Shown: positions 1 to 64,000 of the stretch, in pieces | How the letters are laid out: each line of letters opens with the position of its first letter | Position numbering within the stretch: the first letter of the stretch is position 1 | NCBI GenBank assembly: GCA_902781465.1 | Contig: CACZJK010000001.1 | Coordinates: 142,831 to 206,830 of the forward strand | Length of the DNA: 64,000 bases | Reading direction: 5' to 3' | From: an uncultured Pseudomonadota bacterium | Lineage (GTDB): Bacteria; Pseudomonadota; Alphaproteobacteria; Rs-D84 | The notes under the pieces: model-generated | Databases searched by the model: none | The model's input: the letters and a program-made list of their open reading frames with translations, nothing else | Told to the model about the DNA's origin: nothing | Position numbers and translations under genes: made by a program

Positions 1-338
1 AAACATCGGAAGACGAAATAATAGTTCGTGTAAAGTTGCCAAAATTAGAAACTGCTTCATCTATGGATGAACGCGATTCTGTGACTGTGGCGCGTGATAT
101 AGCAAGTATTTTTCAACAGATAAATATACCAGCAGAAATAAATAATGTCACAGATACTGTTTTGAATAATGGTGTCGCAGAAAATATAAATGTGACAGAA
201 GTTGCGGTTTCTTCAAAATTGATTCCTTCTGAATTTATGTATGCCTTTAAAGATTTTGATGGTGTTTATATGACATCTGTATCTTGGCGTGCAAATACAA
301 GAACATGGAATTATGAAGTTGTTATTTATACAAAATAA
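1..338 (+). CDS. C-terminal fragment of a hypothetical protein; reading frame is open to the window edge; first visible gene of a type IVb-pilus-like operon
   Basis: Frame is open from position 3 with no stop; stop at 338; tightly followed by the pilus-type operon genes. No recognisable motifs. Confidence 0.3.
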   Translation, partial: TSEDEIIVRVKLPKLETASSMDERDSVTVARDIASIFQQINIPAEINNVTDTVLNNGVAENINVTEVAVSSKLIPSEFMYAFKDFDGVYMTSVSWRANTRTWNYEVVIYTK

Positions 339-349
339 AAGGGCAAAAA

Positions 350-1015
350 ATGTTGAAAAAGTTGAATTTGATAATGGTTTTTAGTTTGTTCGCAATTGGT
401 GTGAATAATGTATCGTACGCAATCGATGAATTTATCGAAGAAGAAGTTATTGAAGAATCTGATGCTGAATTGGCAGATCAAGTTTCGGCAGATGCTTTGC
501 TTAATTACAATGTTGATGGGACTTTATTTGAAAAGATAACAACTTTGGAACAAGAAAAAGTGGTTGCACAACTGGAAAAAGAACGCGCACAACTTGATTT
601 AGATTTGGAAAGATTGAACGCTGAAAAAATCAAATTACAAATGGAATTGGATACGTTGTCTGGTCGTGCAGAACAACAACAACAAGAATTAGAAGCTGCA
701 AAAGCGCAATTGGAAATTCAAACTGAAAAATTAAAGCGTCAAATGGATTCTTTGGATGAACAACAGGAAGTGGCTGCTGCGGTTGCGCCAGAAAAAAAGG
801 AAGAAAGCAGCGTTTCCAAGAAATATAAATTGGTAAATGTAGTGGGTGTTGGTAATCAATTACAGGCGACACTTGAAGAAGTTTCAACCGGTCAAAACAG
901 ACGTATCGCCGTAGGTAAAGAATTAGATGGTTATATTGTTAAATCTATTTCTTTGAACGAAGGTATTGTTTTTGAAAAAGACGGAACAACAGAAAATTTG
1001 AATATCGGAAAATAA
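350..1015 (+). CDS. Secreted coiled-coil protein (signal peptide plus long Q/E/L-rich coiled coil), probable pilus-biogenesis accessory protein
   Basis: N-terminal signal-like MLKKLNLIMVFSLFAIGVNNVSYA; heptad-rich QQQQELEAAKAQLEIQTEKLKRQ segment; translationally adjacent to the ATPase gene (stop 1015, next start 1018). Confidence 0.5.
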   Translation: MLKKLNLIMVFSLFAIGVNNVSYAIDEFIEEEVIEESDAELADQVSADALLNYNVDGTLFEKITTLEQEKVVAQLEKERAQLDLDLERLNAEKIKLQMELDTLSGRAEQQQQELEAAKAQLEIQTEKLKRQMDSLDEQQEVAAAVAPEKKEESSVSKKYKLVNVVGVGNQLQATLEEVSTGQNRRIAVGKELDGYIVKSISLNEGIVFEKDGTTENLNIGK

Positions 1016-1017
1016 TA

Positions 1018-2637
1018 ATGGCAAATACTGAAACTGTTTTTTCACAGCAACCATCAATCCCAAGCGGTTTGGAAAACGCAAACAGTAAAGATATTCTTGA
1101 TTACTTGTTTGCGAATAATAACCGTTTGTTGACAGCGTATGCGGCGGAATTGGCCCTGCCTAAAGATACTCAGAGTTTGATTGCTTATTTTTCTGGTGGT
1201 GAAATTATAATATCACGAACACATCGATATGATGGTCGTGTGTTGGCTTTTCTTGATTTGTTAAATCAAAAAAATATGTTGGTCAAAGAACCTTTTTATT
1301 CTGATTTGGGTTTGATATCAAACATATATAAAACCAATGATGAAAGATTGGGTGGTGGGACACATTCGCGCATTGATTATGATAACCAGATGCAGAAAGA
1401 TTTTGTTGATATTATCGCACGCGCGGCCGCACAAAAGGTTTCTGATATTCATATCGAAGTTGCAGATCAAACAACAATATATTTCCGCGTTGACGGCAGT
1501 ATGCAACCAGTATTGGAATATAATTCACAGTGGGGTGAATCGTTTGTGCGTGCGGCATTTGCATCGGCCGATATTTCTAATTCCAGTTATGCACAAAATG
1601 AATATCAAACTGCACAAAAAGATGGTCGAACACCATTACGTGGAACAAAAGATTTATATTTGCCGGCCGGTATTTTGGGTATTCGTATGCAATTTAACCC
1701 GATTGCTTTTGGTTCGCAATATGTTGTTATGCGTCTGCTTTATGATAACCCAAGTGAAGGCATCAAAACAGAACAAGAATTCAATGAATATGAACAAAAA
1801 TTATTGTTAAGATTGCGTTCTGCACCAACAGGTTTGGTAATTGTTGCGGGTCCTACATCTTCTGGTAAATCAACGACATTGGTTCGTAATATGGCATTGA
1901 TGTTGAAAGAAAGAAGATATGAAATAAACCTTATTACTGTGGAAGATCCGGCGGAACAAAAGATTTTTGGCGCACATCAAATGCCGGTTGTTAATGCAGT
2001 TAATGAAGAACAAAGGGAAGAAAAGTTCACAGAAGCCCTGGCGGCTGCATTACGAAGCGACCCTGATACATTGATGGTTGGGGAAATCAGAACGCTTTCT
2101 GCGGCACAATTGACGGTAAAGGGTGCATTATCAGGTCATAATGTTTGGACAACCTTGCATGCGAATTCTGCGATGGGTGCTTTGACCCGTTTGTTGGATA
2201 TGGGTGTTGAAGCATTTAAGTTAAAAGACGAAACAATGATGCGTGGTTTGGTATCTATGCGTTTATTTAAAAAACTTTGTCCATATTGTCGTGAAAATTT
2301 AAGTAGTCATCATGAACATACCGCATATAATCGTGTCAAAGATGCCTTTGGTGAGTTGGGATTAAAACAAGTATATGTTCGTGGTGCGGGTTGTGAACAT
2401 TGTAATGGTTCTGGAACGATAGGGCGTATCAAGGCCGGCGAAATAATCATGACCAACAGTGAATTTTTAAGTTTGGCACTTTCTGGCGATACCGAAGGCG
2501 CAATGAAATATTGGTTGGAAAAAATGAATGGGCGAACATTGAAAGAAGCGGCCATAGAATTGATGTTGCGTGGAATAATTGGTGTTGATGAACTGGAACG
2601 CTGGGTTGGATTACTGGACAGACCATGGGTGTATTAA
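1018..2637 (+). CDS. Type II secretion/type IV pilus assembly ATPase (GspE/PilB family; BfpD/TcpT/R64 PilQ-like)
   Basis: Walker A GPTSSGKSTT; Asp/His boxes; tetracysteine zinc motif CPYC...CEHC typical of GspE/PilB ATPases; 539 aa. Confidence 0.85.
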   Translation: MANTETVFSQQPSIPSGLENANSKDILDYLFANNNRLLTAYAAELALPKDTQSLIAYFSGGEIIISRTHRYDGRVLAFLDLLNQKNMLVKEPFYSDLGLISNIYKTNDERLGGGTHSRIDYDNQMQKDFVDIIARAAAQKVSDIHIEVADQTTIYFRVDGSMQPVLEYNSQWGESFVRAAFASADISNSSYAQNEYQTAQKDGRTPLRGTKDLYLPAGILGIRMQFNPIAFGSQYVVMRLLYDNPSEGIKTEQEFNEYEQKLLLRLRSAPTGLVIVAGPTSSGKSTTLVRNMALMLKERRYEINLITVEDPAEQKIFGAHQMPVVNAVNEEQREEKFTEALAAALRSDPDTLMVGEIRTLSAAQLTVKGALSGHNVWTTLHANSAMGALTRLLDMGVEAFKLKDETMMRGLVSMRLFKKLCPYCRENLSSHHEHTAYNRVKDAFGELGLKQVYVRGAGCEHCNGSGTIGRIKAGEIIMTNSEFLSLALSGDTEGAMKYWLEKMNGRTLKEAAIELMLRGIIGVDELERWVGLLDRPWVY

Positions 2638-2641
2638 GACA

Positions 2642-3712
2642 ATGAATAAACTGGAACTGCTTTATGCTAAATTAGTTTTCAAGACAGACACTGAAAAGCG
2701 TATGGCGATTTCACGTAAAATTGCATCCTTGTTGCGTAATAATTTTACATTGATGGACGCACTGCATCGTATAGAAATGATTGAATCGCATAATGGGCGC
2801 AAACCTAATGAGCCTTTTGCAATCGCAATGCGTGAAATTCAACAGAACCTTGAACGTGGTATGACTTTTGCTCAGGCCACATCTGGTTGGGTGCCAAGTG
2901 AAGAAACACTGTTGTTGACTTCTGGAAATGTCAGCAGTTTGTTAATATCGCTGGAAAATGTAGGTCGTGTTGTAAATGGCATAAATCGTATCAAAAGGGC
3001 AATGTGGTCTGCGGTTGCATATCCTTTGTTTTTGTTGATTTTAACAATTGCTATTATCGTTATGGTTGGTATTTATTTGGTGCCGCCATTGGCCGAAGCC
3101 GCCGGCAGTGATGTTATATGGCGTGGCACAGCGGCATCGTTGGTATGGGTATCTGATTTCGCAAATAAATATTGGTATGGCATAGCGGTCGCGTGTTTGG
3201 TTCTATTTGGGACTGTTTGGTTGTCGTTGCCTGTATGGACCGGAAAGATAAGAACTTTCTTTGATAAATTTCCACCATATAACACATATAAATTGCAAGT
3301 TTCGGTCAGTTGGTTAATGTCTTTGGCGGCGATGGTGTCTGCGGGTGTATCTGTGCCAGATGCAATGCGTTTATTGGCTGATTCAGGAAATAAATATTTG
3401 TCAGACATATTGGAAGATGCACTGCATTATATTGCAAATGGTGAAAATTTGGGTAATGCGCTGGCGTTGACAGGTAAAGATTTCCCAAGTGAAGAAATTG
3501 TTGGCGATTTGATGATTTATTCTGATATGAACGATTTTGATAAAAACCTTGATCAAATAGCGCGCGATTATATGGAAGAATCTGTTCGTAAAATGGAAAA
3601 TATATCAAGCATTTTAAACAGCATTGGAATTATTTTGGTATCTATTATCATCGGTTGGGTTGTTTTGGGAACGTTCCAGATGCAAGAACAGATAACATCC
3701 GTCTTCATGTAA
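2642..3712 (+). CDS. GspF/PilC-family inner-membrane platform protein (type IVb pilus PilR/BfpE/TcpE-like)
   Basis: Two T2SS-F-like domains separated by TM helices; ATG at 2642 sits 4 nt after the ATPase stop. The six-frame ORF begins at 2579 but its N-terminal 21 aa overlap the ATPase. Confidence 0.75.
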   Translation: MNKLELLYAKLVFKTDTEKRMAISRKIASLLRNNFTLMDALHRIEMIESHNGRKPNEPFAIAMREIQQNLERGMTFAQATSGWVPSEETLLLTSGNVSSLLISLENVGRVVNGINRIKRAMWSAVAYPLFLLILTIAIIVMVGIYLVPPLAEAAGSDVIWRGTAASLVWVSDFANKYWYGIAVACLVLFGTVWLSLPVWTGKIRTFFDKFPPYNTYKLQVSVSWLMSLAAMVSAGVSVPDAMRLLADSGNKYLSDILEDALHYIANGENLGNALALTGKDFPSEEIVGDLMIYSDMNDFDKNLDQIARDYMEESVRKMENISSILNSIGIILVSIIIGWVVLGTFQMQEQITSVFM

Positions 3713-3789
3713 AAACAAGCAAAATAAATTATAACAGCACATCTGCTTGTCGTTATTGCGTTCATGTACCTTTGTGTACACTTCACTTA

Positions 3790-3882
3790 ATAACAACGGC
3801 GCATCTGCGCCGTTCTAATTTATTTTGACGAAGAGGTTGGTTTTTTTCTTTAATTTTTTAAACGGCGCAGATGCGCCGTTCA
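3790..3882. terminator. Two 20-bp GC-rich palindromes, AACGGCGCATCTGCGCCGTT (3794-3813) and its exact reverse complement AACGGCGCAGATGCGCCGTT (3862-3881); bidirectional terminator pair between convergent genes
   Basis: Perfect 9-bp stems read directly; T-runs follow on both strands; lies between the + operon ending at 3712 and the - gene ending at 3910. Confidence 0.5.
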
Positions 3883-3909
3883 AATTTGTTTTTTTGTAAT
3901 CGGTTATTT

Positions 3910-4479
3910 TTACACAATAAATGGTAAATTTTCCAGTGTTCCTTCGGTGACGCGGACGTTAACGTCGATAAGCATAAACACTGAATCTGGTGTTTTTTCG
4001 ATATTACACGGGAAAAGGTCAGGTGATAATAAATGGCTGGTATTAACGTTTAATCTTGTCACCAGATGGTCGTCGTCCAATAATGTATAAATTGGCCCGA
4101 TATCGCGTGGTGTGTTTTGACCGATTTCGTGTTCGTTTTGTGGACAACGAAGGCCGTCCAGTATAGTTTTAACGCGATTATCAATATCAGAGTGTGGAAC
4201 GCCTACGATTTCTGGGTGCATTAATAAAATATCTAATTCTGCAATCATTTTAAGGTTTGGACTGATAATCGGATTCCAATCAATACCGCCAATATGACGC
4301 GTTATAACAGGGCTTTTTTTTGCGTCTGGCATCATAAATTTAGTCAGGTTATTCCAAGGTTGCAGGGTCACCAATTTTTTTAACTGCGGATGAAATTGCA
4401 TGCGAATATCAGCAATATGTTGCGCCCTTTTTTTAGGGTTAGTCAATATATCGCCATAGTATAAAAGTTTGAATTTCAT
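3910..4479 (-). CDS. Hypothetical protein (189 aa)
   Basis: Clean ORF with ATG start; no recognisable motif. Confidence 0.5.
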   Translation of the reverse strand: MKFKLLYYGDILTNPKKRAQHIADIRMQFHPQLKKLVTLQPWNNLTKFMMPDAKKSPVITRHIGGIDWNPIISPNLKMIAELDILLMHPEIVGVPHSDIDNRVKTILDGLRCPQNEHEIGQNTPRDIGPIYTLLDDDHLVTRLNVNTSHLLSPDLFPCNIEKTPDSVFMLIDVNVRVTEGTLENLPFIV

Positions 4480-4573
4480 AATAGGGTCCTTTTTGGTGTT
4501 TTTTCTTAGTTTTCTCTTGCTTATTATATCATAAATTGCTATGGTTTACCTAGCAAAAAGAAAGGATTTTTAA

Positions 4574-6973
<2,400 letters not shown>

Positions 6974-6981
6974 TAAATAAT

Positions 6982-6997
6982 GCCGGGTTTTCCCGGC
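6982..6997 (+). terminator. Rho-independent terminator hairpin GCCGGGTTTTCCCGGC followed by a T-run (after gyrB)
   Basis: Stem-loop plus TTTTT read directly; the same hairpin recurs at 10207-10222. Confidence 0.6.
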
Positions 6998-7010
6998 ATT
7001 TTTCAAATAA

Positions 7011-7685
7011 ATGAATAATATGTTTTCTAAATCTTGGTTTGAAAGTCTGGATACACAATTGCGTGAAATGGGCCTGGACAGTGATGATAAATCTTTTGAT
7101 GAAATCAAAGAAATTTTATCTTGTCCGCCACATCTTTCCTCTGATGATTTTGCAAGTACAGTTTCTTATGTAATTTTGGCAGGTGGTTTTTCACAAAAAA
7201 CTGCAAAAAGAATTCATAAAATTATTATGGAAAAAATGCCAGAAAACCCGGGTGTTGATGAATTGTTAAAAATATTTAATAACAAAAATAAAATAAATGC
7301 CATTGTTAAAATTTGGAATAGTCGTGAATCTTATAGGGATGGTTTTTATAAATGTTCTGGGTTAGAAGATAAATTAAACTATCTTCAAAAATTACCACAT
7401 ATTGGAAAAATTACAGCCAATCATTTGGCGCGCAATCTTGGTGAAAATGTTGTTAAATATGATATTTGGATTCAACGTCTTGGTGTTCTGTACGGCGGAA
7501 ATCCTGGGTTATACGACAAAATAGACAATGGAAAACTGGATGCCGATATAAAAAAATGTTGTGATGATATGTTTGAACATTTGCATAAAGAAACTGATTT
7601 GCCAATTGGGTATATTGATGTCGTATTGTGGAAAAGTTGTCAAAACGGATTAATCAAAGAGTTAAAAGATGGATGTAAAAATTGA
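7011..7685 (+). CDS. Helix-hairpin-helix protein, possibly an HhH-GPD-superfamily DNA glycosylase
   Basis: HhH motif [20 protein letters not shown]; no Fe-S cysteine cluster; sits next to ung. Product call is weak. Confidence 0.4.
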
Positions 7686-8334
7686 ACAATCTTGGAAAGA
7701 TGTTTTAAGCACAGAATTCGAAAAAGAGTATTTTAAAAAACTGACTGATTTTGTGCGCGGGGAATATATTTCCGGGAAAACAATTTATCCAGAACCAAAG
7801 AATATATTCAATGCGTTTAATTTGTGTCCGCTTTACAATGTAAAGGTTGTTATTATTGGGCAAGATCCGTATCATGAACCGGGTCAGGCGCACGGTCTTT
7901 GTTTTTCTGTGGAACAAGGAACTGATTTCCCACCGTCATTGCAAAATATATATAAAGAAATTGAATCTGATTTGGGGCATAAAAGTATTACAAATGGCGA
8001 TTTGTCAGCATGGGCACGCCAGGGTGTTTTGTTGCTGAATTCTACTTTGACTGTTCAGGCGCATATCGCTGCTTCGCACAGTGGTAAAGGTTGGGAAACT
8101 TTCACAGATTCTGTTATTCGTGCTGTAAACGAAACCCAAAAAAATGTTGTTTATATGCTTTGGGGATCTTTTGCCCAGAAAAAGGCAGAATTCGTAGATG
8201 CACAAAATAATTTGATATTAAAAAGTGCGCATCCATCACCATTATCTGCATATCGTGGATTTTTTGGTAATCATCATTTTTCACGCGCCAATGAATACCT
8301 TGTCCAAAATGGCAAAAAGCCAATAGATTGGTAA
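7669..8334 (+). CDS. ung: Uracil-DNA glycosylase (family 1)
   Basis: Canonical motif [18 protein letters not shown] and C-terminal HPSPLS motif. Confidence 0.9.
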
Positions 8335-8910
8335 TTAGTAATTATATGTGACCCCAATACCGTAAAAAGCGTATGAATTATTTTCTTCCGCAGTATTAGC
8401 ATTTGAAAAATGTTGAATAAAGAATTCTGTTGCCCATTGTTTGTTGATATTGTATCCCAATGTCACTTTGAATTCGAATATTAACTTGGCGCCAAGACGT
8501 TCGTTTTCTTGGGCCTGTAAGCCGGCACCGGCACCAAGACCACCGTATAAACGCTTATAACGGAAAAGCGCAATATCTTCGGTTAAATAAAACATAGGTA
8601 TTGTATAATCCTGCCATTTCCAGCCATATTTTTCATGAAATCCCAATGTTTCAGATATGTTTATCGAACGACGTGCCGGAACACGAAAGAAAGTTGTTGG
8701 TTGGGAATATGTAAAAGTCCCAATATAAAAAGGAACAGGGCGGGTTGGTGGCGGTAAAAGCCATCCTGTATCAAAACCTTGCCCAATTCCAAAACCGATT
8801 TGTTGTTGATATGTGCCCATAAAAGGATTTTTATCAGGTAAAACACAACTATCGGCCATTGCAGGTGCAATTGAACATAATATTGGTAATACGGCTAATA
8901 ATTTTCTCAT
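8335..8910 (-). CDS. Small outer-membrane beta-barrel protein (PagL/OmpW-like size); probable start MRKLLAVLPILCSIAPAMA
   Basis: Signal peptide; alternating amphipathic strands; ends in an aromatic residue (…GVTYNY). The six-frame ORF extends to 8958. Confidence 0.5.
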   Translation of the reverse strand: MRKLLAVLPILCSIAPAMADSCVLPDKNPFMGTYQQQIGFGIGQGFDTGWLLPPPTRPVPFYIGTFTYSQPTTFFRVPARRSINISETLGFHEKYGWKWQDYTIPMFYLTEDIALFRYKRLYGGLGAGAGLQAQENERLGAKLIFEFKVTLGYNINKQWATEFFIQHFSNANTAEENNSYAFYGIGVTYNY

Positions 8911-8952
8911 ACGGGACATTATATCATAAAAAAGCAGATAAAACAAATATTG

Positions 8953-8980
8953 TTGCAAAGTAAAAAAAGTCTGTTATAAT
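8953..8980 (+). promoter_or_regulatory. Sigma70-like promoter TTGCAA-16-TATAAT upstream of the tRNA-CAU gene
   Basis: TTGCAA 8953-8958, TATAAT 8975-8980; tRNA 5' end at 8991. Confidence 0.5.
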
Positions 8981-8990
8981 GCTTTTCGCT

Positions 8991-9065
8991 GGCGGCGTAG
9001 CTCAGTGGTAGAGCAGAGGAATCATAATCCTTTGGTCAGGGGTCCGAATCCCTTCGCCGCTACCA
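8991..9065 (+). tRNA. tRNA with CAU anticodon (elongator Met or lysidine-modified Ile2; arm sequences resemble E. coli ileX)
   Basis: Cloverleaf folded by hand: acceptor GGCGGCG/CGCCGCT, D arm GCTC-AGTGGTA-GAGC, anticodon loop ATCATAA (CAT), T loop TCCGAAT, encoded CCA. Confidence 0.85.
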
Positions 9066-9208
9066 AAATAATAAACGACCCTTGTGGTCGTTTTTTATTT
9101 TGATATCTGGGATTTGGACACCGATCCCGGGGTCCGACAACAAGTAGATTTTGGAAGCGGTAGCGCACCAAAATCGTCACGGTTGCCCCGCAGGCATTTA
9201 TGCCGAGG

Positions 9209-9225
9209 GAATCCCTTCGCCGCTA
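9209..9225 (+). repeat. Direct repeat of the tRNA-CAU 3' end (GAATCCCTTCGCCGCTA; tRNA copy at 9046-9062), preceded by a second copy of the T-stem fragment GGGGTCCGA at about 9129; att-like scar or decayed partial tRNA duplicate
   Basis: Exact 17-bp match read directly; the intervening approximately 146 bp contain a terminator hairpin (GACCCTTGTGGTC) and a tRNA-like fragment GGTAGCGCA. Confidence 0.6.
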
Positions 9226-9289
9226 TTTATAAAAATTCCTTTCTTTTTAATAAATATGGTGCAATATTTACTTGGGCGAGGTATAAAAA

Positions 9290-10132
9290 ATGAAAAATAT
9301 TTTAATTACTGGTGCAAATGGTCAATTGGGGTCAGAATTGGCAAGGATTATGCCATCGGCTGTTTTGACGGGACACAATGTTTTAGATATTACTGATAAG
9401 GTTGCTGTTGATAAATTTATAAAATCAAGAAAGATAGATACTGTTATAAATTGTGCTGCTTATACTGCGGTTGATTTAGCAGAAGATAACTATGATGATG
9501 CGTATAAAATAAATGCAATTGGACCAAGAAATTTAGCACAAACAGGATGCAAAATAATTCATATATCAACAGACTATGTTTTTTCTGGAAATGCGAAAGT
9601 CCCATATAAAACAACAGATAAAACAAATCCTTTGTCTGTGTATGGTTCTACTAAATTGGCCGGGGAAAAAGCGATTTTAGAAAATTCTGAAAACGGTATA
9701 ATAATCAGAACTTCTTGGCTATATTCTGAATTTGGAAAGAATTTTGTTAAAACTATGCGCAATCTTGGTGCAAGCAGAAGTGATATTTCGGTTGTTGCGG
9801 ATCAATACGGTTTGCCAACTTATGCGGCGAATTTAGCCTTTGCTATTTTTCAAATTATCCCACAAATAAAGCCGGATAATTCAGGTATATATCATTATTC
9901 AAACTCTGGTTCAGGAATTTCTTGGTATAATTTTGCAGATGAAATAATGAAACAATCTGGTTTGAACTGTGTTGTAAAACCTATAACCACAGATCAGTAT
10001 CCAACACGTGCAGTGCGCCCAAAGTACAGCGTAATGAATACTTCTAAAATACAGAAAACTTTTGGTGTAAAGATACCAATGTGGCAAGACGCGCTGAAAC
10101 ATTGTATCAAAGAATTGGAAAAACAGCATTAA
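9290..10132 (+). CDS. rfbD: dTDP-4-dehydrorhamnose reductase-like (RmlD family) NAD(P)-dependent reductase
   Basis: N-terminal ILITGANGQLGSEL Rossmann motif and overall RmlD length (280 aa); no rmlABC nearby, so the exact substrate is uncertain. Confidence 0.65.
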   Translation: MKNILITGANGQLGSELARIMPSAVLTGHNVLDITDKVAVDKFIKSRKIDTVINCAAYTAVDLAEDNYDDAYKINAIGPRNLAQTGCKIIHISTDYVFSGNAKVPYKTTDKTNPLSVYGSTKLAGEKAILENSENGIIIRTSWLYSEFGKNFVKTMRNLGASRSDISVVADQYGLPTYAANLAFAIFQIIPQIKPDNSGIYHYSNSGSGISWYNFADEIMKQSGLNCVVKPITTDQYPTRAVRPKYSVMNTSKIQKTFGVKIPMWQDALKHCIKELEKQH

Positions 10133-10176
10133 ATATATTGAAAAAAAGTGCTTTTTATGATATAATATAAACCAGT

Positions 10177-10222
10177 TCGACGGGGGATGCCGTCGATTTT
10201 TTTTATGCCGGGTTTTCCCGGC
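10177..10222 (+). terminator. Tandem terminator hairpins (CGACGGGGGATGCCGTCG then GCCGGGTTTTCCCGGC), each followed by a T-run
   Basis: Read directly downstream of the rmlD-like gene. Confidence 0.5.
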
Positions 10223-10249
10223 TTTTTTGTTATAACAAAAGGATAAATA

Positions 10250-11164
10250 ATGAATAAATTTATATTTTCTGGAAATGGTAAAAATAAAGATTTTTATTTT
10301 ACTTTTCCTTTCTTTTCAAATGCTGATATTGTTGTAAAAATCAACAATGATTTAGCGACCGGATATGGTGTTTTCTGTATTCCTGGTACAGGCAATAATG
10401 ATTTTCCTTTTACAGGTGGCCATATTCATTTTGCAACCGCACCAAAGACAACTGATGTCATAACCATAGAACGCAAATTGCAATTAAACCGCCTGATAGA
10501 TTATCAACCAACAGCGCCTCTTAATTCAACAACAGTTAATCAAGATATGAATTATTTCTTTGAATTGCTGAAAGATGTAAAAAGTGAATTGCTGGGTTTT
10601 GCAGAAACTTATAAAGAATTCACAGATACAGAAAGTGCGCAAGAATTGTTGGCGCGCATAGATGCTGTTATCGAAGAAATAGATAATCTTGGCGATATAT
10701 CAACGATAACAAGCAGTATATCAGAACTGGGCTCGTCGATAACAAGTTTGACTAATTCTTTGAACAGTTTGACAAGCACAGTCGGTGCGCATACGACAGA
10801 TATTGTGGCGCTTAGCGCTTTCAAAGACGGGGTTCTTGATTATGTGGTTGAATCGCAAGAACCAACCGCAGAAAACAATTATACCTGGTATCGAAAATAC
10901 AAATCTGGCTGGGTCGAACAAGGAGGTCAGATAACAAACAATAATGGTACTGAAAGAACTATATCTTTACCAATAACTATGACAAATACGAACTACACAT
11001 ATAACGATTGCTTTGAAACAATTATTCGCGAAGGCGGAAGCCCATGGCGAATAGTCGACACACCAAATGTATTAACAAACAAAACAACGACATCTTTTAC
11101 AAGATATATGCCAGATTGCGCAACAATAATACGTTGGAGTGTCTATGGCATTGCAAGCAATTAA
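10250..11164 (+). CDS. Phage tail-fibre-like protein with a T7 gp17-type N-terminal tail-attachment domain, a coiled-coil/Ser-Thr-rich shaft and a C-terminal globular tip
   Basis: N-terminus FSGNGKNKDFYFTFPFFSNADIVVKINN...DVITIERKLQLNRLIDYQP parallels T7 gp17 (DGSNRDFNIPFEYLARKFVVV...TTIELRRVTSTTDRLVDF); middle SSISELGSSITSLTNSLNSLTS repeats; followed by a hairpin terminator at 11165-11195. Confidence 0.55.
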   Translation: MNKFIFSGNGKNKDFYFTFPFFSNADIVVKINNDLATGYGVFCIPGTGNNDFPFTGGHIHFATAPKTTDVITIERKLQLNRLIDYQPTAPLNSTTVNQDMNYFFELLKDVKSELLGFAETYKEFTDTESAQELLARIDAVIEEIDNLGDISTITSSISELGSSITSLTNSLNSLTSTVGAHTTDIVALSAFKDGVLDYVVESQEPTAENNYTWYRKYKSGWVEQGGQITNNNGTERTISLPITMTNTNYTYNDCFETIIREGGSPWRIVDTPNVLTNKTTTSFTRYMPDCATIIRWSVYGIASN

Positions 11165-11177
11165 AAAACGGTTGTTT

Positions 11178-12254
11178 TTACAACCGTTTTTTTCTGTTTT
11201 GTATTTTGTATTTTATCATTGCACCACCATACCAAAAACAAGAAATTATATCTGCAATATAATGTCTTATTTTTTTTAATCTACAAAACGGACGTACTAC
11301 AATCTTATAATGATTTGCAAAATGTTCTTTTAAGTTTTCAAAATATTCACCATTATAATAATCTTTATAAGATTCGTCACAATATCTTTTATAATCTTTT
11401 ACAAAAGTTGGATATAAATATATGCCATGAATCCAATCATCTGCAGCAAGATAATCTTTGTTTTTAGAAAGTTTTTTATATGTTTTTTTCTGAATATATA
11501 CACCAATTTCATTAAACCCAACCGATATAACATTATTAGCTAATAATATATGCGATAATTGAACTTTATCTAATGTATAATCTAATTGGTCTTTCATCTT
11601 GCATTCAGGAAAATAGCGAGAAAAGAAATTCATTCCAACCCATTGTTCTGGCGGAAATTTCCAAGTTGCACCTTTATCGAGTATTTTGAAACCTGTATTT
11701 TTTTCATAAAACAACGAAAAATCAGGTTCATTTGTCAACGGACAGTCATAATAATCTTTTACATCTTCAGTTAACCCAAAACACAACCAATCACTTAAAT
11801 CAAAAGGTCTATCAATAACAAATTTTGGAGATAACGTTTCTTGATAACGAGAAAATATACTATAAAATAAAACACGCTCTTTAAATATTGAATATTTTTT
11901 ATCCCGTTTTGGAAATTGTTTTGCAATATCATTTAATATTTTTGAATTTGTAAATATTAAATCGGAACGCATACGAATAACATATTTTGTTTTAACCGCA
12001 CCTAAACCAGCCTTGGAAGTCACCAAAATACGGTTGGTCATATTGCTTAAAGTTTTTGTTATTTTTGTTGCGCCAGGATCATCAGATTCAACCAAAACAT
12101 CATAATCAAGTCCATCAACATTATGATTTTTATATGTTGAAAATATAATAGTTGCCCCAGGCAAATATTTACGGATGCTTTTTATACATCTTTTTGTCTG
12201 ATGTTTTATGTTTATCCCTTGAACAACAACAGATATATCTTTTGGATTTATCAT
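11178..12254 (-). CDS. Putative LPS/polysaccharide biosynthesis protein (WavE-like family)
   Basis: N-terminal ISVVVQGINIKHQTKRCIKSIRKYLPGATIIFSTY resembles the WavE family start; Y/W-rich and AT-biased like the surrounding glycan genes. Family call is tentative. Confidence 0.35.
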   Translation of the reverse strand: MINPKDISVVVQGINIKHQTKRCIKSIRKYLPGATIIFSTYKNHNVDGLDYDVLVESDDPGATKITKTLSNMTNRILVTSKAGLGAVKTKYVIRMRSDLIFTNSKILNDIAKQFPKRDKKYSIFKERVLFYSIFSRYQETLSPKFVIDRPFDLSDWLCFGLTEDVKDYYDCPLTNEPDFSLFYEKNTGFKILDKGATWKFPPEQWVGMNFFSRYFPECKMKDQLDYTLDKVQLSHILLANNVISVGFNEIGVYIQKKTYKKLSKNKDYLAADDWIHGIYLYPTFVKDYKRYCDESYKDYYNGEYFENLKEHFANHYKIVVRPFCRLKKIRHYIADIISCFWYGGAMIKYKIQNRKKRL

Positions 12255-12979
12255 TTATAATCCTTTTTATTAAAATAATATGTATTATTTCTATCCCAAA
12301 TAAAATTACCAGATTTTAAAACTTTTGCTGGTTGTCCACAGAATATATATGGTTTTTTACTGTTTTTTGGATTTGATGCAGACGTATACAATGTTCTCGC
12401 TCCCAAAATTGAACCATCTGGAATATTCGCACCTTTTAATATTAAACATTGTGTACCAACCCAAACATGATTTCCTATCATTATATTCTTTGGTTTATTA
12501 ATGGCATCACCTTTGTCATCTATTATCGCATGTCCATCCGAAGGCCATATTGTTATATCAAAAGACAACATACAATCCTTGCCTATTTTTACAATTCTTT
12601 CTGGTTCATCATGTAACCATATTTTTGCACCTTCAACAGAACAATCAGAATCTATAAGCAACTTGCTGTATCTTGACATTCTAGCAGGTATGATTAAATC
12701 TTTTATATAAAAGTTAGTTTGTTTTATTTCTATAATATTATCATCACCTACTTCAAAATAACAATTGATAAATCTATAAGGTTCATGTATTTTTACAACA
12801 CTATTTTGCCCCAAAAATTTAATTGTTAATCCTTTGACTTTTTTTATTTCTTTTATTTTGCCATCTTTTTTAACAATTAATATTTTGTTGTTCTTTATTC
12901 TGGACAACATGTCAAAATATTTACATGTTTTACCAAAAGTTAAATGCTTTAATAATCTATATAAATTATTACGCGACAT
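12251..12979 (-). CDS. Hexapeptide-repeat (left-handed beta-helix) O-acetyl/acyltransferase
   Basis: Hexapeptide repeats IGNHVWVGTQCLILKGANIPDGSILGARTL; typical WbbJ/NeuD-like size. Confidence 0.6.
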   Translation of the reverse strand: MSRNNLYRLLKHLTFGKTCKYFDMLSRIKNNKILIVKKDGKIKEIKKVKGLTIKFLGQNSVVKIHEPYRFINCYFEVGDDNIIEIKQTNFYIKDLIIPARMSRYSKLLIDSDCSVEGAKIWLHDEPERIVKIGKDCMLSFDITIWPSDGHAIIDDKGDAINKPKNIMIGNHVWVGTQCLILKGANIPDGSILGARTLYTSASNPKNSKKPYIFCGQPAKVLKSGNFIWDRNNTYYFNKKDYK

Positions 12980-12982
12980 AAC

Positions 12983-13990
12983 CTAGCCTTTGTAATTTTT
13001 TTGATATTCAATAATTTCTTTTAATCCGTCCAATAAATCTGTTTTTGCAACATAGTCAAATTCAGCACGGACTTTGTCGCCATTACCAAGGCAATGTTTA
13101 AATACTTCTTGTTTTACGCGTTCTTTTTTCAAGTTATAACGCGCATTAAACAATTCTTCGTATTTATCCCAAAACTTTAATGGTTCACCTGTATCATATT
13201 CTAATTCTTTACCCAACGCAGCATAGATTGTTTGAGCTATTTCCATTGCAGAATATGCTTTACCGGTTGCCAAATTGAAAATATCTGCATGATATTCTTT
13301 GTCTGACATTGCCATACGATACAAATATTGCATCAAATCATAAACATAGATATAATCGCGTTTACAATCTTCTGTGTTATAAATTGTTGGTTTACGTCCC
13401 GCCAATGCTTCACGAATCAAGAAAGATGTAAATGGTGGATATTTACGTTTAAAATCTTGGTGTGGACCAAACACGTTAAAGAAACGACATATTACAATAT
13501 CCATACCATAATTTTGTGCAAATGATTTACAAATTTGTTCTGAACAATATTTAGTTGTTGCATAAACTAAATTTGGGTGAACTTCATCTGTTTCTTTGTG
13601 AACTTCATCAGATGGATTGTTTTCATAAATTGCAGATGTTGATGCGAATATAACACGTTTTACATTGCTGCGACGAACCGCATTTAATACATTAGCAGTT
13701 GCAGCCGTATTCACATCAAACGCTTTATATGGATGTGATTCACATTCTGGTAACGCAGAAATCCCAGCAAAATGATAAACAATATCAATTCCTTCTAAAT
13801 ATTTACCAAAATCAGGGTCACGAACATCTGCCATGATAAAGTTTTGTTTTAACGTTTCATTATCTTCAAAATTATCACGATAACCATATTCCAAATTATC
13901 CAACAATTTTACATTATGTCCTTGAGATAATAAAAATTTTCCCAATTCAGAACCTATGAAACCTGCACCACCTGTGATAAGAATATTCAT
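12983..13990 (-). CDS. NAD-dependent nucleotide-sugar epimerase/dehydratase (extended SDR)
   Basis: MNILITGGAGFIGSELGKFL Rossmann motif; YxxxK region; 335 aa. Confidence 0.75.
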   Translation of the reverse strand: MNILITGGAGFIGSELGKFLLSQGHNVKLLDNLEYGYRDNFEDNETLKQNFIMADVRDPDFGKYLEGIDIVYHFAGISALPECESHPYKAFDVNTAATANVLNAVRRSNVKRVIFASTSAIYENNPSDEVHKETDEVHPNLVYATTKYCSEQICKSFAQNYGMDIVICRFFNVFGPHQDFKRKYPPFTSFLIREALAGRKPTIYNTEDCKRDYIYVYDLMQYLYRMAMSDKEYHADIFNLATGKAYSAMEIAQTIYAALGKELEYDTGEPLKFWDKYEELFNARYNLKKERVKQEVFKHCLGNGDKVRAEFDYVAKTDLLDGLKEIIEYQKNYKG

Positions 13991-14005
13991 GTTTTTCCCT
14001 TTTGT

Positions 14006-15064
14006 TTAATCTATGTAATCTTTGATTGACGAATTACGCGGTAATGTGATTGCAATGCCAGAAGGATATGGATTTGTTGGTGCAAAATCATTTATAACTA
14101 CACGTGCCGCGTGATTCATTCCCATTAAAATTGCATATGGTTTTATGCCAACTTCATTTAACATTTTTTGAAGGTTTTCACGAAATTCTTCGCCACGTGA
14201 AGTTGTTATAACTATTTGTGCGCCGTTATCCTGTAATTGTTTTAATGTTTCCACATTGTCTTCCAACATGGTTGTATTGTTATACCAATTTATTTTTCCA
14301 TATTTGCCAGAATTTTTCATTATAACACCATCAACATCTACAAAATATGTGCGGTGTTGTTTTTGAACTTTTTTCCATTCAGTTAATGTTCCCCAATCAT
14401 CATAAGAATCTGCATAAACCGCCTCAAAAACATAATTATCAGATGATAACATATACGAAATTACGTGTGATATATACATTTCGCCAGAAATTTGGTGGCT
14501 TTGCATTTCTTCGTATGCTTTTACAAAATCGTTTGCGTTTTCAAAACAATATACCCCCAAACAAATTACATTTGATACAACCTGTTTTTCGATAATGTCT
14601 TGGATAACACCTTGTTCATTTACTATCAAGAAACTTTTCCCTGGGATATTTGTGACGTCACGATGTTTATGCAAATCATACCCAACAATCATATTTTTTA
14701 TTTGTTTATCAAAATGAACACCAACACGATTATCTGAATCTTTGATAACAAAAGAACCTTCGACATTCATTTTCTTTAGTGTTAAATATATTGTTTCGCT
14801 GGCGCTTGAAGTAAAATCGTCCAATAAACAAATTTCTACCTTTGGATTGTTTTCAAAGACTTGATGCATAATAAGGTTTGCTTCGTATTTATCGTCGTGT
14901 GGTTTTACGATTGTAATTATGATACGGTCAAAAACGTCAATATTGATGTTTTCCATAGCCTTTTCAATCATTAATTTTCCATCTGGATGAGTAAGCATAT
15001 ATTTGGGTTTCATATTTGGGAAACGACTTGATTTTCCAGCACATGGAATTATAAGGGTATTCAT
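14006..15064 (-). CDS. Bifunctional sugar-phosphate/phospho-alcohol nucleotidyl(cytidylyl)transferase (LicC/IspD-like N-domain) fused to a HAD-family phosphatase domain
   Basis: N-terminus LIIPCAGKSSRFPNMKPKYML (nucleotidyltransferase G-loop); C-terminal YFVDVDGVI...TTSRGEEF (HAD motifs I-III). Confidence 0.55.
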   Translation of the reverse strand: MNTLIIPCAGKSSRFPNMKPKYMLTHPDGKLMIEKAMENINIDVFDRIIITIVKPHDDKYEANLIMHQVFENNPKVEICLLDDFTSSASETIYLTLKKMNVEGSFVIKDSDNRVGVHFDKQIKNMIVGYDLHKHRDVTNIPGKSFLIVNEQGVIQDIIEKQVVSNVICLGVYCFENANDFVKAYEEMQSHQISGEMYISHVISYMLSSDNYVFEAVYADSYDDWGTLTEWKKVQKQHRTYFVDVDGVIMKNSGKYGKINWYNNTTMLEDNVETLKQLQDNGAQIVITTSRGEEFRENLQKMLNEVGIKPYAILMGMNHAARVVINDFAPTNPYPSGIAITLPRNSSIKDYID

Positions 15065-15924
15065 TATTTATTCTCCTTATTATCTAAAATGTTATTCAAT
15101 TTCGTGATTGCGTTATGTAAAAATGTCCGTGTAGTATCATCTTTTGCGTATGGGACAATTCGCATAACATTTAAAAGCAAGATGTAATAAATCTGTAAAA
15201 CTTTTTTATTACCATCCGGTAATTCAGAAATGTATTTAATTAAGCCATCGCGCGCGACCGCCAATCTTAATTCAAGATTTGACGATATTTCTTCATGACG
15301 ATAAGACCATTGTAATTCAAGATCTTGTAATAGTTTTGCCACATCTATCATCCAAGAATCGAAAAATGAATCTAAAAAGTCTATTAAATAAATATTGCCT
15401 TTGACGTCTAATAATATGTTTTCTAAAGTTAAATCACCGTGACATTTAGAATACGGAATTTCAGAAAAATTAAAACCTTCCAATCTTTTTAGTGCGTTTA
15501 TATAAATGTCTTCGGTTGGAATATTGTTATAAAGCGATTTAATTTTCTTTTGAAAAATTTCATTTGTTTCTGGCATAACAACACTATCATCAATGTGTAA
15601 TTCATTAACAACCCATTCAACAAATGCAGGTATTTCTTTGATTGATACTGTTTCCATATACTTCGCCATTGTACAGCAATTCAAATATTCCATATCAAAA
15701 TAAAAAATACCATCTTGGATACCTGTTTTATAAATTTGCGGAACACGAATATTTGAATTTTTCGATGATTTATAACCAACTTGTTTTGCGATTTGTATTC
15801 GTAATCTTTTGTTATAATCTGGACGCCCCGCTGTTTTACGGACGAAGAAAAGATCATTTTCGCGGAACAGTGAAATTTCACATCCACTGTGTCCCGATAA
15901 ATTTTTTATAAATTGTTCTGACAT
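15064..15924 (-). CDS. Choline/aminoglycoside-kinase-family small-molecule kinase (LicA-like)
   Basis: Brenner motif HGDLTLENILLD and DFLDSF metal-binding motif of the APH/ChoK fold; stop/start is coupled with the cytidylyltransferase gene. Confidence 0.55.
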   Translation of the reverse strand: MSEQFIKNLSGHSGCEISLFRENDLFFVRKTAGRPDYNKRLRIQIAKQVGYKSSKNSNIRVPQIYKTGIQDGIFYFDMEYLNCCTMAKYMETVSIKEIPAFVEWVVNELHIDDSVVMPETNEIFQKKIKSLYNNIPTEDIYINALKRLEGFNFSEIPYSKCHGDLTLENILLDVKGNIYLIDFLDSFFDSWMIDVAKLLQDLELQWSYRHEEISSNLELRLAVARDGLIKYISELPDGNKKVLQIYYILLLNVMRIVPYAKDDTTRTFLHNAITKLNNILDNKENK

Positions 15925-15946
15925 TATTTTTTCCTAAAATATTCAA

Positions 15947-16834
15947 TTAATCAAATTTTCCAATTGAAAAGACAAAACTAAACCAGTTAAACAAATTGAT
16001 ATCTATGTTCGTTATTGGCGGTAAAATACGCAATAAGTGAATAAAGATACCTTTTTTCCTTAAATGGAAACTTATTATGTTTGAACGGTTTAATTTTATT
16101 TGTGCAAAGCGTTTAATCTTGAAAGATTTTATATATTGATACGAACCAAGATATACTGGACGTAAATTATGTGATAAAATATTATCTATTAAAAAACCTT
16201 CGGCATGATAATCTATGTTATCTCCTTTTTTTGCAGGCACTTTTAATTTGTCGCAAAGTTTTGATATTGCTTTTGCACCACCAAAAAATAATAAATCGAC
16301 AGTTTCAACATAATTTAATCCATACATATCACGATCTGGGGTGTGTCCTGCCAGATATATATTTGTCCCATCTTGATTAAATTTATCGTTTATGTATTTT
16401 TCAATCTTCAAATCTTCTAACAACACAACATCAGGTCTTATACAAACAACCATATCGTATTTAATCTTGTGTTTTTTTTGGTAATCTTCGCGTAATTTAT
16501 TAACTGTTTTAATAGAATGATATACAGACATTAAACCTTGAAGAGCGAATTCGTATCCGTGGACTATAATTTTATCGTCAGTATATAATTTTTGATGTTC
16601 GATTTTGATTTGTTCTGGCAAAATACCGAGTTTTTGTATTATTTGTTCTTGATTAACTTTCTTATTTACATTTTTGAAATTATTATGCCAAGTCTTTGAA
16701 TTATGGTTGTATGTATCCCATGTATGCATAAAAATATCGCACTCATAGCGATTTAATAAGTGTCTTTTTATTGACGGCAGGCATTTTTCAAATGTCCTTA
16801 AATGACCAAAAAATTGAACCGCTATGCGTGGCAT
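15947..16834 (-). CDS. Hypothetical protein, possible sugar transferase; first gene of the minus-strand glycan operon
   Basis: 295-aa ORF immediately outside IR-L of the invertible segment; no firm motif. Confidence 0.45.
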   Translation of the reverse strand: MPRIAVQFFGHLRTFEKCLPSIKRHLLNRYECDIFMHTWDTYNHNSKTWHNNFKNVNKKVNQEQIIQKLGILPEQIKIEHQKLYTDDKIIVHGYEFALQGLMSVYHSIKTVNKLREDYQKKHKIKYDMVVCIRPDVVLLEDLKIEKYINDKFNQDGTNIYLAGHTPDRDMYGLNYVETVDLLFFGGAKAISKLCDKLKVPAKKGDNIDYHAEGFLIDNILSHNLRPVYLGSYQYIKSFKIKRFAQIKLNRSNIISFHLRKKGIFIHLLRILPPITNIDINLFNWFSFVFSIGKFD

Positions 16835-16860
16835 AAAAAACTCTTTTTTTCTATAAAAAC

Positions 16861-16881
16861 CAATCGGTCGTTTGATGTTTA
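16861..16881. repeat. IR-L: CAATCGGTCGTTTGATGTTTA, left arm of a 21-bp perfect inverted repeat (hix/gix-like recombination site)
   Basis: Exact reverse complement of 17577-17597; contains the imperfect palindrome ATCAAACGACCGATTGAT, whose half-site ATCAAAcgACC resembles the Hin/Gin half-site ATCAAAAACC. Confidence 0.8.
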
Positions 16882-17489
16882 CAGGTTTTGACTGTGCAAA
16901 AATGCGTAAAGTGTTGGTGGGGAAATTTTGAATTTTCTGGCTATTTTGGTCTTTGGCATGTCTTTGGCATACCTTGTTTTATCATATTTATTATTTTGTT
17001 TTCGTTGCCATCGATTTTATGATGCGTGTTTTTACTGCCAAAACGCCGCCCAAGAATCACACCTGCTTCGCGACGGCGCGCCAAGGCTTCACGTGTGCGC
17101 AGACTGATTAAATCTCGTTCTATTTCTGCGGAAATTCCAAACGCAAAAGCCAATACTTTCGATTGAATATTGTCACCCAATTCATAGCCGTCTTTGACGG
17201 TATAAACATAAGCCCCACATTTCATACAATGTTCCAAAATTCGCATAATCATAAATAATTTTCGGCCCAGGCGCGATAATTCAGAACAGATAATAATGTC
17301 GCCGGTTTTCAGTTTTTTCAAAATTCCACCAAGTGCACGATTATTTGGTTCGACTGTCCCAGAAATTCCAGAATCCATAATATATTTATCTATTGTTATT
17401 CCCATAGATTTGGCCTTGGTTATAATTCCTGTTTTCTGGTTTTCACAGTCTTGTTTATCTGTGCTGACGCGAATATATCCGTATATCAT
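16879..17489 (-). pseudogene. Hin/Gin/Cin-family small serine DNA invertase, frameshifted by an 11-bp tandem duplication; the present ORF (16941-17489) lacks the C-terminal HTH
   Basis: N-terminus MIYGYIRVSTDKQ (catalytic Ser) and resolvase core. The + strand shows GTCTTTGGCAT twice in tandem (16949-16959, 16960-16970). Removing one copy restores ...GMPKTKIARKFKISPPTLYAFLHSQNL* with a Hin-type HTH and a stop at 16879-16881 inside IR-L. Confidence 0.7.
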
Positions 17490-17543
17490 TTTGTTTTCCT
17501 TTTTTTGTGTTGTTATATCCAAATAGGAAAACAAACAAACGCT

Positions 17544-17572
17544 TGATATTAAAGAAACTTATTTGTATAGTA
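17544..17572 (+). promoter_or_regulatory. Near-consensus sigma70 promoter TTGATA-17-TATAGT inside the invertible segment, reading outward across IR-R into the + glycosyltransferase operon
   Basis: TTGATA 17544-17549, 17-nt spacer, TATAGT 17567-17572; RBS AAGGA then ATG at 17623. Confidence 0.55.
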
Positions 17573-17576
17573 TTCA

Positions 17577-17597
17577 TAAACATCAAACGACCGATTG
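17577..17597. repeat. IR-R: reverse complement of IR-L (AAACATCAAACGACCGATTG plus flanking base)
   Basis: Exact 21-bp inverted match to 16861-16881. Confidence 0.8.
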
Positions 17598-17622
17598 ATT
17601 TTAATAAAATAAGGATTTTTAT

Positions 17623-18702
17623 ATGGCAAAAAAGATTTTCGTTTCTTTGAAAAAATTTTCTATTAATTTTGTGGGGTTAAGGTTTAAAAGACATCATATT
17701 AAAAATAATACTATTTTATTACTGGAAACTAATGTTTGTCATGGTGAAGTTATGTCGGGTTATATCGAATACTTCAAAAGATTGGGATATAATATAGATT
17801 GCGTTTTACATACAGATTTTTTACAAGATAATCCTTTTTCAAGACATGATATGTCAAAAATAAACTGTTTTTATTTAAATAAAATTTGTATGAAAAGATT
17901 TATAAAATACAAAAATATTCGTAAATATAAACATGTTGTTATTATGTCTAGTACTTATTATGGAGATTTTGGTTGGGAAGGCGTGATTGATTTTGCGCCT
18001 GAATTAAAACGCCACCCTTCTGTTTATCTTGTCGAACACGAATTGAATTGTATCGAACCGCAAAACGAACAAGAATACCTTGATAAAAATCATATAATAG
18101 TTCTTGGTAAGTTTGATCGTGGTGTTTTTGTGAACCCGCATTTGTTTGGTAATGTAAAAATTACCAAAAAGAACAAAATTCCAACTTTTATAAGTGTTGG
18201 TGGAATTATGGCATTCAGGAAAAATCATGCCGAATTGATTTCTGCAATACAGGAATTGGTTAAACAAAAACAGAAGTTTAAAGTGGTTGTTATTGGGCGT
18301 GGAAAATTAAATGATTTGCCAGATGAAATCAAACCTTATATTGAAATTACAGGGCGTTTAAATTTTCCAGAAATGTTTGAACAAATGGAAAAAGCAGACT
18401 TTTTCCTGCCTTTACTTGATCCAAATAATCCAGACCATGAACGCTATATTACAACCGGTGTGACAGGTTCTGCTCAATTGATATACGGTTTTGAAAAGGT
18501 GCCTGTGATACAAAAAAAGTTTGCAAAGTTTTATCGTTTCAACAATAAAAACGCGATAGTTTTTGAAAAAAGTTTGGCAACCGCCATGTCAAAAGCCATT
18601 TCTTTATCAGGACAAGAATACAATACTTTGCAATCAAATTTACACAAAACCGCACAAGAAATTCAAAAAGAAAGCTTTGATAATTTGAAAAGGATATTTT
18701 AA
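17623..18702 (+). CDS. Hypothetical protein, possible GT-B-fold glycosyltransferase; first gene of the + glycan operon
   Basis: C-terminal KVVVIGRGKLNDLP...EITGRLNFPEMFEQMEKADFFLPL resembles the C-domain of GT4-like enzymes; weak. Confidence 0.4.
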   Translation: MAKKIFVSLKKFSINFVGLRFKRHHIKNNTILLLETNVCHGEVMSGYIEYFKRLGYNIDCVLHTDFLQDNPFSRHDMSKINCFYLNKICMKRFIKYKNIRKYKHVVIMSSTYYGDFGWEGVIDFAPELKRHPSVYLVEHELNCIEPQNEQEYLDKNHIIVLGKFDRGVFVNPHLFGNVKITKKNKIPTFISVGGIMAFRKNHAELISAIQELVKQKQKFKVVVIGRGKLNDLPDEIKPYIEITGRLNFPEMFEQMEKADFFLPLLDPNNPDHERYITTGVTGSAQLIYGFEKVPVIQKKFAKFYRFNNKNAIVFEKSLATAMSKAISLSGQEYNTLQSNLHKTAQEIQKESFDNLKRIF

Positions 18703-19658
18703 TGAAAATATCAATTGTTGCACCGATTTATAACACTGGAAAATTCTTACCAGAGTGTATTGATAGTGTATTAAATCAAACTTTCCAAGATTGGGAATTG
18801 ATTCTGGTGAATGATGGATCACCAGATAACAGCGAAGAAATTTGTAAAAAATATATAAAGAAAGATAAAAGAATACGGTATTTTTATCAAAAAAATTCTG
18901 GTGTTTCTGTGGCGCGCAATTTAGGTATATCAAAGGCAAAAGGTGAATATGTTTTTTGTATGGATTCTGACGATACTTTGGATTCCAGATTTATTGAAAC
19001 TTCTTATGATGTCGCAATTAAAAATGATTCTGATATAGTCGTTATTGGTGATTGGTTTGCATGTCGTTTGCCACGGCCCGCAGCACTGCCAACTTGTGCA
19101 ATGTTATTGCGTAAAAGTTTTTTAGATAACCACAAAAATATTCGTTACCCCATTGGAATACAACCATGTGAAGATGGTCTTTTTTCACATCAATTATTGG
19201 CATTGACTGATAAAATCGCTTTTAATCCAATGGGAATATATAATTATCGTGAACACGAAAACGGAAACCATATTGCAATAAATAAATCATGTGAAAAAGT
19301 GTTAAAGCAAATTCCACAATGGTTTGAAATATTGGAAAAGTTTTATGATAAATATGATCTTTGGGATAAACATGGTTCGCATCTTTTGAAATTTATAGAA
19401 CACGAACCTTTTGATTTCAGATTTAGATCGATGCCATTTTCTTCAGATCAAAAAGAATTTTTATTTAAAATAATACACGATTTTATGAATAAACATAATT
19501 TAAGAAAGTATAGAAATAGAAAATTGTCAAAGCGATTTAGATTGTTTTTGTTAGCTTCTTCTTATATAAAATATGAAAAATATATATGCATATATAATTC
19601 TATAGTCAAATTTTTACATACATTTAAACAGCGCAGACCAGAAAAGGATAACACATGA
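18702..19658 (+). CDS. Glycosyltransferase family 2
   Basis: ISIVAPIYNTGKFLPECIDSVLNQTF...ILVNDGSPD...MDSDD (GT-A DXD). Confidence 0.85.
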   Translation: MKISIVAPIYNTGKFLPECIDSVLNQTFQDWELILVNDGSPDNSEEICKKYIKKDKRIRYFYQKNSGVSVARNLGISKAKGEYVFCMDSDDTLDSRFIETSYDVAIKNDSDIVVIGDWFACRLPRPAALPTCAMLLRKSFLDNHKNIRYPIGIQPCEDGLFSHQLLALTDKIAFNPMGIYNYREHENGNHIAINKSCEKVLKQIPQWFEILEKFYDKYDLWDKHGSHLLKFIEHEPFDFRFRSMPFSSDQKEFLFKIIHDFMNKHNLRKYRNRKLSKRFRLFLLASSYIKYEKYICIYNSIVKFLHTFKQRRPEKDNT

Positions 19659-20815
19659 AACTGTTGTTAGTTGTAAATTCGTCTCTTATTAATTCTACCG
19701 GTGGTGTTGAGCACGTTTTGTGTGATATGGCAAATGAAATGGAAAAACGTGGTTTTGATGTTCATATTGCAACAATGGAAAACAAAGAAGGAAAGCCTTT
19801 TTTCTATTTAAATAAAAATATAAGTTTTAAGAATTTGTACCCAGAATTGAGCAATAAAAATAAATTTATAAAAAAATTGATATCGCTATTTTTGAAGATA
19901 GCAGGCAAAAATAATTATAGGGATTTTTATTTCAAATCTTTAGTTTATCAAAAATATATACATTCTATTCAACCAGATTTAATAATAGCTTTTTCTTTGC
20001 CGACATTATTGGAGATGACATATACGAATAAAGGAAAATGTCCAATTATATTGACTGTTCATGGAAACCCAGTTAATGATTATACAGATAGGTTTTGGTC
20101 AAGGCCAACTTATATGAATAAATTATTTAGAAAAACTTATAAAAATGCAGATGTTATACAGGTCCTTTTGGATAGTTATAAATCTTTTGTTCCAAAAGAA
20201 TATAAGGGTGAAGTAATAACAATTGGAAATATAGCACCTTTTGTCTCAAAAGAACCGTTGTCATTAGATAAACAAAAAATTACAAGTATTGGACGACTTT
20301 GTTTGGAAAAACATCAAGATTTATTAATAAAGGCTTTTGCTAAAATCAGTGATAAATTTCCAAATTGGTCTTTGGATATATATGGTGAAGGTTATTTAAG
20401 AGAAGAATATCAAAGCCTGATTGATAAATTAAAAATGACAAAAAAGATTCATTTAAAAGGTACTAGCAAGAAAACGAAAGAAATTTTAATAAATTCTTCC
20501 TTATTTGTTTTACCGTCACATGTTGAAGGGTTCCCTTTGGTGTTAGCAGAAGCAATGGGAGTAGGGTTGCCTTGTATTGGATTGCAAGATTGTGATGGGA
20601 CAAATGAAATTATAAAACATAAAGAAACAGGTTTTTTGGTTGCTGATGATGAAAATGATTTGGCAAAAGCGATGAGTTTGTTGATGTATGATTCTAAATT
20701 AAGACAAAAATATGGAAAAAACAGCCAACATGAAATGTTGCAATATTCATCTAATATAATTTGGGATAAATGGGAAGATTTAATTAAAAAAACAATCAAC
20801 GAAAAGAGAAAATAA
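19655..20815 (+). CDS. Glycosyltransferase family 4 (GT-B)
   Basis: C-terminal EGFPLVLAEAMGVGLPCIG motif; overlaps the upstream gene by 4 nt. Confidence 0.85.
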   Translation: MKLLLVVNSSLINSTGGVEHVLCDMANEMEKRGFDVHIATMENKEGKPFFYLNKNISFKNLYPELSNKNKFIKKLISLFLKIAGKNNYRDFYFKSLVYQKYIHSIQPDLIIAFSLPTLLEMTYTNKGKCPIILTVHGNPVNDYTDRFWSRPTYMNKLFRKTYKNADVIQVLLDSYKSFVPKEYKGEVITIGNIAPFVSKEPLSLDKQKITSIGRLCLEKHQDLLIKAFAKISDKFPNWSLDIYGEGYLREEYQSLIDKLKMTKKIHLKGTSKKTKEILINSSLFVLPSHVEGFPLVLAEAMGVGLPCIGLQDCDGTNEIIKHKETGFLVADDENDLAKAMSLLMYDSKLRQKYGKNSQHEMLQYSSNIIWDKWEDLIKKTINEKRK

Positions 20816-20816
20816 T

Positions 20817-21695
20817 ATGAAAAAGAATTTACCGGTTTGTAATCTTAGTGTAAAAGCTGGGTTGGGAAATAGGATAAAAGGATTGTTTTCTTTTATTCGT
20901 CAATATCAACCAAAAGAAATGATTTTAATTTGGCCTAAAACTCTTGTCAAAAAATCTTTTTTAGAATTATTTTGCTTTGATTATCCTGTAAAAATTTATG
21001 AAAAAGATATTCCAAATTATAATATCCCTGAACAGTCTTGGCGTTTTTATGTGTCAGAATCCGACAATATTTCAAAAAACTTTTCAAAAATTCCATTAGA
21101 TTTTAATGACCCTGTTTTTGATTTGGAATACAATAGAACACCAAAAAGAATGGTAAAAGTATATTCGCAATATTTTCAAAAATTAAAACCAAACGCAAAT
21201 ATTCAAAAAATTATTAATTCTGTTATATTGCCAAAAAATACAGTTGCTTTGCATGTTCGAAACCATTCTGATTGGAAAGATGGTGGTAGAAATACAAATT
21301 TGAAAGAATTTACCAAATGTATGGATAAATATTCTAAGGATACTTTTTTCTTTTTATCTGCTCATGATAAAGATATATCTGATTATTTTAAGAAAAAATA
21401 TAAAATAATAGAAGTTCCAAATAAAAATTATTCATCAATAGAATATGCGATTGCTGATTTATATTTATTATCAAAATGTAAAGAAGCAATTTATTCTTGT
21501 GGTTCTACTTTTTCAGAAATCTCTTGGTGGATTGGCGGGTGCAAGGCCAAAGCGCATGTTATAGGCTCTTATGATGATTGGGTTGAAGTAAATAAAAGAA
21601 TTAAATTTTTCAGAATAGAAAAAACTGAAAATCGTACAAGATTTTACTTTTTTGGTAAAAAAATATTATCGATAAAAAGACCTACTAAAAAATAG
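20817..21695 (+). CDS. Putative fucosyltransferase-like glycosyltransferase (GT11-like motifs)
   Basis: HVRNHSDW (compare GT11 HxRRGDY) and C-terminal CGSTFSEISWWIG (compare GT11 SNSTFSWWAA). Confidence 0.4.
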   Translation: MKKNLPVCNLSVKAGLGNRIKGLFSFIRQYQPKEMILIWPKTLVKKSFLELFCFDYPVKIYEKDIPNYNIPEQSWRFYVSESDNISKNFSKIPLDFNDPVFDLEYNRTPKRMVKVYSQYFQKLKPNANIQKIINSVILPKNTVALHVRNHSDWKDGGRNTNLKEFTKCMDKYSKDTFFFLSAHDKDISDYFKKKYKIIEVPNKNYSSIEYAIADLYLLSKCKEAIYSCGSTFSEISWWIGGCKAKAHVIGSYDDWVEVNKRIKFFRIEKTENRTRFYFFGKKILSIKRPTKK

Positions 21696-21707
21696 CAGGT
21701 CTAATAT

Positions 21708-22013
21708 TCATGCCTTTGGATATTTTGATTTTATCTCGGCAATTTTTTCTTGCCATTTGTTTGTGTTGTTAACTTTATCCCAATATATCATATCCAGTTG
21801 TTCTGAAATGCTTGGATATTCATTTTGCCTTTTTTCAACGTAAGTTTTTTCTGGTTCAATTGGTGCATAACCTTTGACATACAAAAGTCCATCATATCCG
21901 GTTTCTGTTTCGCCTGTATAAACTTCCATGCCCCATTTTTTTACTCGTTCTTGATTGTTTTTTGTATCAAGCCATTCATTTAATATAAAACTATTTTTTT
22001 CTTTGACTAACAT
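21708..22013 (-). CDS. Small phage-associated protein (about 101 aa), probable tail-fibre assembly/chaperone-type partner; start MLVKEKNS overlaps the upstream stop (TAATG)
   Basis: TAATG stop/start overlap with the tail-fibre-like gene; acidic, W/Y-rich. The six-frame ORF extends further to 22088, inside the upstream gene. Confidence 0.4.
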   Translation of the reverse strand: MLVKEKNSFILNEWLDTKNNQERVKKWGMEVYTGETETGYDGLLYVKGYAPIEPEKTYVEKRQNEYPSISEQLDMIYWDKVNNTNKWQEKIAEIKSKYPKA

Positions 22014-22540
22014 TATAAACTCCCTTTTAACGGAAAAATTTTTAAAGATCTGTCCACGTTGCGACCGCCAACCATTTTCCAATACCACCCTTTTGGAACA
22101 TAAAATTCACCAGAAATTTTAAAAGAACCAGAGCCTGCATTTGATTCACGTAATGTTGTAAAAGTATTGCCATCAGAAGACACACATGGGGCAACATTAG
22201 GATTTCCATCAATGTGATTAGTCTGATAATTAACAACACAATCATAATCTGCTAAATATGTTGTGTCCCAATTCTTACTGACAGGTGCAGAATAATCTGG
22301 CGTTGATAGGTTAGATATAACTTTTTTACCTGTTGTGCTTATGTTATCCATATCTGTATTGGCTTTTGATGTGACGGTTGGTATTTCGCTTTGTTTGGCC
22401 AATTTTATGCCGCCTGCGGTTTCACCATCGTGAACACGTAATGTTTTATTTGTTGTGTCCATGGTGACTTCGCCAATTGCGCCGGTAAAGGCATCATTTT
22501 CCGTCGCTGTTCCGCGACGAATTTGTATTTGTCTTGACAT
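22013..22540 (-). CDS. Small phage tail-fibre-like protein carrying the HylP/tail-fibre N-terminal motif
   Basis: IQIRRGTATENDAFTGAIGEVTMDTTNKTLRVHDGETAGGIKLA matches the conserved N-terminal block of phage hyaluronidase/tail-fibre proteins (…RxxxAxW…L..GE.G.ETDT..lK.GDG). Confidence 0.5.
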   Translation of the reverse strand: MSRQIQIRRGTATENDAFTGAIGEVTMDTTNKTLRVHDGETAGGIKLAKQSEIPTVTSKANTDMDNISTTGKKVISNLSTPDYSAPVSKNWDTTYLADYDCVVNYQTNHIDGNPNVAPCVSSDGNTFTTLRESNAGSGSFKISGEFYVPKGWYWKMVGGRNVDRSLKIFPLKGSL

Positions 22541-22674
22541 TAAATTACTCCATTTTTATATAAAAAAGGCCGGCATTTGCCGGCAATTAAACAAATAAAA
22601 ACGACGGTTTTGCCCCATCGAATTGCTTTTATTATATCATAATTTCAATAAAAAATCAATGTTTTGCTTTTTAT

Positions 22675-22702
22675 TTGATTTTTTGCGATTCATGGGTATA
22701 AT
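22675..22702 (+). promoter_or_regulatory. Sigma70-like promoter TTGATT-16-TATAAT for tRNA-Thr
   Basis: TTGATT 22675-22680; TATAAT 22697-22702; tRNA starts at 22714. Confidence 0.5.
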
Positions 22703-22713
22703 ATCTGGCGATT

Positions 22714-22787
22714 GCCCTAATAGTCTAGTGGTAAAACACGTCCTTGGTAAGGACGAGTCGCAAGTCCGATTCTTGCTTAGGGCACCA
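22714..22787 (+). tRNA. tRNA-Thr (GGU)
   Basis: Acceptor GCCCTAA/TTAGGGC; anticodon stem CGTCC/GGACG with loop TTGGTAA; T arm GCAAG-TCCGATT-CTTGC; encoded CCA. Confidence 0.85.
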
Positions 22788-22948
22788 GGTTTTTTCAAAT
22801 ATGTTGATGCGACTGACAACCGCGGAGTGTTTGTGAAATCTTAAAAGTAAGAAAAGCAGGGTGGCACCGCGCGAAAAAATCTTAGCGCCCCTGTGATTTA
22901 AGATTTGAATTGGTGCCGTATCCAAAAATTTTATTACGACACCGAAAT

Positions 22949-22972
22949 CCCACTTCGCCAAGGCTTCGTGGG
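22949..22972 (+). repeat. Conserved hairpin motif CCCAC-TTC-GCC-AA-GGC-TTC-GTGGG (copy 1 of 2; copy 2 at 55151-55176)
   Basis: Shared core CTTCGCCAAGGCTTCG; the outer stem differs by compensatory changes (CCCAC/GTGGG versus CCCGCC/GGTGGG). Confidence 0.4.
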
Positions 22973-22995
22973 ACAAGCAAAAAAAGGTGTAAAAA

Positions 22996-24765
22996 ATGCT
23001 TTCTTTGAAATCTAAATACAGAACGCATACCTGTGGTGAATTGACTGAAAAAAACGTTGGTGAAGTTGTCACTTTGTCAGGTTGGGTTCATCGTAAACGC
23101 GATCATGGTTCTTTGTTATTTGTTGATTTGCGTGATAATTATGGAATAACTCAGTGTGTGTTTGATGGCGGGGATGAAAATTTAGAAAAAATTCGTCCTG
23201 AATCTGTTATCAGAATTACTGGTAAAGTCGTTGCGCGTGATGCAGAGGCGATTAATGATAAAATCCCAACTGGTCATATTGAAATAAAATCTGAAAATTG
23301 GGAAGTTTTAACAAACGCAGAAGTTTTGCCTTTCCAAGTTTTTGGCGATGAAGATACCAGTGAAGAATTGCGTTATAAATATCGTTTCTTAGACTTGCGT
23401 CGTGAAAAATTACACCACAATATTTTAATGCGCAATAAAATGATGAAGTGGTTGCGCGATAAAATGTGGGATATGGGATTCAGTGAATTCCAAACACCTT
23501 TGTTGACGGCTGATTCCCCAGAAGGTGCACGTTGTTTCTTGGTCCCAAGTCGTTTGCATCATGGTAAATTCTATGCGTTGCCTCAGGCGCCACAGATGTT
23601 CAAACAATTGTTGCAAGTATCTGGGTTCGACAGATATTTCCAAATTGCACCTTGTTTCCGTGATGAAGATTTGCGCGCAGACAGATTGTTAGAATTTTAT
23701 CAATTAGATATCGAAATGTCCTTTGTGGATCAATCTGATATTCAGGCGGTTGGTGAAAAATTGATGCCTGAATTTGTAAAGGCTTTTGCGCCAGATGCAA
23801 ATGTATATCCTGAAATTCCACATATTTCTTTTGACGATGCGATGTTGAAATATGGTTGCGATAAACCAGATCTTCGTAATCCTATTTTGATATCAGATGT
23901 GACGGATGTTTTCCGTGGTTCAGATTTCGGAATATTCGCAAATGCAATTGAAAACGGTGCGGTTGTGCGTGCTGTTCCTGCGCCAAAATCATCTGATAAA
24001 CCACGTTCTTGGTTTGATAAATTAGGTGATTATGCGGTCAAAGAATTAGGTCTTGGTGGGTTAGGTTATATAGTTTTTGCCGAAGAAGCCAAAGGTCCAG
24101 TTGCAAAGAAATTGGATGCAGACCGTATCGCCAAATTACACGAAATTGCAGGCGATAATTCTTCGATATTCTTTATTTGTGATATGGAAGAAAAGGCTGC
24201 AAAAACCGCCGGTAAATTACGTAATAAATTGGGTGAAGATTTGGGCTTGGTCAATCCACGTGATTTTGCTTTTTGTTGGGTTGATAATTTCCCGTTCTTT
24301 GAACCAGATGAAGAACGTGCAGGTGCACCAAAGTTCACACACAATCCGTTCTCTTACCCAATTGCGACATTGGAAGAACTGAATACAAAAGATCCTTTCT
24401 CTATCAAGGCGGCGCAATTTGATATGGTGTTAAACGGTATTGAAATTTGCAGTGGTGGTTTGCGTAACTATAACCCAGATGTTATGAAAAAATGTTTTGA
24501 TATCGCGGGTTATCCAATCGAAGCCGTTGAACAAAACTTTAATGCTTTGTACACTGCGTTCAAATATGGCGCACCACCACACGGTGGATGTGCGTTTGGT
24601 ATTGAAAGATTGGTTTCTGAAATCTTGGGCGATGGTGAAAGCGTTCGTGAAATCGTTGCGTTCCCTGCGAACCAGCGTGGCCAAGATTTGTTAATGGGAT
24701 CGCCAAACGAAGTGACTGAACAACAATTACGTGATGTACATATTCAAGTACGTAAACGTGGTTAA
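22996..24765 (+). CDS. aspS: Aspartate--tRNA ligase
   Basis: 589 aa; class II aaRS motifs (FRDEDLRADR, GGCAFGIERL); N-terminal OB anticodon-binding domain. Confidence 0.95.
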   Translation: MLSLKSKYRTHTCGELTEKNVGEVVTLSGWVHRKRDHGSLLFVDLRDNYGITQCVFDGGDENLEKIRPESVIRITGKVVARDAEAINDKIPTGHIEIKSENWEVLTNAEVLPFQVFGDEDTSEELRYKYRFLDLRREKLHHNILMRNKMMKWLRDKMWDMGFSEFQTPLLTADSPEGARCFLVPSRLHHGKFYALPQAPQMFKQLLQVSGFDRYFQIAPCFRDEDLRADRLLEFYQLDIEMSFVDQSDIQAVGEKLMPEFVKAFAPDANVYPEIPHISFDDAMLKYGCDKPDLRNPILISDVTDVFRGSDFGIFANAIENGAVVRAVPAPKSSDKPRSWFDKLGDYAVKELGLGGLGYIVFAEEAKGPVAKKLDADRIAKLHEIAGDNSSIFFICDMEEKAAKTAGKLRNKLGEDLGLVNPRDFAFCWVDNFPFFEPDEERAGAPKFTHNPFSYPIATLEELNTKDPFSIKAAQFDMVLNGIEICSGGLRNYNPDVMKKCFDIAGYPIEAVEQNFNALYTAFKYGAPPHGGCAFGIERLVSEILGDGESVREIVAFPANQRGQDLLMGSPNEVTEQQLRDVHIQVRKRG

Positions 24766-24784
24766 TAATAAATCTTGAAAAAAT

Positions 24785-24809
24785 ACCCCGATTTGTTCGG
24801 GGTGTTTTT
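24785..24809 (+). terminator. Rho-independent terminator CCCCGATTTGTTCGGGG followed by a T-run (after aspS; also serves the convergent asmA-like gene)
   Basis: Read directly. Confidence 0.6.
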
Positions 24810-24813
24810 TTTA

Positions 24814-27318
24814 TTAAAACTGATTATGAAATCTTATGAATTCACGCATATATTCAGGATCAAAATTTATCATAATTTGCGATAATGAAAATTCACGTGA
24901 ATTATCTGGGAATATCATTAAATCAACCGGTTCTGGCGATGCAGATGTTCCACGTAAAATGATTTTTAATTGGGCGCGCATTTCATTGTTTTCAATTTGT
25001 AAAATACCGGTCGCTTCTGCGTGAGGCATGGATAAACTGAATGGTTCTGTGGTTTTTATATTTCCATTATTATAGGTCCCAACTATGTGCATTTTTTTCA
25101 GTGGTGTAATCCCATTTTTTAACGCGTTGTATAAAGATCTTTCACCATCTTGTTTCGTTGTAAATACAGGGGCTGATGCATAAAATTCTGCCAATCCCAG
25201 GCCATAAAGTTTGCCGCCTTCGAATGATGCATCGAATGTTCCATTAAGGTTATTTATAATATCATGCGCTATCATTCCATAAGTATTCAATTTTATTTCT
25301 GCGGTGATTGCGGTATCAGAAATGTTAAGTGGCATAAAGTCAGGCAATAAATTCCCATCAAATACAAATTTATTTAATTGTATGTTTATTGCGTACTTAA
25401 TATTATCTTTCTTGATAGATGCCAACATATTTCCGCGGTTAGAATCTGTTATAGAAAACGTCTGAGTATTTTGGTTCAGCGAATATACAAAATTGTTATA
25501 TTCTGTATCTTTGTATACCAGTTTGTTTGCAGACAATGCAACATTTACATCTGTTTCAAATGGTAATAATACAGGATGATTTGTAAAGAAAGACAGATCT
25601 TCGAATTTTTCAACAAAAGATTGATTTATAAACGGTGTTATATTAAAAATATCTGTCTTTAATGTAATTGATTTCCCAGATAATATCCCAGTAAGTTTAT
25701 GGCCTGCAATTTCAACAACGAAATCTGAAATGGTTCCGTTTTTATAATTTCCGGATAAAATATAAGGCAAATCATTAAAGGCCTGTAAATCAACTTTGCG
25801 TGTTAAACGTTTGAAATTTTCACCGCGTAATATAAAGAAGTCTGTACTTTTAGACAACTGCCATTGTTTTGAATTTGGAGTAAATATCATAACCCCATTA
25901 GTCCATACGAAATCACCAGGTTCGTCTTTCATAAAGTCTGGCAAGAATTTTAAATTGATTTTTGCCTGGTTCAATGATTTGTTATCAAGGCGTGTATAAT
26001 CAACGGTATAACTGTCCTTGCCAAGGTGTAATGTCCCAACCATATCAGGATAATAAAATCTTACTTCACCACTGGAAGCCAGTTTTCTTATTGTGACGAC
26101 GAAAGGTTTCATATCTGCGTATATTGCGGTTGAATAAACATCTGCATCAATTACATCATCTTTGACTGAAAAAACAGAAGTAATATTGTTTCCATGTGAA
26201 TATTCTTTACAATACCAATTTGTTGGTGTTCCGTTGAACAGGCATTTTGTATGAAGACCGGATAATGGACCAGCTATATTAACATCGTGTGCGCCATTTT
26301 CATCAATATAACCACCGTTTATATGTGTTTCATCTGCGATAATTGTATCGATATTTATTTGTTTGTCGTTTCCATTGGTAAGTATTCTTAGATGATTTAT
26401 TTTATGGTTCATAAAAGTCATGTTGCCATAAAAATCTAAATCAAAATATGCGTTTTGTAATATTTCAGGACTGTCCAAGAAAAAAGACATATCATAATCT
26501 GCGTTATCAGATCTTAATTTTATTATTCTGTATCCATCGTCTTTTAATTCAATACTGCCATAGACGCCATTTGCAGAAATATTGTCAAACTTTATTCCAT
26601 AGTTTCCGTCCCAGAAAACATCAGCAGTTATTGGAAATTGTCCGTTTATACGAGGCTTTTCAAATTCAAACCATCTGTTCACATTTTGCGCGATAATACT
26701 GATTTTTCCGCGCGCAGTACCGTCTTTGAATAATTTTCCGGTTAAATTCAAATCATTGTTTTTATTTTTTATAACAAAATTATTACCTGTCGATTGAATT
26801 TCGTATTTATGCTGATCTGTACGGACAAAGGCTTCGGTATTATTTTTTGAAAGTTCGGCGTGAATAATCTTGTATTCTTTGTTAAGGAATTTTATATCTG
26901 AATCATTGACAATGATTTTTTTATTTATTTCAAAAGGAACGATTTTTTCAATATAAAGCGATGCACCGTTAACCTGAATATCACCGTATATATCAGCCTT
27001 TTCAATATTAAATATATCAACAAGAGGAAACCCAAATTCAATTGAAGATATAACACCATTTGGAACAGATACATTATGGACCACAATTGCAGCCTTGCCC
27101 ATCAAACTGAAATGAACATTACCATGAATCTTGGCTTGGATACCTGTTTGGGTAAAAATAGCGTTTTCTATTTTTGGTTTAAGGCTATTAAGAGTTATTT
27201 GTGTTGGCACAACAATAACCGCCAGCACAACAAATGCGACAAAAGCCAACAAAGATATTAAAATTCTGTTAGTGTATTTAGATTTTGTGGACATCATTCT
27301 CTTTCCTTGTAATTTCAT
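24814..27318 (-). CDS. AsmA-family outer-membrane-biogenesis protein (N-terminal anchor plus long beta-rich periplasmic domain)
   Basis: N-terminus ILISLLAFVAFVVLAVIVVPTQITLNSLKPKIENAIFTQTGIQAKIHGNVHFSL resembles the AsmA N-domain; 834 aa of repetitive beta-strand pattern. Confidence 0.55.
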   Translation of the reverse strand: MKLQGKRMMSTKSKYTNRILISLLAFVAFVVLAVIVVPTQITLNSLKPKIENAIFTQTGIQAKIHGNVHFSLMGKAAIVVHNVSVPNGVISSIEFGFPLVDIFNIEKADIYGDIQVNGASLYIEKIVPFEINKKIIVNDSDIKFLNKEYKIIHAELSKNNTEAFVRTDQHKYEIQSTGNNFVIKNKNNDLNLTGKLFKDGTARGKISIIAQNVNRWFEFEKPRINGQFPITADVFWDGNYGIKFDNISANGVYGSIELKDDGYRIIKLRSDNADYDMSFFLDSPEILQNAYFDLDFYGNMTFMNHKINHLRILTNGNDKQINIDTIIADETHINGGYIDENGAHDVNIAGPLSGLHTKCLFNGTPTNWYCKEYSHGNNITSVFSVKDDVIDADVYSTAIYADMKPFVVTIRKLASSGEVRFYYPDMVGTLHLGKDSYTVDYTRLDNKSLNQAKINLKFLPDFMKDEPGDFVWTNGVMIFTPNSKQWQLSKSTDFFILRGENFKRLTRKVDLQAFNDLPYILSGNYKNGTISDFVVEIAGHKLTGILSGKSITLKTDIFNITPFINQSFVEKFEDLSFFTNHPVLLPFETDVNVALSANKLVYKDTEYNNFVYSLNQNTQTFSITDSNRGNMLASIKKDNIKYAINIQLNKFVFDGNLLPDFMPLNISDTAITAEIKLNTYGMIAHDIINNLNGTFDASFEGGKLYGLGLAEFYASAPVFTTKQDGERSLYNALKNGITPLKKMHIVGTYNNGNIKTTEPFSLSMPHAEATGILQIENNEMRAQLKIILRGTSASPEPVDLMIFPDNSREFSLSQIMINFDPEYMREFIRFHNQF

Positions 27319-27353
27319 TATAATGAATTATATTAATGTATGTGAATAAAAAA

Positions 27354-29351
27354 ATGAAAGATATTGAAAGTATTTTTTCTTTGGAATCTGATTTTGCGCC
27401 GATGGGGGATCAACCAACGGCGATTGCTGAATTGGTTGAAGGTGTCCAAAACGGTAAAAAATCCCAGGTTTTATTGGGTGTGACTGGTTCTGGTAAGACA
27501 TTTACAATGGCCAATGTTATTCAAAATTTAGGGCGTCCGACAATGATAATGGCGCCTAATAAGATATTGGCGGCACAATTATATACGGAAATGAAGGCGT
27601 TTTTCCCGCATAACCATGTGGAATATTTTGTGTCTTTTTATGACTATTATCAACCAGAGGCCTATGTTCCAACCACAGACACATATATAGATAAAGATGC
27701 ATCTATAAACGAACAATTGGATCGTATGCGCCACAGTGCTACGCGTGCCATGTTGGAAGAAAGGGACGTTATCGTTGTGTCATCTGTATCTTCTATTTAT
27801 GGTATTGGGTCGCCAGAACAATACAGCGAAATGAAATTAGTATTGAAAACAGGGGACAAGATATCTGAAAAAGATGTAATGCGTTCCCTTGTTGATATTC
27901 AGTATAAAAGAAACGAAATGGGATTTAATCGTGGTGATTTTCGTGCCCGTGGTGATACACTTGATATATTTCCTTCGCATTCCCAAGACAGGGCCTGGAA
28001 ATTATCCTTTTTTGGTGATGAAATTGACGAGATTTGGGAATTTGATACCTTAACAGGTGGTAAATTACACAAATTGGACAGGATTGTAGTTTATCCAAAT
28101 ACACACTATGCAACACCTATGCCATCTGTATTACAAGCAATAGGGCAAATTCGAACTGATTTGGAAGAAAGATTAAAATACTTTCATGATAATATGAAAT
28201 ATGTCGAAGAACAAAGATTACGCGAACGTGTGAACTTTGATATCGAAATGATGGAATCGACCGGAACTTGTCGTGGAATTGAAAACTATTCCAGATATTT
28301 AACCGGACGCCTGCCGGGCCAACCGCCACCAACCTTATTCGAATATTTACCAAAAGATGCTCTTTTATTCTTGGATGAAAGTCATGTGACGGTTCCTCAA
28401 ATTGGGGCGATGTCGCGTGGGGACAGGGCGCGCAAGGAAACACTTTCTCAATATGGATTTCGTTTGCCGTCTTGTGTTGATAATCGTCCTTTGACTTTTG
28501 AAGAGTGGGATATGTTGCGTCCGCAAACTATATTTGTTTCTGCAACGCCGGCACAATGGGAATTGGAACAATCAAACGGTATTGTAAGTGAACAGGTTAT
28601 TCGTCCAACCGGATTGTTGGACCCGATATGTGAAGTGCGCCCAACCAAAAATCAGGTTGATGATTTGCTCTATACCGTTAAAAAGACCAAAGGACGCGTT
28701 ATTGTCACGACGTTAACCAAGAAAATGGCAGAACAATTAACAGACTATTTTATTGAAAATGGTGTTCGTGCGCGTTATTTGCATTCTGATATTGAAACAT
28801 TGGAACGCATTGATTTATTGCGTGATTTAAGATTGGGTAAATATGATGTTTTGGTTGGCATAAATCTTTTACGCGAAGGTTTGGATGTCCCAGAATGCGA
28901 ATTGGTTGCGATTATGGATGCGGACAAAGAGGGCTTTTTGCGTTCAACACGTTCGTTGATTCAAACAATAGGACGTGCAGCGCGTAATGCAAACGGACGT
29001 GTAATTTTGTATGCGGATACTATAACCGAATCTATGCGTGCTGCGCTGGATGAAACTGCGCGTCGTCGTGAAAAGCAAGAAAAGTATAACAAAGAACATA
29101 ACATAACACCAAAGACTATATCAAAGTCTGTATTCGAAGAAGTTAAAGAAAAAGAAGAAAAAACTGACAAAACCAAAAAATTTGTTTATAGTAAAGATGG
29201 TGGTGTTATGGACGCAGAATCTTTGCGCAAGGAAATCAAGGCACTTACCAAGACTATGCAAAAACATGCCGAGAATTTAGAATTTGAACAGGCTGCTCAG
29301 GTTCGTGATTTGATTCATGCGCTGGAAGATGATTTATTATTGGTGGAATAA
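27354..29351 (+). CDS. uvrB: Excinuclease ABC subunit B
   Basis: [12 protein letters not shown], beta-hairpin [10 protein letters not shown], helicase motifs, C-terminal UvrB/UvrC interaction helix; ATG at 27354 matches the E. coli start alignment (the ORF is open from 27336). Confidence 0.95.
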
Positions 29352-29352
29352 A

Positions 29353-29751
29353 ATGAAAGAATATATATTAAATAATATTGAAGAAACAAGACAATTTGCA
29401 CGTGACTTTGCAAAGACTTTGCATGCACCAGTGACCGTTGCATTGCATGGTGATTTGGGTATGGGTAAAAGTGAAATTGCGCGAACCATAATAAAAACAT
29501 TGCGTGGCGAAGATACCGTGGTGCCAAGTCCGACTTTTACTCTGGTTCAAAATTATGATGGTATTTCGCATTTTGATTTGTACAGAATAGGGGATGCATC
29601 TGAATTGGAAGAAATTGGATTGCGATATGCAATTGATAATGATATTACGTTGATAGAATGGCCTGATATTGCAAAAGATATATTGCCAGAAAATACAATT
29701 CATATTTATATTACACAAAACGGAGATGGTCGTAAATTAGTGATTCAATAA
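29353..29751 (+). CDS. tsaE: tRNA threonylcarbamoyladenosine biosynthesis protein TsaE
   Basis: HGDLGMGKSEIAR P-loop and SPTFTLVQNY motif; starts 2 nt after the uvrB stop. Confidence 0.8.
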   Translation: MKEYILNNIEETRQFARDFAKTLHAPVTVALHGDLGMGKSEIARTIIKTLRGEDTVVPSPTFTLVQNYDGISHFDLYRIGDASELEEIGLRYAIDNDITLIEWPDIAKDILPENTIHIYITQNGDGRKLVIQ

Positions 29752-31521
29752 ACTTTGTACTGCCAATGGAAAATCGGTTGTGTTTGCAAGGTAGGAACCA
29801 CTGACCAATAAATCAGCACCGGCGTTCCAACAAAGTTTTGCGGTTTCTGGATTTATGCCACCATCAACACTGATTATATATTTAAGGCCGTGTTTTTTAC
29901 GTGTGTAATTTAATACTTTTATTTTTTGTAGAACGTTTTCATCAAATTCTTGACCTGCGGCGCCTGGTTTAACAGCCATTAACATTACTTCATCAATTTG
30001 TTTCAAAATTGGTATTAAAATTTCAACATTTGATTCTGGATTAAGGGCGATGCCAACGCGTTTCCCCGCATCTTTTACAATTTTAATTGCGTTTTTTACC
30101 CCGGATGTATTTGTTGAAATTATAACGGTATCTGCACCAACGTTTATTACATCACGCGCCCAAACAGATGGGCTTTCTGTCATTAAATGAACATGTAAAT
30201 GCGATTTAGTTTTTTCACGTATGTTTGCCAATTCATCAATGCCACCGGCAATTTTATCTACATAAAATCCGTCCATTATATCAACGTGTATCATTGAAAT
30301 TCCGGCACTTTTAAACATTGTGTATGTTGACATATCGTTCATGTTAAAGCAAAGCGTGCTTGGCAATATCGGAACAAATTTATGTTTTTTTACTTTTGGT
30401 TTATGTTTAAAAAGATGTGTTATTTTATCAATAGTATTATGTATTTTTTCGCGTTTTTGTATATAAGCATTTCTTTCTGGTAAATATGTGTTCCAGATAT
30501 ATTCTGACAGGGCGTTGACGCTGGCGCTGTCCCCCAGGTTTTCCACAGGCAACTTAAACACGCGTTCAAAAATAGTATTGATATTATTTACTGTTGCGCC
30601 ACCGCCGGTCAGTATTATTTTTTCAGGTTTATATTGTTCAATATATTTAATAGATTGTTCGTGTATATTTCGCAGCAATTCTTTTATACAAGGAATAAAT
30701 ATATCATTTATATCAGCACGTGAAAATGCGGCAAATTTTTCAGAAGAATCGGCCGGTGTAAATCTGTCCATTTCATTTGGTGTTGCGCATGCGACGGATA
30801 TTTTTAATGTATCGGCATCCACAGTTCCAATATGTAATCCAGATGCAATAGCATTTGTAATATCGTGTCCACCAAACTTTATTTTATTAAAATATAATGG
30901 TCCACGCATAGTCCATATAGATACTGTTGTAAATTCGTTCCCCAGGTCTATGAACATAACCTTTTCATTTTGACGGCGATAAATTGAATTTTGTAAAAAT
31001 GTTGGGTCTAAGAATCCGCTGGATTGAATATGCGAACGGCGCAAGATATCAGATAAATATCTTGTTTTATCTGTTTCGTATGAAATTACACTGAATATAG
31101 ATTTTAATTGTGTGTCGATATGTCCAATTGGTGTATTGCTGATATTTTTTATGGTTGGCGTGCTGTAAAACACAGGAATTATATGCATTGCATAAAAATC
31201 ATCAGGCACAGTTATTTTTGCAATTTGATGTTTTAAATCCAGTTCGTTGATTTTATGTTCATCATGCCAAGATATTGTATCAGAAACTGTTTTGAAATCA
31301 GCCGCCCCAAAATTACCAGTAATAAATGCTGAATTAAAATGAGTGTTTAATTGTTGTTCCAGTTCATCAATAACGCTTTTTAGTGCAAATATAGTGTTTG
31401 TGTTTTTTACAAAGTGCATCGCAGATTGAACTATTTTTGCATCCCGAACACAATGCGCCAATCCGCGAACGCCATAGGTTCCAATATCAAGACATAAAAA
31501 AGAAGAATTAGCAAGCCTCAT
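29737..31521 (-). CDS. In-frame fusion of an FtsA-like actin-fold cell-division protein (about 385 aa) with ribulose-phosphate 3-epimerase (about 205 aa)
   Basis: N-part: LCLDIGTYGVRGL, FIDLGNEFT, GGHDITNAIA, ILTGGGA (FtsA phosphate/adenosine motifs), directly downstream of ftsQ. C-part: ILPSTL…HVDIMDG…HLHVHLM…ISVDGG (Rpe catalytic His/Asp). There is no stop between them; the junction is A-rich (…KHKPKVKKHKF/VPILPS). Confidence 0.6.
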   Translation of the reverse strand: MRLANSSFLCLDIGTYGVRGLAHCVRDAKIVQSAMHFVKNTNTIFALKSVIDELEQQLNTHFNSAFITGNFGAADFKTVSDTISWHDEHKINELDLKHQIAKITVPDDFYAMHIIPVFYSTPTIKNISNTPIGHIDTQLKSIFSVISYETDKTRYLSDILRRSHIQSSGFLDPTFLQNSIYRRQNEKVMFIDLGNEFTTVSIWTMRGPLYFNKIKFGGHDITNAIASGLHIGTVDADTLKISVACATPNEMDRFTPADSSEKFAAFSRADINDIFIPCIKELLRNIHEQSIKYIEQYKPEKIILTGGGATVNNINTIFERVFKLPVENLGDSASVNALSEYIWNTYLPERNAYIQKREKIHNTIDKITHLFKHKPKVKKHKFVPILPSTLCFNMNDMSTYTMFKSAGISMIHVDIMDGFYVDKIAGGIDELANIREKTKSHLHVHLMTESPSVWARDVINVGADTVIISTNTSGVKNAIKIVKDAGKRVGIALNPESNVEILIPILKQIDEVMLMAVKPGAAGQEFDENVLQKIKVLNYTRKKHGLKYIISVDGGINPETAKLCWNAGADLLVSGSYLANTTDFPLAVQSLLNH

Positions 31522-32207
31522 TTTCTTGTTTTAACCAAAATTCTGGCGTTATCGCGCATATCGATTATTTCAATATCGCGTGATAATAATTTATGTGTTT
31601 GGTTCAATGTCTTTATTTTATTTACTGCGACACTTGGATTGTTTTCTGGTAAATATATTGTTATGCCGTTTTTAGTGTGTATATTCCAACGACGTGATTC
31701 AATCATATTCATATAATCAATATATTCAGATAACCCAGATACGCCGTTTATGATTTCTGTTAAATTTTCAGGAATTGTTCCCTGGAAAACAATAGTGTTT
31801 GTGTTGCGTTCTGTTGTTGGGGTATCTATTTTTGTTCCGTCCACAGACAAAGGATAATAATAAACACCGTCAAACCATTGGGCAGCAACCTTGTGTTGTT
31901 CGGTTTTTATAATAATGTCGCCATTGGCCAGGCGGCGAACGGACGAATTTTTTATCCCAGGAATTTTTGAAACCCGATGGTTTATTTGATACAAATCAAC
32001 AGATTTTATATTTGTTCCACTGTTTATGCCAGTTGCAACCATAATAGGTTCAAAATCTGTTGTCTTGGAATCACTTAATATCGAGATATGCTTTACATAA
32101 GATACAGGACCGCGTCCCATAAGACTGGTTATAATACGGGTTGAAAAATACACCGCCAATATAATTGACGCAACAAAATACAACCAAAAGAATATGGATT
32201 TCTTCAT
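31518..32207 (-). CDS. ftsQ: Cell-division protein FtsQ (POTRA domain)
   Basis: N-terminal TM; SSVRRLANGDIIIKTEQHKVAAQWFDG and IDMRDNARILVK blocks typical of FtsQ; 4-nt overlap with the ftsA-like start. Confidence 0.65.
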   Translation of the reverse strand: MKKSIFFWLYFVASIILAVYFSTRIITSLMGRGPVSYVKHISILSDSKTTDFEPIMVATGINSGTNIKSVDLYQINHRVSKIPGIKNSSVRRLANGDIIIKTEQHKVAAQWFDGVYYYPLSVDGTKIDTPTTERNTNTIVFQGTIPENLTEIINGVSGLSEYIDYMNMIESRRWNIHTKNGITIYLPENNPSVAVNKIKTLNQTHKLLSRDIEIIDMRDNARILVKTRK

Positions 32208-32256
32208 AACATACTTATTATATCATATTTTTAGAAAATAACCAACAATCAAGTTA

Positions 32257-32637
32257 TTATTTTGCACGCAGCAAATAACCGCGTCTTAACATACATTTAC
32301 GGTAATAACCGACTGTTTTTGATGCGGTATTAGGTGGCACAGACAATAATGCGCGTTGGCCGACATCTTTATATTCGTTCGATTGAAATGTCACCCAAAG
32401 ACCGTCCCAATCTGGCATTTGTGCGCTTTGATTAGGAGATAACAATTTTGCGATTCTGGAACGCGGTACATAATTTTTGTCTTTTATCCCAAGGCAAGAT
32501 TTATGATCGCGAACGAATTGTTCTGTGGTCACCGCGTCGTTTTCCCAATTTAATATTGTTGCGTCGTCAATCGAGCCACGATTAGCAGAAGCACAGGCTG
32601 TTAATCCTAATAATAAAAATAAATATCTTGTTTTCAT
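32257..32637 (-). CDS. Small lipoprotein (lipobox LTAC), hypothetical
   Basis: Signal peptide MKTRYLFLLLGLTAC. Confidence 0.5.
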   Translation of the reverse strand: MKTRYLFLLLGLTACASANRGSIDDATILNWENDAVTTEQFVRDHKSCLGIKDKNYVPRSRIAKLLSPNQSAQMPDWDGLWVTFQSNEYKDVGQRALLSVPPNTASKTVGYYRKCMLRRGYLLRAK

Positions 32638-32712
32638 AATTTACATTATAATTTAATTGCGTTTGTGTGGCAATAGTTTTTATAATGTAAAAAACAAACC
32701 AGGGGAAAGGCA

Positions 32713-33036
32713 ATGGCAATAAATGTTCAAAATTATATAAAATTGGCTAATTTTTATAACGAAATGTCGCGCATTTTATCTGCGATTTGTGTGGAAAAGG
32801 GCGGAATTGCGCTGGAAAATTATGTTGGACGCTTTTTTGCGGCAGATGTCCTTGAATATATCGTAGAATATGGAAACAGGCTTAAAAAATCTGGTGTTCA
32901 AATTGATTCAAATGTTATAGATGCGATGAATTTATTTGAAAAGCAGTTTGAAAATGTAAAAAGTTTGGTGACCCCAAACCAAAAACCTATTTACGAAATG
33001 TCGTTGGAAGAGTTTGAAAAAATTATGAATATATAG
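32713..33036 (+). CDS. Hypothetical protein (107 aa)
   Basis: ORF only. Confidence 0.4.
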   Translation: MAINVQNYIKLANFYNEMSRILSAICVEKGGIALENYVGRFFAADVLEYIVEYGNRLKKSGVQIDSNVIDAMNLFEKQFENVKSLVTPNQKPIYEMSLEEFEKIMNI

Positions 33037-33074
33037 TATATATCACATAAGGAAAGCAAAAAAAGGAAAGAAAA

Positions 33075-34403
33075 ATGGCACAAAACAATATTAAACAAAC
33101 CCTTGTTCTTGTTTGTACAATGTGTGCAATGATGATTTCTGGGTGTGCAAATCAGCAACAAAATATGCAACTTTATGATACAGTCAATGTTGTTGAAAAT
33201 ACTGTGATTGATGAAAATTCTGTGCCTATCTTTCCAAAAAAGGCAGCATTGACAACTGATACAGCGCAAAGATTTGCTTTGGATTTACCAAAAAGATGTA
33301 CGGTTGATTGGAATAACCAGAGTGTCGTAAGTGTTGTCCCAGAAGAAAAGATAGAAATTGTTCGCCTTAATACAGGGGACGATTTGCCTGATTTAAAGGT
33401 TTCTGATTATGAATTCAAAAAAATGTATGTGAAAGATGCACTGGAAAAATTATTAGATGATACAGATATTTCTGTCATAGAAGACCAGGCTACATTTGAA
33501 AAGATTTCTGGAACAATTTCAACCAGTTCTTTGGCTGATGCGGTTGAATTGATGGCGAAACTTGGTCGTGTGTATTATTCTTATGATGCGGAATTTGGTG
33601 AAATTCATTTAACAGGTAATGGTAAATGGATGATAAAAATGCCAAAAGACGAAACAATCATAATGGCTCTGTTGGATGCTATGCGTGGGGCCGATGTGCG
33701 TAATTTGTTGGTGAACTGGCAAGACAAAACCGTTGTATTCGAAGGAAATTATCAAACAGAACGCGAAGTTTCAAAAATAATTGCAGATGTTGCGTCCAAA
33801 AAATATGTTTTGGCATGGGACATAGATGTTTATCGTGTTTATCCAAAAACAGATAATCCTATTATTTGGATGAATATGTTGCCTGCATTTGGTGAAAATA
33901 ATATTCGTATGTCTATTCCTGGGGTTGTGGGGCGTGCGCTGGTGGTAAGTCCTGAAATCAATACAAAAACTTTGCAAGAATTTATATCACAACAGGCAAA
34001 TATGGTTTTGGTTTCCCAAGGAACATTTGCGATCCCAAACGGATGGCAATCCAGATTTGATATTGGCCAATGTGGCAAAGAAGACAGATTAGAAACTGAT
34101 TTGATAATTGGTGCAACGGGAACTTATGGCAATTATGGTGGGTATAAAAAGATTGATGCAAAAATAGTTTTATCAACAACTAATGGCGAATTGTCTTCGT
34201 TTAAGATACCATCTAATGTTGGTGATAATTATGTGATTGTTGGTATTCCTACACACTCTTTTGTCACAACACCTGAAACTTTGATTTCACCATTTGCTGA
34301 ATTGGTTGTATTTATGTCGCCACGTTTAATATCTATTGTTGATGCCGGCGAAGCAGGCAAGGTTTTGTCTGGTGATGATTTACGTGATTTTTTGAATCAA
34401 TAA
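33075..34403 (+). CDS. Large lipoprotein (lipobox ISGC), hypothetical; upstream of lolCD
   Basis: Signal peptide with lipobox; 442 aa; no firm family. Confidence 0.5.
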   Translation: MAQNNIKQTLVLVCTMCAMMISGCANQQQNMQLYDTVNVVENTVIDENSVPIFPKKAALTTDTAQRFALDLPKRCTVDWNNQSVVSVVPEEKIEIVRLNTGDDLPDLKVSDYEFKKMYVKDALEKLLDDTDISVIEDQATFEKISGTISTSSLADAVELMAKLGRVYYSYDAEFGEIHLTGNGKWMIKMPKDETIIMALLDAMRGADVRNLLVNWQDKTVVFEGNYQTEREVSKIIADVASKKYVLAWDIDVYRVYPKTDNPIIWMNMLPAFGENNIRMSIPGVVGRALVVSPEINTKTLQEFISQQANMVLVSQGTFAIPNGWQSRFDIGQCGKEDRLETDLIIGATGTYGNYGGYKKIDAKIVLSTTNGELSSFKIPSNVGDNYVIVGIPTHSFVTTPETLISPFAELVVFMSPRLISIVDAGEAGKVLSGDDLRDFLNQ

Positions 34404-34414
34404 CGGGGTAAAAT

Positions 34415-35671
34415 ATGTTATTTAGTGCATTAGAAAAAAAAATAGCATTCAGATATTTACGTGCAAAAAAACGCGGGTTTGGTTCTGTTGTTTCATGGGT
34501 ATCTTTGATTGGAATTACATTGGGTGTTGCAACATTGATTGTTGTTATGTCTGTGATGGGTGGTTTTCATGATACTCTGCTTTCGCGTATTATTGGTATG
34601 AACGGACATGTTGTTGTATATCATCAAAACGGAACAATATCTGATTATGATTTCTTGATTGACAAAATGCGCCAAAATAAAGTGGTTGCTAAGTATGCCA
34701 CATCAATTGTTCCAATTGCCGAAGGTCAGGTGATGGCGTCTGCAAATGGAAATAATTCAGGTGCTATGATTCGTGGTATTCGTATGCCAGATTTAGTTTC
34801 TAAGACAAGTTCTGGAACACGTATATATGGAAAAAGTTTAGATGCCATCAAAGATGGGGAATTGATAATCGGTTCGTCTTTGTCGCGTAATTTGCGTGTG
34901 ACGGCTGGTGATAAAGTGTCATTGATTTCTGCAAATGGTGGAACGGCTACTCCATTTGGAACAGTACCACGTATTATGGCGTATCCGGCAGTTTCTTCGT
35001 TCTTTGCTGGTATGTATGAATATGACAATGGTTATATTTTTATGCCACTTTCTACGGCGCAAAAATATTTGAATATTGAAAATTCTGTCACACATATTGA
35101 TTTGTTTTTAAGTGATGCAGAACAAAGTGAAGTTGTTGTCAAAGCCTTGGATGCTTTGTTGCCAGATGGTTTTGTTATTCGTGATTGGCGCGATTTGAAT
35201 CGTGGTTTTGTTGGCGCATTACAGGTTGAATCCAGTGTTATGTTTTTGATTTTGTTATTGATAGTTATTGTTGCGGCTTTTAATATAATTTCTTCTTTGG
35301 TTATGTTGGTCAAAGACAAGAATAAAGATATTGCTGTATTGCGTACTTTTGGTGTATCTCGCAAATCTATGATGAAGATATTTATTTTATCAGGAACTTC
35401 AATTGGAATTATTGGTGCAACATTTGGAACTTTCTTTGGGGTATTGATGGCGGTGTATATCGAACCTATACGAAAGTTTTTCCAGTTTATAACCGGTCGT
35501 GATTTATTCCCGGCACAATTATATTCTCTTTCTGAATTACCATCTAAATTGGTTCCGTCAACTGTTATAAGCATCGCGATAATTGCAATAGCATTGGCTT
35601 TCCTTGCAACATTATATCCGGCATGGCGTGCCGCAAATACAGATCCAGTTGAAACATTACGTAACGAATAG
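34415..35671 (+). CDS. lolC: Lipoprotein-releasing system permease LolC/LolE (FtsX-like)
   Basis: 418 aa; N-terminal TM, MacB-like periplasmic domain, three C-terminal TM helices; followed by lolD. Confidence 0.8.
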   Translation: MLFSALEKKIAFRYLRAKKRGFGSVVSWVSLIGITLGVATLIVVMSVMGGFHDTLLSRIIGMNGHVVVYHQNGTISDYDFLIDKMRQNKVVAKYATSIVPIAEGQVMASANGNNSGAMIRGIRMPDLVSKTSSGTRIYGKSLDAIKDGELIIGSSLSRNLRVTAGDKVSLISANGGTATPFGTVPRIMAYPAVSSFFAGMYEYDNGYIFMPLSTAQKYLNIENSVTHIDLFLSDAEQSEVVVKALDALLPDGFVIRDWRDLNRGFVGALQVESSVMFLILLLIVIVAAFNIISSLVMLVKDKNKDIAVLRTFGVSRKSMMKIFILSGTSIGIIGATFGTFFGVLMAVYIEPIRKFFQFITGRDLFPAQLYSLSELPSKLVPSTVISIAIIAIALAFLATLYPAWRAANTDPVETLRNE

Positions 35672-35680
35672 GTGATACAT

Positions 35681-36391
35681 ATGGCAAGTATATTGAATTC
35701 TTTATCAAAAATATCAAAAAAAGATATAGTGTTATCTGTTCGTGATATCAAAAAAACTTTTGTCGAAGCAGGCCAACCATTAAATATTTTGCGTGGCGGT
35801 GGTTTTGATTTATATCGTGGCGAAATAGTTGCGCTTGTTGGACAAAGTGGTTCTGGAAAATCAACACTTTTACAATGTGTTGGATTATTGGATAAACCAA
35901 CCAGTGGTGATATATTTATAAATGGTCATCCAATTGATAAAATAGACGAAGAAACACGCACATTATTGCGTCGTCAAAAAATGGGTTTCGTTTATCAAAA
36001 GCATAATTTGCTGACTGATTTTACGGCACTGGAAAATGTAGTGATGCCGATGATGGCAAATGGTTTGAATGAAAATACAGCCTGTGCGCGTGCGATGAAA
36101 TTATTAAAGTTGGCAAATGTAGCGCACCGCGCAACACATTTCCCAAATGAAATGTCCGGTGGTGAACAACAACGTGTTGCGATAGCACGCGCGATTGCGA
36201 ACAGTCCAGAAATTTTATTGGCGGATGAACCAACGGGTTCTTTGGATCCAAATCATGCGACGGTTATATTTGATTTGTTGCTGGATTTAGTGCGTAAATC
36301 AAAAATGTCTATGTTATTTGTGACTCATGATATGAATTTGGCGAAACGCGCAGACAGAATAATCACCATCAGAGATGGTATTGTAAAATAA
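35681..36391 (+). CDS. lolD: Lipoprotein-releasing system ATP-binding protein LolD
   Basis: Walker A GQSGSGKST, signature LSGGEQQR, Walker B LLADEPT; RBS AGGTGA before the ATG at 35681. Confidence 0.85.
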   Translation: MASILNSLSKISKKDIVLSVRDIKKTFVEAGQPLNILRGGGFDLYRGEIVALVGQSGSGKSTLLQCVGLLDKPTSGDIFINGHPIDKIDEETRTLLRRQKMGFVYQKHNLLTDFTALENVVMPMMANGLNENTACARAMKLLKLANVAHRATHFPNEMSGGEQQRVAIARAIANSPEILLADEPTGSLDPNHATVIFDLLLDLVRKSKMSMLFVTHDMNLAKRADRIITIRDGIVK

Positions 36392-36422
36392 ATAAACAAA
36401 ATAAAAACCAGAGGAGAGAAAA

Positions 36423-36962
36423 ATGAAAAAATCAAACGCAGAATATAAAAAATATCGCCTTTACGGCACTATTGGTATGGTTGCATTGTTTTTAATGGGT
36501 GCAATTGTTGGATTTATTATAAGTGGCTTTTCAGGTTTTAATCGTCCAATGAAACAACATGTGCATGCAAAAGTTGCCCATGTTGAACAAGTGGTTTTAC
36601 AACACAGAACATGTGAAAAAATAGAAAAAGTTTTATCTAAAAAGTTAGTTAACGATGATTCTGATACAAACGCTTGGAATCATATAAATGATGCACAAGT
36701 TTATGCTAATTTGTCAGAACGCGGATGTCCTGAAAATTCTGAAAAATATAAAGCATTGGCTTCGCAAGAATTAGAAATTGCGCGTGCTTTGACAGATGAT
36801 AATATTGAACAAGAACCAAATGAATCGGTTGAGATAGTTGAAACTTATAAAAGATTGCAAATGCAGGCAGAGGCAGAACGTATGATTGAAAAGGCTAAAA
36901 AATTGACTAACCCTGCAATAGATTTTATAATACAATTGGAAAAAATAATTGATGAAGATTAA
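36423..36962 (+). CDS. Membrane-anchored hypothetical protein (179 aa)
   Basis: Single N-terminal TM; acidic C-terminus. Confidence 0.45.
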   Translation: MKKSNAEYKKYRLYGTIGMVALFLMGAIVGFIISGFSGFNRPMKQHVHAKVAHVEQVVLQHRTCEKIEKVLSKKLVNDDSDTNAWNHINDAQVYANLSERGCPENSEKYKALASQELEIARALTDDNIEQEPNESVEIVETYKRLQMQAEAERMIEKAKKLTNPAIDFIIQLEKIIDED

Positions 36963-36972
36963 GGTATGAAAA

Positions 36973-37251
36973 ATGAAAAAGAAAGTTGTTAAAAAATCAG
37001 TCAGCAAACCACAAACAAAAAAATGTAAATCTTGGATTTGGATTTTTGTTGCTTTTGTATTGGGTGGTATGATTGGCTATACGGCACATTACTTGGTTGT
37101 TAATTGGAACGGATTTTTTGTGACTTGCGCTGATGGTACGCGTCCGGATAAAAATGGTTGTTGTGTCGGCGAAGTTTATACAGATGCTGGCGATGGCTGG
37201 ATGGTGTGTTGTCCGGACGGGGGTGATAACTGTTTCCCACCACTGAAATAA
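36973..37251 (+). CDS. Small membrane protein with a Cys-rich C-terminus (92 aa)
   Basis: TM helix plus CADGTRPDKNGCCVGE...VCCPDGGDNC. Confidence 0.4.
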   Translation: MKKKVVKKSVSKPQTKKCKSWIWIFVAFVLGGMIGYTAHYLVVNWNGFFVTCADGTRPDKNGCCVGEVYTDAGDGWMVCCPDGGDNCFPPLK

Positions 37252-37270
37252 CAAAACACCGGCAAATGCC
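37248..37270 (+). terminator. Terminator hairpin ACCGGCAAATGCCGGT plus T-run (member of the recurring hairpin family)
   Basis: Read directly. Confidence 0.6.
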
Positions 37271-37336
37271 GGTTTTTTTATATCTTGAAAACGCACAATT
37301 TTTATATAAGAATAAAATAAAGAAAAGGTTGTTCTT

Positions 37337-37723
37337 ATGAATAAAGCAAAAATAAAAAAAGAGTGGGGCCAGGTTGGGTTGATTCGTTTAGGGATGAAAG
37401 AGAATACCCCGTTTATACCAATTAGTTTACAAGGAATTAAACCACCAGCAAAACCGAAATGGCAAAAACTATTGCAGTTCTTTGGTTTGTATAGATACAA
37501 AGAATATGAATATAAATATAAACCAGAAGAAAGTTTGATGCGGAATATTTTGCGTTATGCATTGATAGCAGATACTTTTACGACAGAAGAAATAAGATAT
37601 GTTTTTGGTAAAAAAGGCGAACAAGAATTAGAAAAATTGACAGCAATTGGCTATCTTAACAAAGGTTTCCCTTCACAAATAACAGAAAAGCAATGGGAAG
37701 AATTTACAGCAAGAAAAAGATAA
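37337..37723 (+). CDS. Hypothetical protein (128 aa)
   Basis: ORF only. Confidence 0.4.
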   Translation: MNKAKIKKEWGQVGLIRLGMKENTPFIPISLQGIKPPAKPKWQKLLQFFGLYRYKEYEYKYKPEESLMRNILRYALIADTFTTEEIRYVFGKKGEQELEKLTAIGYLNKGFPSQITEKQWEEFTARKR

Positions 37724-37729
37724 AAACAA

Positions 37730-38410
37730 ATGAAAAAATTGTTAATCTGGGATTTTGATGGTGTTATTGCAGACAGTGAAAAACTGTGGGTTCGTGCTTG
37801 GGATGAAATTTTAGTAAGTGAAAGAAATATAAAACTAAATGATGCTGAAAAAGCCGATTTGTTGGTCGGTGTGTCGGATAAAACGCGTCGTGAAAGACTG
37901 GAAAAATATATCTCTGGTTTGGTCTTAGATGATAATTTTATAAACAAGATTAATGAAAGGGAAATTTATCTGGGGACTAATTGTATGGTTGCAATAGATG
38001 GTGTTGAAAAAGTTATGGACAATAATAATTTTGAACATTGTATTGCAACAGGGGCAACAGCCACACAACACAAATGGAAAATGACCAGTTTTCAATGGAT
38101 AAAAAACTATATGTCAGACAAAGATTTTTTTACCGTTGATATGGTTGAACATGGAAAACCAGAACCTGATTTATTTTTATTGGCCGCTAAAACAAAAAAT
38201 TATGAACCAAAAGATTGCATAGTTATTGGTGACAGTGTTAACGATTTTATTGCTGCAAAATCTGCTGGTATGGATTGTATAGCATTTACAGGCGCCACAG
38301 GAAATAACACAAAAGAATATTCTGATAAATGTAAATTACTTGGTGTTTTTGCGGTTTGCGATAATATGGATGATGTAAATAAAAGTCTGAATAATTGGTT
38401 AGAAAAGTAA
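37730..38410 (+). CDS. HAD-superfamily hydrolase (beta-phosphoglucomutase/phosphatase-like)
   Basis: Motif I DFDGVI; motif IV GDSVNDFIAAKSAG. Confidence 0.7.
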   Translation: MKKLLIWDFDGVIADSEKLWVRAWDEILVSERNIKLNDAEKADLLVGVSDKTRRERLEKYISGLVLDDNFINKINEREIYLGTNCMVAIDGVEKVMDNNNFEHCIATGATATQHKWKMTSFQWIKNYMSDKDFFTVDMVEHGKPEPDLFLLAAKTKNYEPKDCIVIGDSVNDFIAAKSAGMDCIAFTGATGNNTKEYSDKCKLLGVFAVCDNMDDVNKSLNNWLEK

Positions 38411-38416
38411 GAAAAT

Positions 38417-38440
38417 ACCGGCAAATGCCGGTGTTTTGTT
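38417..38440 (+). terminator. Terminator hairpin ACCGGCAAATGCCGGT plus T-run
   Basis: Read directly. Confidence 0.6.
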
Positions 38441-38771
38441 GCTTTGTAAATTTTTGGCGTTAATGTGGGGGTGGGGTGCGCCTTGATAAACAATAACCAA
38501 ACCTAAATGCAAAAACTCTATTAAAAATATCCGCTTTTGCAGGTTTGCTAATTGTTCATCTGCGTATACGCCATGCGCTTCGCTCTGGCGGATCCACCCA
38601 AGGGTGGATTGGCTCGGCATAAATGCCTGCGCCGCATTCGTAATGTGTTTGCTGCATTTTATTTGCAAACACAAACTCATAGACGAACCAAACAACTTCG
38701 TTGTATGGCCTAATACCATAAACCACATCACAGCAAAACAAAAACCACCCAAAAGGGTGGTTTTAGTTTTG

Positions 38772-38858
38772 TGGTGGGAGTGGGTGGATTCGAACCACCT
38801 CAGTCGTAAGACAACAGATTTACAGTCTGCCCCGGCTCTCCAACTCCGGCGCACGCCC
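38772..38858 (-). tRNA. tRNA-Tyr (GUA), class II (long variable arm)
   Basis: Anticodon stem-loop GCAGA-CTGTAAA-TCTGT; T arm GGTGG-TTCGAAT-CCACC; encoded CCA; 87 nt. Unusual C at position 8 and one acceptor-stem mismatch (4:69 C-U). Confidence 0.75.
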
Positions 38859-38888
38859 AAAACTTTTTGGCTGCGTCCGCCACAATCT

Positions 38889-38911
38889 ATGGTGCGAGCA
38901 GAGGGAATCCG
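38889..38911 (-). repeat. Duplicated 3' end of tRNA-Gly (TGGTGCGAGCAGAGGGAATC plus CGAAC), 92 bp downstream of the intact gene; att-like scar
   Basis: 21-bp exact match to 39004-39024, read directly; the intervening sequence contains a non-tRNA hairpin GTTGC-GTTATTA-GCAAC. Confidence 0.6.
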
Positions 38912-39003
38912 AACGTATAAGAACACAATGAGTTGCGTTATTAGCAACGAATTGATGTTCGCGTCGCAAGGATACCCGATTCATACGCTACCCGCTACAT
39001 CCC

Positions 39004-39078
39004 TGGTGCGAGCAGAGGGAATCGAACCCTCATTTCAAGCTTGGAAGGCTTGCATTCTAGCCTTTGAACTATGCTCGC
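39004..39078 (-). tRNA. tRNA-Gly (UCC)
   Basis: Acceptor GCGAGCA/TGCTCGC; anticodon stem CAAGC/GCTTG with loop CTTCCAA; T arm GAGGG-TTCGATT-CCCTC; encoded CCA. Confidence 0.85.
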
Positions 39079-39130
39079 TGTTATCTTTAAGCCCCTTGAT
39101 TATATCTTATTTTTTTATAAACGCAAGTGT

Positions 39131-40732
39131 TTATTCTGTGACTTCTACGCTGTCGATATATTTACGGGATACTTTTTCCAATTTTACCGGTTGAAATTCT
39201 TCTGATGATATGGTTTCTTTTTCTGTGCTGGCATAGATTTGAATTGGTGCATCATTTATTTCAGTTGTTTCTTCGGATACATAGTTCGCGCCGATTGTTT
39301 TTGTTTTGTATTCCGATTTACGACGTAAGTATTCTGGGATTTTTATATAATCGCCAGGATTGATTCCGCGTGTTTTTAATTCTTTTTCTGAAACGGTCTT
39401 CAAATCAGATATGTTCACACTGTACAAAGGAACCAAAAAATTTGTTGGTGCATTTTTAGATTCTGTGACTTCACCAGAACCGTTTAATTCCATTATTCGT
39501 AATGCGCGTTCTGATTCCCCAGATGGCTGAATACGGAACATACCGGTTGTTCCAATATAACCGCTTGGGTCAAAAAGGTATGCGTCTTTTGATTTTTGTG
39601 TATAGAGCATGCCTAATGATAAATTCGCGGCATCATAACCAAACGCGGCCAAAAAGTCAGGGTCTTTGCCGGAAACCATATTATAAAGCGCGACAAAATT
39701 ATCTGATACAGGTGGCAATGTCGCGTATTTGGCGCCACTCATTGTGAAATCCGATGCGATATCTGAACCGTGCCAAAGTGTTGTCCCGTACATTGCCGCA
39801 TCGCGATTTCCAACGCCGTAATAGCGCAAGAAAGATGTGATTGTTTTCGCGTCTTCGCCAGACCCAAGGAACAATATGGAATCATAAGGTACCGGCCCCA
39901 AAGTTTCTGTGCGTGATATTTTTTCCAATTGGTTTTCAAGGTTTTTTCTGGTTGTATAATCCACGCTTTCTTTGTTTATGATATCAGACAAAACTTCGCG
40001 GGCGCGAGTGTTTGCACTGCTGCGTGCGTTATACATAGATGCGCGCATGGCAACATCTTTGATTGATTCTGAATTTCCTGATTTATAATAAAACAGTCCG
40101 TTTATTGGCATGTCGTAAGCATCTGAAATCTTCGTTGCAGCGGCCGCCATTTGTTTTCCAGAGTTATCGTCAGGTGCCAAAACCAACATCGTTTTTGCAC
40201 CGTCAGATTGCATTTGACGAACTATTGTTTCGATACTCTGGGTTGGAATAAGGTTCATGGTCACCAAATTATCACCCAAAGCATTTACATCAGAAGTAAA
40301 TGAAATTACCGGGGTTTTTGATGGTTTAGCACTGCGTAATTCGTTTGCATCTTCGGCGAATAATGGACCGATAATGACGTCTGGATTTGTGTTTAATGCA
40401 TCCCTTATAACCAAATCGCGTCTTGATTTTTCCCCAGATAAATCATAAAAAGAAACGCGTATATTTTCTGCGGGTTTGCTTAAAAAAGCGGTTTCAATAG
40501 ATGTTTTTATGTTTTGACCAACTGTCTTAGCAGGTCCGTTCATAGGTAATAATACGGCAATATTTGCGTTTGGACCCGCATCGTCAGACCCGTACATTGA
40601 CGAAGAATAAAGAAAATCGCCAGATAAATCTGTTGGGTTAGATGTGACAACAGGGACTGTTTTAGTAATCTGGGTTGTGCCACAAGACGCAACCAAAAGA
40701 GCAGACAAAATTAAAAATTTATTCATATACAT
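39131..40732 (-). CDS. LpoA/LppC-family periplasmic lipoprotein (PBP activator-like, periplasmic-binding-protein fold)
   Basis: Lipobox LLVASCG; LIVBP-like domain; divergent from rsmI as in the E. coli yraL/yraM pair. Confidence 0.5.
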   Translation of the reverse strand: MYMNKFLILSALLVASCGTTQITKTVPVVTSNPTDLSGDFLYSSSMYGSDDAGPNANIAVLLPMNGPAKTVGQNIKTSIETAFLSKPAENIRVSFYDLSGEKSRRDLVIRDALNTNPDVIIGPLFAEDANELRSAKPSKTPVISFTSDVNALGDNLVTMNLIPTQSIETIVRQMQSDGAKTMLVLAPDDNSGKQMAAAATKISDAYDMPINGLFYYKSGNSESIKDVAMRASMYNARSSANTRAREVLSDIINKESVDYTTRKNLENQLEKISRTETLGPVPYDSILFLGSGEDAKTITSFLRYYGVGNRDAAMYGTTLWHGSDIASDFTMSGAKYATLPPVSDNFVALYNMVSGKDPDFLAAFGYDAANLSLGMLYTQKSKDAYLFDPSGYIGTTGMFRIQPSGESERALRIMELNGSGEVTESKNAPTNFLVPLYSVNISDLKTVSEKELKTRGINPGDYIKIPEYLRRKSEYKTKTIGANYVSEETTEINDAPIQIYASTEKETISSEEFQPVKLEKVSRKYIDSVEVTE

Positions 40733-40781
40733 TGAAAAACCTACTTTTTATATGTATTATTCTACTATAAAAGGATAAAAA

Positions 40782-41567
40782 ATGCAATCAGGGCTTTATG
40801 TTGTCGGAACACCAATTGGAAATTTGTCTGATATGTCGCCACGTGCAATCGAAGTTTTGCGTGATGCAGATTTAATTGCGGCCGAAGATACACGCGTATT
40901 TGGAAAACTGGCACATCATTTTGATATAAAAACTAAAACTGTGTCGTGCCATGAACATAATGAACGCGAAGTTGTTGATTCTTTGGTTGAAAAGATGTTA
41001 AATGGGCAGTCAATTGCGACTGTATCTGATGCGGGGATGCCAGGGATAAGTGATCCTGGATTTCGTCTTATTCGTGCGGCACGTGCGGCGCATGTTCCGG
41101 TGTTTGTTGTTCCAGGACCGACTGCGGCGATATCTGCACTGGTTTTAACAGGATTTCCAACAGACAGATTTACTTTCTGTGGATTCTTTGATGAAAAGAA
41201 AGTTCGTGAAGATAACCGAATTCGCCATACTATAATTTATTACGAAAGCCCGAACAGGGTTATGGATACTATAAAAGTATTGGCGTCTGTTATGCCGGAA
41301 CGCGAAATTGCAATTGTTCGTGAAATTACCAAAATTCATGAAGAAACTATTATTGGATATCCGGCTGATTTGTTAAACATAGAACCACCGCGTGGGGAAA
41401 TAGTTATCGTGGTTGCGCCGGCACCCGATAAAAAGATGACCGATGATGAAATCAGTGAAATCGTAAATGATATCGTATCAAACTCTACGAAATCTGCGGC
41501 GGCTGAATTGGCAGCACGTGCGGGTATTTCAAAAAAAGAAGCATATAAAAAATTGGTGAATAAATAA
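40782..41567 (+). CDS. rsmI: 16S rRNA (cytidine1402-2'-O)-methyltransferase
   Basis: N-terminus LYVVGTPIGNLSDMSPRAIEVLRDADLIAAEDTR typical of the tetrapyrrole-methylase-fold RsmI. Confidence 0.85.
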   Translation: MQSGLYVVGTPIGNLSDMSPRAIEVLRDADLIAAEDTRVFGKLAHHFDIKTKTVSCHEHNEREVVDSLVEKMLNGQSIATVSDAGMPGISDPGFRLIRAARAAHVPVFVVPGPTAAISALVLTGFPTDRFTFCGFFDEKKVREDNRIRHTIIYYESPNRVMDTIKVLASVMPEREIAIVREITKIHEETIIGYPADLLNIEPPRGEIVIVVAPAPDKKMTDDEISEIVNDIVSNSTKSAAAELAARAGISKKEAYKKLVNK

Positions 41568-42121
41568 TGATTAAATTTGTCGGATCTTTTGAAACAGTTA
41601 AATCACTGCCAAATACACAGTTCGCAGAATACGCTTTTGTTGGGCGCAGTAATGTTGGTAAATCTTCGTTAATAAATGCTGTGCTGGGTGAAAAGGTTGC
41701 ACGAACTTCTAATACCCCAGGGCGTACCCAAAGTCTAAATTTATTTAATATGGATGATAAGTCAATGATTGTTGATTTGCCGGGTTATGGCTTTGCGCGT
41801 GTATCAAAGGCTGACGCAATGCGCTGGCTGGAAAGATTGGAAGAATATTTATTAAATCGTTCACAATTACGCAGGTTATTTGTTTTAATTGATTCGCGTA
41901 TTGGACCAAAAGATTCTGATTTAGATTTGATGGATTTTTGCGATAAAAATGGAATTTGTTATCAGGTTGTTTATACAAAGAAAGACAAAAAAATTCGTGA
42001 AAGCGACCAAGTAAAACTTTCGCATGAAAATCATCCTGCGATGATTGAAAGGGTTTTAGAAACTTCTGCGGAAAAGAAATATGGCCTTGATGAATTAAGA
42101 GATATTATCGGTGTTAAATAA
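41567..42121 (+). CDS. engB: Ribosome biogenesis GTP-binding protein YihA/EngB
   Basis: G1 GRSNVGKSS, G3 DLPGYG, G4 TKKD. Confidence 0.85.
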   Translation: MIKFVGSFETVKSLPNTQFAEYAFVGRSNVGKSSLINAVLGEKVARTSNTPGRTQSLNLFNMDDKSMIVDLPGYGFARVSKADAMRWLERLEEYLLNRSQLRRLFVLIDSRIGPKDSDLDLMDFCDKNGICYQVVYTKKDKKIRESDQVKLSHENHPAMIERVLETSAEKKYGLDELRDIIGVK

Positions 42122-44591
42122 TAACATTTTTAATGTTTCTAATCCGATGCGTATGCTGGATGCGCTGTGGTTTCAAATCGCGCAATATAAAAATGATTTT
42201 TCAAATGTTTTGATATTTTTGCCTTCGCGTCGTGCTATACGCAGTGTTGAAAGATTTATTTTTGAAAAAATAGGGCATGCGGTTATTTTACCAAATCTGG
42301 TTCCTTTGGGTGATGGTGTGGACGATGAAGAAGAAGTTTATGCTGACACCATATCAAATCGTGAACGCATAATTATACTGGCGCGTTTATTATCAATGGA
42401 CGCCAATGTTAAAAATATTGCAACTGCATTACCGCTTAGTCGTGATTTTATTCGTATGCAAGATTATATGGAAAATGAAGGCGTTCGAATAAATGATATA
42501 GATTGGACATCTTTAATTGATGATAAATATGCAACGCATTTCCAAAATAAAGCGCGCATACTGGATATATTAAAACAATTACCAGATGACAGATTGACGA
42601 CAACCCAAAAAAGAAATTCTGATATACGCGCATGGAAAAATCATTTGGATAAATATGATTGTGTTATTGTTTGTGGTTCAACGGCATCGGTGCCTGCTAC
42701 GGCAGATTTAATGGAATATGTGGCGGGGCTTTCAAATGGTAAAATTATTTTATCTGGGAAAATAAATGGTAATGAAACTGATTTTGAATTGGATACTAAT
42801 CCGTACCACAGTGAAAATTTATTTTTGAAAAGGTTGGGTTTGTCATTTGCTGATGTTCAAACTATTGATGTTGGGGACAGTGTGATTGATATTATGAATA
42901 CGGCCTTTGGAAATACTGGCGAACATATAGATAACAAGTTAGATAATTGTAAATTGATTGAATGTGCACGTGAAAGCGAAGAAGCCTTGGCCGCAACATA
43001 TATCGCAAAGCGTGCGATAAAAGAAAATAAATCTGTGTTGATAATTACACCCGATGCAGCGGCGAATCAGCGTATTAAATCAGAAATGGTGCGCGTGGGA
43101 ATTGATGCAGATTTTTCATCTGGCTTGTCTGGGACAATGACTAATCTTGGGCGTGCAATATTAAATTTATTTGATAATTGGATTGAAAATAATTGTGGTG
43201 AATTTGAAAAACTGTATGCACAAAGTAATTATAATTTATTTAATATGTTGGTGTCTTTTGTTGATTCTGAAAACAATTATGACTTTCAACCAAACTTCAC
43301 AATTGAAAATGAAAGCGATATTCCAATCTGGAACGCGATAAAAGAAACGGCTGATATATTATGTGCCAATGAAATAGTATTAAATATATTTGATGCGCGC
43401 GCGTTTATAGCCGATGCGATTGGATCTGTTTCAATTCGCCCGAATAAAAGTGATGATTGCAAGGTTTGTGTTTTGGGAACGATTGAATCGCGTATGCAGA
43501 CCGCAGATGTTATTATATTGACCGGACTTAACGAAGGGATGTTTCCGTCTTTGGGTTATGAAAATGCTTGGTTGCCACGTGATATAGCAAACAAGATTGG
43601 TTTGCCGTCGCCAAATCGCAAAGTATCTTTGATGGCATTAGATTTTATGAATTTATCGTGTGGGGCAGAGGTTTATTGGTTGCGTTCAAAACAATCTGGC
43701 GGAACATTGACGACAGAATCACGTTTCCTTTCGCGTGTTCGTGTTGCAATTGGCGATATAGAAACTGATGATGAAATATTGAATATGGTAAGGTTGACGG
43801 ACGATGTACCATATCAGCCTTTGGATTATTCACCGCCAACACCACCGATTGATAAAAGTGATATCTTTGTGACGGACATAGAATTACTGATTCATAATCC
43901 GTATGCGTTTTATGTTAAACATATTTTAAAACTGCGCAAAAAAGATGATTATTGGGTTTTGCCTGATGCGCGTAATTTTGGAATTTTAATACATGATGTA
44001 ATTGAAAATGCGCGGGATTTTAATGCCGACAATTTGATAAAAGAAATGGATACTCGTGCAAAACAAGTTTTGCCACCTGATTCAATATTGTTTTATTTTT
44101 GGCATAAAAGATTTTGTGAAATCGCACCTTTTGTCGAAGAATTTTTTAAGAATAAATCGATTAAATACAAAGAAGTCTTGGGCAGTGTAAATATTATGGG
44201 GCGCAATGTTCGTGCACGTGCTGATATTATCTGGGACGGTGTGGTTATGGATATAAAAACTGGTTCTGCACCAAGTAAAAAACAGTTGTTGGATGGTACG
44301 ATGCCGCAATTACCATTGGAAGCATTTATAATGCAAAACAATGGTTTTCCATTGAAAATGAGTGATGTTTCAATTACACCGATAATACAATTTTTACAAT
44401 TGAAAAATGGTAATCCTGAATTGATAGAATACAGTGATGATATTGCACGCGAAATGATTGAAAACAGTGTTCAAAAAGTTCGCGAATTATTCGGACAATA
44501 CAGCACTGATAAAATTGCATCATACGAATACCGCGAAGCAACCGGCGCCAAATATCATGAATACGATGACCTGGCACGTGTAAGCGATTAA
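42111..44591 (+). CDS. addB: Double-strand break repair protein AddB (alphaproteobacterial type, short form)
   Basis: N-terminus DALWFQIA...VLIFLPSRRAIRSVERFIF matches the AddB N-terminus; C-terminal RecB-like nuclease motif MDIKTGSAPSKKQLLDGTMPQLPLEAF; no addA adjacent. Confidence 0.65.
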   Translation: MLNNNIFNVSNPMRMLDALWFQIAQYKNDFSNVLIFLPSRRAIRSVERFIFEKIGHAVILPNLVPLGDGVDDEEEVYADTISNRERIIILARLLSMDANVKNIATALPLSRDFIRMQDYMENEGVRINDIDWTSLIDDKYATHFQNKARILDILKQLPDDRLTTTQKRNSDIRAWKNHLDKYDCVIVCGSTASVPATADLMEYVAGLSNGKIILSGKINGNETDFELDTNPYHSENLFLKRLGLSFADVQTIDVGDSVIDIMNTAFGNTGEHIDNKLDNCKLIECARESEEALAATYIAKRAIKENKSVLIITPDAAANQRIKSEMVRVGIDADFSSGLSGTMTNLGRAILNLFDNWIENNCGEFEKLYAQSNYNLFNMLVSFVDSENNYDFQPNFTIENESDIPIWNAIKETADILCANEIVLNIFDARAFIADAIGSVSIRPNKSDDCKVCVLGTIESRMQTADVIILTGLNEGMFPSLGYENAWLPRDIANKIGLPSPNRKVSLMALDFMNLSCGAEVYWLRSKQSGGTLTTESRFLSRVRVAIGDIETDDEILNMVRLTDDVPYQPLDYSPPTPPIDKSDIFVTDIELLIHNPYAFYVKHILKLRKKDDYWVLPDARNFGILIHDVIENARDFNADNLIKEMDTRAKQVLPPDSILFYFWHKRFCEIAPFVEEFFKNKSIKYKEVLGSVNIMGRNVRARADIIWDGVVMDIKTGSAPSKKQLLDGTMPQLPLEAFIMQNNGFPLKMSDVSITPIIQFLQLKNGNPELIEYSDDIAREMIENSVQKVRELFGQYSTDKIASYEYREATGAKYHEYDDLARVSD

Positions 44592-44615
44592 AAATTTTTT
44601 TAGTATTTTTATTTC

Positions 44616-44644
44616 TTGTGAATGTTTTTGTTTAATGTTATAAT
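44616..44644 (+). promoter_or_regulatory. Sigma70 promoter TTGTGA-17-TATAAT driving the structured leader and secreted-protein operon
   Basis: TTGTGA 44616-44621; TATAAT 44639-44644. Confidence 0.5.
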
Positions 44645-44650
44645 TTTTCC

Positions 44651-44848
44651 ATCAGGAAGAGTTTTCCTGATGGGACTCAAAACCCTTGCCAACGAGTTGT
44701 CCTTTGAAGGACGTAAAAGAACTCCAACTTATGGTTGGAGGGTCGTGAATATATTGAATAAGCGCGCAATTTCTCGTTGAATTGTTTTGAGCCTCCAACC
44801 GCCCGATTTTCTGGCGGTATTTTGTTGAAAGCAAACAGGGAGGAAATC
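44651..44848 (+). ncRNA. Structured 5' leader (about 200 nt) with alternative pairings, an anti-SD CCUCC element and an intrinsic terminator; candidate riboswitch/attenuator
   Basis: Hairpin CCATCAGGAA/TTCCTGATGG; long-range pairs CTCAAAAC(44676)/GTTTTGAG(44784) and CAACGAG(44690)/CTCGTTG(44773); GGTTGGAGG (44733) can pair either with CTCCAAC (44722) or with CCTCCAACC (44792), which also complements the SD AGGGAGG (44837); terminator CCGCC-cgattttct-GGCGG plus U-run at 44799-44826. Confidence 0.45.
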
Positions 44849-45547
44849 GTGAAAAAGATTTTAATAATATTATCAATGCTGTGTTTTGGTGCGTATGCTG
44901 AACAAATAACGATAAATTGGGGTGTTGATAATAAGTCTTATACAACAACAACATGTGAAATTGGTGGCGATGTCGTATTGCCAGTCGTATCAAAACGTGG
45001 CTATGTTTTTCGTGGCTGGAAAGCAGAACATTTTGATCGTGGAACGTTTGCAAATTGGACTACAGTTCCAAATATTGTTAATGGTTATGCAAGTGATTCT
45101 TATGGTAGCCAGATGCCAAAAAAGGGAGATTATATAATAATTAGTGATGCAAGTGACTATAACACAGTAAAAATTTATTCTGTGCAAGTGAATTCTCCAA
45201 GTTTTCATAAAAATTTTACAGTAACGTATCAAGGAGTTATACATGAATATAAAAACATAGAACAAGGAAACCAAGATTTTTATATTTTAGATGGTGCTAT
45301 ACGTATAACATCTACAAAAAACACATGGCGATATATAGCCGTACAAGATATTGAATATAAAAATGTTGTTTATCATAGTGGCGAGGTTTTTGTTGCGAAT
45401 AATAGCTGGTATTACGTAGATTTAACTGTAAATGCCAGTTTATATTCAGATAAAATATCTGGTACATGGAAATTCGTATATGACGGTGTATGGGAGCAAG
45501 ATGGTATATCTGGTTGGAAACCAGTCGAACAAATAATTGGTGAATAA
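44849..45547 (+). CDS. Secreted protein with Listeria-Bacteroides (Flg_new-type) repeat; GTG start after RBS AGGGAGG
   Basis: Signal peptide VKKILIILSMLCFGAYA; repeat signature ITINWGVDN...GDVVLPVVSKRGYVFRGWK. The six-frame ORF start at 44777 would run through the leader. Confidence 0.55.
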   Translation: MKKILIILSMLCFGAYAEQITINWGVDNKSYTTTTCEIGGDVVLPVVSKRGYVFRGWKAEHFDRGTFANWTTVPNIVNGYASDSYGSQMPKKGDYIIISDASDYNTVKIYSVQVNSPSFHKNFTVTYQGVIHEYKNIEQGNQDFYILDGAIRITSTKNTWRYIAVQDIEYKNVVYHSGEVFVANNSWYYVDLTVNASLYSDKISGTWKFVYDGVWEQDGISGWKPVEQIIGE

Positions 45548-46022
45548 TATGAAATATATATTGGTTGTTTTTCTGTTGTTTTCTTTTCCTGTTTTGGCCG
45601 ATGATTTATATACAAATGATATTATCGGTGGTTGCGGTGACGCGTATTATTACACTGCTGAATTTGAACCAATTTCTTATACGTGTTTGTCTGGACAGTT
45701 TCTACCTGCGGGTGCAATATCTTGTCTGCCATGTCCGGATGGTTATACCTGTTCTGGTGGAACATATGCTTTCAACGCAAATCAAACCCAGGGTATTAGT
45801 GAAGGCGATATATTGGTCACCAATGCAATTGGCAGTTGTTCACCACAATTCAACCAAAGTTTTAGTGCGATATTTGAACCAAATACAATAACGATAAACT
45901 GGGACGATGGGACGAATACTGTTCAAAATACTTGCATATACGGACAATCAATAACTTTGCCCCCAACACCAGTTCGTCCGGGTTATAAATTCGGGGGGTG
46001 GCGGGTAAAACGTAAAGATTGA
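45537..46022 (+). CDS. Secreted Cys-rich protein with a Listeria-Bacteroides repeat
   Basis: Signal peptide MKYILVVFLLFSFPVLA; ITINWDDGTN...GQSITLPPTPVRPGYKFGGWRV. Confidence 0.55.
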   Translation: MVNNMKYILVVFLLFSFPVLADDLYTNDIIGGCGDAYYYTAEFEPISYTCLSGQFLPAGAISCLPCPDGYTCSGGTYAFNANQTQGISEGDILVTNAIGSCSPQFNQSFSAIFEPNTITINWDDGTNTVQNTCIYGQSITLPPTPVRPGYKFGGWRVKRKD

Positions 46023-46023
46023 T

Positions 46024-46797
46024 TTAATCTTTGATTTCCAACATCAACCCGCAATGGTCGGTTGGTTTGTCGGCCAATCTTGGTTCTATATCTATTTCAC
46101 AATTTTTAATCATTTTTGCGGCCGTTTTATTACAAAGGAAATAATCCAGGCGTAATCCTTGTTTATTGCCCACTGTGTCGCGACCACGATATCCGTACCA
46201 TGTATAATCTATGTCGTTTGGATGTAATGTTCGCCATGCGTCCACCCAACCCATATCCAACCATTGTTGCATAATATCGCGTGCCGCCGGTGCAGATATA
46301 GATGAACCTATATAATTTTTCGGATTCCAAATATCGCGGTCTTCAATTGCAACATTATAATCGCCTGCGATGATAACCGGTTCTTCGCTATCGATATATT
46401 GCGATATATATTGTGTAAATGCGCGCATCCAATCCAATTTATATGGAAACTTTGGTGATTCAATACAATCGCCATTTGGCATATATACGTTTATCAGACG
46501 AACACGTCCGTCAATTACACTTTCCAAAAATCTGGCGTTTATATCAGGGTATGTCGGCATGCCCATAGTGACATCTTCGATTGAATACTTTGAAAAAGTT
46601 GCAACCCCGTTCCAAGATTTTTGACCAAAAACTTTTATATTATATCCGTATTCATCCAATAAATTATATGGGAAATTAGCATTTTCTACTTTTAATTCTT
46701 GGACCAATATTGTGTCGTATTCATTTTTGCGCAAAATATCCATAAAACTTTCAATGTGTGCGCGAATTGAATTGATATTTAATGTTAGTATTTTCAT
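46024..46797 (-). CDS. xthA: Exodeoxyribonuclease III
   Basis: MKILTLNINSIRA…LVQELK…DYNV…DHCGL (EEP-fold Xth motifs). Confidence 0.9.
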   Translation of the reverse strand: MKILTLNINSIRAHIESFMDILRKNEYDTILVQELKVENANFPYNLLDEYGYNIKVFGQKSWNGVATFSKYSIEDVTMGMPTYPDINARFLESVIDGRVRLINVYMPNGDCIESPKFPYKLDWMRAFTQYISQYIDSEEPVIIAGDYNVAIEDRDIWNPKNYIGSSISAPAARDIMQQWLDMGWVDAWRTLHPNDIDYTWYGYRGRDTVGNKQGLRLDYFLCNKTAAKMIKNCEIDIEPRLADKPTDHCGLMLEIKD

Positions 46798-46867
46798 AAT
46801 TGCAATCTTTTTTTTATAAGTCTATAATACACAATGTCCAATATAAAAACAACAAGGATTTTATGTT

Positions 46868-48460
46868 ATGAATATGTATCAAGTGTTCAAGCAAGTGGCG
46901 AAAGAATCGCCAGATGCTTTGTTTCTGGTACGCGAAAAAATCACTTTCAAAAAAGCGTTATCAATGATTCATGCACGTGCAACTGCATTGCACAAGATGG
47001 GGGTGAAAAAAGGCGATGTTGTTGGTTTGTTATCGCATAATATACCTGAATTTCCATTGACTCTTTTCGCGATATGGTATTTGGGTGGAACTGTTTTGTT
47101 GCTGGATACAAATTTAACACCGTTTGAATATGACAATATGACTAAATTGGTTAAGTGTAAATTTGTATGTGCGGAAAAATCTTTTTTCTATAAAGCAAAA
47201 GGTTTCAAGTTCTTTGATATTCAAACCCCAGATGAAAAGGCTGATTCTAAATTAAAACCGGCAGAATTAGACGAAAATGATATTGCGACTTTATCATTTA
47301 CGTCTGGTTCAACTGGCAATCCAAAGGTTGTTCCGTTAACACATGGTAATTTGAAAAATTCTTCTGATTATTATGCAGATATGGGCGATTGGATTCATAA
47401 AAATGAAATAATGTATGGATTTTTACCATTGTATCATATCTTTGGTTTTGCGGCTGGTATTTTGGCACCAATGTATTTTCATATGGGAATATTATTACAA
47501 CCAACAGTCAATCCGCGTAATATCTTGGAAGATTTCAAGATTTATAAACCACATTGTATTCCTGCGGTTCCGCGCCTTTATGAAGTTTTTCGTAATAAAA
47601 TTATCGAAGGCGTCAAAGAAAAACGCATGTGGTGGTTCGTATCTTTTGTGTTAAAACATCAAAAGTTTTTACGTGCGATTGGTTTGGGCAAGTTGGTTAA
47701 AAAAGTCCAAAAGCCTTTGCGTGATATCTTTGGCGGTCGTGTGAATTTGATGATTGCCGGGGGTGCTGCGACCAAGCCAGAGGTTGAAAAATTCTATGAA
47801 TCACTGGGTATTACCTTTGTCCAAGGCTATGGTATGACAGAAACAGTAGGGCCTTTCTGTTGTTCGCGTCCATCAAAACATCGGGTGCCATTTGCATTTG
47901 GAACACCTATTGGTTGTTCTGAATGTACAATTCGTGATGCCGATGAAAAAGGTATTGGAACGCTTTGGGTTCGTGGACCAAATATCTTCAAAGGCTATCT
48001 GAATAATAAAGAAGCCAATAAAGATTCTTTTGATAAGGACGGTTGGTTTAATACGGGTGACCTTGTTTATCTGGATAAATATAATCAATATCATTTCGCC
48101 GGTCGTAAAAAACAAGTAATTGTTTTGGACAGTGGTAAAAATGTATATCCGGATGAATTAGAAGCATTGTTTATGGAAATAGATGGTGTTAAAAATGTTG
48201 CAGTCTTTGAACATAAAATCAAAGATAAAACTGTCACTTATGCTGTGTTACAAGTTGAAAAGGGTACGACACTTATAAAATTAGGTGCCCAGATTGCACT
48301 GGCTAATCGCAAGGTTGCGCCTTATAAATGGGTGACACACTTTGCAATGACAACTGATGATTTGCCTGTGACCAGTACTCAAAAGGTAAAACATCATCTT
48401 GTGCGTCAGAATTTAATTGATGGAAAATATCCGAATAATACAGAAAATATTTTAAGGTAA
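46868..48460 (+). CDS. ANL-superfamily adenylate-forming enzyme (acyl-CoA synthetase/AMP-ligase-like), paralog 1 of 3
   Basis: Motifs TSGSTGNPKVV (A3), GYGMTET (A5), GWFNTGDL (A7), GRKKQVIVLDSGKNVYPDELE (A8). Confidence 0.8.
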   Translation: MNMYQVFKQVAKESPDALFLVREKITFKKALSMIHARATALHKMGVKKGDVVGLLSHNIPEFPLTLFAIWYLGGTVLLLDTNLTPFEYDNMTKLVKCKFVCAEKSFFYKAKGFKFFDIQTPDEKADSKLKPAELDENDIATLSFTSGSTGNPKVVPLTHGNLKNSSDYYADMGDWIHKNEIMYGFLPLYHIFGFAAGILAPMYFHMGILLQPTVNPRNILEDFKIYKPHCIPAVPRLYEVFRNKIIEGVKEKRMWWFVSFVLKHQKFLRAIGLGKLVKKVQKPLRDIFGGRVNLMIAGGAATKPEVEKFYESLGITFVQGYGMTETVGPFCCSRPSKHRVPFAFGTPIGCSECTIRDADEKGIGTLWVRGPNIFKGYLNNKEANKDSFDKDGWFNTGDLVYLDKYNQYHFAGRKKQVIVLDSGKNVYPDELEALFMEIDGVKNVAVFEHKIKDKTVTYAVLQVEKGTTLIKLGAQIALANRKVAPYKWVTHFAMTTDDLPVTSTQKVKHHLVRQNLIDGKYPNNTENILR

Positions 48461-48472
48461 GGAATAGAAATT

Positions 48473-50053
48473 ATGACAATGTATGAATTACTGGAAAAAA
48501 CAGTAAAAGAAAATCCAAAGACTTTGTTTTTGGTTCGTGAAAATGTCACTTTTGCAGAATTCCCAAATTTGGTAAAAGCACGTGCGGCAACTTTACATAA
48601 TTTGGGTGTTAAACCAGGTGATGTTGTCGGTTTGCTTTCGCATAATATACCTGAATTTGTATCAACATTGTTCGCAATATGGTATCTGGGCGGAACAGTT
48701 TTATTGTTGGATACAAATCTGGCATCTGCGGAATATGAAAATATGACAGAACGCGTTGGTTGTAAATTTGTATGTGCGGAAAAATCTTTTTTCTATGAAA
48801 CAAAAAAATTTAAGTTCTTTGATATTCAAACGAAAGATAAAGGTGTTGACGAATCTTTGAAGCCATATCCATTAAAAGACAGCGATATCGCAACTTTGTC
48901 TTTTACTTCTGGTTCAACAGGAACACCAAAAGTTGTGCCACTGACACATTTTAATTTAGTTTCTTGTTCTGATAATTTGGAATATTTGAATCAATGGTTA
49001 AAACCTGGTGAAATGTTCTATGCGTTTTTACCGCTTTACCATGTGTTTGGATTTGCAGTTGGTTTCTTGGCACCACTTCATTTCGGTATGGGAATATTAT
49101 TGCAATCAACCATCAATCCAAATGCGATTATGGCAGACTTTGCACAATATAAGCCTCAGGTTATACCGGCTGTGCCAAAGTTATGGGAAATATTCCGTAA
49201 AAAGATTATCGAAGGTATCAAAGCCAAAAAGAAATGGGGATTGGTATCTTTCATTATGAACAATCAAAAAATGTTGCGCATGCTTGGTTTGTCGAAATTG
49301 GTCGATAAAGTCTTGAACCAAATTCGCGGTATTTTTGGTGGTCGTGCAAGATTGTTGGTTGCCGGTGGTGCCGCCACAAAACCGGAAGTCGAAAAGTTTT
49401 ATACTCAACTTGGTATGGCTTTCGTTCAAGGTTATGGTATGACAGAAACCGTTGGGCCAATCTGTTGTTCAAGACCGCTTAAAAAACGTGTTGCGTATGC
49501 TTTTGGTGCACCAATGGGCGATAACGAAGTTCAAATCCGTAATAAAGATGAAAATGGTATCGGTATGTTATGGGTCAAAGGCAACCAAATCTTTGGCGGC
49601 TATATGAATAATGATGCGGCCAACAAAGAATCTTTTGATAAAGAAGGTTGGTTCTGCACAGGTGATTTGGTTTGGATGGATAAAAATGGCGAATTGCATT
49701 TTGCTGGTCGTAAAAAACAAGTAATTGTTTTGGACAGTGGTAAAAATGTATATCCTGATGAACTGGAAGGCTTGTTTATCGAAATCGAAGGTGTAAAAAG
49801 TGTTGCCGTATTTGAACATGAAGTAAATGGAAAAACTGTTGCATACGGAGTATTCAGCGTTGAACCAGATATGACAATGGATAAATTAGCAGCCGCCATC
49901 ACAGAAAAAAATAAAAAAGTTGCGTCATATAAATGGGTGACACACTTTGCGATGACAACAGACGATTTGCCTGTGACCAGTACACAAAAAATAAAACACC
50001 ATGTTGTTCGTCAATGGTTGATTGATGGTAAATACACAGACAGACATGAGTAA
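48473..50053 (+). CDS. ANL-superfamily adenylate-forming enzyme, paralog 2 of 3
   Basis: Same motif set; about two-thirds identical to paralog 1 by eye; shares identical DNA stretches (for example GTAATTGTTTTGGACAGTGGTAAAAATGTATATCC). Confidence 0.8.
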   Translation: MTMYELLEKTVKENPKTLFLVRENVTFAEFPNLVKARAATLHNLGVKPGDVVGLLSHNIPEFVSTLFAIWYLGGTVLLLDTNLASAEYENMTERVGCKFVCAEKSFFYETKKFKFFDIQTKDKGVDESLKPYPLKDSDIATLSFTSGSTGTPKVVPLTHFNLVSCSDNLEYLNQWLKPGEMFYAFLPLYHVFGFAVGFLAPLHFGMGILLQSTINPNAIMADFAQYKPQVIPAVPKLWEIFRKKIIEGIKAKKKWGLVSFIMNNQKMLRMLGLSKLVDKVLNQIRGIFGGRARLLVAGGAATKPEVEKFYTQLGMAFVQGYGMTETVGPICCSRPLKKRVAYAFGAPMGDNEVQIRNKDENGIGMLWVKGNQIFGGYMNNDAANKESFDKEGWFCTGDLVWMDKNGELHFAGRKKQVIVLDSGKNVYPDELEGLFIEIEGVKSVAVFEHEVNGKTVAYGVFSVEPDMTMDKLAAAITEKNKKVASYKWVTHFAMTTDDLPVTSTQKIKHHVVRQWLIDGKYTDRHE

Positions 50054-50087
50054 GTTTTAACAAAAAGATATAAAGGTAGGTATTAAA

Positions 50088-51668
50088 ATGAATATGTATC
50101 AAAAATTAGAAAATGCAGTTGCACAATGGCCTGAAAATTTATTTTTGGTTCGTGAAAATGTCACTTATTCTCAATTCTTGGAACAAGTGCGCGCACGTGC
50201 TGCAACTTTGAACAAGGCCGGTGTGAAACACGGTGATGTTATTGGGGTATTGTCACATAATTTGCCACAATTTCCATTAACTCTGTTCGCGATTTGGTAT
50301 TTGGGTGCAACAGCATTGATGTTGGATACAAATCTTACACCATTGGAATACGATAAAATGTGTGAAATTGCAGGTTGTAAATTTGTTTGTGCAGAACCTT
50401 CGTTCTTTTACAAGACGAAGCAATTTAAATTCTATGACATCACAAAGAAAGACGGTGCAATCGATTATGATTTAAGACCTTATCCATCTGAATCAACAGA
50501 TGTTGCAACAATGTCTTTCACATCAGGATCAACAGGAACACCAAAAGTTGTGCCATTAACACATTTTAATTTAACAGAATGTGCAAATTCTTTGGAAGAT
50601 ATGTCAGATTATTTCCATTCAGGTGATGTTATGTATGGATTTTTACCATTGTATCATATCTTTGGTTTTGCGATTGGTATTTTGGCAACTGTTCATTATG
50701 GGGCATCATTGGTTTTGCAACCAACAGTCAATCCTAAATACATTTTGGACGATTTCAAGAAATTCCAACCTCACGTTATACCGGCTGTGCCACGTGTTTG
50801 GGAATTGTTCCGTAATAAAATTGTCACAACAATGAAAGAACAAGGCAAATGGCGCGTTGCATCTTTTATTTTAAGAAATCAAAAAACATTGAAAGATATG
50901 GGTTTGGAATTTTTTGTTCGCAAAGTTCAAGAACCAATTTTAAGTGTTTTTGGTGGACGCGCTAAATTATTGATTGCCGGTGGCGCTGCGACCAAACCAG
51001 AGGTTGAAAATTTCTATGAATCTTTGGGTATGGCATTTATCCAGGGTTATGGTTTAACAGAAACTGTTGGGCCAATCTGTATTTCAAAACCAACAAATAA
51101 AAGATTGGCTTATTCGATTGGCGCCACAACATCTAACAATGAATTCCAAATTCGTGATAAAGACGAAAATGGTGTTGGAACATTATGGTTGCGTGGACAT
51201 CAGGTATTTAACGGCTATCTGAATAATCCAGAAGTTAACGCCGAAGTTTTTGATCAAGATGGTTGGTTTAACACTGGCGATATGATGTACACGGATAAAA
51301 ATGGTGAATTACATTTTGCCGGCCGTAAAAAACAAGTAATTGTTTTGGACAGTGGTAAAAATGTATATCCTGATGAATTGGAAGGTTTGTTTATCGAAAT
51401 ACCTGGCGTTAAAAATGTAGCAGTCTTTGAACACAAAGTAGGTGATAAAACTGTTGCCTATGGCGTATTCAGTGTCGATAAAGAAATGACAATTGATAAA
51501 TTGGCCAAAGAAATTGCAGAACAAAATAAAAAGGTTGCATCTTATAAATGGGTGACCCATTTTGCGATGACAACAGAAGATTTACCAATGACCAGCACAC
51601 AAAAGGTTAAACACCACGTTGTGCGCAAGAATTTGATTGATGGTAAATATCCAGACAGAAAAGAATAA
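50088..51668 (+). CDS. ANL-superfamily adenylate-forming enzyme, paralog 3 of 3
   Basis: Same motif set; tandem with paralogs 1 and 2. Confidence 0.8.
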   Translation: MNMYQKLENAVAQWPENLFLVRENVTYSQFLEQVRARAATLNKAGVKHGDVIGVLSHNLPQFPLTLFAIWYLGATALMLDTNLTPLEYDKMCEIAGCKFVCAEPSFFYKTKQFKFYDITKKDGAIDYDLRPYPSESTDVATMSFTSGSTGTPKVVPLTHFNLTECANSLEDMSDYFHSGDVMYGFLPLYHIFGFAIGILATVHYGASLVLQPTVNPKYILDDFKKFQPHVIPAVPRVWELFRNKIVTTMKEQGKWRVASFILRNQKTLKDMGLEFFVRKVQEPILSVFGGRAKLLIAGGAATKPEVENFYESLGMAFIQGYGLTETVGPICISKPTNKRLAYSIGATTSNNEFQIRDKDENGVGTLWLRGHQVFNGYLNNPEVNAEVFDQDGWFNTGDMMYTDKNGELHFAGRKKQVIVLDSGKNVYPDELEGLFIEIPGVKNVAVFEHKVGDKTVAYGVFSVDKEMTIDKLAKEIAEQNKKVASYKWVTHFAMTTEDLPMTSTQKVKHHVVRKNLIDGKYPDRKE

Positions 51669-51789
51669 AAGTAGATTACACAAACGAAGTGCAGTGTAAT
51701 CGTCACGTTATACGCGCAGCCGGCACAGTTTGTGCCGTGCGAGCGAATAAAAACTTTTGGAAGTACAATGTACCAAAATCATTAAAAAA

Positions 51790-51815
51790 CCGCCCAATTG
51801 GGCGGTGTTTTTTGT
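51790..51815. terminator. Bidirectional terminator CCGCCCAATTGGGCGG flanked by A/T runs (between paralog 3 and yebC)
   Basis: Read directly. Confidence 0.6.
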
Positions 51816-51828
51816 TAATTATATTTAA

Positions 51829-52545
51829 TTAAGCAGCGGCAGTGAATACTTTTTGAACGTCGTCATTAGCATCCAAAGCATCAACTAATTTTTCGATTTT
51901 TGCATACGCTTCGTCATCTAAATCCATTGGCATATTTGGAACCCATGTGATTTCCGCATTTTCTGGTTCACCCAGTTTATCAGCCAAAGCCTTTTGAATA
52001 TTCATAAAATTATCTGGTTTTGTTGTGATGATGAAACCTTCTTCGGATGTTTCCAGGTTATCCGCATCAACTTCCATAACCAATTCCATCATTTCATCTT
52101 CTGTTTTACCGATTGATGCAGGGTACATAATCTGACCAACGTGAGAGAACATGAAAACAACAGAACCTTCTTCGCCCATATTTCCACCGTTTTTGGCAAA
52201 GATATTACGAACTTCTGGTACTGTACGACGTGGATTATCAGTCAAGGCTTCTACGATAACAGGGACGGCATTTGGACCATAACCTTCATAACGCACTGCT
52301 ACAAAGTTATCTGTATTTGCACCAGATGCCTTTTCAATTGCGCGTTTAATGTTATCGTTAGGCATAGATGCTTTACGAGCCTGTAAAATTGCCAAACGCA
52401 ATCTTGGGTTATTATCTGGATTTTTATCACCCAATTTTGCCGCCATAGTTATTTCACGCGCCAATTTAGTAAACAAACCGCTGCGTGCTGCATCAACCAA
52501 TCCTTTTTTGTGTTGGATGTTGTGCCATTTACTGTGTCCACTCAT
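51829..52545 (-). CDS. yebC: YebC/PmpR-family transcriptional regulator
   Basis: MSGHSKWHNIQHKKG N-terminus is diagnostic. Confidence 0.9.
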   Translation of the reverse strand: MSGHSKWHNIQHKKGLVDAARSGLFTKLAREITMAAKLGDKNPDNNPRLRLAILQARKASMPNDNIKRAIEKASGANTDNFVAVRYEGYGPNAVPVIVEALTDNPRRTVPEVRNIFAKNGGNMGEEGSVVFMFSHVGQIMYPASIGKTEDEMMELVMEVDADNLETSEEGFIITTKPDNFMNIQKALADKLGEPENAEITWVPNMPMDLDDEAYAKIEKLVDALDANDDVQKVFTAAA

Positions 52546-52595
52546 ATTTGACCTTTTGATTTTATTATATTAAAATTACACCAAAAGGATAACAA

Positions 52596-53162
52596 ATGAT
52601 TGGAAAATTGCAAGGTGTAATTGATTATATTGGCTCTGATTATATTATTTTAATGGTCGGGGGCGTTGGGTACAAGGTTTATACCCCTGAAATGTTCGCT
52701 TTGAACACGCCTGTCACGCTTTGGATTGAAACGATTGTGCGTGAAGATTCGATAAGATTATTCGGTTTTTCAACGGTTGCCGGACAAAACCTGTTTAACC
52801 AATTGACGACAGTTTCAGGCGTTGGACCAAAGGTCGCATTGGCAATTATGGGTACTATTAAAACAGATACCTTGATGACGGCAATTGCAACTGGGGATGC
52901 AAAAACAATTGCAACTGCACCAGGCGTTGGTAAAAAAGTAGCCGAAAAAATCATAGTTGAATTAAAAAATAAAATGGGTGGCGCGAACTTTGATTTTGGA
53001 AATGAAAGTGGCGTATTACCAGATTTGTTGGCGGCACTGGAATCATTAGGTTATCGCCGTATGGATATAATTGACATGGCGCAACATTTGGTATCTGATA
53101 ATCCAATGGCTGATGTCGCAAAACTGGTTCCAATGGCATTGAAAGAAATAAGCGGTAAATAA
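52596..53162 (+). CDS. ruvA: Holliday junction branch-migration complex subunit RuvA
   Basis: MIGKLQGVI N-terminus; two HhH motifs (LTTVSGVGPKVALAIM); C-terminal domain III. Confidence 0.85.
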   Translation: MIGKLQGVIDYIGSDYIILMVGGVGYKVYTPEMFALNTPVTLWIETIVREDSIRLFGFSTVAGQNLFNQLTTVSGVGPKVALAIMGTIKTDTLMTAIATGDAKTIATAPGVGKKVAEKIIVELKNKMGGANFDFGNESGVLPDLLAALESLGYRRMDIIDMAQHLVSDNPMADVAKLVPMALKEISGK

Positions 53163-54458
53163 ATGGAAAATAACGATAATATTTTTGCTCTGTCTTCTGC
53201 ACCTGGGAAATCAGGTGTTGCCGTCGTTCGTATCAGCGGTGGCGATTTGGGCGATTTATTTAAACGTATTATAGATAAAAAAGAATTTGAATCGCGTCAT
53301 GCTTATTTTACCAACTTTCGCGACAACAACGGCGAATTGATAGACCAATGTATCGCAATATTTTTTGCTGCGCCGAATTCTTTTACAGGTGAAGATATTA
53401 TTGAAATTCATTCGCATGGTGCGATGGCTGTTATAAATAAAATATTTGATTTCTTGCGCGAACATAATTGTCGTATTGCAACACGTGGCGAATTTTCAAG
53501 ACGCGCTTTCTATAACAATAAAATGGATTTGGCTGATGTAGATGGTTTGATTGCTTTGTTGGATGCGCAAACAGATAAACAGCGTGCAATCGCGTTAAAA
53601 TCTTTAACTGGGAAGGATTCAAAAATCTATCAAAATTGGCGCGAACAAATGATTGAAATATCGGCCTATGCGGCGGCTATTCTGGATTATGATTCTGACG
53701 ATTTGCCGGCAAATATTGATAAAAAGATTTTATCGCAAGCACAAAATTTATTGGATGAAATAAAAACATCTATGTCTGGATATCGTGCAACACGCGCAAT
53801 TCAAAATGGTTTTAATATAGTGTTGGTTGGTGAAACTAATGTTGGTAAATCATCTATATTTAATAAACTGGTTGGGTCAAATCGTGCGATAGTGTCAAGT
53901 ATCGCTGGCACAACACGCGATGTGGTGTCGCAACAAATTGATATAGATGGATATTTGGTGAATCTATCTGATACAGCCGGTATAAGGGATGCATCTGATA
54001 CAATTGAAAAAATAGGTATCGAACGCACCCAGGCCGAGGCTGATAAAGCAGACCTGATTATCCATGTATATAATGAATTGCCAGAAATAATAAACGAAAA
54101 TGAAATTACAGTTATAAATAAATCTGATTTATTAAAAGACAAATCAAATAAAAATGTAATTTATACATCCGTAAAAAATAATGATGGTTTTGATATATTG
54201 TTAAACACAATCAAAACGAAAATGCATGAATTGATGGGTGGTTCTGAATCACGTATAGCAATCAATGAACGCACATACGAATTATTAAATGAAACAGTTT
54301 TTGAATTAGACACCGCAATAAAAAATTATGATGGTAATTATGATATATTCGCAGAACACGTTAGACGCGGCGGTGATTCAATCGGGAAAATATTAGGTGT
54401 CATAACAACAAATGAAATCGCCGACGCCACTTTTTCAAGGTTGTGTTTGGGAAAATAA
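53163..54458 (+). CDS. mnmE: tRNA modification GTPase MnmE
   Basis: G-domain GETNVGKSS, DTAGIR; C-terminal C(L)GK motif; stop/start overlap with ruvA (TAAATG). Confidence 0.9.
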   Translation: MENNDNIFALSSAPGKSGVAVVRISGGDLGDLFKRIIDKKEFESRHAYFTNFRDNNGELIDQCIAIFFAAPNSFTGEDIIEIHSHGAMAVINKIFDFLREHNCRIATRGEFSRRAFYNNKMDLADVDGLIALLDAQTDKQRAIALKSLTGKDSKIYQNWREQMIEISAYAAAILDYDSDDLPANIDKKILSQAQNLLDEIKTSMSGYRATRAIQNGFNIVLVGETNVGKSSIFNKLVGSNRAIVSSIAGTTRDVVSQQIDIDGYLVNLSDTAGIRDASDTIEKIGIERTQAEADKADLIIHVYNELPEIINENEITVINKSDLLKDKSNKNVIYTSVKNNDGFDILLNTIKTKMHELMGGSESRIAINERTYELLNETVFELDTAIKNYDGNYDIFAEHVRRGGDSIGKILGVITTNEIADATFSRLCLGK

Positions 54459-54464
54459 AAAAAC

Positions 54465-54488
54465 ACCGGCATTTGCCGGTTTTTATGT
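54465..54488 (+). terminator. Terminator hairpin ACCGGCATTTGCCGGT plus T-run (after mnmE)
   Basis: Read directly. Confidence 0.6.
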
Positions 54489-54517
54489 TTGATTTTTTGG
54501 ATAATCCTATTTATAAT
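54489..54517 (+). promoter_or_regulatory. Sigma70 promoter TTGATT-17-TATAAT for structured leader B
   Basis: TTGATT 54489-54494; TATAAT 54512-54517. Confidence 0.5.
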
Positions 54518-54523
54518 AACGCA

Positions 54524-54725
54524 TGAATCCGATGGGAATTGGGTTTGGGATTTAGAACATCCCATAGTAGTGCGGTGCATAAAGCATCGTAATCTGTTTA
54601 TGGTGCTTTTGTGCCATATCCCTGACTTATATGGTCGGGGTGCCACTTTGGTGGAGCATTCACTACTATGCTGTTCTAACCCCCGACCGCTTATTTTTTG
54701 GCGGTCTTTGTTTTTTATAAAAAAC
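54524..54725 (+). ncRNA. Structured leader B (about 200 nt): long interrupted closing helix, internal hairpins, antiterminator/terminator alternative; candidate transcriptional riboswitch
   Basis: TTAGAACA(54552)/TGTTCTAA(54672) and CATAGTAGTG(54563)/CACTACTATG(54661) form an 18-bp interrupted helix around about 90 nt; GGTCGGGG (54633) complements CCCCGACC (54681), which overlaps terminator stem GACCGC/GCGGTC (54685-54706) plus U-run; the ORF RBS follows at 54726. Confidence 0.45.
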
Positions 54726-54735
54726 AAGGAACGAT

Positions 54736-55110
54736 ATGAACAATTCAATTTTTATCAAAGGCGTTAAATTTCAAAGAACAACGCCAAAAGCAATAAGAAA
54801 AGATATTTCGTCAAATATATTATTTTTTATGATATCACAATCTGGCGCAATTGACAGGCGCGGAACAATCTATTTCTTTACACCAACCGGTGCTTACTTT
54901 ATGGAACGGGAAGATTATACAGCCGAATTCAAAGATGAACTTTTTCTGTTTGCCTCTGAATGGAATTTAGTAAATGCATATTTTTGTGATTTTTTGATTA
55001 TAAGACCAGATATTTATGATTCTTTTGTTCGTGAATTATGCGCACGAAATCAACCTTACTTTTGGTTTGATACAGCAATAGAAGTTTATGGAACTAAATA
55101 TTGTGATTAA
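54736..55110 (+). CDS. Hypothetical protein (124 aa) downstream of leader B
   Basis: RBS AAGGA then ATG; no recognisable motif. Confidence 0.5.
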   Translation: MNNSIFIKGVKFQRTTPKAIRKDISSNILFFMISQSGAIDRRGTIYFFTPTGAYFMEREDYTAEFKDELFLFASEWNLVNAYFCDFLIIRPDIYDSFVRELCARNQPYFWFDTAIEVYGTKYCD

Positions 55111-55115
55111 AAAAA

Positions 55116-55135
55116 ACACCGGCAAATGCCGGTGT
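55116..55135 (+). terminator. Terminator hairpin ACACCGGCAAATGCCGGTGT plus T-run
   Basis: Read directly. Confidence 0.6.
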
Positions 55136-55150
55136 TTTTGATATTGTTTT

Positions 55151-55176
55151 CCCGCCTTCGCCAAGGCTTCGGTGGG
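55151..55176 (+). repeat. Conserved hairpin motif copy 2: CCCGCC-TTC-GCC-AA-GGC-TTC-GGTGGG
   Basis: Same core as 22949-22972 with a compensatory outer stem. Confidence 0.4.
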
Positions 55177-55204
55177 CGCTCAATTTTTCTAAATAAAAAA
55201 GGTA

Positions 55205-55232
55205 TCAAATGATACCTTTTTATTAACCAAAA
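55205..55232. terminator. Bidirectional terminator AAAAAGGTATCAAATGATACCTTTTT (serves secB on the - strand)
   Basis: Read directly. Confidence 0.55.
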
Positions 55233-55238
55233 TTGGCG

Positions 55239-55688
55239 TTACTGATTTGCAGGTTGTTGTGCCGCTGCGCCTTTTTGTCTTTGTTCATAAAGGTCTGCGA
55301 AATCAACCAATGGCATAGAAAGTGGAGGAAAACCAGATTCTGCGGTCAATCTTGTCACCATTGCGCGAACATAAGGGAACAATACGGTTGGAACATCAAT
55401 CAACAATGTTTTCTTTTTGATTTCTTCGTCTTTTTCTTCGTATTGAACCATTCCTGTATATGTAGATTCAATCAAGAATACTGTTTTGTCGTCTTTTTCC
55501 AATTTAGAATGAACGCGTGTAATCAAATCAACCATAAATAAATTGTTTTCAGCACCTTTGATATTGATATCGATATTGATTTCCATTTTTGCCTGGCCAC
55601 CGTCCTGTTTAAAGAATAATTCTGGGACATTTGGGCTTTCAAAAGAGATATCTTTTAAGAATTGAGATATAATATTAAACTTTGGCAT
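55239..55688 (-). CDS. secB: Protein-export chaperone SecB
   Basis: MPKFNIISQF...; overall SecB length and conserved blocks; RBS AGGAG before the ATG at 55688. The six-frame ORF extends to 55877 without RBS support. Confidence 0.85.
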   Translation of the reverse strand: MPKFNIISQFLKDISFESPNVPELFFKQDGGQAKMEINIDINIKGAENNLFMVDLITRVHSKLEKDDKTVFLIESTYTGMVQYEEKDEEIKKKTLLIDVPTVLFPYVRAMVTRLTAESGFPPLSMPLVDFADLYEQRQKGAAAQQPANQ

Positions 55689-55770
55689 ACGATTGCTCCT
55701 TTTTTTATCCATCGTTTTGTGATAATATAGCATTAAGAAATAGTTTTTACAAGTGGGGGGAATAATTAAA

Positions 55771-56865
55771 ATGTCATTATTTAATAATTTTGTTCGTTTT
55801 TGTGGTATTTCTTGTATTGTGGCTTTGGTTTCGGGTTGTGATTTGTCTGCGCCAATGCACGAAGGCGACAATTCCAAGATACCATCAAATTTAACGGCTG
55901 TTTCTTATTCTGCCTTGCCAGGTTGGCGCGATGATGATGTAAGATATGCGTTGCAGGCGTTCCGTAATACTTGTAAAGCAAAGATACAATACAGTGGTTC
56001 TGTTATCCCAGATCCTGAATTGTTGCGCGAAAAATGTAATATGTTGCCAAGTGCTTCTGCGGATGTTAAAACAGTGCGCGCTTGGTTTGAATCTAATTTC
56101 CAACCATATCAGGTTCATAATGAAAAAGGTGGAAAAACCGGAACTTATACTGGGTATTATTCACCTGTGATTCCGGGCTGTAAAACAAGAACTGCGCAAT
56201 GTAATGAACCAATTATGGGTGTGCCTATTGATGGACGTGGATATAAAGGCGTTTCAAAACGGGATATTGTAAATAAAAAAATAGGTCGCGTTTTATATTG
56301 GGCAAATATTGTTGATGTTCAAAACTTGCAAATCCAAGGCAGCGGTATGTTAAAACTGGAAGATGGGCAAATGGTAAAATTGAATTTTGCGGCTGTTAAT
56401 GATATGCCTTTTAAGTCTATTGGGGCGCAATTACAGGAACGCGGAATTAAACCAGCGGGTGGATACAGTGCAGATGCTGTTTGGTCGCATTTGAAACAAA
56501 ATCCAACTTTGGCCAAAGAAGTAATTTACAATAATCCGCGTTATGTATATTTTTATGAAACACCACAACATAGTGTTGTTGGAAAACTGGGGACACCGCT
56601 TTCAAAAATACGAAGTGTTGCCATGGATGACAGTTTGTATACGTTGGGTTTGCCGGTGTATATAAATACCAGTTTGTCTGATGGACGTTCTTTTAATCGT
56701 TTAATGATTACCCAAGATACTGGTGGTGCAATTCGTGGCTGGATACGTGCAGATATATTCTTTGGGTCGGGGGACGAAGCATATCAGGTTGCACATGGTC
56801 AACATTCACAAGGTCAAATGTTTATTTTAATGCCAAAAGAATACAGTTATGTTAAACCAAGATAA
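55771..56865 (+). CDS. mltA: Membrane-bound lytic murein transglycosylase A
   Basis: Lipoprotein signal (VALVSGC); MltA and 3D domain blocks (GYYSPV...; C-terminal DTGGAIRG...D.F.G); RBS GGGGGGA before the ATG at 55771. Confidence 0.75.
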   Translation: MSLFNNFVRFCGISCIVALVSGCDLSAPMHEGDNSKIPSNLTAVSYSALPGWRDDDVRYALQAFRNTCKAKIQYSGSVIPDPELLREKCNMLPSASADVKTVRAWFESNFQPYQVHNEKGGKTGTYTGYYSPVIPGCKTRTAQCNEPIMGVPIDGRGYKGVSKRDIVNKKIGRVLYWANIVDVQNLQIQGSGMLKLEDGQMVKLNFAAVNDMPFKSIGAQLQERGIKPAGGYSADAVWSHLKQNPTLAKEVIYNNPRYVYFYETPQHSVVGKLGTPLSKIRSVAMDDSLYTLGLPVYINTSLSDGRSFNRLMITQDTGGAIRGWIRADIFFGSGDEAYQVAHGQHSQGQMFILMPKEYSYVKPR

Positions 56866-57184
56866 AAAAATAAATTTGGAAACACGTAAGGCACGACCAC
56901 AAACCCTGGCGTCTGCGTTTGGTGGATTGCTGGAAATGTTTGGGGCGCGTGTAAGTGATGCAGATTTGGCAAATAATTGGGGACGCGTTGTTGGACCTGA
57001 TATATCAAAGATATCAAATGTGGTGGCTATAAAAATAGGGCGCGATAAAAAATTTAATATCGTGTTAAGGCCTAAATCGCCTGCGTTTGCGCTGGAATTA
57101 TCTTATAAACTTGATGAAATAAAGACCGCTGTAAATAAATATTATGGTCGTGATGCAACTGGTAAAATAACAATACGGAAATAA
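56849..57184 (+). CDS. DUF721-like small protein (DciA-like?), hypothetical
   Basis: Small basic ORF overlapping the mltA end; family assignment is from memory of the DUF721 pattern and is weak. Confidence 0.4.
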   Translation: MLNQDKKINLETRKARPQTLASAFGGLLEMFGARVSDADLANNWGRVVGPDISKISNVVAIKIGRDKKFNIVLRPKSPAFALELSYKLDEIKTAVNKYYGRDATGKITIRK

Positions 57185-57186
57185 AG

Positions 57187-57666
57187 ATGAAAAGAATTAT
57201 TGGAATTGATCCAGGGCTTTTACATACAGGTTGGTCGATTATAGATATCGCTGGTTCAAACAGAAAATATGTCGCCAGTGGTGTTATTTTGCCGCCAACA
57301 AAATTACCATTGCCGGAAAGGCTGGCTTTCATCTTTAATGGTGTAAATGATTTGTGTAAAGAATTTGAACCAACCGAATGCAGTATCGAAGTTATATTTG
57401 TTAATAAAAACGGAAAAACAACATTGTTGTTGGGGCATGCACGTGCGGCGGCCATAACTGCGGTTGCAGTGAATAATATACCTGTGTTTGAATACGAACC
57501 AAATAAAGTAAAGAAAGCACTGACCGGAATAGGGCATGCTGATAAAGACCAGATTTATAAAATGTTGACGATTTTATTACCGGCTGCACATCCAAAGACG
57601 GCGGACGAAAGTGATGCGATTGCGATTGCTTTGACACATGCGAATACATCCCGCTTTGATAAATAA
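57187..57666 (+). CDS. ruvC: Crossover junction endodeoxyribonuclease RuvC
   Basis: MKRIIGIDPGL; catalytic acidic residues (D8, E, D, D); 159 aa. Confidence 0.9.
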   Translation: MKRIIGIDPGLLHTGWSIIDIAGSNRKYVASGVILPPTKLPLPERLAFIFNGVNDLCKEFEPTECSIEVIFVNKNGKTTLLLGHARAAAITAVAVNNIPVFEYEPNKVKKALTGIGHADKDQIYKMLTILLPAAHPKTADESDAIAIALTHANTSRFDK

Positions 57667-57704
57667 AAAAATAAGTTTATAAAATATTTAGTTGTGTTAT
57701 ATTT

Positions 57705-58937
57705 TTGTTGAGGAAGAGAGAGTTGAAAAAAGAAAAATATCTTGCAATAAATAATAATGTAACCGGTTTTTCTTTTGCAAATCTGGGGTTGTTTACAGGC
57801 TTTGCAAATGGAATAGTTAATGCTGTTTATTCATTGGTGTTATTGGGTATTTTCAAATTGTTTTTTAATGAAGAAATGGCATCAGCGGCTGTCGGTGTGT
57901 ATGCGGCGATTTATGCGGCATTTGCGGTTGTTGTTGGAATTTTTTCTGTGGAAATTTTACACTGGTTCACAAAAACCAGATTGCTTTATATAACAATGGC
58001 GGCACTGGGTGCGTGTTATAGTATGATGAGTTTTTCTGTGAAACCATCAACGTTTATCATACTTGATTATGTTGCGAATTTTGCACTGACAATGTTTGGG
58101 ATTTTGTTGCCACTGTTTATGTCTGAATTTTCGCGCGGAATAGGTATGGCAAAACTTAATGCGCGCCGATTGTTGTTGGAAAATATTGGTGCACTTGTTG
58201 CGCCTGTATTTGCGATGACGGTTGTGAATTTCTTTAACGATGATTACAGAATGCCTTTCTTAGCAGCCGGTATGATTTATTTCTTTGGTCTGCTTTTCTT
58301 TAAGCATTTTGGAATTGTCCAACAAGATAAAATTATTAAACCAGTAAAACTTCGGCGGACTGTTCGTGCGTTGCGCATAAATGCAAAATCTTTTTTCAGA
58401 AAACGCGGAATGTTTCGTGCTTATTTGGTGAATTTTGGTTTTTATGCTTTGCGTGCTATGCGATTGTTATATGTTCCGATTGTGGTCATAGAAAACGGTT
58501 TTTCAAATGAAACTTTGGGTATTGTTTTATCAATCGGAATTATTCCGTACATAGTTGTAAATTTATTTATTGGTAAATTGATACAAAAATATGGTGTTCG
58601 TATATGGATGACGATGGGATTTGTATCTTTTGCAGTATTTTCAATAATGGCAATGATGGTAAGTGGTTATGCTTTGTTATCTATATTTATTTTATGGCAA
58701 ATATCTGGCGCCCTGATGGAGGCATCGCACGATTTGCTGTTCTTTAATGATATGCCAAAGCGCGAACAAGCAAAATATTATGGCGTGTTCAGAACGTCTG
58801 TGAATTTCCCAAGTGTTGTTGTTCCGGCGCTGGGGACAGTTGCAATTGCTTTATTTGGTTCGACATCTGCGGTATGGATAATCACTGCAAGCATGGCGCT
58901 TTTGTCAACTTTTGTTTTATGGTTTTGGCATAAATAA
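57705..58937 (+). CDS. MFS-type transporter (12 TM)
   Basis: Twelve hydrophobic segments; MFS-like loop between TM2 and TM3; the true start may be the TTG at about 57723 after a purine-rich RBS. Confidence 0.65.
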   Translation: MLRKRELKKEKYLAINNNVTGFSFANLGLFTGFANGIVNAVYSLVLLGIFKLFFNEEMASAAVGVYAAIYAAFAVVVGIFSVEILHWFTKTRLLYITMAALGACYSMMSFSVKPSTFIILDYVANFALTMFGILLPLFMSEFSRGIGMAKLNARRLLLENIGALVAPVFAMTVVNFFNDDYRMPFLAAGMIYFFGLLFFKHFGIVQQDKIIKPVKLRRTVRALRINAKSFFRKRGMFRAYLVNFGFYALRAMRLLYVPIVVIENGFSNETLGIVLSIGIIPYIVVNLFIGKLIQKYGVRIWMTMGFVSFAVFSIMAMMVSGYALLSIFILWQISGALMEASHDLLFFNDMPKREQAKYYGVFRTSVNFPSVVVPALGTVAIALFGSTSAVWIITASMALLSTFVLWFWHK

Positions 58938-58999
58938 TACCCCTTGCGTTGGGTTGTTTTTCTTAGTATGATTTCGGTATAAAACGAAAGGGGTATTTT

Positions 59000-60070
59000 A
59001 TGGCAAAAAAAGAAGTAGTTAAAGAAGCCGCGCCTGCAAAAAATCCTGCATTAGAATCGGCGTTGGCGCAAATTCAAAAACAGTTTGGTAAAGAAGCTAT
59101 CATGAAAATGGGTGATGGTTCCCAACAAAATATCGAAGCAATTTCTACTGGTTCGTTGGGACTGGATATTGCTTTGGGAATTGGTGGTTATCCAAAGGGA
59201 CGTATTGTTGAAATTTATGGTCCTGAATCTTCGGGTAAAACAACATTGGCGTTGCATGCTGTCGCAGAATCTCAAAAGAAAGGTGGCACATGTGCATATA
59301 TTGATGCAGAAAATGCATTGGATCCAAGTTATGCTAAAAAATTAGGTGTTGATGTTTCTAATTTAATTATATCACAACCTGATTCTGGTGAACAAGCTTT
59401 GGAAATTGCAGATACTCTTATTAAGTCTGGCGCGGTTGATGTTGTTGTAATTGACTCGGTTGCGGCATTGGTGCCAAAGGCCGAATTGGAAGGCAATATC
59501 GGTGATACTTATATGGGGACAACTGCGCGTTTGATGTCCCAATCTTTGAAAAAATTGGCGGGCAGTGTTTCACGCAGTAATACACTTTTGATTTTTATTA
59601 ATCAGATTCGTATGAAAATTGGTGTTATGTTTGGAAGCCCAGAAACAACATCTGGTGGTAACGCGTTAAAGTTCTATGCTTCTGTGCGTTTGGATATTCG
59701 CAGAACTGGCGCAATCAAAGATAAAGAAAATGTTATCGGTAACGAAACACGTGTAAAGGTTGTTAAAAATAAAGTTGCACCACCTTTCCGTACAGTTGAT
59801 TTTAAAATTATGTATGGCGAAGGTATTTCAAGAATAAGTGAAATACTGGATATGGGTGTAAAATATAATTTAATCGAAAAGGCTGGTTCTTTCTATTCTT
59901 ATAACAATGAACGTATTGGCCAAGGTGAAGCAAATGCGCGTCAATGGTTAAAAGATCATGAAGAAGCCCAGAAAGAATTGCTGGATAAAATTATGGCAAA
60001 AGCAAATGGTATTGCCGAAGAAATGACAACTGGGCCAATTGACGACGAAGACGAAGTTTCTGAAGAATAA
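59000..60070 (+). CDS. recA: Recombinase A
   Basis: GPESSGKTT Walker A; L1/L2 loops; acidic C-terminus. Confidence 0.95.
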
Positions 60071-60084
60071 TCAAGGGGGATATC

Positions 60085-60972
60085 ATGAACATATCACGCG
60101 CATGGGCTTTGACACAAATTGTAGTTCGGGCACATATCTTAAATTGGGTATGGCGCCCACGTGCAGTACGCAGTGCTGTGCGTTGTGATGTGTTTGCTGA
60201 TATTGCAGTTCGTTATTTCAAACGTTATTTACCGGCGGCGACAAAGGTTCAAGAAACGCCAATAGTCAAAGATGACAAGAATGAAAAAATTTGGACTATG
60301 TGGCAACAAGGTGAAGAAAAAGCGCCTGCGTTAATAAAGTCTTGTTTCAAAAGTATTCGAAAACATTGTAGCCAAGAATTGGTTGTTTTGGATGATGATA
60401 ACTTTGAACAATATGTTAATTTGCCAAGTGAAATAGTTGAAAAATATCGTGCTGGTAAAATAAGACGTGCGCATTTTGCAGATATCGTTCGTGTTGAATT
60501 GCTTTATGAGCATGGCGGTATATGGCTTGATTCTACTGCCTTTGTGACAGAACCAATTCCAAAATGGATTATCGATTTAGATTTCTTTGTCTTTATGGTT
60601 GGCAATGTTGGACAAAAGTATTCTTATATGCAAAACTGTTTTATAAGGGCGCGCAAAGGTGCTTATTTATTGGCGGCATGGCGCGCGATGATACTGGACT
60701 ACTGGATGCATGAAAATCACAGTTTTGATTATTTTATGCATCAGTTATTATTCAAAACTTTGGTTGAAAACGATCCACGTGCGATAAAGTATTTTGCTGA
60801 AATGCCACATATAGACCAGGATCCAACACATGCACTTTGGCACGAATATAAACATAAACCATATGATGCAAAATTATTCAAAAAACTGACGAAAGATTCT
60901 TTCTTTCAAAAGTGTGCTTATGCGGATGCGCCATTACCGGGGACATTTGCAGAAGCAATAACAAAAATGTAA
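60085..60972 (+). CDS. Glycosyltransferase with GT32/Caps_synth-type DXD sugar-binding region
   Basis: KIWTMWQQGEE... and AHFADIVRVELLYEHGGIWLDSTAF (GT32 Gly_transf_sug motif); the N-terminal 60 aa may be over-extended. Confidence 0.55.
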   Translation: MNISRAWALTQIVVRAHILNWVWRPRAVRSAVRCDVFADIAVRYFKRYLPAATKVQETPIVKDDKNEKIWTMWQQGEEKAPALIKSCFKSIRKHCSQELVVLDDDNFEQYVNLPSEIVEKYRAGKIRRAHFADIVRVELLYEHGGIWLDSTAFVTEPIPKWIIDLDFFVFMVGNVGQKYSYMQNCFIRARKGAYLLAAWRAMILDYWMHENHSFDYFMHQLLFKTLVENDPRAIKYFAEMPHIDQDPTHALWHEYKHKPYDAKLFKKLTKDSFFQKCAYADAPLPGTFAEAITKM

Positions 60973-60987
60973 AACAAAGGTGCGTAT

Positions 60988-62007
60988 ATGCGACCAAAAA
61001 TATCGATAATAATTCCTATGTGGGGTGTTGAAAAATATTTGCGCAGATGTTTGGACAGTGTTAAAAATCAAACTTTTCAAGATTGGACGGCAATATGTGT
61101 TGATGATGGGTCGCCTGATAAATCTGGGGAAATCGCCGAAGAATACGCAAAACAAGATAAAAGATTTATTGTTGTTCACAAGGAAAATGGTGGTTTATCT
61201 GATGCGCGAAATGCCGGTCTGCCATTTGCCAAAGGTGAATATATAATGTATCTGGACAGTGATGATTTTATTCATCCCCAGACTATGGAAATTGCTTTTG
61301 ATACAGCACAAAAGACAAAATCAGATATTGTATCGTTTACTTATGACAGATTTTACAGACCGCAATTGATGGTGCGTCATGTATTGCATCTTGATACGGA
61401 TAATGTTGTGCCTTTTGGAATCAAGAAAAAATATAATTTGAATAAAATTCCAATGCGTACAACAGATGATGTTTTTGAATTGGCGACGGAACGTGCGCAT
61501 AATAAAACAAATCCAAATCGTAAATGGTTGATTAAACATTGCCAGGTTTGGAAAAATCTGTATAAAAAATCTTTAATCAAAGATACCCCTTTTATCAAAG
61601 GAATTTTGTTCGAAGATTTTCCATGGTGGTCTGCGATTATGTTGAAAAAACCACGAACAACAGTTGTTCCTTTGCCTCTTTATTATTATATACCTAATTT
61701 TGGTGGCATAGTATTAAGTGCAAAACAATTAAAGATTATGAAAAGTTTGTGTACTGGTATAAAAACCGCATATCAATTATATGCAAAAAAAGCAGATTCT
61801 GAACAAATGGCAAAATGGCAATCACAATTTATGTGGTTGTTTGTGAATTGGGCTTTTCGTAAGTTGAAATATTTGAAAACAGATGCTGAATTTGATGAAG
61901 CACGTGCTGAATTTACAGAAATGAACAATATGGGTGTTTTTGATAATGTTCCAAACGAATGGTATGATTTGCGTGAAAATATTTACAAATTCATAGGTGT
62001 AAAATAA
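60988..62007 (+). CDS. Glycosyltransferase family 2 (paralog A)
   Basis: ISIIIPMWGVEKYLRRCLDSVKNQTFQDWTAICVDDGSPD...LDSDD. Confidence 0.85.
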   Translation: MRPKISIIIPMWGVEKYLRRCLDSVKNQTFQDWTAICVDDGSPDKSGEIAEEYAKQDKRFIVVHKENGGLSDARNAGLPFAKGEYIMYLDSDDFIHPQTMEIAFDTAQKTKSDIVSFTYDRFYRPQLMVRHVLHLDTDNVVPFGIKKKYNLNKIPMRTTDDVFELATERAHNKTNPNRKWLIKHCQVWKNLYKKSLIKDTPFIKGILFEDFPWWSAIMLKKPRTTVVPLPLYYYIPNFGGIVLSAKQLKIMKSLCTGIKTAYQLYAKKADSEQMAKWQSQFMWLFVNWAFRKLKYLKTDAEFDEARAEFTEMNNMGVFDNVPNEWYDLRENIYKFIGVK

Positions 62008-62997
62008 ATGAAATCTGTAAAGCCTAAAATATCAATAATAATACCTGTATATAATGTTGAAAAATATTTGCGCAGATGTTTGGACAGTGTTAAAAACCAA
62101 ACTTTTCAAGATTGGACGGCAATATGTGTTGATGATGGATCATCTGATAAATCTGGTAAAATTCTTGATGAATATGCCAAAAAAGATAAGAGGTTTATTG
62201 TTATTCATAAAGAAAATGGCGGTGTGTCAAGCGCGCGTAATGACGCAATGAAAAAGGTAAAAACGCCGTATCTTATGTTTTTAGACAGCGATGATTGTAT
62301 TCATCCGCAGGCTATGGAAATTATTTATAGTTTAATAGAAGAAAACCACGCAGATATAGTTTCTTTTAGATATATTCATGCTGGTTCGTCTATAGATATT
62401 CCTGATTGGTTCAAAACGCGATATAACAAGAAAAATATAAAAGTTAAAATCACAAATAATTTATTAAAATATACTACAAATCGTTATAAAAGCGATAATT
62501 CGTGGTTGGTTCAACAATGTATGATTTGGCAACATATGTACAGATTTGACCTTATTAAATCTGTTCGGTTTGTGTCTGGAATATCGGTTCTTGAAGATTT
62601 TATTTTTTGGTCGAATGTTTTATTTCGTAAACCACGCGCTATTATAACAAAGATACCATTGTATAGTTATACGGAAAATACAACATCTATTTTACATACA
62701 GTAAATTATTATAAAAGTTGTATTGATTTAATCAATGCTGCAAAATTTGCGAATGCTGATTTCAAAAAATTAAATATCTCATGGATAAATCGTCGCAGAT
62801 GGCGCATCAGATTTTTATGGGAAGTTTTAGCGTGTGCTTATATGTATATTAAACACATAGATGATAAAGATTTATTAAAAGATATTCGTAATTCTTTGAT
62901 GAATCTGCAAAAGCATGGTGTATTTGATAATCCGCCTGATTTTCACGCAGTGCGATATAAACGCAGAATTGAAAAATTTATATCCCAGATTTCTTAA
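62008..62997 (+). CDS. Glycosyltransferase family 2 (paralog B, recent tandem duplicate)
   Basis: ISIIIPVYNVEKYLRRCLDSVKNQTFQDWTAICVDDGSSD...LDSDD; about 80 bp of the 5' coding region is nearly identical at DNA level to paralog A. Confidence 0.85.
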   Translation: MKSVKPKISIIIPVYNVEKYLRRCLDSVKNQTFQDWTAICVDDGSSDKSGKILDEYAKKDKRFIVIHKENGGVSSARNDAMKKVKTPYLMFLDSDDCIHPQAMEIIYSLIEENHADIVSFRYIHAGSSIDIPDWFKTRYNKKNIKVKITNNLLKYTTNRYKSDNSWLVQQCMIWQHMYRFDLIKSVRFVSGISVLEDFIFWSNVLFRKPRAIITKIPLYSYTENTTSILHTVNYYKSCIDLINAAKFANADFKKLNISWINRRRWRIRFLWEVLACAYMYIKHIDDKDLLKDIRNSLMNLQKHGVFDNPPDFHAVRYKRRIEKFISQIS

Positions 62998-63817
62998 ATC
63001 TGCTTGGTATTTTTACAACCACTTTTAATCCCAACATTGCCGGTTTGCGCAACGCGTATATTGGACGGATATAAGTTTGTAAAATGCGCGCAATTTGCAA
63101 CCATTTTTCAGATTTTAACTTTGATTTTGTGACAGAATTTATTGTTCCATTACCACGTCTTTTAAGATGTTTTAACCAATCGCTGCCGCGTTTTTTTGCT
63201 TTTTCTTCCAACATGTTCATATCAATTGCCCCAAAATGAAGCAAATATAAATTTTTATCAATATGGAAATTATGGTGACGAATACTGTGAAAACCACTGC
63301 CCCAGGTTATAGGTTTGTTTATAACAACTGGTTTTGTATAACGCGTTGAAAGCAGGGCATATTCACGCTGTTCAAGGAAAGGTGCGGTTTTATCAAGCAT
63401 TGCTTCAAAATATAAATGTTGGCCAATGTCCAGACCAAGTCCTGAAAGTGTTGTGTGTATCTTTTTGTTTGATAAATACTTTGATAATGTTGTGTGCAAT
63501 TTTGGATCAACAATTAAAAATTCATCGCTGTCACATCCAATTACAATATCGTAATCTTTTAATAATTCGTGTGCCAATTCTGATAATTTGTTTATTCTGT
63601 ATTTGTCCCCTGCGGCGCGTGATAATTGTTCGTGTGGTAATTTAGTTATGTGTGCATTGCCGGCATTTTCAGGAGTGCCTTGGTCAATACCGTCCAATAA
63701 AATATATAAATTTTCGGTTCCAAATTGTTTGCCGTAATATGCAATCCAACGGGACAAGAAAAACTCATCGTCGCGTGCCATTGTTATTGCTGCTATCTTT
63801 TTCTGTTTTTTTACCAT
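62978..63817 (-). CDS. Putative glycosyltransferase (GT-A-like, DxD-containing), hypothetical
   Basis: AAITMARDDEFF...ILLDGIDQG...GCDSDEFL; weak family call. Confidence 0.4.
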   Translation of the reverse strand: MVKKQKKIAAITMARDDEFFLSRWIAYYGKQFGTENLYILLDGIDQGTPENAGNAHITKLPHEQLSRAAGDKYRINKLSELAHELLKDYDIVIGCDSDEFLIVDPKLHTTLSKYLSNKKIHTTLSGLGLDIGQHLYFEAMLDKTAPFLEQREYALLSTRYTKPVVINKPITWGSGFHSIRHHNFHIDKNLYLLHFGAIDMNMLEEKAKKRGSDWLKHLKRRGNGTINSVTKSKLKSEKWLQIARILQTYIRPIYALRKPAMLGLKVVVKIPSRFKKSGI

Positions 63818-63823
63818 TTTTTA

Positions 63824-64000
63824 TTTCCATATTTTATTGGTTATATATTTTATGTTTCGTATAAATGTTTTCAAAGAATTAGATTTCAAAAGCCAATTTA
63901 CATATTTTTCACCATATAAACGATTTGCGGTTTTTAAAATAGCCTTGCATGCGGAAGGTTGGCAATGTTTTAATACATATTTAATCTGATTTCCGCATGC
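63824..64000 (-). CDS. C-terminal end of a minus-strand gene that runs off the window edge (partial), probably the same glycan operon
   Basis: Open frame from the window end to TAA at 63821-63823, immediately upstream of the 62978-63817 gene start. Confidence 0.3.

Follow-up and report, generated by a model that had tools for sequence, protein, structure and literature searches.

Mtd of the Bordetella podophage BPP-1 is a protein with a receptor-binding role whose N-terminal ~55 residues are homologous to those of ORF A, a protein encoded within the 64-kb stretch of DNA studied here (the window, which throughout means the whole stretch that was analysed). The likeness to BPP-1 is wider than this one domain, as a head-tail module found in related genomes holds the BPP-1 family protein Phage_Bbp19 together with a T7-type portal. 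Unlike Mtd, ORF A is half-size, carries a small β-sandwich in place of the C-type-lectin variable domain, and has no retroelement in the window; its family owes its diversity instead to the swapping of C-terminal modules and to the presence of several paralogs in each genome. ORF A is also encoded by an isolated chromosomal gene, outside any phage genome.

A second point of comparison is RcGTA, the gene transfer agent of Rhodobacter capsulatus. RcGTA is regulated by CtrA, quorum sensing, and GafA, and is not known to be controlled by a leader terminator. The RcGTA head-spike genes ghsA/ghsB (rcc01079/80) and tail-fibre genes lie apart from the main structural cluster, and these receptor-binding genes of a domesticated particle adjoin the genes for biosynthesis of the very polysaccharide to which their proteins bind (PMC10218006). 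The present locus likewise places predicted receptor-binding genes of an alphaproteobacterium beside polysaccharide genes. However, RcGTA is siphovirus-like and has an HK97-type cluster, whereas the module of the relatives considered here is BPP-1/T7-like and podovirus-type; and, unlike the RcGTA genes, the fibre genes here bracket an island and point inward.

A third comparison concerns regulation. The gene transfer agents of Caulobacter and Bartonella are controlled by the antiterminators GafZ (PMC11150451) and BrrG (bioRxiv 10.1101/2024.11.20.624540), respectively. Like these systems and the phage late genes under Q (lambda, 82, and 21), the loci described below have a constitutive-looking promoter, then one or more terminators, and then structural genes. 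Terminators also occur within the structural cluster in both cases, and one factor could tie dispersed loci together. The terminators here stand far nearer the promoter than lambda tR' does, the first hairpin beginning ~10–15 nt past the −10 element.

Layout of the locus

Fibre 1 and ORF A have the same promoter-plus-double-terminator leader, point toward each other, and bracket an 11-kb surface-polysaccharide island (Table 1). The island encodes WavE, an acetyltransferase, an epimerase, a nucleotidyl-transferase/HAD protein, a kinase, and glycosyltransferases of families GT1, GT2, and GT4. Its gene content is mosaic between genomes, and no close homologs of the island genes nearest ORF B were found in the sampled loci. 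On its right the island site has a conserved border, marked by the tRNA-Thr gene. The neighbours are housekeeping genes such as aspS, an AsmA-family gene, uvrB, ftsA, ftsQ, ruvABC, and recA, and no prophage genes were found near ORF A and ORF B in the window. The pair lies outside any prophage and is one of many fibre genes that are scattered through genomes across the clade.

Table 1. Features of the fibre genes, their leaders, and the island between them (window coordinates).
Feature	Position	Strand	Description
Fibre 1 promoter	10138-10166	+	leader 10138..10228
Fibre 1 leader terminator 1	10178-10195 + T-run	+	found as inverted repeat I1; homologous to ORF A terminator 1
Fibre 1 leader terminator 2	10207-10222 + T-run	+	GCCGGGTTTTCCCGGC
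Fibre 1	10250..11164	+	304 aa; T7-type tail-fibre N-terminal domain, coiled coil, C-terminal domain starting NNYTWYRKYKSGWVEQGG
Surface-polysaccharide island	11178..21695		GC 28-32%; bracketed by fibre 1 and ORF A/ORF B
Terminator 3' of ORF B	21678..21702	-	common to convergent 292-aa island gene ending 21695
ORF B	21708..22013	-	101 aa; start overlaps ORF A stop (TAATG)
ORF A	22013..22540	-	175 aa; N-terminus MSRQIQIRRGTATENDAFTGAIGEVTMDTTNKTLRVHDGETAGGIKLA
ORF A leader terminator 2	22562..22584	-	GCCGGC-AAAT-GCCGGC, then CTTTTTT; hairpin of the original prediction
ORF A leader terminator 1	22594..22620	-	CGATGG-GGCAAAA-CCGTCG (22620-22602), then TTTTTATTT
ORF A-ORF B operon promoter	22631..22659	-	-35 TTGATT, 17-bp spacer, extended -10 TGATATAAT (TG-n-TATAAT)
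tRNA-Thr (GGT)	22714..22787	+	divergent from ORF A; own promoter 22675-22702

The original prediction had called ORF A a second tail-fibre-like gene. Fibre 1 is the other fibre-like gene of the window, and it matches phrog_30017 (E 2.6e-12) and phrog_1640 ('tail protein'). Its C-terminal domain is common to 51 ORFs in related loci, mainly Mtd_N genes, the Mtd_N family being that to which ORF A belongs.

ORF A, an Mtd-type fibre protein

ORF A is a small, phage-type tail-fibre or 'knob' protein. Residues 5–41 match the Pfam family Mtd_N (PF18454) over profile positions 1–37 of 37, scoring 46.4 bits where the cut-off is 26.3 (E 3.7e-12), and the PHROG match is phrog_9648, annotated 'tail protein'. 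A family profile of ORF A searched against the PDB retrieves the solved Mtd structures 1yu0–1yu4 (E 2e-16, more exactly 2.3e-16), and BPP-1 Mtd is 41% identical to the N-terminal 76 residues. In the AlphaFold model (pLDDT 85), residues 1–54 form an Mtd-type N-terminal attachment domain, a linker helix comes next, and approximately residues 95–175 form a C-terminal β-sandwich. The top five Foldseek matches in the PDB are again Mtd (1yu1, E 4.6e-4), while the C-terminal domain by itself bears a weak likeness to TNF/C1q and CBM4/6 sandwiches. The domain, family, and structure matches agree with the tail-fibre identity first proposed for ORF A, and the protein is probably a trimeric receptor-binding protein of phage origin.

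The proposed kinship with HylP fares differently. HylP joins its N-terminal block to a collagen-like region and a lyase domain with a triple-stranded β-helix, whereas ORF A is too short and its model has no β-helix. The family profile found 0 HylP chains at E ≤ 1, and the link to HylP is not supported.

The ORF A family comprises 527 homologs, and all named matches are to 'MAG of Alphaproteobacteria bacterium' entries. Mtd_N forms the extreme N-terminus in 80/80 viral contigs examined. The domain is kept, at 34–76% identity, across many unrelated viral contigs, and thus high N-terminal identity is not by itself proof that all these proteins dock onto one partner.

ORF B, a predicted coupled partner

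ORF B is a predicted small phage-type partner of ORF A that would be co-produced with it through translational coupling. The TAA of ORF A (22015–22013) and the ATG of ORF B (22013–22011) have one base in common, and a Shine–Dalgarno sequence, GGGAG, was located 6 nt 5' of the ORF B ATG, in keeping with the coupling originally proposed. The description of ORF B as acidic and rich in Trp and Tyr also stands (pI 5.6; 4 Trp and 8 Tyr in 101 aa). Profile searches put both proteins in phage families, ORF B falling in phrog_9114 (E 4e-13), and all PHROG matches of ORF B are without assigned function. No Pfam family was found for ORF B at E ≤ 1, and no fold match in the PDB or BFVD at E ≤ 0.001; the AlphaFold model has a pLDDT of 95. 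Among homologs the N-terminal β half is variable and the C-terminal 45-aa helical domain nearly invariant (YPxIxEQLDMIYWDKVNxTNxWQEKIAEIKxKYPK).

Homologs of ORF B lie directly 3' of fibre-like genes in pelagiphage HTVC131P (gp46/gp47), in cyanophage S-T4, and in one related locus (L299). An ORF B-type gene goes with one fibre C-terminal class (the 'MPDY...KGA' knob), irrespective of the N-terminal anchor. This arrangement resembles pairs of tail-fibre and assembly proteins (Mu S/U, P2 H/G, lambda stf/tfa, and T4 gp37/gp38), in which a small gene likewise sits tightly 3' of the fibre gene. Unlike the small members of those pairs, ORF B belongs to no chaperone family (e.g., Pfam Caudo_TAP) and matches no known fold, it is conserved at the C-terminus and variable at the N-terminus, and a partner of its type follows just 2/80 related fibre genes. 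The suggestion that ORF B is a fibre chaperone is therefore not supported; the protein may help in assembly or may be part of the fibre tip.

Promoter and terminators in the ORF A leader

The near-consensus sigma-70 promoter of ORF A has 10/12 matches, TG included, and is followed by two hairpins that both have at least 5 T after the stem and both appear in the centroid fold. The calls of the promoter and of the two terminators are independent. Compared with shuffled sequences, the folding of this leader is modest (z −1.7); the corresponding folding energy z-score of the fibre 1 leader is −3.8. A ribosome-binding site, GGAG (22551–22548), precedes the ATG at 22540. An Rfam search of both leaders, those of ORF A and fibre 1, returned no match.

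The second hairpin, GCCGGCAAATGCCGGC plus CTTTTTT, lies on the minus strand at 22584–22569, where it had first been noticed and described as an orphan. Since a promoter and another terminator stand upstream of it on the same strand, the hairpin is not an orphan but the second of two tandem terminators in the 5' leader of ORF A, past the ORF A promoter. It had also been thought to stop minus-strand read-through from the tRNA-Thr side; because tRNA-Thr is on the plus strand, has its own promoter, and reads away from ORF A, no such read-through would come from there. Near-identical copies of the hairpin (ACCGGCAAATGCCGGT) occur at four other places in the window, against a chance expectation of 0.04. 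All four sit 6–8 nt 3' of the stop codons of plus-strand genes, an ordinary terminator position, and in relatives the leader hairpin is constant in position and changed in stem sequence, observations that speak against reading the hairpins as mobile palindromes.

Fibre genes at island borders in related genomes

For comparison, 80 related loci were used; they come from gut Alphaproteobacteria of the order Rs-D84 that resemble Candidatus Enterousia and have reduced genomes (< ~1 Mb). The Mtd_N genes in these loci are all small, at 84–236 aa, and 146–193 aa in all except two. The first gene 3' of Mtd_N is convergent in 63/78 cases, with a median gap of ~27 nt, and the genes on this side are mostly GT2, GT1, hexapeptide acetyltransferase, DUF1796, and sugar-modifying families; on the 5' side, one GT1 and one GT2 match were found among 76 genes. 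In one MAG, two Mtd_N genes lie on either side of a single glycosyltransferase cluster. Nucleotide homology of the ORF A region to >60 loci comes to a sharp end at window position ~22379, which is codon 54, as exchange of modules would produce. Fibre genes stand at island borders, oriented so that the conserved 5' end is on the outer side and the variable 3' end is next to the island.

As a separate observation, inverted repeats around a resolvase, or explaining island inversion (L015 and L017), were sought and gained weak support in L067 only.

The leader is shared as well. A −10 element with a terminator no more than 35 nt downstream precedes 48/79 Mtd_N genes vs. 3/388 other genes, and 18/79 Mtd_N leaders have two tandem terminators, with T-runs of at least 5 after the hairpins. 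The promoter consensus TTGATTTTTT-n6-TTTnTGATATAAT recurs in 51/82 leaders examined, always with a spacer of 17 bp. The same promoter-terminator cassette precedes an endolysin-like (lysozyme) gene in locus L049. The promoter motif was also tried as a probe of IMG/VR and rejected for that purpose: it drew >120 unrelated AT-rich viral contigs, of which 0 had an Mtd_N or ORF B homolog, and thus the promoter motif by itself is generic.

A podovirus-type head-tail module in relatives

Related genomes contain a strongly conserved BPP-1/T7-like head-tail module made up of scaffold (PF05396), capsid (PF19821), tail tube A and B, short fibre, split large terminase, portal (PF12236), and Bbp19 genes, without replication genes. 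It is complete in two genomes and present in part in 15 loci adjoining Mtd_N genes; in 15 relatives the portal is ~1 kb from the Mtd_N gene. A gene of ~407 aa that lies upstream of Mtd_N loci encodes the T7-type portal. Another candidate for the portal, a 600–875-aa gene beside the 'MTRILQIRRG' subfamily and ackA, was discarded; its protein has no Pfam or PHROG match. The 571-aa tail protein of the module has 951 homologs, the best 120 of which are all 571–575 aa long and 71–100% identical. A dnaB block interrupts the large terminase, leaving it in two parts, and the module could have ceased to package DNA. Beside dnaB lie a 224-aa gene and a 334-aa gene with a double HTH; these two and small ORFs of 63–136 aa are candidates for a regulatory factor of the module.

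The leader of the module, like those of the fibre genes, consists of a promoter and two terminators, and further terminators lie between the module genes. Its promoter (TTGACT...GTCAA) is unlike the fibre promoters (TTGATTTTTT). When the module proteins were searched with tblastn against the 64-kb window, fibre 1 alone was found and no head-tail module; fibre 1 matches the 182-aa T7-type fibre of the module with E 3e-18. We infer that the head-tail module is also present in the genome of this organism.

A proposed function for the fibre genes

Because the relatives' head-tail module stands behind the same promoter and double-terminator design, we interpret ORF A, ORF B, and fibre 1 as parts of a particle. 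Specifically, we hypothesize that the three proteins are exchangeable receptor-binding parts of a domesticated particle resembling a gene transfer agent, switched on by antitermination and linked to polysaccharide genes, a reading to which we assign a probability of roughly 0.55. The Mtd-type domain in the first ~54 residues of ORF A would dock the protein onto a phage tail or fibre, and the C-terminal β-sandwich would be its variable ligand-binding end. Transcription would start at the strong conserved sigma-70 promoter, for ORF A at about 22624, and halt within ~30–70 nt at the two tandem intrinsic terminators. The fibre genes would then not be expressed before the cell produces a processive antiterminator, as in phage late genes and the gene transfer agents of Caulobacter and Bartonella. 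Termination and read-through are predicted from the leader sequences, and antitermination and the production of a particle are likewise predictions. The polysaccharide made by the island may be the receptor of ORF A-type fibres, in which case the linkage of fibre and island would keep binder and likely receptor together. In the fibre genes, codon ~54 and the NNYTWYRKYKSGW box are the expected sites of recombination breakpoints.

A wider version of this proposal, which we hold only tentatively, is that Candidatus Enterousia and its relatives have domesticated a BPP-1/T7-like podovirus as a multilocus system resembling a gene transfer agent, with one antiterminator-released regulon and with binder tip and glycan swapped as a cassette. 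The regulon would be made up of the head-tail module, the lysozyme, and many dispersed fibre genes, each behind a terminator-blocked strong promoter, and one antiterminator would release all of these units together. With the 5' ends of the fibre genes outward at the island borders, a single recombination cassette would carry both the binder tip and the glycan genes, and such a swap would keep the specificity of the particle matched to the cell's own surface.

Alternative explanations

Several other readings of these genes deserve consideration. First, ORF A may be a phage fibre that the bacterium has co-opted as a stand-alone lectin or adhesin, on the cell surface or secreted, and that binds, anchors, or recognises the adjacent polysaccharide in the absence of any particle. 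Polysaccharide genes constantly adjoin the fibre genes, the C-terminal sandwich is like carbohydrate-binding and TNF/C1q modules, reduced-genome and probably host-dependent bacteria may need adhesins, and the head-tail module is known from relatives, with no copy in the window. We nevertheless consider such a role unlikely, as the sequence of the ORF A N-terminus shows no signal peptide and corresponds to the domain that attaches Mtd to the phage fibre. Fibre 1, which has a T7-tail-docking N-terminal domain, carries the same C-terminal modules and leader, and the proximity of Mtd_N genes to the portal in 15 relatives and the lysozyme gene with the same cassette also weigh against a particle-free lectin.

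Second, the leader hairpins may not gate expression at all, serving instead as 5' stabilising stem-loops, as part of a tiny leader RNA, or as leaky terminators, with the genes constitutively expressed. The position of the first hairpin is unusually early for a terminator, and the z-score of the ORF A leader is weak; copies identical to the hairpins are ordinary terminators elsewhere. This rather improbable explanation must contend with the T-runs, with the tandem pair in 18/79 leaders, and with the rarity of the arrangement upstream of other genes. The terminators between the genes of the module, moreover, fit processive antitermination as in CcGTA and BaGTA.

Third, ORF A and ORF B may be decaying leftovers of a prophage that integrated near tRNA genes, with no present function. 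Both are phage-type genes that lie between two tRNA genes, and truncated versions are known from relatives (L091-93 and L298) in which the Mtd_N part is absent. Such decay is hard to reconcile with two intact proteins of confidently predicted fold, with hundreds of intact family members in genomes <1 Mb, and with a promoter, double terminator, ribosome-binding site, and island-border position kept across dozens of species. Other prophage genes are absent nearby, and the 3' end of tRNA-Thr, the usual integration point, is directed away from the pair; we regard the leftover origin as very unlikely.

Finally, the idea that a diversity-generating retroelement uses ORF A as its variable protein, in the manner of Mtd in BPP-1, hardly merits belief despite the N-terminal domain common to the two, given that ORF A has 175 aa against 381 in Mtd and no C-type-lectin domain, that no template-like repeat of its 3' region occurs within the 64-kb window, and that the Y/F-x-DD motif is absent from all window ORFs of at least 200 aa.

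Significance

By itself, the pair merely adds another fibre gene of the Mtd type to those known, and it is the setting that is unusual. Reduced genomes keep several intact, highly conserved fibre genes and, in relatives, a podovirus-type head-tail set under the same promoter-terminator switch, and these together seem to form a domesticated, scattered virus-like particle system that was previously undescribed. The leader offers a testable handle on its regulation, in the form of short terminated transcripts vs. read-through. There is also a practical warning, in that some entries in virus catalogues are pieces of the chromosomes of these bacteria, classed there as viral. If the proposal of a domesticated particle is true, uncultured gut and rumen symbionts would possess a new type of gene transfer agent, derived from a podovirus and comparable to those of other Alphaproteobacteria. 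Physical linkage between receptor-binding genes and the polysaccharide genes that are the probable source of the receptor, so far described for RcGTA, would then have arisen a second time independently, and the layout would suggest a route for the joint exchange of binder and receptor.

ORF A and Its Partner ORF B

The original prediction called both genes correctly, and profile searches place both among phage families. ORF A, the Mtd-type fibre gene, encodes a protein that matches Pfam Mtd_N (PF18454, the N-terminal domain of BPP-1 phage Mtd) above threshold at residues 5–41 as well as a PHROG "tail protein" family and that shares, over its first 76 residues, 41% identity with Mtd of Bordetella phage BPP-1. 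A likeness to the streptococcal phage hyaluronidase HylP had also been proposed, but a PDB search with the ORF A family profile matched only Mtd crystal structures (E 2e-16), with no HylP chain among them. An AlphaFold model (pLDDT 85) shows a small domain at the N-terminus, followed by a helix and then by a beta-sandwich at the C-terminus. In a Foldseek search with this model, Mtd ranked first, followed with weak scores by TNF/C1q-like and CBM4/6 sandwiches. As modeled, this architecture is how trimeric receptor-binding tips are usually built.

The TAA stop of ORF A and the ATG of ORF B overlap by one base, and 6 nt upstream of that ATG is a GGGAG ribosome-binding site, so that translational coupling of the two genes is plausible. 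The ORF B product is mildly acidic (pI 5.6; 4 Trp, 8 Tyr). A Pfam search returned no family for it and a fold search with its model no solved or annotated match, while its PHROG matches, made through the C-terminal half, are to phage families of unknown function. Within the ORF B family (133 matches), a 45-residue helical C-terminus is almost invariant and the N-terminal beta half is variable. Homologs lie directly 3' of a fibre-like gene in pelagiphage HTVC131P and cyanophage S-T4, 3' of a 330-aa T7-type fibre with an ORF A-class C-terminal knob (related locus L299), and 3' of a truncated ORF A-like knob (L091-93); such a partner accompanies only 2 of 80 related fibre genes. These contexts indicate that ORF B is a predicted fibre-associated partner linked to one knob class. 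The earlier reading of a fibre plus assembly chaperone holds for fibre and partner, and the chaperone role is only a guess. At another island border (L297, 1373–4457), an ORF B homolog is closely preceded by genes for a tyrosine integrase and a resolvase, and the fibre gene beside it is degraded.

Coordinates of features in the window and in related loci
Feature	Position	Strand	Remark
ORF A	22540–22013	minus	175 aa; starts with the motif quoted in the original prediction
ORF B	22013–21708	minus	101 aa
ORF A promoter	22659–22631	minus	near-consensus: TTGATT, 17 bp, TG-A-TATAAT
ORF A leader, first terminator-like hairpin	22620–22602	minus	with T-run
ORF A leader, second terminator	22584–22569	minus	originally predicted hairpin, GCCGGCAAATGCCGGC then CTTTTTT
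ORF A ribosome-binding site	22551–22548	minus	GGAG; ATG at 22540
Operon-closing terminator	21702–21678	minus	closes ORF A–ORF B operon against convergent island gene
tRNA-Thr	22714–22787	plus	own promoter 22675–22702; transcribed away from ORF A
Polysaccharide island	11178–21695		11 kb, low GC (28–32%); abuts ORF A–ORF B pair
Fibre 1	10250–11164		opposite island edge from ORF A; converges on island
Fibre 1 promoter	10138–10166		same leader design as ORF A
Fibre 1 leader hairpin 1	10178–10195		with T-run
Fibre 1 leader hairpin 2	10207–10222		with T-run
Hairpin ACCGGCAAATGCCGGT, 16 nt, 4 copies	37258, 38417, 54465, 55118		identical on matched strand
"MTRILQIRRG" Mtd_N subfamily	about 7300–11900 in each		L052, L071, L077, L078, L081, L083-L085, L087, L088
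BPP-1/T7-like head-tail module, Enterousia-like chromosomes	6335–18590; 6352–18587; 44–8708		L295; L300; L035

A Conserved Promoter–Terminator Leader

The hairpin upstream of ORF A had been read as an orphan that stops minus-strand read-through from the tRNA-Thr side, a reading that is wrong. An independent scan, which called the leader elements and the tRNA-Thr promoter, indicates that the hairpin is not an orphan because it stands in tandem with another terminator inside ORF A's own 80–90-nt leader, and the tRNA gene is transcribed in the other direction. The folding z-score of this leader is modest. Near-identical copies of the ORF A hairpin number four elsewhere in the window, against 0.04 expected by chance, and each of the four ACCGGCAAATGCCGGT copies lies 6–8 nt past a stop codon; short terminator sequences are reused within this genome. 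The sequence GCCGGGTTTTCCCGGC also occurs in two identical copies, at 6982 (after a gene ending at 6973) and at 10207 in the fibre 1 leader. A sub-threshold T-box-like match in the aspS leader (22795–22895; 21.5 bits, E 0.28) is probably due to chance.

Only two promoter-then-terminator cassettes occur in the 64-kb window, those of ORF A and fibre 1, and the longest inverted repeat in the region pairs the stretch upstream of fibre 1 with the ORF A leader. Across the related Mtd_N genes, 51 of 82 leaders carry the consensus TTGATTTTTT-n6-TTTnTGATATAAT with an invariant 17-bp spacer and a median of 80 nt from ATG to the -10 element. A GC hairpin with a T-run follows this promoter by ~10–15 nt, its stem varying in sequence by locus and its position kept, and a second such hairpin frequently comes after it. 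When the 150 nt upstream of genes were compared, a terminator-like hairpin no more than 35 nt downstream of a -10 element was found for 48/79 Mtd_N genes and 3/388 other genes of the same 1.5 Mb, and at least one terminator-like hairpin for 60/79 and 56/388, respectively. A stricter motif gave 57 cassettes, 48 of them ahead of focal Mtd_N genes; the other nine precede further Mtd_N paralogs (three), a phage-lysozyme-like gene (one), a 153-aa ORF with no match (one), or no called gene (four). An Rfam search found no family for this leader.

The same order of promoter, terminator(s), and gene is seen in phage late operons, in the Caulobacter gene transfer agent (GTA) with GafZ (PMC11150451), and in the Bartonella gene transfer agent with the Q21-like BrrG (bioRxiv 10.1101/2024.11.20.624540). 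Since phage late operons and two alphaproteobacterial GTAs have this order in common, we infer that a putative processive antiterminator would control the genes behind these leaders.

Fibre Genes at Island Borders

No prophage was found in the window, where the neighbors are aspS, an AsmA-family gene, uvrB, ftsA, ftsQ, ruvABC, recA, mnmE, secB, and similar genes. Fibre 1 encodes a T7-type tail-fibre N-domain, a coiled coil, and a C-terminal domain starting NNYTWYRKYKSGWVEQGG. A serine recombinase gene (197 aa, PF00239, E 3e-30; 16941–17534, minus) occupies precisely the gap separating the island's two divergent operons. It is flanked by 36-nt inverted repeats (16846–16881 and 17577–17612, 89% complementary), and this arrangement (16846–17612) looks like an invertible switch. 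Recombinase homologs (64–69% identity) occur in or beside polysaccharide islands of L067, L047, and L020, among which a comparable flanking repeat is present only in L067; in L017, tRNA-Thr is adjoined by a copy of the right repeat arm. In L047 (6314–7700), a 66-bp unit that contains a promoter-like TTGCTTTCCAAATCAGTTTTGATATAAT is tandemly repeated ~22 times ahead of a resolvase homolog and an Mtd_N gene.

Among 527 protein-collection homologs of ORF A, every named one is annotated as a MAG of Alphaproteobacteria bacterium. The 80 loci of the comparison set, from a scan of one genome per species, belong nearly all to Candidatus Enterousia or unnamed gut and rumen Alphaproteobacteria; genomes of the order Rs-D84 are ~0.75–1.0 Mb and lack the TCA cycle and respiration (PMC12306168). 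All 80 Mtd_N genes encode 84–236 aa, and all but two 146–193 aa, with several copies per genome. Their N-terminus is conserved, and their C-terminal classes are many and unrelated; as a caveat, Mtd_N also shows good conservation across unrelated viral contigs. More than 60 loci show nucleotide similarity to the window that breaks off sharply at ~22379 (codon 54), and a second conserved box of 90 nt sits where the commonest C-terminal domain begins. This mosaic is the pattern that tip swapping by recombination would be expected to leave.

The downstream gene is convergent in 63 of 78 cases (median gap ~27 nt) and typically encodes a glycosyltransferase or sugar-modifying enzyme, with mixed housekeeping genes upstream. 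One MAG has a single glycosyltransferase cluster flanked on both sides by Mtd_N genes, as by the window's fibres. The window flanks (7005–9106 and 22675–25966) share 75–78% nucleotide identity with L017 and L015, which are two other species, while the intervening 12–14 kb is different; L015 carries the island inverted together with tRNA-Thr. Best matches of island genes are spread over different genomes, and the gene at 14006–15064 shares 87% protein identity with L042, above expectation from the flanks. The tRNA-Met...tRNA-Thr/aspS site is a hot spot that holds different islands in L017 and L015. Genes of the "MTRILQIRRG" subfamily (~190 aa, conserved C-terminus ending ...KFTVYY) always have acetate kinase on one side and, on the other, a 600–875-aa protein for which Pfam and PHROG gave no match; they carry the cassette, and the large gene upstream of them has a promoter but no terminator.

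A Head-Tail Module in Relatives

A 407-aa T7-type portal (PF12236, E 1e-80) is encoded ~1 kb upstream of the Mtd_N gene in 15 of the 80 loci, 11 of which have, further upstream, a 571-aa tail protein (phrog_376, E 1e-83), a 182-aa T7-type fibre, and part of a large terminase. The tail protein has 951 homologs, on contigs of up to 777 kb, and the best 120 are all 571–575 aa with 71–100% identity. Two genomes show the whole module, in the following order: a cell-wall hydrolase-like gene, T7 scaffold (PF05396), a basic protein, capsid (PF19821), tail tubes A (weak match) and B, the terminase ATPase part, an inverted three-gene block (a 224-aa gene, a double-HTH 334-aa gene, and dnaB), the terminase nuclease part, portal, and a BPP-1 family protein (Phage_Bbp19). 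Replication and RNA-polymerase genes are absent from the module in these genomes. Its leader has a promoter and then two tandem terminators, and further terminators lie between its genes. IMG/VR lists chromosomal fragments of Enterousia-like bacteria as viral (L215, L235, L259), evidently because of domesticated phage genes; L215 shares 97–100% protein identity with most of L035, dnaB included.

Judged by its gene content, the module appears to be a domesticated BPP-1/T7-like element that selection maintains in very small genomes, and our literature search found no published description of it. The module is not in the 64-kb window, and the main rival reading gives the Mtd_N fibre genes a lectin or adhesin role independent of any particle. 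The large terminase is split by the oppositely oriented dnaB block; its two halves are conserved across species, and the split enzyme may or may not be functional. Pure decay of phage genes is unlikely. A diversity-generating retroelement role for ORF A is likewise unlikely, no sign of one having been found in the window.

We favor a link of the fibre genes to a domesticated podovirus-type particle as likely, with Mtd_N and T7-N fibres as natural receptor-binding parts of the putative particle. The Enterousia layout of fibres at islands fits the logic of RcGTA (PMC10218006), in which binder genes lie beside the genes that make their receptor, with the twist that each fibre gene has its conserved 5' part on the outer side, where it could serve as a homology arm. 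Recombination through this arm may move the variable tip and the glycan genes together, and we infer that the two would be exchanged as a unit. With moderate confidence, the system would belong, as a variant, with GTA-like systems having antitermination and receptor-linked binder genes. What makes it interesting is the conserved, putatively gated leader, the placement of fibre genes at island borders, and the likely connection with a domesticated podovirus-type particle.

Follow-up and report, generated by a model that had tools for sequence, protein, structure and literature searches.

The free C-terminal amphipathic helix of FtsA and the oligomeric state of this protein are central to models of Z-ring tethering and divisome activation. 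Constructs of FtsA in which the membrane-targeting sequence is replaced or dimerizing modules are added have reportedly been built, by Pichoff and Lutkenhaus in 2005 and by Shiomi and Margolin in 2007/2008. Several enzymes moonlight at the divisome, such as UgtP in Bacillus subtilis and KidO/GdhZ in Caulobacter, and the ribulose-phosphate 3-epimerases (Rpe) of bacteria and plastids are hexamers. In canonical FtsA, the free amphipathic helix forms the C terminus, after a hydrophilic linker (PMC4252000), and in Escherichia coli the metabolic enzyme OpgH acts on the divisome (PMC3723540). Here, we describe a locus in which ftsA and rpe form a single gene. A literature search returned no paper combining FtsA, ribulose-phosphate 3-epimerase, and fusion, and the descriptive paper on Enterousia/Rs-D84 (PMC12306168) makes no mention of FtsA, FtsZ, or cell division. 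Databases label the fusion proteins simply "ribulose-phosphate 3-epimerase" or "Rpe." Automated surveys might consequently list Rs-D84 as FtsA-negative and the lineages with a dead epimerase site as Rpe-competent.

The analyzed stretch, hereafter the window, consists of 64,000 nt of contig CACZJK010000001.1, and all coordinates are window positions (Table 1). The initial annotation described ftsQ as overlapping by 4 nt a long ORF in which an ftsA-like gene continues in frame into rpe. Both ORFs are indeed present and share ATGA, and the in-frame fusion directly after ftsQ is borne out by Pfam/NCBIfam domains plus conservation among relatives. The fusion protein contains the peptide quoted there, IDKITHLFKHKPKVKKHKF, as well as the motifs ILPSTL, HVD, HLHVHLM, and DGG. 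As for FtsQ, its hydrophobic N terminus is visible in the translation, and both of its domains score above their cut-offs, PF08478 (POTRA_1) with 24.3 bits vs. 23 and PF03799 (FtsQ_DivIB_C) with 35.2 vs. 21. The fusion gene is tightly coupled to ftsQ: in 33 of 80 species, the end of ftsQ and the ATG of the fusion share 4 nt, and in all others ftsQ stops within 18 nt ahead of that ATG. The synteny is kept even in the deepest relative groups. A gene of 123 to 126 aa occupies the same slot ahead of ftsQ in all lineages examined; in the window it has no Pfam or NCBIfam match, and the operon may begin with it. The promoter match ahead of it counts for little, promoter-like sites being as numerous in the region as expected from shuffled sequence.

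Table 1. Features of the ftsQ-ftsA::rpe locus, in window positions
Feature	Position	Strand	Remarks
Sigma-70-like promoter	32645..32673	-	Best match TTGCCA-17-TATAAT, 11/12; ahead of the lipoprotein-ftsQ-fusion string
Predicted lipoprotein gene, 126 aa	32257..32637	-	Signal peptide with Cys; directly 5' of ftsQ
ftsQ, 229 aa	31518..32207	-	N-terminal transmembrane helix, POTRA domain, FtsQ/DivIB C-terminal domain
ftsA::rpe fusion CDS, 594 aa + stop, about 66 kDa	29737..31521	-	
FtsA module, aa 1-346	30484..31521	-	Subdomains 1A, 1C (SHS2 insert, about aa 74-162), 2A, 2B
Long C-terminal helix of FtsA module, aa 347-371	30409..30483	-	DSSP; pLDDT drops from 87 to 71
Disordered polybasic tether, aa 372-384	30370..30408	-	KHKPKVKKHKFVP; joins FtsA to Rpe
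A7 run (GTA AAA AAA CAT)	30385..30391	-	Suspected artefact site within the tether
Rpe module, aa 385-594	29740..30369	-	Complete (beta/alpha)8 barrel from strand 1 (ILPSTL)

The absence of ftsZ after ftsA, also pointed out from the sequence, holds over a larger region. FtsZ of E. coli and of B. subtilis, used as tblastn queries, had no match in the 64-kb window, and neither the 10 kb flanking it on the left nor the ±10 kb around the gene in 81 related loci (1.52 Mb in total) contained an ftsZ. The genes ftsQ and ftsA are coupled in 80 of 80 species, and ftsZ is never adjacent in the loci examined. Neither a second ftsA nor a second rpe is present in the window, in the 10 kb to its left, or in any related locus examined, and no division or pentose-phosphate partner genes were found in the window. 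The window carries scattered housekeeping, LPS, and glycosyltransferase genes. A diversity-generating retroelement (DGR) around an ORF with an Mtd_N domain at 22 kb was considered and rejected, with no TR/VR repeats and no reverse transcriptase.

The fusion is an ancient, genuine gene fusion that has been fixed in the uncultured gut/rumen alphaproteobacterial order Rs-D84. Relatives are encoded by 297 GTDB species genomes ("Candidatus Enterousia"/order Rs-D84), and in the 80 loci examined, which are the best 80 of these 297 species and include a circular long-read metaFlye genome (L054, OZ007020.1), the reading frame is open from FtsA through Rpe without exception. The comparison with relatives that had been proposed as a check thus gave the same in-frame fusion in more than 120 clusters and in 80 of 80 species loci. 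These independent 90% clusters contain full-length proteins of a constant 592 to 594 aa that are 73 to 87% identical. The fusion also occurs in relatives at just 25 to 45% identity and in about 25 divergent representatives of 50%-identity clusters (540 to 623 aa) with SHS2_FTSA, FtsA, and Rpe domains. Genomes of Rs-D84 ("Candidatus Enterousia" and relatives) measure about 0.75 to 1 Mb. Purifying selection acts on every module of the fusion, with dN/dS values of 0.077 for FtsA, 0.136 for the linker (aa 346-384), and 0.056 for Rpe.

The Rpe module is assigned to its family, with 148 bits to PF00834 and 187.1 bits to NF004076 (cut-off 165, over aa 385-588), while it scores below the equivalog cut-offs of both TIGR01163 (158.2 vs. 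212.6) and AlsE (141.5 vs. 271). Foldseek matches it to 2fli with a target TM of 0.92, an rmsd of 1.5 Å, and 33% identity. Among PDB profile scores, those of Firmicutes, cyanobacterial, and plastid Rpes (160 to 205 bits) exceed those of proteobacterial ones (115 to 128), and Rpe crystals are oligomeric, with 6 to 12 chains per entry (2fli, 1tqj, 7b1w, 7u5y). The metal/catalytic residues H412, D414, H445, and D553 are present, as is the Met cushion (M416, M447, and M515). Across the 80 species, HVDIMDG is invariant, HLHVHLM and SVDGGI are nearly so, and H445 and D553 are always kept.

Some deeper lineages have lost these sites. In the very AT-rich P0135/P0274 sub-lineage (about 20% GC), H412, D414, and D553 of Rpe are missing, and a second dead-site form, differently decayed, is found in P0129. 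The nucleotide motifs of FtsA have been lost in the P0135/P0274 and P0141/P0145/P0146 lineages. Nevertheless, the whole fusion protein remains constrained in P0135/P0274 despite the loss of its FtsA ATP motifs. When the dead Rpe modules of P0135 and P0274 are compared, a single pair, they are 80% identical with no indels and a dN/dS of 0.20 (Fisher p=2.7e-12). At about 20% GC, such a frame would stay open by chance with a probability of about 1e-10, off-frame stops occurring every 6 to 40 codons. The constraint on the dead barrel, in this one sequence pair, therefore points to a non-catalytic role, and the Rpe half is probably also structural in division.

It could even be that, in the entire clade, a non-catalytic function is the main target of selection on the barrel, which would be either an oligomerization/scaffold domain or a sugar-phosphate sensor coupling division to metabolism, catalysis in Enterousia being secondary or dispensable. 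We consider this possible, albeit rather unlikely. It would account for both dead-site forms and for the constrained P0135/P0274 protein, OpgH offers a precedent for metabolic enzymes that act on the divisome (PMC3723540), and E. coli pentose-phosphate pathway (PPP) mutants, including rpe, change cell size and Z-ring frequency (PMC5825171). However, the catalytic, metal, and Met-cushion residues are invariant in 80 of 80 Enterousia species and kept in most deep representatives, and no part of the protein is more conserved than the barrel; this is the pattern predicted for an active enzyme. In addition, Rs-D84 reportedly has the genes of the non-oxidative PPP except for transaldolase (PMC12306168).

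Between the two modules, the FtsA core is prolonged by a long helix and a tether (Table 1). A basic amphipathic stretch at the end of the FtsA part had been proposed to be the membrane-targeting helix. The basic part of this proposal stands, the 13-residue tether carrying 4 to 9 K/R, with next to no D/E, in each of the 80 species, i.e., its charge is conserved while its sequence is variable. The amphipathic part is less well supported, since the hydrophobic moment of the helix end IHNTIDKITHLF (0.73) is barely above, and within 1 SD of, that of shuffled sequence (0.61±0.14; the E. coli membrane-targeting sequence reaches 0.78), and the strong claim was downgraded. The helix end, which is weakly amphipathic, is likely a remnant of the FtsA membrane-targeting helix, of which relatives have more canonical versions (e.g., WDYRWVQIKNWFEKHL in P0138). 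It is not at the extreme C terminus: the helix is internal and is followed by the tether, whose pLDDT falls below 50 at aa 372-379, and by the 210-aa barrel.

A neutral by-product of genome shrinkage, in which intergenic sequence between two essential genes was lost and the halves act independently on a flexible tether without synergy, seems unlikely to us. The genomes are reduced, with former dcw genes scattered, and the tether is disordered; a pTM of 0.63 with a mean pLDDT of 90.8 argues that there is no fixed inter-domain packing. Moreover, a new stop, RBS, and start would all have to arise at once to undo the fusion, and an irreversible neutral fusion fits the Enterousia data equally well. 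Yet, a neutral origin explains neither the open frame and the constraint (dN/dS 0.20) of a dead barrel in a gene of 20% GC nor the strictly cationic tether of all species.

Could the fused ORF nevertheless yield two proteins, by internal initiation, by a -1 frameshift at A_AAA_AAA before a TAA, or by proteolysis of the tether? The window has the heptamer in frame with a -1-frame TAA two codons on, 56 of 80 species have ATG or TTG at codon 386, and the tether is exposed and basic and would therefore be accessible to proteases. Against this, a start at the conserved M/L386 is rejected by the non-start codons TTA or CTG in the other 24 of 80 species and by an SD-like motif ahead of it in just 1 of 80. 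A dnaX-like frameshift producing a short FtsA is likewise rejected, the in-frame slippery heptamer A_AAA_AAR being present in the tether of just 26 of 80 species with no enrichment, and the slippery share of KK codon pairs is lower in the tether (0.20) than in the rest of the gene (0.30). Two products are very improbable, although the tether may still be cut after translation; judging from the sequences, there is no conserved signal for separate proteins, and the predicted product is one polypeptide.

As for the FtsA module, it is a highly divergent member of its family. It matches PF14450, and TIGR01174 over aa 46-343, the latter with 81.5 bits, which is below the cut-off of 175.85 and does not reach the equivalog threshold. 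In the AF2 model, it has a pLDDT of about 90 to 96, and its best Foldseek matches are all FtsA (7q6i, 7q6g, 1e4g, and 4a2a; E about 1e-22, target TM 0.70 to 0.74), the alignments spanning 352 to 393 columns with 14 to 19% identity to solved FtsAs. An ASKHA/actin fold with subdomains 1A, 2A, and 2B is supported by both Foldseek and profiles, and 1C (SHS2) is represented by a modeled β-β-α-β-β-α insert (aa 74-162), which falls inside the alignments to full-length FtsA structures. In the Pfam search, the window protein has no PF02491 (SHS2_FTSA) match at E<=0.01, while the fused relatives P0122, P0127, P0138, and P0142 do match it. The nucleotide motifs (phosphate-1 LDIGT, phosphate-2 DLGNEFTT, and adenosine LTGGGA) are present and conserved across the 80 species. 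The four subdomains show pairwise identities of 0.50 to 0.64 (2B 0.53 vs. 2A 0.56). The column matching E. coli R300, which we take to be an FtsZ-tail contact, is variable.

The possibility that the N-terminal domain is PilM, raised at the outset as a possible refutation, or another actin-like ATPase (MreB, EutJ, or a sugar kinase) with a metabolic or pilus role, is highly improbable. There are weak Pfam matches to MreB_Mbl and PilM_2 over aa 184-332, and the TIGR01174 score is under its cut-off. FtsA is nonetheless far ahead in profile searches of the N-terminal module (E=2e-26, vs. 7e-12 for PilM and 4e-12 for MreB) and in fold searches, where its best matches run over about 385 columns, the alignment covers the FtsA-specific 1C insert, SHS2_FTSA is matched in fused relatives, and the gene always comes after ftsQ.

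Finally, the initial annotation cautioned that a one-base error in an A7 run, which it placed at 30330-30345 instead of its actual position (Table 1), might have joined two separate genes: the junction is A-rich, and both alternative frames do meet TAA inside GTAAAAAAACATAAA. Such a sequencing or assembly artefact can be dismissed because the fusion is conserved across hundreds of independent assemblies that share the frame across studies, hosts, and technologies, while the linker differs widely between species, often contains G/C, and changes length by whole codons only, with a longest A-run of 2 to 8 nt that is not conserved; a separate rpe would, moreover, have no start codon.

Our preferred explanation, to which we assign a probability of roughly 0.7, is a genuine ancient Rs-D84 fusion with active halves in Enterousia, an internal hinge, and a barrel that bundles FtsA. 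In Enterousia, both halves would retain their ancestral biochemistry, the FtsA part serving as a membrane-proximal divisome scaffold beside FtsQ and the Rpe part, to judge from its residues, interconverting ribulose-5-P and xylulose-5-P. The former C-terminal anchor of FtsA would have become an internal helix-plus-polybasic hinge on the inner leaflet, and this hinge may keep Rpe at the membrane. Rpe barrels being obligate oligomers, and assuming that the fused one oligomerizes like other Rpes, the barrel probably bundles several FtsA modules, which would provide multivalent membrane binding and fix the oligomeric state of FtsA. Such a structural contribution would keep the barrel under selection where Rpe catalysis and FtsA nucleotide binding have been lost.

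More tentatively, the barrel may be an obligatory part of FtsA, an oligomerization/membrane-proximal hub in place of the free C-terminal membrane-targeting helix, with a pseudoenzyme/pseudo-ATPase remaining where the sites have decayed. If this is true, the actin scaffold of the divisome would physically be a metabolic enzyme, and Rs-D84 would supply the first example in nature of an FtsA whose anchor is internal and which carries a domain derived from an enzyme. A further-reaching form of the idea, in which the clade divides without FtsZ, is less likely.

Rs-D84 thus provides a natural, order-wide variant in which the anchor is internal and FtsA is joined to an enzyme barrel that is normally oligomeric, and in one sub-lineage selection persists after the loss of ATP-binding and epimerase residues. 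The fusion offers a ready-made test of which properties of FtsA are required, and possibly a hard-wired link from central carbon metabolism to division.

Compared with canonical FtsA (E. coli, Thermotoga maritima, and Staphylococcus aureus; 7q6d, 1e4f/4a2a, and 3wqt), the fusion shares the four-subdomain actin fold including 1C (SHS2), largely kept nucleotide motifs, a gene directly 3' of ftsQ, and a helix plus basic region after the core. It differs by its 14 to 19% identity, its score under the TIGR01174 cut-off, the lack of a following ftsZ, and the unconserved R300 column, and its helix is internal, with a polybasic tether that runs on into a 210-aa TIM barrel. Like the Rpe of Streptococcus pyogenes (2FLI), the closest solved structure, the fused module has a complete (beta/alpha)8 barrel, a His/Asp/His/Asp metal site, and a Met cushion. 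Unlike stand-alone Rpe, it lacks a start codon, and its strand 1 comes directly after the FtsA tether; in some lineages it is a pseudoenzyme. As with OpgH, UgtP, and KidO/GdhZ, an enzyme of central metabolism is physically tied to the early division machinery, and a catalysis-independent role is plausible. However, in those cases a separate protein binds FtsZ in a reversible, nutrient-dependent manner, whereas here the enzyme, as known from sequence, is covalently and permanently on FtsA. Last, the fusion resembles the engineered FtsA variants, which reportedly show that the C terminus of FtsA tolerates heterologous modules and has membrane attachment and oligomerization as key outputs; those are laboratory constructs, whereas this one is natural, order-wide, and carries an enzyme barrel.

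The ORF overlapping ftsQ by 4 nt (ATGA) encodes a protein with two clearly separate parts. The shorter ORF of the pair is ftsQ, since POTRA_1 and FtsQ_DivIB_C each match it above the Pfam cut-off. The longer ORF, which contains the peptide and motifs quoted by the initial annotation, matches FtsA through PF14450 (50 bits, residues 190-327) and TIGR01174 (81.5 bits, residues 46-343, below the equivalog cut-off), and Rpe through PF00834 (148 bits) and NF004076 (187 bits, above cut-off, residues 385-588). The top promoter-like site, which is weak evidence, is located ahead of the conserved gene for a predicted 126-aa lipoprotein. At its 3' end, the fusion gene overlaps the convergent tsaE (29317-29751, plus strand) by 15 nt (29737-29751), a tail-to-tail overlap also found in the related loci L001, L093 and L095.

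Features of the fusion locus and of related loci with dead-site fusions (L-numbers denote related loci)
Feature	Position	Strand	Remarks
ftsQ ORF, 229 aa	31518-32207	minus	POTRA_1, FtsQ_DivIB_C
Fusion ORF, 594 aa	29737-31521	minus	FtsA and Rpe family matches
126-aa lipoprotein gene	32257-32637	minus	adjoins ftsQ; no Pfam hit
107-aa protein gene	32713-33036	plus	divergent, ahead of lolE and lolD; no Pfam hit
442-aa protein gene	33075-34403	plus	divergent, ahead of lolE and lolD; no Pfam hit
P0135, P0274	L093:10001-11770, L094:10001-11770, L095:4001-5773		dead-site fusions
P0129	L089:4568-6295		dead-site fusion

The fusion is widespread. Among 5.8 billion proteins clustered at 90%, more than 120 separate clusters (592-594 aa, 73-87% identity) from NCBI, ENA, JGI and Logan assemblies contain both domains. 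When GTDB was scanned with one genome per species, 297 species genomes were found to encode a relative. The best 80 of these are full-length matches (51-86% identity) from rumen and gut samples, with records titled 'Candidatus Enterousia', uncultured Alphaproteobacteria or 'Rickettsiales', and include a circular metaFlye MAG (OZ007020.1, 958,618 bp). In all 80, ftsQ ends either 4 nt inside the fusion gene or at most 18 nt before its ATG. The initial annotation had proposed an in-frame fusion after ftsQ but suspected that an indel in an A-rich junction might have created it. The fusion is real, the frame from FtsA into Rpe being open in 81/81 loci compared. The A7 run exists, although its true position, 30385-30391, is some 50 nt away from the one given, and both alternative frames do stop at this junction. 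Since the linker is the least conserved segment (39% mean identity), with Arg in place of Lys where the species is GC-richer and with indels by whole codons only, the A-run is incidental and the suspected artefact can be discarded.

The fusion also extends to distant lineages. When 1.84 billion representatives were searched exhaustively with HMMER, with residues 1-384 alone as query, about 25 representatives of 540-623 aa (26-46% identity) rank ahead of ordinary FtsAs (400-440 aa), which are first reached at an E of about 1e-12. The long representatives have SHS2_FTSA (the FtsA-specific 1C insert), FtsA and Rpe domains, while the shorter matches are ended by a contig edge (e.g., P0125) or fragment-like. 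Even the deepest groups share one arrangement. One strand carries lolD and lolE together with genes of ~435 and ~105 aa; in the divergent direction come a ~125-aa gene, ftsQ and the fusion, with tsaE and uvrB often next in line. This conserved local synteny indicates a single ancient fusion event. The genes for the 126-, 107- and 442-aa proteins keep their place beside the fusion in all lineages, the deepest ones included. Their products may be envelope or division factors peculiar to the clade.

As for selection, 128 pairs above 80% identity from the 80 species (dS about 1.2) gave dN/dS values of 0.077 for the FtsA module, 0.136 for the linker and 0.056 for the Rpe module. In the latter, HVDIMDG is invariant across the 80 species, HLHVHLM and SVDGGI are nearly so, and the metal/catalytic residues H445 and D553 are kept in 80/80. 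The FtsA motifs LDIGT, DxG…T and GGG are retained, and the four FtsA subdomains are alike in conservation (0.50-0.64 pairwise identity), none having decayed. Column 278, aligned to E. coli FtsA R300, which we take to be a contact of the FtsZ tail, is variable, and column 281 (the E303 equivalent) is acidic in 64/80 species; the variable R300 column is only a lead on this contact. Together, these findings show that the FtsA-Rpe fusion is real, ancient, order-wide, tightly coupled to ftsQ and constrained in all its modules.

An AlphaFold2 model (28-sequence alignment, mean pLDDT 90.8) predicts an FtsA module at residues 1-346 with a 1C-type insert (74-162), a long helix (347-371) in which confidence drops toward the end, a disordered segment (372-384, pLDDT below 50) and a (β/α)8 barrel (385-594). 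The top Foldseek matches in the PDB are FtsA structures 7q6i, 7q6g, 1e4g and 4a2a (E about 1e-22, target TM 0.70-0.74 over 352-393 columns), after which ranks Streptococcus pyogenes Rpe 2fli (target TM 0.92, RMSD 1.5 Å, 33% identity). A single family profile gives 2e-26 for FtsA, 4e-12 for MreB and 7e-12 for PilM. PilM, which the initial annotation had named as the identity that would overturn its reading, is excluded since FtsA leads by both measures. Profile scores of the Rpe module (29740-30369) in the PDB are 205 bits for S. pyogenes and 160-164 bits for plastid/cyanobacterial Rpes, versus only 115-128 bits for proteobacterial ones (Neisseria, Pseudomonas, Stenotrophomonas), a hint that the fused rpe may have come from outside the Alphaproteobacteria.

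In every one of the 80 species, the 13 residues before the barrel include 4-9 K/R and almost no D/E. For the helix ahead of this tether, the hydrophobic moment is 0.73 (E. coli MTS, 0.78; shuffled controls, 0.61±0.14), which makes amphipathicity plausible but statistically not distinctive from shuffled sequence; deep relatives have more canonical amphipathic helices, e.g., P0138 (WDYRWVQIKNWFEKHL). No in-frame ATG or GTG start for a separate rpe is found near the window junction, the sole candidate being TTG at codon 386. This codon is ATG/TTG in 56/80 species and TTA/CTG in 24/80, with an SD-like motif ahead of it in 1/80, which argues against internal initiation. The in-frame A_AAA_AAA, with a TAA two codons on in the -1 frame, is reminiscent of dnaX. 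A dnaX-like frameshift is nevertheless unlikely, because slippery heptamers occur in only 26/80 species and the share of KK codon pairs that are slippery is lower in the tether (0.20) than in the rest of the gene (0.30). Since no convincing internal promoter was found in the fusion gene either, the signals for two products are unsupported and the full-length protein is, judging by sequence, the intended product.

Two forms of the fusion, both very AT-rich (gene GC 0.19-0.20), have lost the Rpe active site. In window-protein numbering, P0129 has H412N and H445N, no DGG aspartate and a deleted phosphate loop, while P0135 has H412Y, D414T and D553C. Both are real, since three contigs, each from an independent sample, carry the identical P0135 sequence, the P0135 locus shows full synteny with the window, that of P0129 is syntenic too, and at about 19-20% GC the probability that a module of 209 codons remains open by chance is about 1e-10. 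The other five frames of the dead-site module contain 5-37 stops. P0274, from the same lineage as P0135 and 75% identical to it, has the same dead-site residues. The two Rpe modules are 80% identical without indels, and this single pair gives a dN of 0.103, a dS of 0.511 and a dN/dS of 0.20 (46.5 differences per 125.5 synonymous versus 48.5 per 504.5 non-synonymous sites; Fisher p=2.7e-12), tighter than the 0.36 of the FtsA module. In both proteins, the phosphate-1, phosphate-2 and adenosine motifs of FtsA are gone as well. Since constraint persists despite these losses, the whole fusion is probably kept as a structural protein in this lineage. The constraint seen in this one pair is the strongest evidence that the barrel serves the FtsA part beyond catalysis. 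In a deep, GC-richer group (P0141, P0145 and P0146; e.g., L090:10001-11695, locus GC 0.49), the aspartates of the FtsA phosphate-1 and phosphate-2 motifs are gone (LDIG to IYPG/IYFG, DLG to NLG/HLG) with the Rpe site intact, the reverse of a simple 'FtsA plus passenger enzyme' prediction.

In Enterousia, both ancestral activities would persist, because the catalytic residues are invariant. Alongside this invariance, it is rather unlikely that the barrel is selected across the whole clade chiefly as a scaffold or sensor, as the dead-site pair might suggest. A purely neutral, irreversible fusion is slightly less likely again, set beside the constraint on the dead barrel. In our preferred reading, where an active enzyme also serves division, the helix and polybasic tether would form an internal membrane hinge and the barrel could cluster FtsA modules, since Rpe barrels are hexamers or dimers and Rpe PDB entries are crystals with 6-12-chain assemblies.

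As the initial annotation had remarked, ftsZ is missing here: there is no match in the 64-kb window, in the 10 kb past its left edge, in the 81 related loci or among the Pfam labels of deep-lineage loci. The left flank (L085) does contain lpxK-lpxC, without ftsZ, at 6289-8125, some 2-4 kb before the window begins, with a VirB4-like gene nearby. Since lpxC usually comes after ftsZ in Alphaproteobacteria, this genome has a dispersed dcw cluster. The remaining window genes are scattered housekeeping genes. At 46868-51668 (plus) lie three AMP-binding (acyl/aryl-CoA ligase-like) paralogues in tandem, each 526-530 aa long, and the distant relative L082 has two similar tandem copies (573-4053). A 175-aa ORF with an Mtd_N (major tropism determinant N-terminal) domain (22013-22540, minus) lies about 5 kb from a serine resolvase gene (16941-17534, minus) in a glycosyltransferase/LPS region; neither DGR-type repeats nor a reverse transcriptase were found near it. 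Genes for a PilO-like protein, a 221-aa unknown, T2SSE (ATPase) and T2SSF (platform), at 350-3712 (plus) and L085:8709-9989, form a predicted type IV pilus or T2SS-like cluster in a reduced genome.

Genomes of the host order, Rs-D84, are reduced (about 0.75-1 Mb) and encode MreB, RodA, MrdA and a non-oxidative pentose-phosphate pathway minus transaldolase, in a description that is silent on FtsA, FtsZ and cell division (PMC12306168). Our literature search found no paper joining FtsA, Rpe and fusion. The sources name the fusion proteins only 'ribulose-phosphate 3-epimerase', as in the 590-594-aa NCBI and JGI entries (P0034, P0097, P0115, P0122, JGI). Surveys that go by protein name will therefore miss the FtsA half, and metabolic reconstructions may count dead-site fusions as functional Rpe. 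We know of no previous physical link between the pentose-phosphate pathway and division. In E. coli, the two are linked physiologically, in that Δrpe cells are small and Z-ring frequency no longer follows growth rate in pentose-phosphate mutants (PMC5825171). Both components belong to known families; what is new is the architecture, with its internal anchor, enzyme barrel and pseudoenzyme retention. While canonical FtsA runs from core through a disordered hydrophilic linker to a terminal amphipathic helix (PMC4252000), the order in the fusion is core, helix, polybasic tether and barrel.

Follow-up and report, generated by a model that had tools for sequence, protein, structure and literature searches.

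The region studied here (44616-44851, + strand) belongs to a window of 64,000 nucleotides, as we call the whole stretch of DNA that was analysed, and lies directly upstream of two overlapping genes on the same strand. The first gene (44849-45547) encodes a protein of 232 amino acids with a signal-peptide-like N-terminus and a Listeria-Bacteroides-repeat-like motif, which gave no Pfam hits of its own, and the second (45537-46022) encodes a secreted protein of 161 amino acids carrying a Listeria-Bacteroides repeat (Flg_new, PF09479, E = 2.8e-8). An earlier note, made by reading this sequence, had described the region as a riboswitch-like leader, and all the elements that it listed are present where it had placed them. 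The region opens with a sigma-70-type promoter (44616-44644), formed by the -35 element TTGTGA (44616-44621), a 17-nt spacer and the -10 element TATAAT (44639-44644), the latter in the extended form TGtTATAAT. This is the promoter proposed in the earlier note, and our promoter scan gave it 10 of 12 matches with the TG ahead of the -10. Transcription would start a few nucleotides 3' of the -10, immediately ahead of the first hairpin of the leader.

This 5'-terminal hairpin, P1 (44649-44673), contains 10 bp between CCATCAGGAA (44649-44658) and TTCCTGATGG (44664-44673), closed by a GAGTT loop. It is followed by a small hairpin, Px (GGG/CCC, 44672-44685), whose GG, in the window copy, is also part of the two final pairs of P1 in its 10-bp form, and whose loop (CTCAAAA, 44676-44682) corresponds to the 5' strand of P2 (CTCAAAAC, 44676-44683); the 3' strand of P2 is GTTTTGAG, at 44784-44791. 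Strand A (CAACGAG, 44690-44696) can pair with A' (CTCGTTG, 44773-44779), and the variable hairpin P3 (GTCCT/AGGAC, 44699-44712), recognized in the MFE fold and by family comparison, comes next; it is missing from some copies of the family and enlarged or doubled in others. Three strands then form the core of the putative switch. Segment 1 (CTCCAAC, 44722-44728), the anti-antiterminator strand, forms hairpin P4 with segment 2 (GGTTGGAGGG, 44733-44742; its switch stretch GGTTGGAGG spans 44733-44741), while segment 2 can instead pair with segment 3 (CCTCCAACC, 44792-44800) to give the antiterminator. Between segments 2 and 3 lie hairpin P4a (44742-44765), with a 15-nt loop (GAATATATTGAATAA, 44747-44761), and hairpin P5 (CAATT/AATTG, 44767-44784), whose loop TCTCGTTG includes A'. 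The intrinsic terminator (44798-44826) consists of ACCGCC (44798-44803) and GGCGGT (44813-44818), a 9-nt loop and the U-rich tail TATTTTGTT; a simple terminator scan missed it solely because its loop limit was 8. Segment 3 overlaps the terminator stem, its last three nucleotides being the first three of that stem, and contains a CCTCC complementary to the SD of the first gene (AGGGAGG, 44837-44843, followed by a GTG start at 44849; 44837-44851 in all). The MFE of the leader is -75.3 kcal/mol, compared with -52.6 ± 4.4 for 200 dinucleotide shuffles (z = -5.2), none of which folded as well. We therefore regard the flagged stretch as confirmed to be a genuine structured leader RNA of about 185 bases with its own promoter and terminator.

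Comparison with related DNA revealed about 80 homologous copies, of which 17 come from 80 Enterousia-like genome loci, about 62 are metagenomic and one more lies in the window itself, with covariance model scores of 74-186 bits among the recovered copies. The leader is a member of a previously uncatalogued multi-copy family of tiny-genome gut bacteria, Candidatus Enterousia and its relatives. The second copy in the window (54489-54738, leader 54519-54712, + strand) is diverged and belongs to subfamily B; it scored 40 bits (E = 9e-12) with the subfamily-A model and was detected by the covariance model only, the within-window repeat search indicating that the leader is not a simple repeat. It carries a promoter (TTGATT, 17 nt, TATAAT) followed by P1, Px/P2, A:A' (ATAGTAGTG/CACTACTAT), P5, the three segments (CCCTGAC, GGTCGGGG and CCCCCGACC) and a terminator, and an ATG at 54736 opens an ORF for a protein of 124 amino acids. 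In the sampled DNA there is about one leader for every 30-50 kb. Viral contigs searched with the subfamily-A pattern gave no matches. Five of the 67 metagenome pattern matches (L085, L100, L102, L132 and L138) were discarded as non-members, three of them resembling a eukaryotic repeat, as were weak model matches around 3000-3100 in many loci, within an rsmI-like gene, and at 10171-10252 of the window. The leader was also rejected as a feature of the 3' end of addB or of xth, since in most relatives addB abuts xth and the leader is absent. Searches of the literature for RNA elements in Enterousia or Rs-D84 found none described.

The proposed helices are strongly supported by the family alignment. 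Aligned cells were paired in 92% of cases compared with 75% in shuffles, and 515 cells had changes on both sides compared with 153; none of 500 shuffles equalled the real alignment, and slid controls all dropped to 34-57% paired. The search for covariation in relatives, which the earlier note had named as a check, therefore shows that the pairings are kept through compensatory changes in homologous copies. For P1, 7 of 8 aligned pairs changed on both sides and 97% of cells were paired (70 distinct copies), in agreement with the 10-bp hairpin that had been proposed. Of 74 copies, 73 allow a Px-type hairpin, with stems as diverse as GGGU/ACCC, GAGG/CCUC, GGAU/AUCC, GGAGU/ACUCC, GGAC/GUCC and GGGA/UCCC; both-side changes in its aligned columns are few, and the comparison gives moderate support for Px as a real hairpin. 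RNAalifold suggested an alternative in which GGGG after P1 pairs with CUCC of segment 3, a pairing that covariation neither supports nor excludes because both sides are nearly invariant. Px, which would use the same G's and has compensatory stem types, is preferred. In P2, about 97-100% of copies pair at the five core positions (45-274 to 49-269), each of which has both-side changes (AU 22, GC 18, UA 13 and CG 12 at one of them), and this covariation was also seen in MAFFT-only alignments; the sixth pair (44-275) is unpaired in 45 of 68 copies. The nesting of CTCAAAAC/GTTTTGAG around CAACGAG/CTCGTTG claimed in the earlier note is reproduced by the MFE, and both helices co-vary. P2 is probably a pseudoknot, since its 5' strand lies within the loop of the small hairpin Px.

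Helix A:A' was absent from the search model and hence provides an independent test. The duplex energy of strand A with its own loop averaged -8.9 kcal/mol compared with -4.1 kcal/mol with the loops of other copies, and in 40 copies the own loop ranked 1-3 of 70. The helix is therefore real, as had been claimed, with the addition that it competes with P5, a conserved hairpin that the earlier note had overlooked: A' lies directly against the 3' strand of P5 or overlaps it, and the two helices hence cannot form fully at the same time. All 5 aligned pairs of P5 show some both-side change, only two of them in more than two copies (UA 37 vs AU 31 at one; UA 26, UG 13 and AU 11 with 19 unpaired at the other), and the remaining three are near-invariant; its stems differ in subfamilies B and C (AGCAU/AUGCU and AUCAC/GUGAU). 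Regarding the switch strands, 7-12 uninterrupted pairs join segments 1 and 2 in 73 of 80 copies, and 9-11 such pairs join segments 2 and 3 in 79 of 80 copies, with at least eight sequence types; the latter helix, like A:A', was not part of the search model. Segment 2, in at least eight sequence types, co-varies with both of its partners, segments 1 and 3 (co-variant types include CTCCTGAC/GGTCAGGAGG/CCTCCTGACC, GGCAGGAGG/CCTCCTGCC and GGTCGGGGAG/CTCCCTGACC), which bears out the earlier proposal of a switch sequence with two alternative partners. The terminator and U-run were likewise recovered across the family, with 99% of cells paired, both-side changes in 4 of 6 pairs (AU 43 vs GC 17 at one) and GGTGGTtTtt as the U-run consensus.

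Both-side changes were found in 4 of 5 pairs of the P4a stem, and its 15-nt loop is conserved in subfamily A copies recovered without the loop as search pattern. A related form of this loop occurs upstream of Stealth genes, and it is missing from some subfamily-B copies, including 54519-54712, where a plain small hairpin replaces it. In subfamily A the P4a loop and the junction nucleotides are strongly conserved, yet some B copies lack that loop, and few nucleotides appear conserved across subfamilies A, B and C, structure being conserved more than sequence in these alignments. Accordingly, no universal ligand pocket is evident in them: the P4a loop is the only long conserved single-stranded motif, and it is absent from some subfamily-B copies. 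G-U pairs are frequent (GU 46 at pair 7-35, UG 35 at pair 208-237), and the model scored 8 bits on the reverse strand compared with 165 bits; the G-U pairs together with the compensatory changes in long-range helices show selection acting on the predicted RNA of the + strand. Sequestration of the SD, the remaining pairing of the earlier note, stands for the window copy, where pairing of the segment 3 CCUCC with the SD is predicted with p = 0.99; as a family-wide feature it is unsupported, since of 60 copies only 15 have a predicted probability above 0.5 and 29 fall below 0.1.

The genomic context of the copies is also consistent with a regulatory function. The examined copies are chromosomal and intergenic, and they are placed upstream of ORFs and have their own promoter. 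All copies with full upstream sequence have an extended -10 whose end coincides with model position 1, except the four upstream of Stealth genes, where a clear -10 was not seen at that position. A same-strand SD and ORF follow 0-75 nt (mostly 16-36) past the terminator in 70 of 80 copies (about 88%); four of the remaining ten precede another leader copy. These correspond to two tandem arrays, L084 with four diverged copies and L141 with two, in which every unit has its own promoter and an ORF follows only the last copy, so that four copies are free-standing units with promoter and terminator and no ORF. The downstream ORFs are heterogeneous and code for secreted or surface proteins, Cys-rich proteins, small XRE-type regulators, HsdM, an ABC transporter, Stealth and others. 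About half of the proteins (30 of 70) have signal-peptide-like N-termini. Among 57 downstream proteins scanned with Pfam, HTH_31 was found 7 times, HTH_3 5 and HTH_19 4 times (counts that may overlap) and Flg_new 5 times, with single hits for Stealth, HsdM, ABC_membrane and YadA_anchor, and most had no hit. No pathway was common to these 57 proteins, so the downstream genes give no clue to the signal.

The helices supported by covariation fall into two mutually exclusive sets, a terminator fold and an antiterminator fold, as read from the alignment: the segment 2:segment 3 helix is crossed by A:A' and by P2, and segment 3 shares three nucleotides with the terminator stem. According to the mechanism that we propose, transcription would begin just 5' of P1 and the emerging RNA would take one of two folds. 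The first would comprise P1, the Px/P2 pseudoknot, A:A', P3, P4 (segment 1:segment 2) and P4a, leaving segment 3 unpaired, so that the terminator hairpin could form and transcription would stop at about 44826. In the second, segments 2 and 3 would pair (9-11 bp) around P4a and P5, the first three terminator pairs would be lost and RNA polymerase would continue into the gene. The terminator fold is the MFE structure in 81% of copies, and the antiterminator fold has a mean deficit of 12.4 kcal/mol for the full leader and of 8.6 kcal/mol as long as the 3' half of the terminator has yet to emerge; the comparison uses a nested model, in which P2 cannot be credited to the second fold. The default state would thus be off, since the first fold forms first during transcription and is more stable, and an effector favouring the second fold would be required to turn the genes on. 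Because the antiterminator fold is clearly less stable in the nested model, switching would call for an unseen input. Such an effector could stabilise the junction of segment 2:segment 3, P4a, P5 and P2, or hold strand A or segment 1. We think that a global signal or a trans-acting macromolecule, that is, an RNA-binding antiterminator protein or RNA, is likelier than a pathway-specific metabolite, because the regulated genes are very mixed and structure is conserved more than sequence.

All these data suggest that promoter and leader probably constitute a self-contained unit for conditional transcription termination of the downstream genes, a default-off attenuator. The copies combine a promoter and a downstream SD and ORF with a conserved GC-rich hairpin and U-run and a competing antiterminator pairing, the features of an intrinsic-terminator attenuator, and the cis-regulatory leader with mutually exclusive terminator and antiterminator suggested in the earlier note is supported by the covariation and by the 70 of 80 copies upstream of an SD and ORF. 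From this arrangement we infer actual termination, switching in vivo and the direction in which the genes are turned on; premature termination and read-through are what the model predicts. In the tandem copies lacking an ORF, which keep promoter and terminator, the terminated RNA itself may be functional.

Several other explanations were considered. A classical riboswitch, in which a small molecule or ion would bind a conserved aptamer and tip the balance between terminator and antiterminator, could place this aptamer either in the junction of the second fold (segment 2:3, P4a, P5 and P2) or in that of the first (A:A', P3, P4 and P4a). The multi-helix junction, the pseudoknot, the highly conserved 15-nt loop and an expression platform overlapping the terminator would all fit, as would the many copies upstream of surface and secreted genes, a pattern known from c-di-GMP riboswitches, and the existence of tandem copies, an arrangement that occurs in several riboswitch classes. 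However, tandem riboswitches are not usually built with one promoter per unit, as every tandem unit is here, no Rfam riboswitch matched even at E ≤ 10, and there is little nucleotide conservation across subfamilies A, B and C, the P4a loop being replaced in the second copy of the window. Together with downstream genes unrelated in function, which argue against a pathway-specific metabolite, this makes a classical riboswitch unlikely. Another idea is that the terminated transcript of about 185 nt is itself the product, the copies being multi-copy sRNAs that act in trans through their CCUCC anti-SD-like motifs, or as decoys, with the ORFs expressed by leaky read-through. The promoter and terminator carried by the copies (apart from those upstream of Stealth genes, with no clear -10), the terminator fold as default, the CCUCC in segments 1 and 3 and the ORF-less copies kept in the L084 and L141 arrays are what such sRNAs would need, but a position 0-75 nt ahead of a same-strand SD and start in 70 of 80 copies is unexpected for free-standing sRNA genes. 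Moreover, both folds place the CCUCC motifs within helices, and no other helix is kept as strictly as the antiterminator pairing (79 of 80 copies), for which a pure sRNA would have no use; we therefore consider this explanation improbable.

Just as improbable, in our view, is a constitutive structured 5' UTR that would stabilise or insulate the mRNA, or fix a low expression by means of a leaky terminator, the alternative pairings being part of the folding pathway. Hairpins at the 5' end protect mRNAs, and P1 stands at the transcript start in all copies; the energetic dominance of the terminator fold and the lack of a conserved ligand pocket common to the subfamilies would also agree with it. 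What it leaves unaccounted for is that both of the exclusive helix sets are kept by compensatory change in many sequence types; if there were no switching, it would be difficult to see why a terminator-destroying helix should be under selection. Finally, we considered attenuation by a leader peptide, in which the choice of fold would be made by ribosomes on a short ORF whose start is the GUG just past the SD-like GGAGG of segment 2, and inverted repeats acting at the DNA level as recombination sites, and we give very little credence to either. Subfamily A does conserve GGAGGG followed after 3-4 nt by GUG AAU AUA UUG AAU AA, but such a gap is short between SD and start, the candidate start is CTG in 11 of 64 copies, the peptide would be anything between 4 and over 35 residues long and its C-terminus is not conserved, and subfamily B lacks the motif, for which reasons the leader peptide was rejected. 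Segments 1, 2 and 3 are indeed inverted repeats in the DNA, but of just 9-10 bp and about 50 bp apart, and the G-U pairs and long-range compensatory changes point to RNA-level selection on the + strand against both ideas.

The default-off attenuator, if confirmed, would be of interest in organisms for which, to our knowledge, little is known about gene control. Candidatus Enterousia and the rest of the order Rs-D84 are uncultured gut and rumen bacteria with genomes of about 0.75-1.0 Mb and strongly reduced metabolism (PMC12306168). It is possible, and we propose it only tentatively, that the leaders act together as a genome-wide RNA gate, a portable promoter with a bistable default-off attenuator in which one common cue would serve all copies and the ORF-less tandems would act as decoys. 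The cassette would stand ahead of perhaps 15-30 accessory genes in these genomes, the genes being those of surface and secreted proteins, XRE-type regulators, a restriction-modification subunit and capsule-type enzymes, and the cue would be either a ligand of a new class or a dedicated antiterminator that binds RNA. If this were true, genes for interaction with a host or partner would be controlled mainly by this device in one lineage of uncultured gut Alphaproteobacteria with reduced genomes. More generally, the family is probably a major control point for the dealings of these cells with host or partner organisms, because it sits ahead of the most variable, surface-exposed part of the proteome. 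The family also makes an unusually clear case, since covariation directly reveals both switch states, a second helix exchange and a pseudoknot, and it offers an orphan regulatory RNA ready for ligand or protein hunting and a compact natural promoter-plus-attenuator module.

Regarding known RNAs, Rfam at gathering thresholds returned only tRNAs in the whole window, in line with the earlier note, which had matched the sequence to no riboswitch consensus. At E ≤ 10 the leader matched sRNA-Xcc1 and sroD, both below threshold, and 20 other copies gave no consistent family; the best reading is therefore a new RNA family. The closest of these near-matches, sRNA-Xcc1 (RF02221, named as in Rfam), is a small RNA encoded in integron cassettes, and Xanthomonas campestris is the species in which it was first described (PMC2996969). 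Its match (34.1 bits at 44733-44808, gathering score 53) outlines the second fold of the leader, with an outer G-rich/C-rich stem (segment 2:segment 3), two hairpins and CCC followed by U's. However, only one of the 20 other copies matches at E ≤ 10 (L094, 32.9 bits), the matched UUUGAG is a P2 strand that varies freely in the relatives of the leader, and the setting of the copies examined appears to be that of a 5' leader behind a promoter and not an integron cassette; being sub-threshold in the window copy and inconsistent in the other copies, membership was rejected. LhrC1-5 of Listeria and CcsR1-4 ("cuckoo") of Rhodobacter are multi-copy tandem sRNA families with C-rich anti-SD motifs, and the leaders resemble them as paralogues, sometimes in tandem, each ended by a terminator and with CCUCC-type motifs. 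The leaders differ in preceding an ORF as its 5' leader in about 88% of copies, in having the C-rich motifs in stems instead of loops, and in conserving an antiterminator pairing.

Genomes may likewise contain many c-di-GMP-I (GEMM) riboswitches, which precede a mixture of surface, secreted and regulatory genes, use terminator platforms and occasionally occur in tandem. The leader family shares all of these traits, but the Rfam GEMM models were not matched at E ≤ 10, the architecture differs and no conserved ligand-binding core is evident across all subfamilies. A T-box leader was rejected as well, with no Rfam T-box match at E ≤ 10 and nothing related to amino acids among the downstream proteins scanned. 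In its logic the leader is closest to those that operate by terminator, antiterminator and anti-antiterminator, namely riboswitch platforms, T-box, the RAT of BglG/LicT, and PyrR. As in these, it is promoter-proximal, with an intrinsic terminator just 5' of the SD, and a shared strand would pair either upstream, so that the terminator can form, or with the sequence flanking the terminator on its 5' side, so that it cannot, both pairings co-varying. It differs from the leaders catalogued in Rfam in having no sequence or model similarity to them, in serving unrelated accessory genes, and in carrying its own promoter in each copy (the Stealth copies excepted), with ORF-less tandem copies. Furthermore, two coupled exchanges (A:A' vs P5 and segment 1:2 vs segment 2:3) and a loop-to-strand pseudoknot set its predicted architecture apart from these systems.

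The leader starts from a promoter (TTGTGA and TATAAT 17 nt apart, with TG ahead of the -10; 44616-44644, scan score 10/12) and, like the genes behind it, lies on the forward strand of the window. It contains a 10-bp hairpin, P1 (44649-44673), a long-range helix, P2 (CTCAAAAC/GTTTTGAG; 44676-83 with 44784-91), and a second long-range helix nested in it, A:A' (CAACGAG/CTCGTTG; 44690-96 with 44773-79). The switch strands are segment 1 (CTCCAAC; 44722-28), segment 2 (GGTTGGAGG; 44733-41) and segment 3 (CCTCCAACC; 44792-44800), and the terminator (ACCGCC and GGCGGT separated by 9 nt, with a U-rich tail) spans 44798-44826. An SD sequence (AGGGAGG; 44837-43) and a GTG start at 44849 lead into a 232-aa ORF with a signal-peptide-like N-terminus, overlapped by a second gene whose product matches the Listeria-Bacteroides repeat (45537-46022). 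The promoter, hairpin, helices, segments, terminator and SD named in the earlier note were thus all found, and its helices were recovered in the MFE structure, which at -75.3 kcal/mol was far more stable than shuffled sequences (-52.6±4.4 kcal/mol; z = -5.2). The SD/anti-SD pairing that it also proposed is predicted in this copy (CCUCC with the SD, p = 0.99) but is inconsistent across the family.

Sequence comparison indicates that the leader is a family and not a one-off. Using nhmmer and a six-sequence alignment we located homologous leaders at different positions in other genomes; their clear compensatory changes are the conservation of pairings that the earlier note had suggested looking for. 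A covariance model, R1, detected 17 copies in 840 kb of AddB-anchored loci and two in the window. The second of these two (54519-54738, or 54489-54738 including its promoter, forward strand; 40 bits with filters off) is diverged, belongs to subfamily B and is probably the earlier note's leader B. Besides a promoter it contains P1, Px/P2, A:A', P5, a terminator and the segments CCCTGAC, GGTCGGGG and CCCCCGACC, but lacks the P4a loop conserved in subfamily A. The ATG at 54736 is the start of a 124-aa protein of unknown function. Subfamily A is marked by GGTTGGAGGG and the loop GAATATATTGAATAA, and subfamily B by the segment type CCCTGAC/GGTCGGGG/CCCCGACC. Subfamily C precedes genes for Stealth (CR1/CR2) capsule-type phosphotransferases, some 3.5 kb ahead of the addB-like gene in four retrieved loci (L056 443-589, L073 458-614, L065 442-585 and L071 468-607, all minus strand); its architecture is trimmed, since the A strand sits at the extreme 5' end and no clear Px/P2 was seen. 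Scanning metagenomes for a subfamily-A pattern of 22 nt or more gave 67 loci, comprising 62 bona fide copies (36-186 bits, nearly all at least 57 bits) and five unrelated chance matches; the same pattern gave no match in the viral contigs scanned. Three of these five, at L100 728-754, L102 1080-1105 and L138 12228-12253, were excluded as eukaryotic interspersed repeat-like, with flanks conserved among the three and a (GA)n microsatellite beside the match in L102. A short promoter-proximal leader at 10150-10250 (forward strand) of the window, is not a member of the family; there, TATGATATAAT precedes two hairpins in succession, each with a U-run (CGACGGGGGATGCCGTCG-T8 and GCCGGGTTTTCCCGGC-T6), and then the ATG at 10250.

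Covariation was scored on A6, an alignment of 72 subfamily-A copies (70 distinct), for P1, Px, P2, P4 (the segment 1:segment 2 hairpin), P4a, P5 and the terminator. Paired cells reached 92.2% against 74.6% in shuffles, and 515 cells were changed on both sides against 153; none of 500 shuffles matched A6 on any measure, and slid controls fell to 34-57% paired. P1, P2, P4a, P5 and the terminator each showed both-side changes in most of their pairs; the search model already contained these helices, which biases the test toward them, but they could be seen before that in MAFFT-only alignments. The tests of A:A', segment 2:segment 3 and Px are independent because these were left out of the search model. 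In the family, the A strand immediately 5' of P3 pairs with the P5 loop at a mean duplex energy of -8.9 kcal/mol for a copy's own loop versus -4.1 for other copies' loops, the own loop ranking 1-3 of 70 in 40 copies, and A:A' is retained where P3 is missing, as well as in subfamilies B and C. In 79 of 80 copies, segments 2 and 3 form an uninterrupted run of 9-11 pairs, and at least eight distinct segment-2 sequences each have a complementary segment 3; in subfamily B this complementarity reaches positions untouched by segment 1 (GGGGAG/CUCCCC versus GGGGUG/CACCCC). For 73 of 74 copies it is possible to draw Px, a 3-5-bp hairpin directly after P1 that carries the 5' strand of P2 as its loop, with stems of many types; its support is moderate, since the aligned-column evidence in subfamily A is thin. 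With a first loop of 1-3 nt, a second stem of 6-7 bp and no spacer, established pseudoknot stereochemistry suggests that Px and P2 match a classical H-type pseudoknot in geometry.

These helices fall into two sets because several of them are incompatible. Because A' sits inside the P5 loop and adjoins or overlaps the 3' side of the P5 stem, a complete A:A' precludes a complete P5 and vice versa; segment 2:segment 3 is crossed by both A:A' and P2, whose 5' strands precede segment 2 and whose 3' strands fall between segments 2 and 3; and the last 3 nt of segment 3 also belong to the terminator stem. Fold 1 comprises P1, Px/P2, A:A', P3, P4, P4a and the terminator; fold 2 comprises P1, Px, P3 and segment 2:segment 3 around P4a and P5, without the terminator. 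The unconstrained MFE was fold 1 in 81% of copies, and fold 2 was less stable by a mean of 12.4 kcal/mol in the full leader and by 8.6 kcal/mol when the transcript was cut ahead of the terminator 3' half, in a nested energy model that gives fold 2 no credit for P2. P2 may be kept in fold 2 as a tertiary pseudoknot, in which case the gap would be much smaller, as this A/U-rich helix of 6-7 bp is worth several kcal/mol on a rough, uncomputed estimate. Furthermore, every fold-1 helix can form before its fold-2 competitors are transcribed.

The promoter is also a feature of the family: almost all copies whose upstream sequence is long enough combine a TGnTAnAAT ending at model position 1 with a TTG-type -35 some 17 nt upstream, an arrangement not shown by the four copies that precede Stealth genes. 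An SD and ORF on the same strand follow the U-run in 70 of 80 distinct copies (distance 0-75 nt, mostly 16-36); among the remainder, three run off the contig and four precede another copy. Tandem arrays were seen in L084 (151-1027, forward; four diverged copies before one ORF) and L141 (4687-5075, forward; two). In both, the copies differ from one another, all have a promoter and a terminator of their own and only the last is followed by an ORF, which suggests that terminated leader RNAs could act as decoys or in trans. Signal-peptide-like N-termini were present in 30 of 70 downstream proteins (about half), among them Listeria-Bacteroides-repeat proteins, Cys-rich proteins and a single YadA-anchor protein. 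HTH_31 was matched by 7 of 57 downstream proteins, with overlapping HTH_3 and HTH_19 matches, all being small XRE-type HTH proteins; HsdM, ABC-transporter and Stealth domains were single cases, and most downstream proteins had no Pfam match.

In the window, the leader and its two secreted-protein genes (44592-46023) form a variable insert between an AddB-like nuclease gene (42111-44591) and the convergent exonuclease gene xth (46024-46797, minus strand). The AddB-like query retrieved 80 loci, nearly all from rumen and gut MAGs labelled Candidatus Enterousia or uncultured Alphaproteobacteria; genomes of this lineage, order Rs-D84, measure about 0.75-1.0 Mb (PMC12306168). In most relatives addB directly adjoins xth and the junction is empty. 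Filled junctions carry other secreted-protein genes with a subfamily-A leader, a subfamily-B leader or none: L006 and L007 have the window's leader type, L001 and L029 a diverged type with other secreted Listeria-Bacteroides-repeat genes, and L002 an unrelated gene without a leader. The junction is a variable hotspot, as seen in the window and, immediately behind the addB-like gene, in L001, L029, L002, L005 and L017. Elsewhere in the window, three tandem AMP-binding (acyl/aryl-CoA ligase-like) paralogues of about 526-530 aa (46868-51668, forward) share 63-85% DNA identity in blocks, and a near-identical terminator hairpin, AAACACCGGCAAATGCCGGTGTTTTT, which looks like a repeated module, occurs at four gene ends (37246-37291, 38405-38450, 54453-54498 and 55106-55151).

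The two-state cis-regulatory interpretation of the earlier note is supported and extended by the co-varying, mutually exclusive helix sets, the terminator overlap and the position behind a promoter and upstream of ORFs, and the leader is most likely a promoter-proximal transcription attenuator. Termination would be the default because fold 1 is more stable and its helices can form first; favouring fold 2 would give read-through into the gene. Actual termination, switching in vivo and this direction of effect are inferred. A leader-peptide mechanism was rejected: 11 of 64 copies have CTG as the putative start codon, the SD-to-start distance is 3-4 nt and the peptides would vary in length from 4 to more than 35 residues. 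Given an attenuator, and as a rough split, a trans-acting protein or RNA is the leading candidate effector, at somewhat less than an even chance, and the ORF-less tandem copies are compatible with a factor that can be titrated or with an additional function in trans. A global small-molecule signal is the next, clearly weaker candidate, while a physical or kinetic cue and the absence of any regulation are each unlikely to the same degree. A pathway-specific metabolite seems very improbable because the regulon is mixed, sequence conservation across subfamilies is weak and the P4a loop is missing in the second window copy.

The earlier note matched the leader to no riboswitch consensus, and no Rfam family reached threshold in it; at curated thresholds the whole window gave tRNAs alone, and T-box and known riboswitch models did not match the leader. 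At E ≤ 10, Rfam returned for the leader only sub-threshold sRNA-Xcc1 (34.1 bits, threshold 53) and sroD. Membership of sRNA-Xcc1 was rejected, its match being sub-threshold here and practically missing in other copies; moreover, the matched UUUGAG is the P2 strand, which varies freely in the leader family. In the literature searched on Enterousia or Rs-D84 we found no paper describing RNA elements. The leader belongs to no catalogued family and represents a structured leader family that is new but of a functional kind already known: it follows the same logic as the terminator/antiterminator/anti-antiterminator leaders of riboswitch platforms, T-boxes and protein-dependent attenuators, and carries every defining feature of terminator/antiterminator leaders that sequence can test. 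Its unusual traits are two coupled helix exchanges combined with a pseudoknot, a promoter of its own, numerous copies in genomes of very small size, a regulon of heterogeneous accessory genes and tandem copies that lack an ORF.
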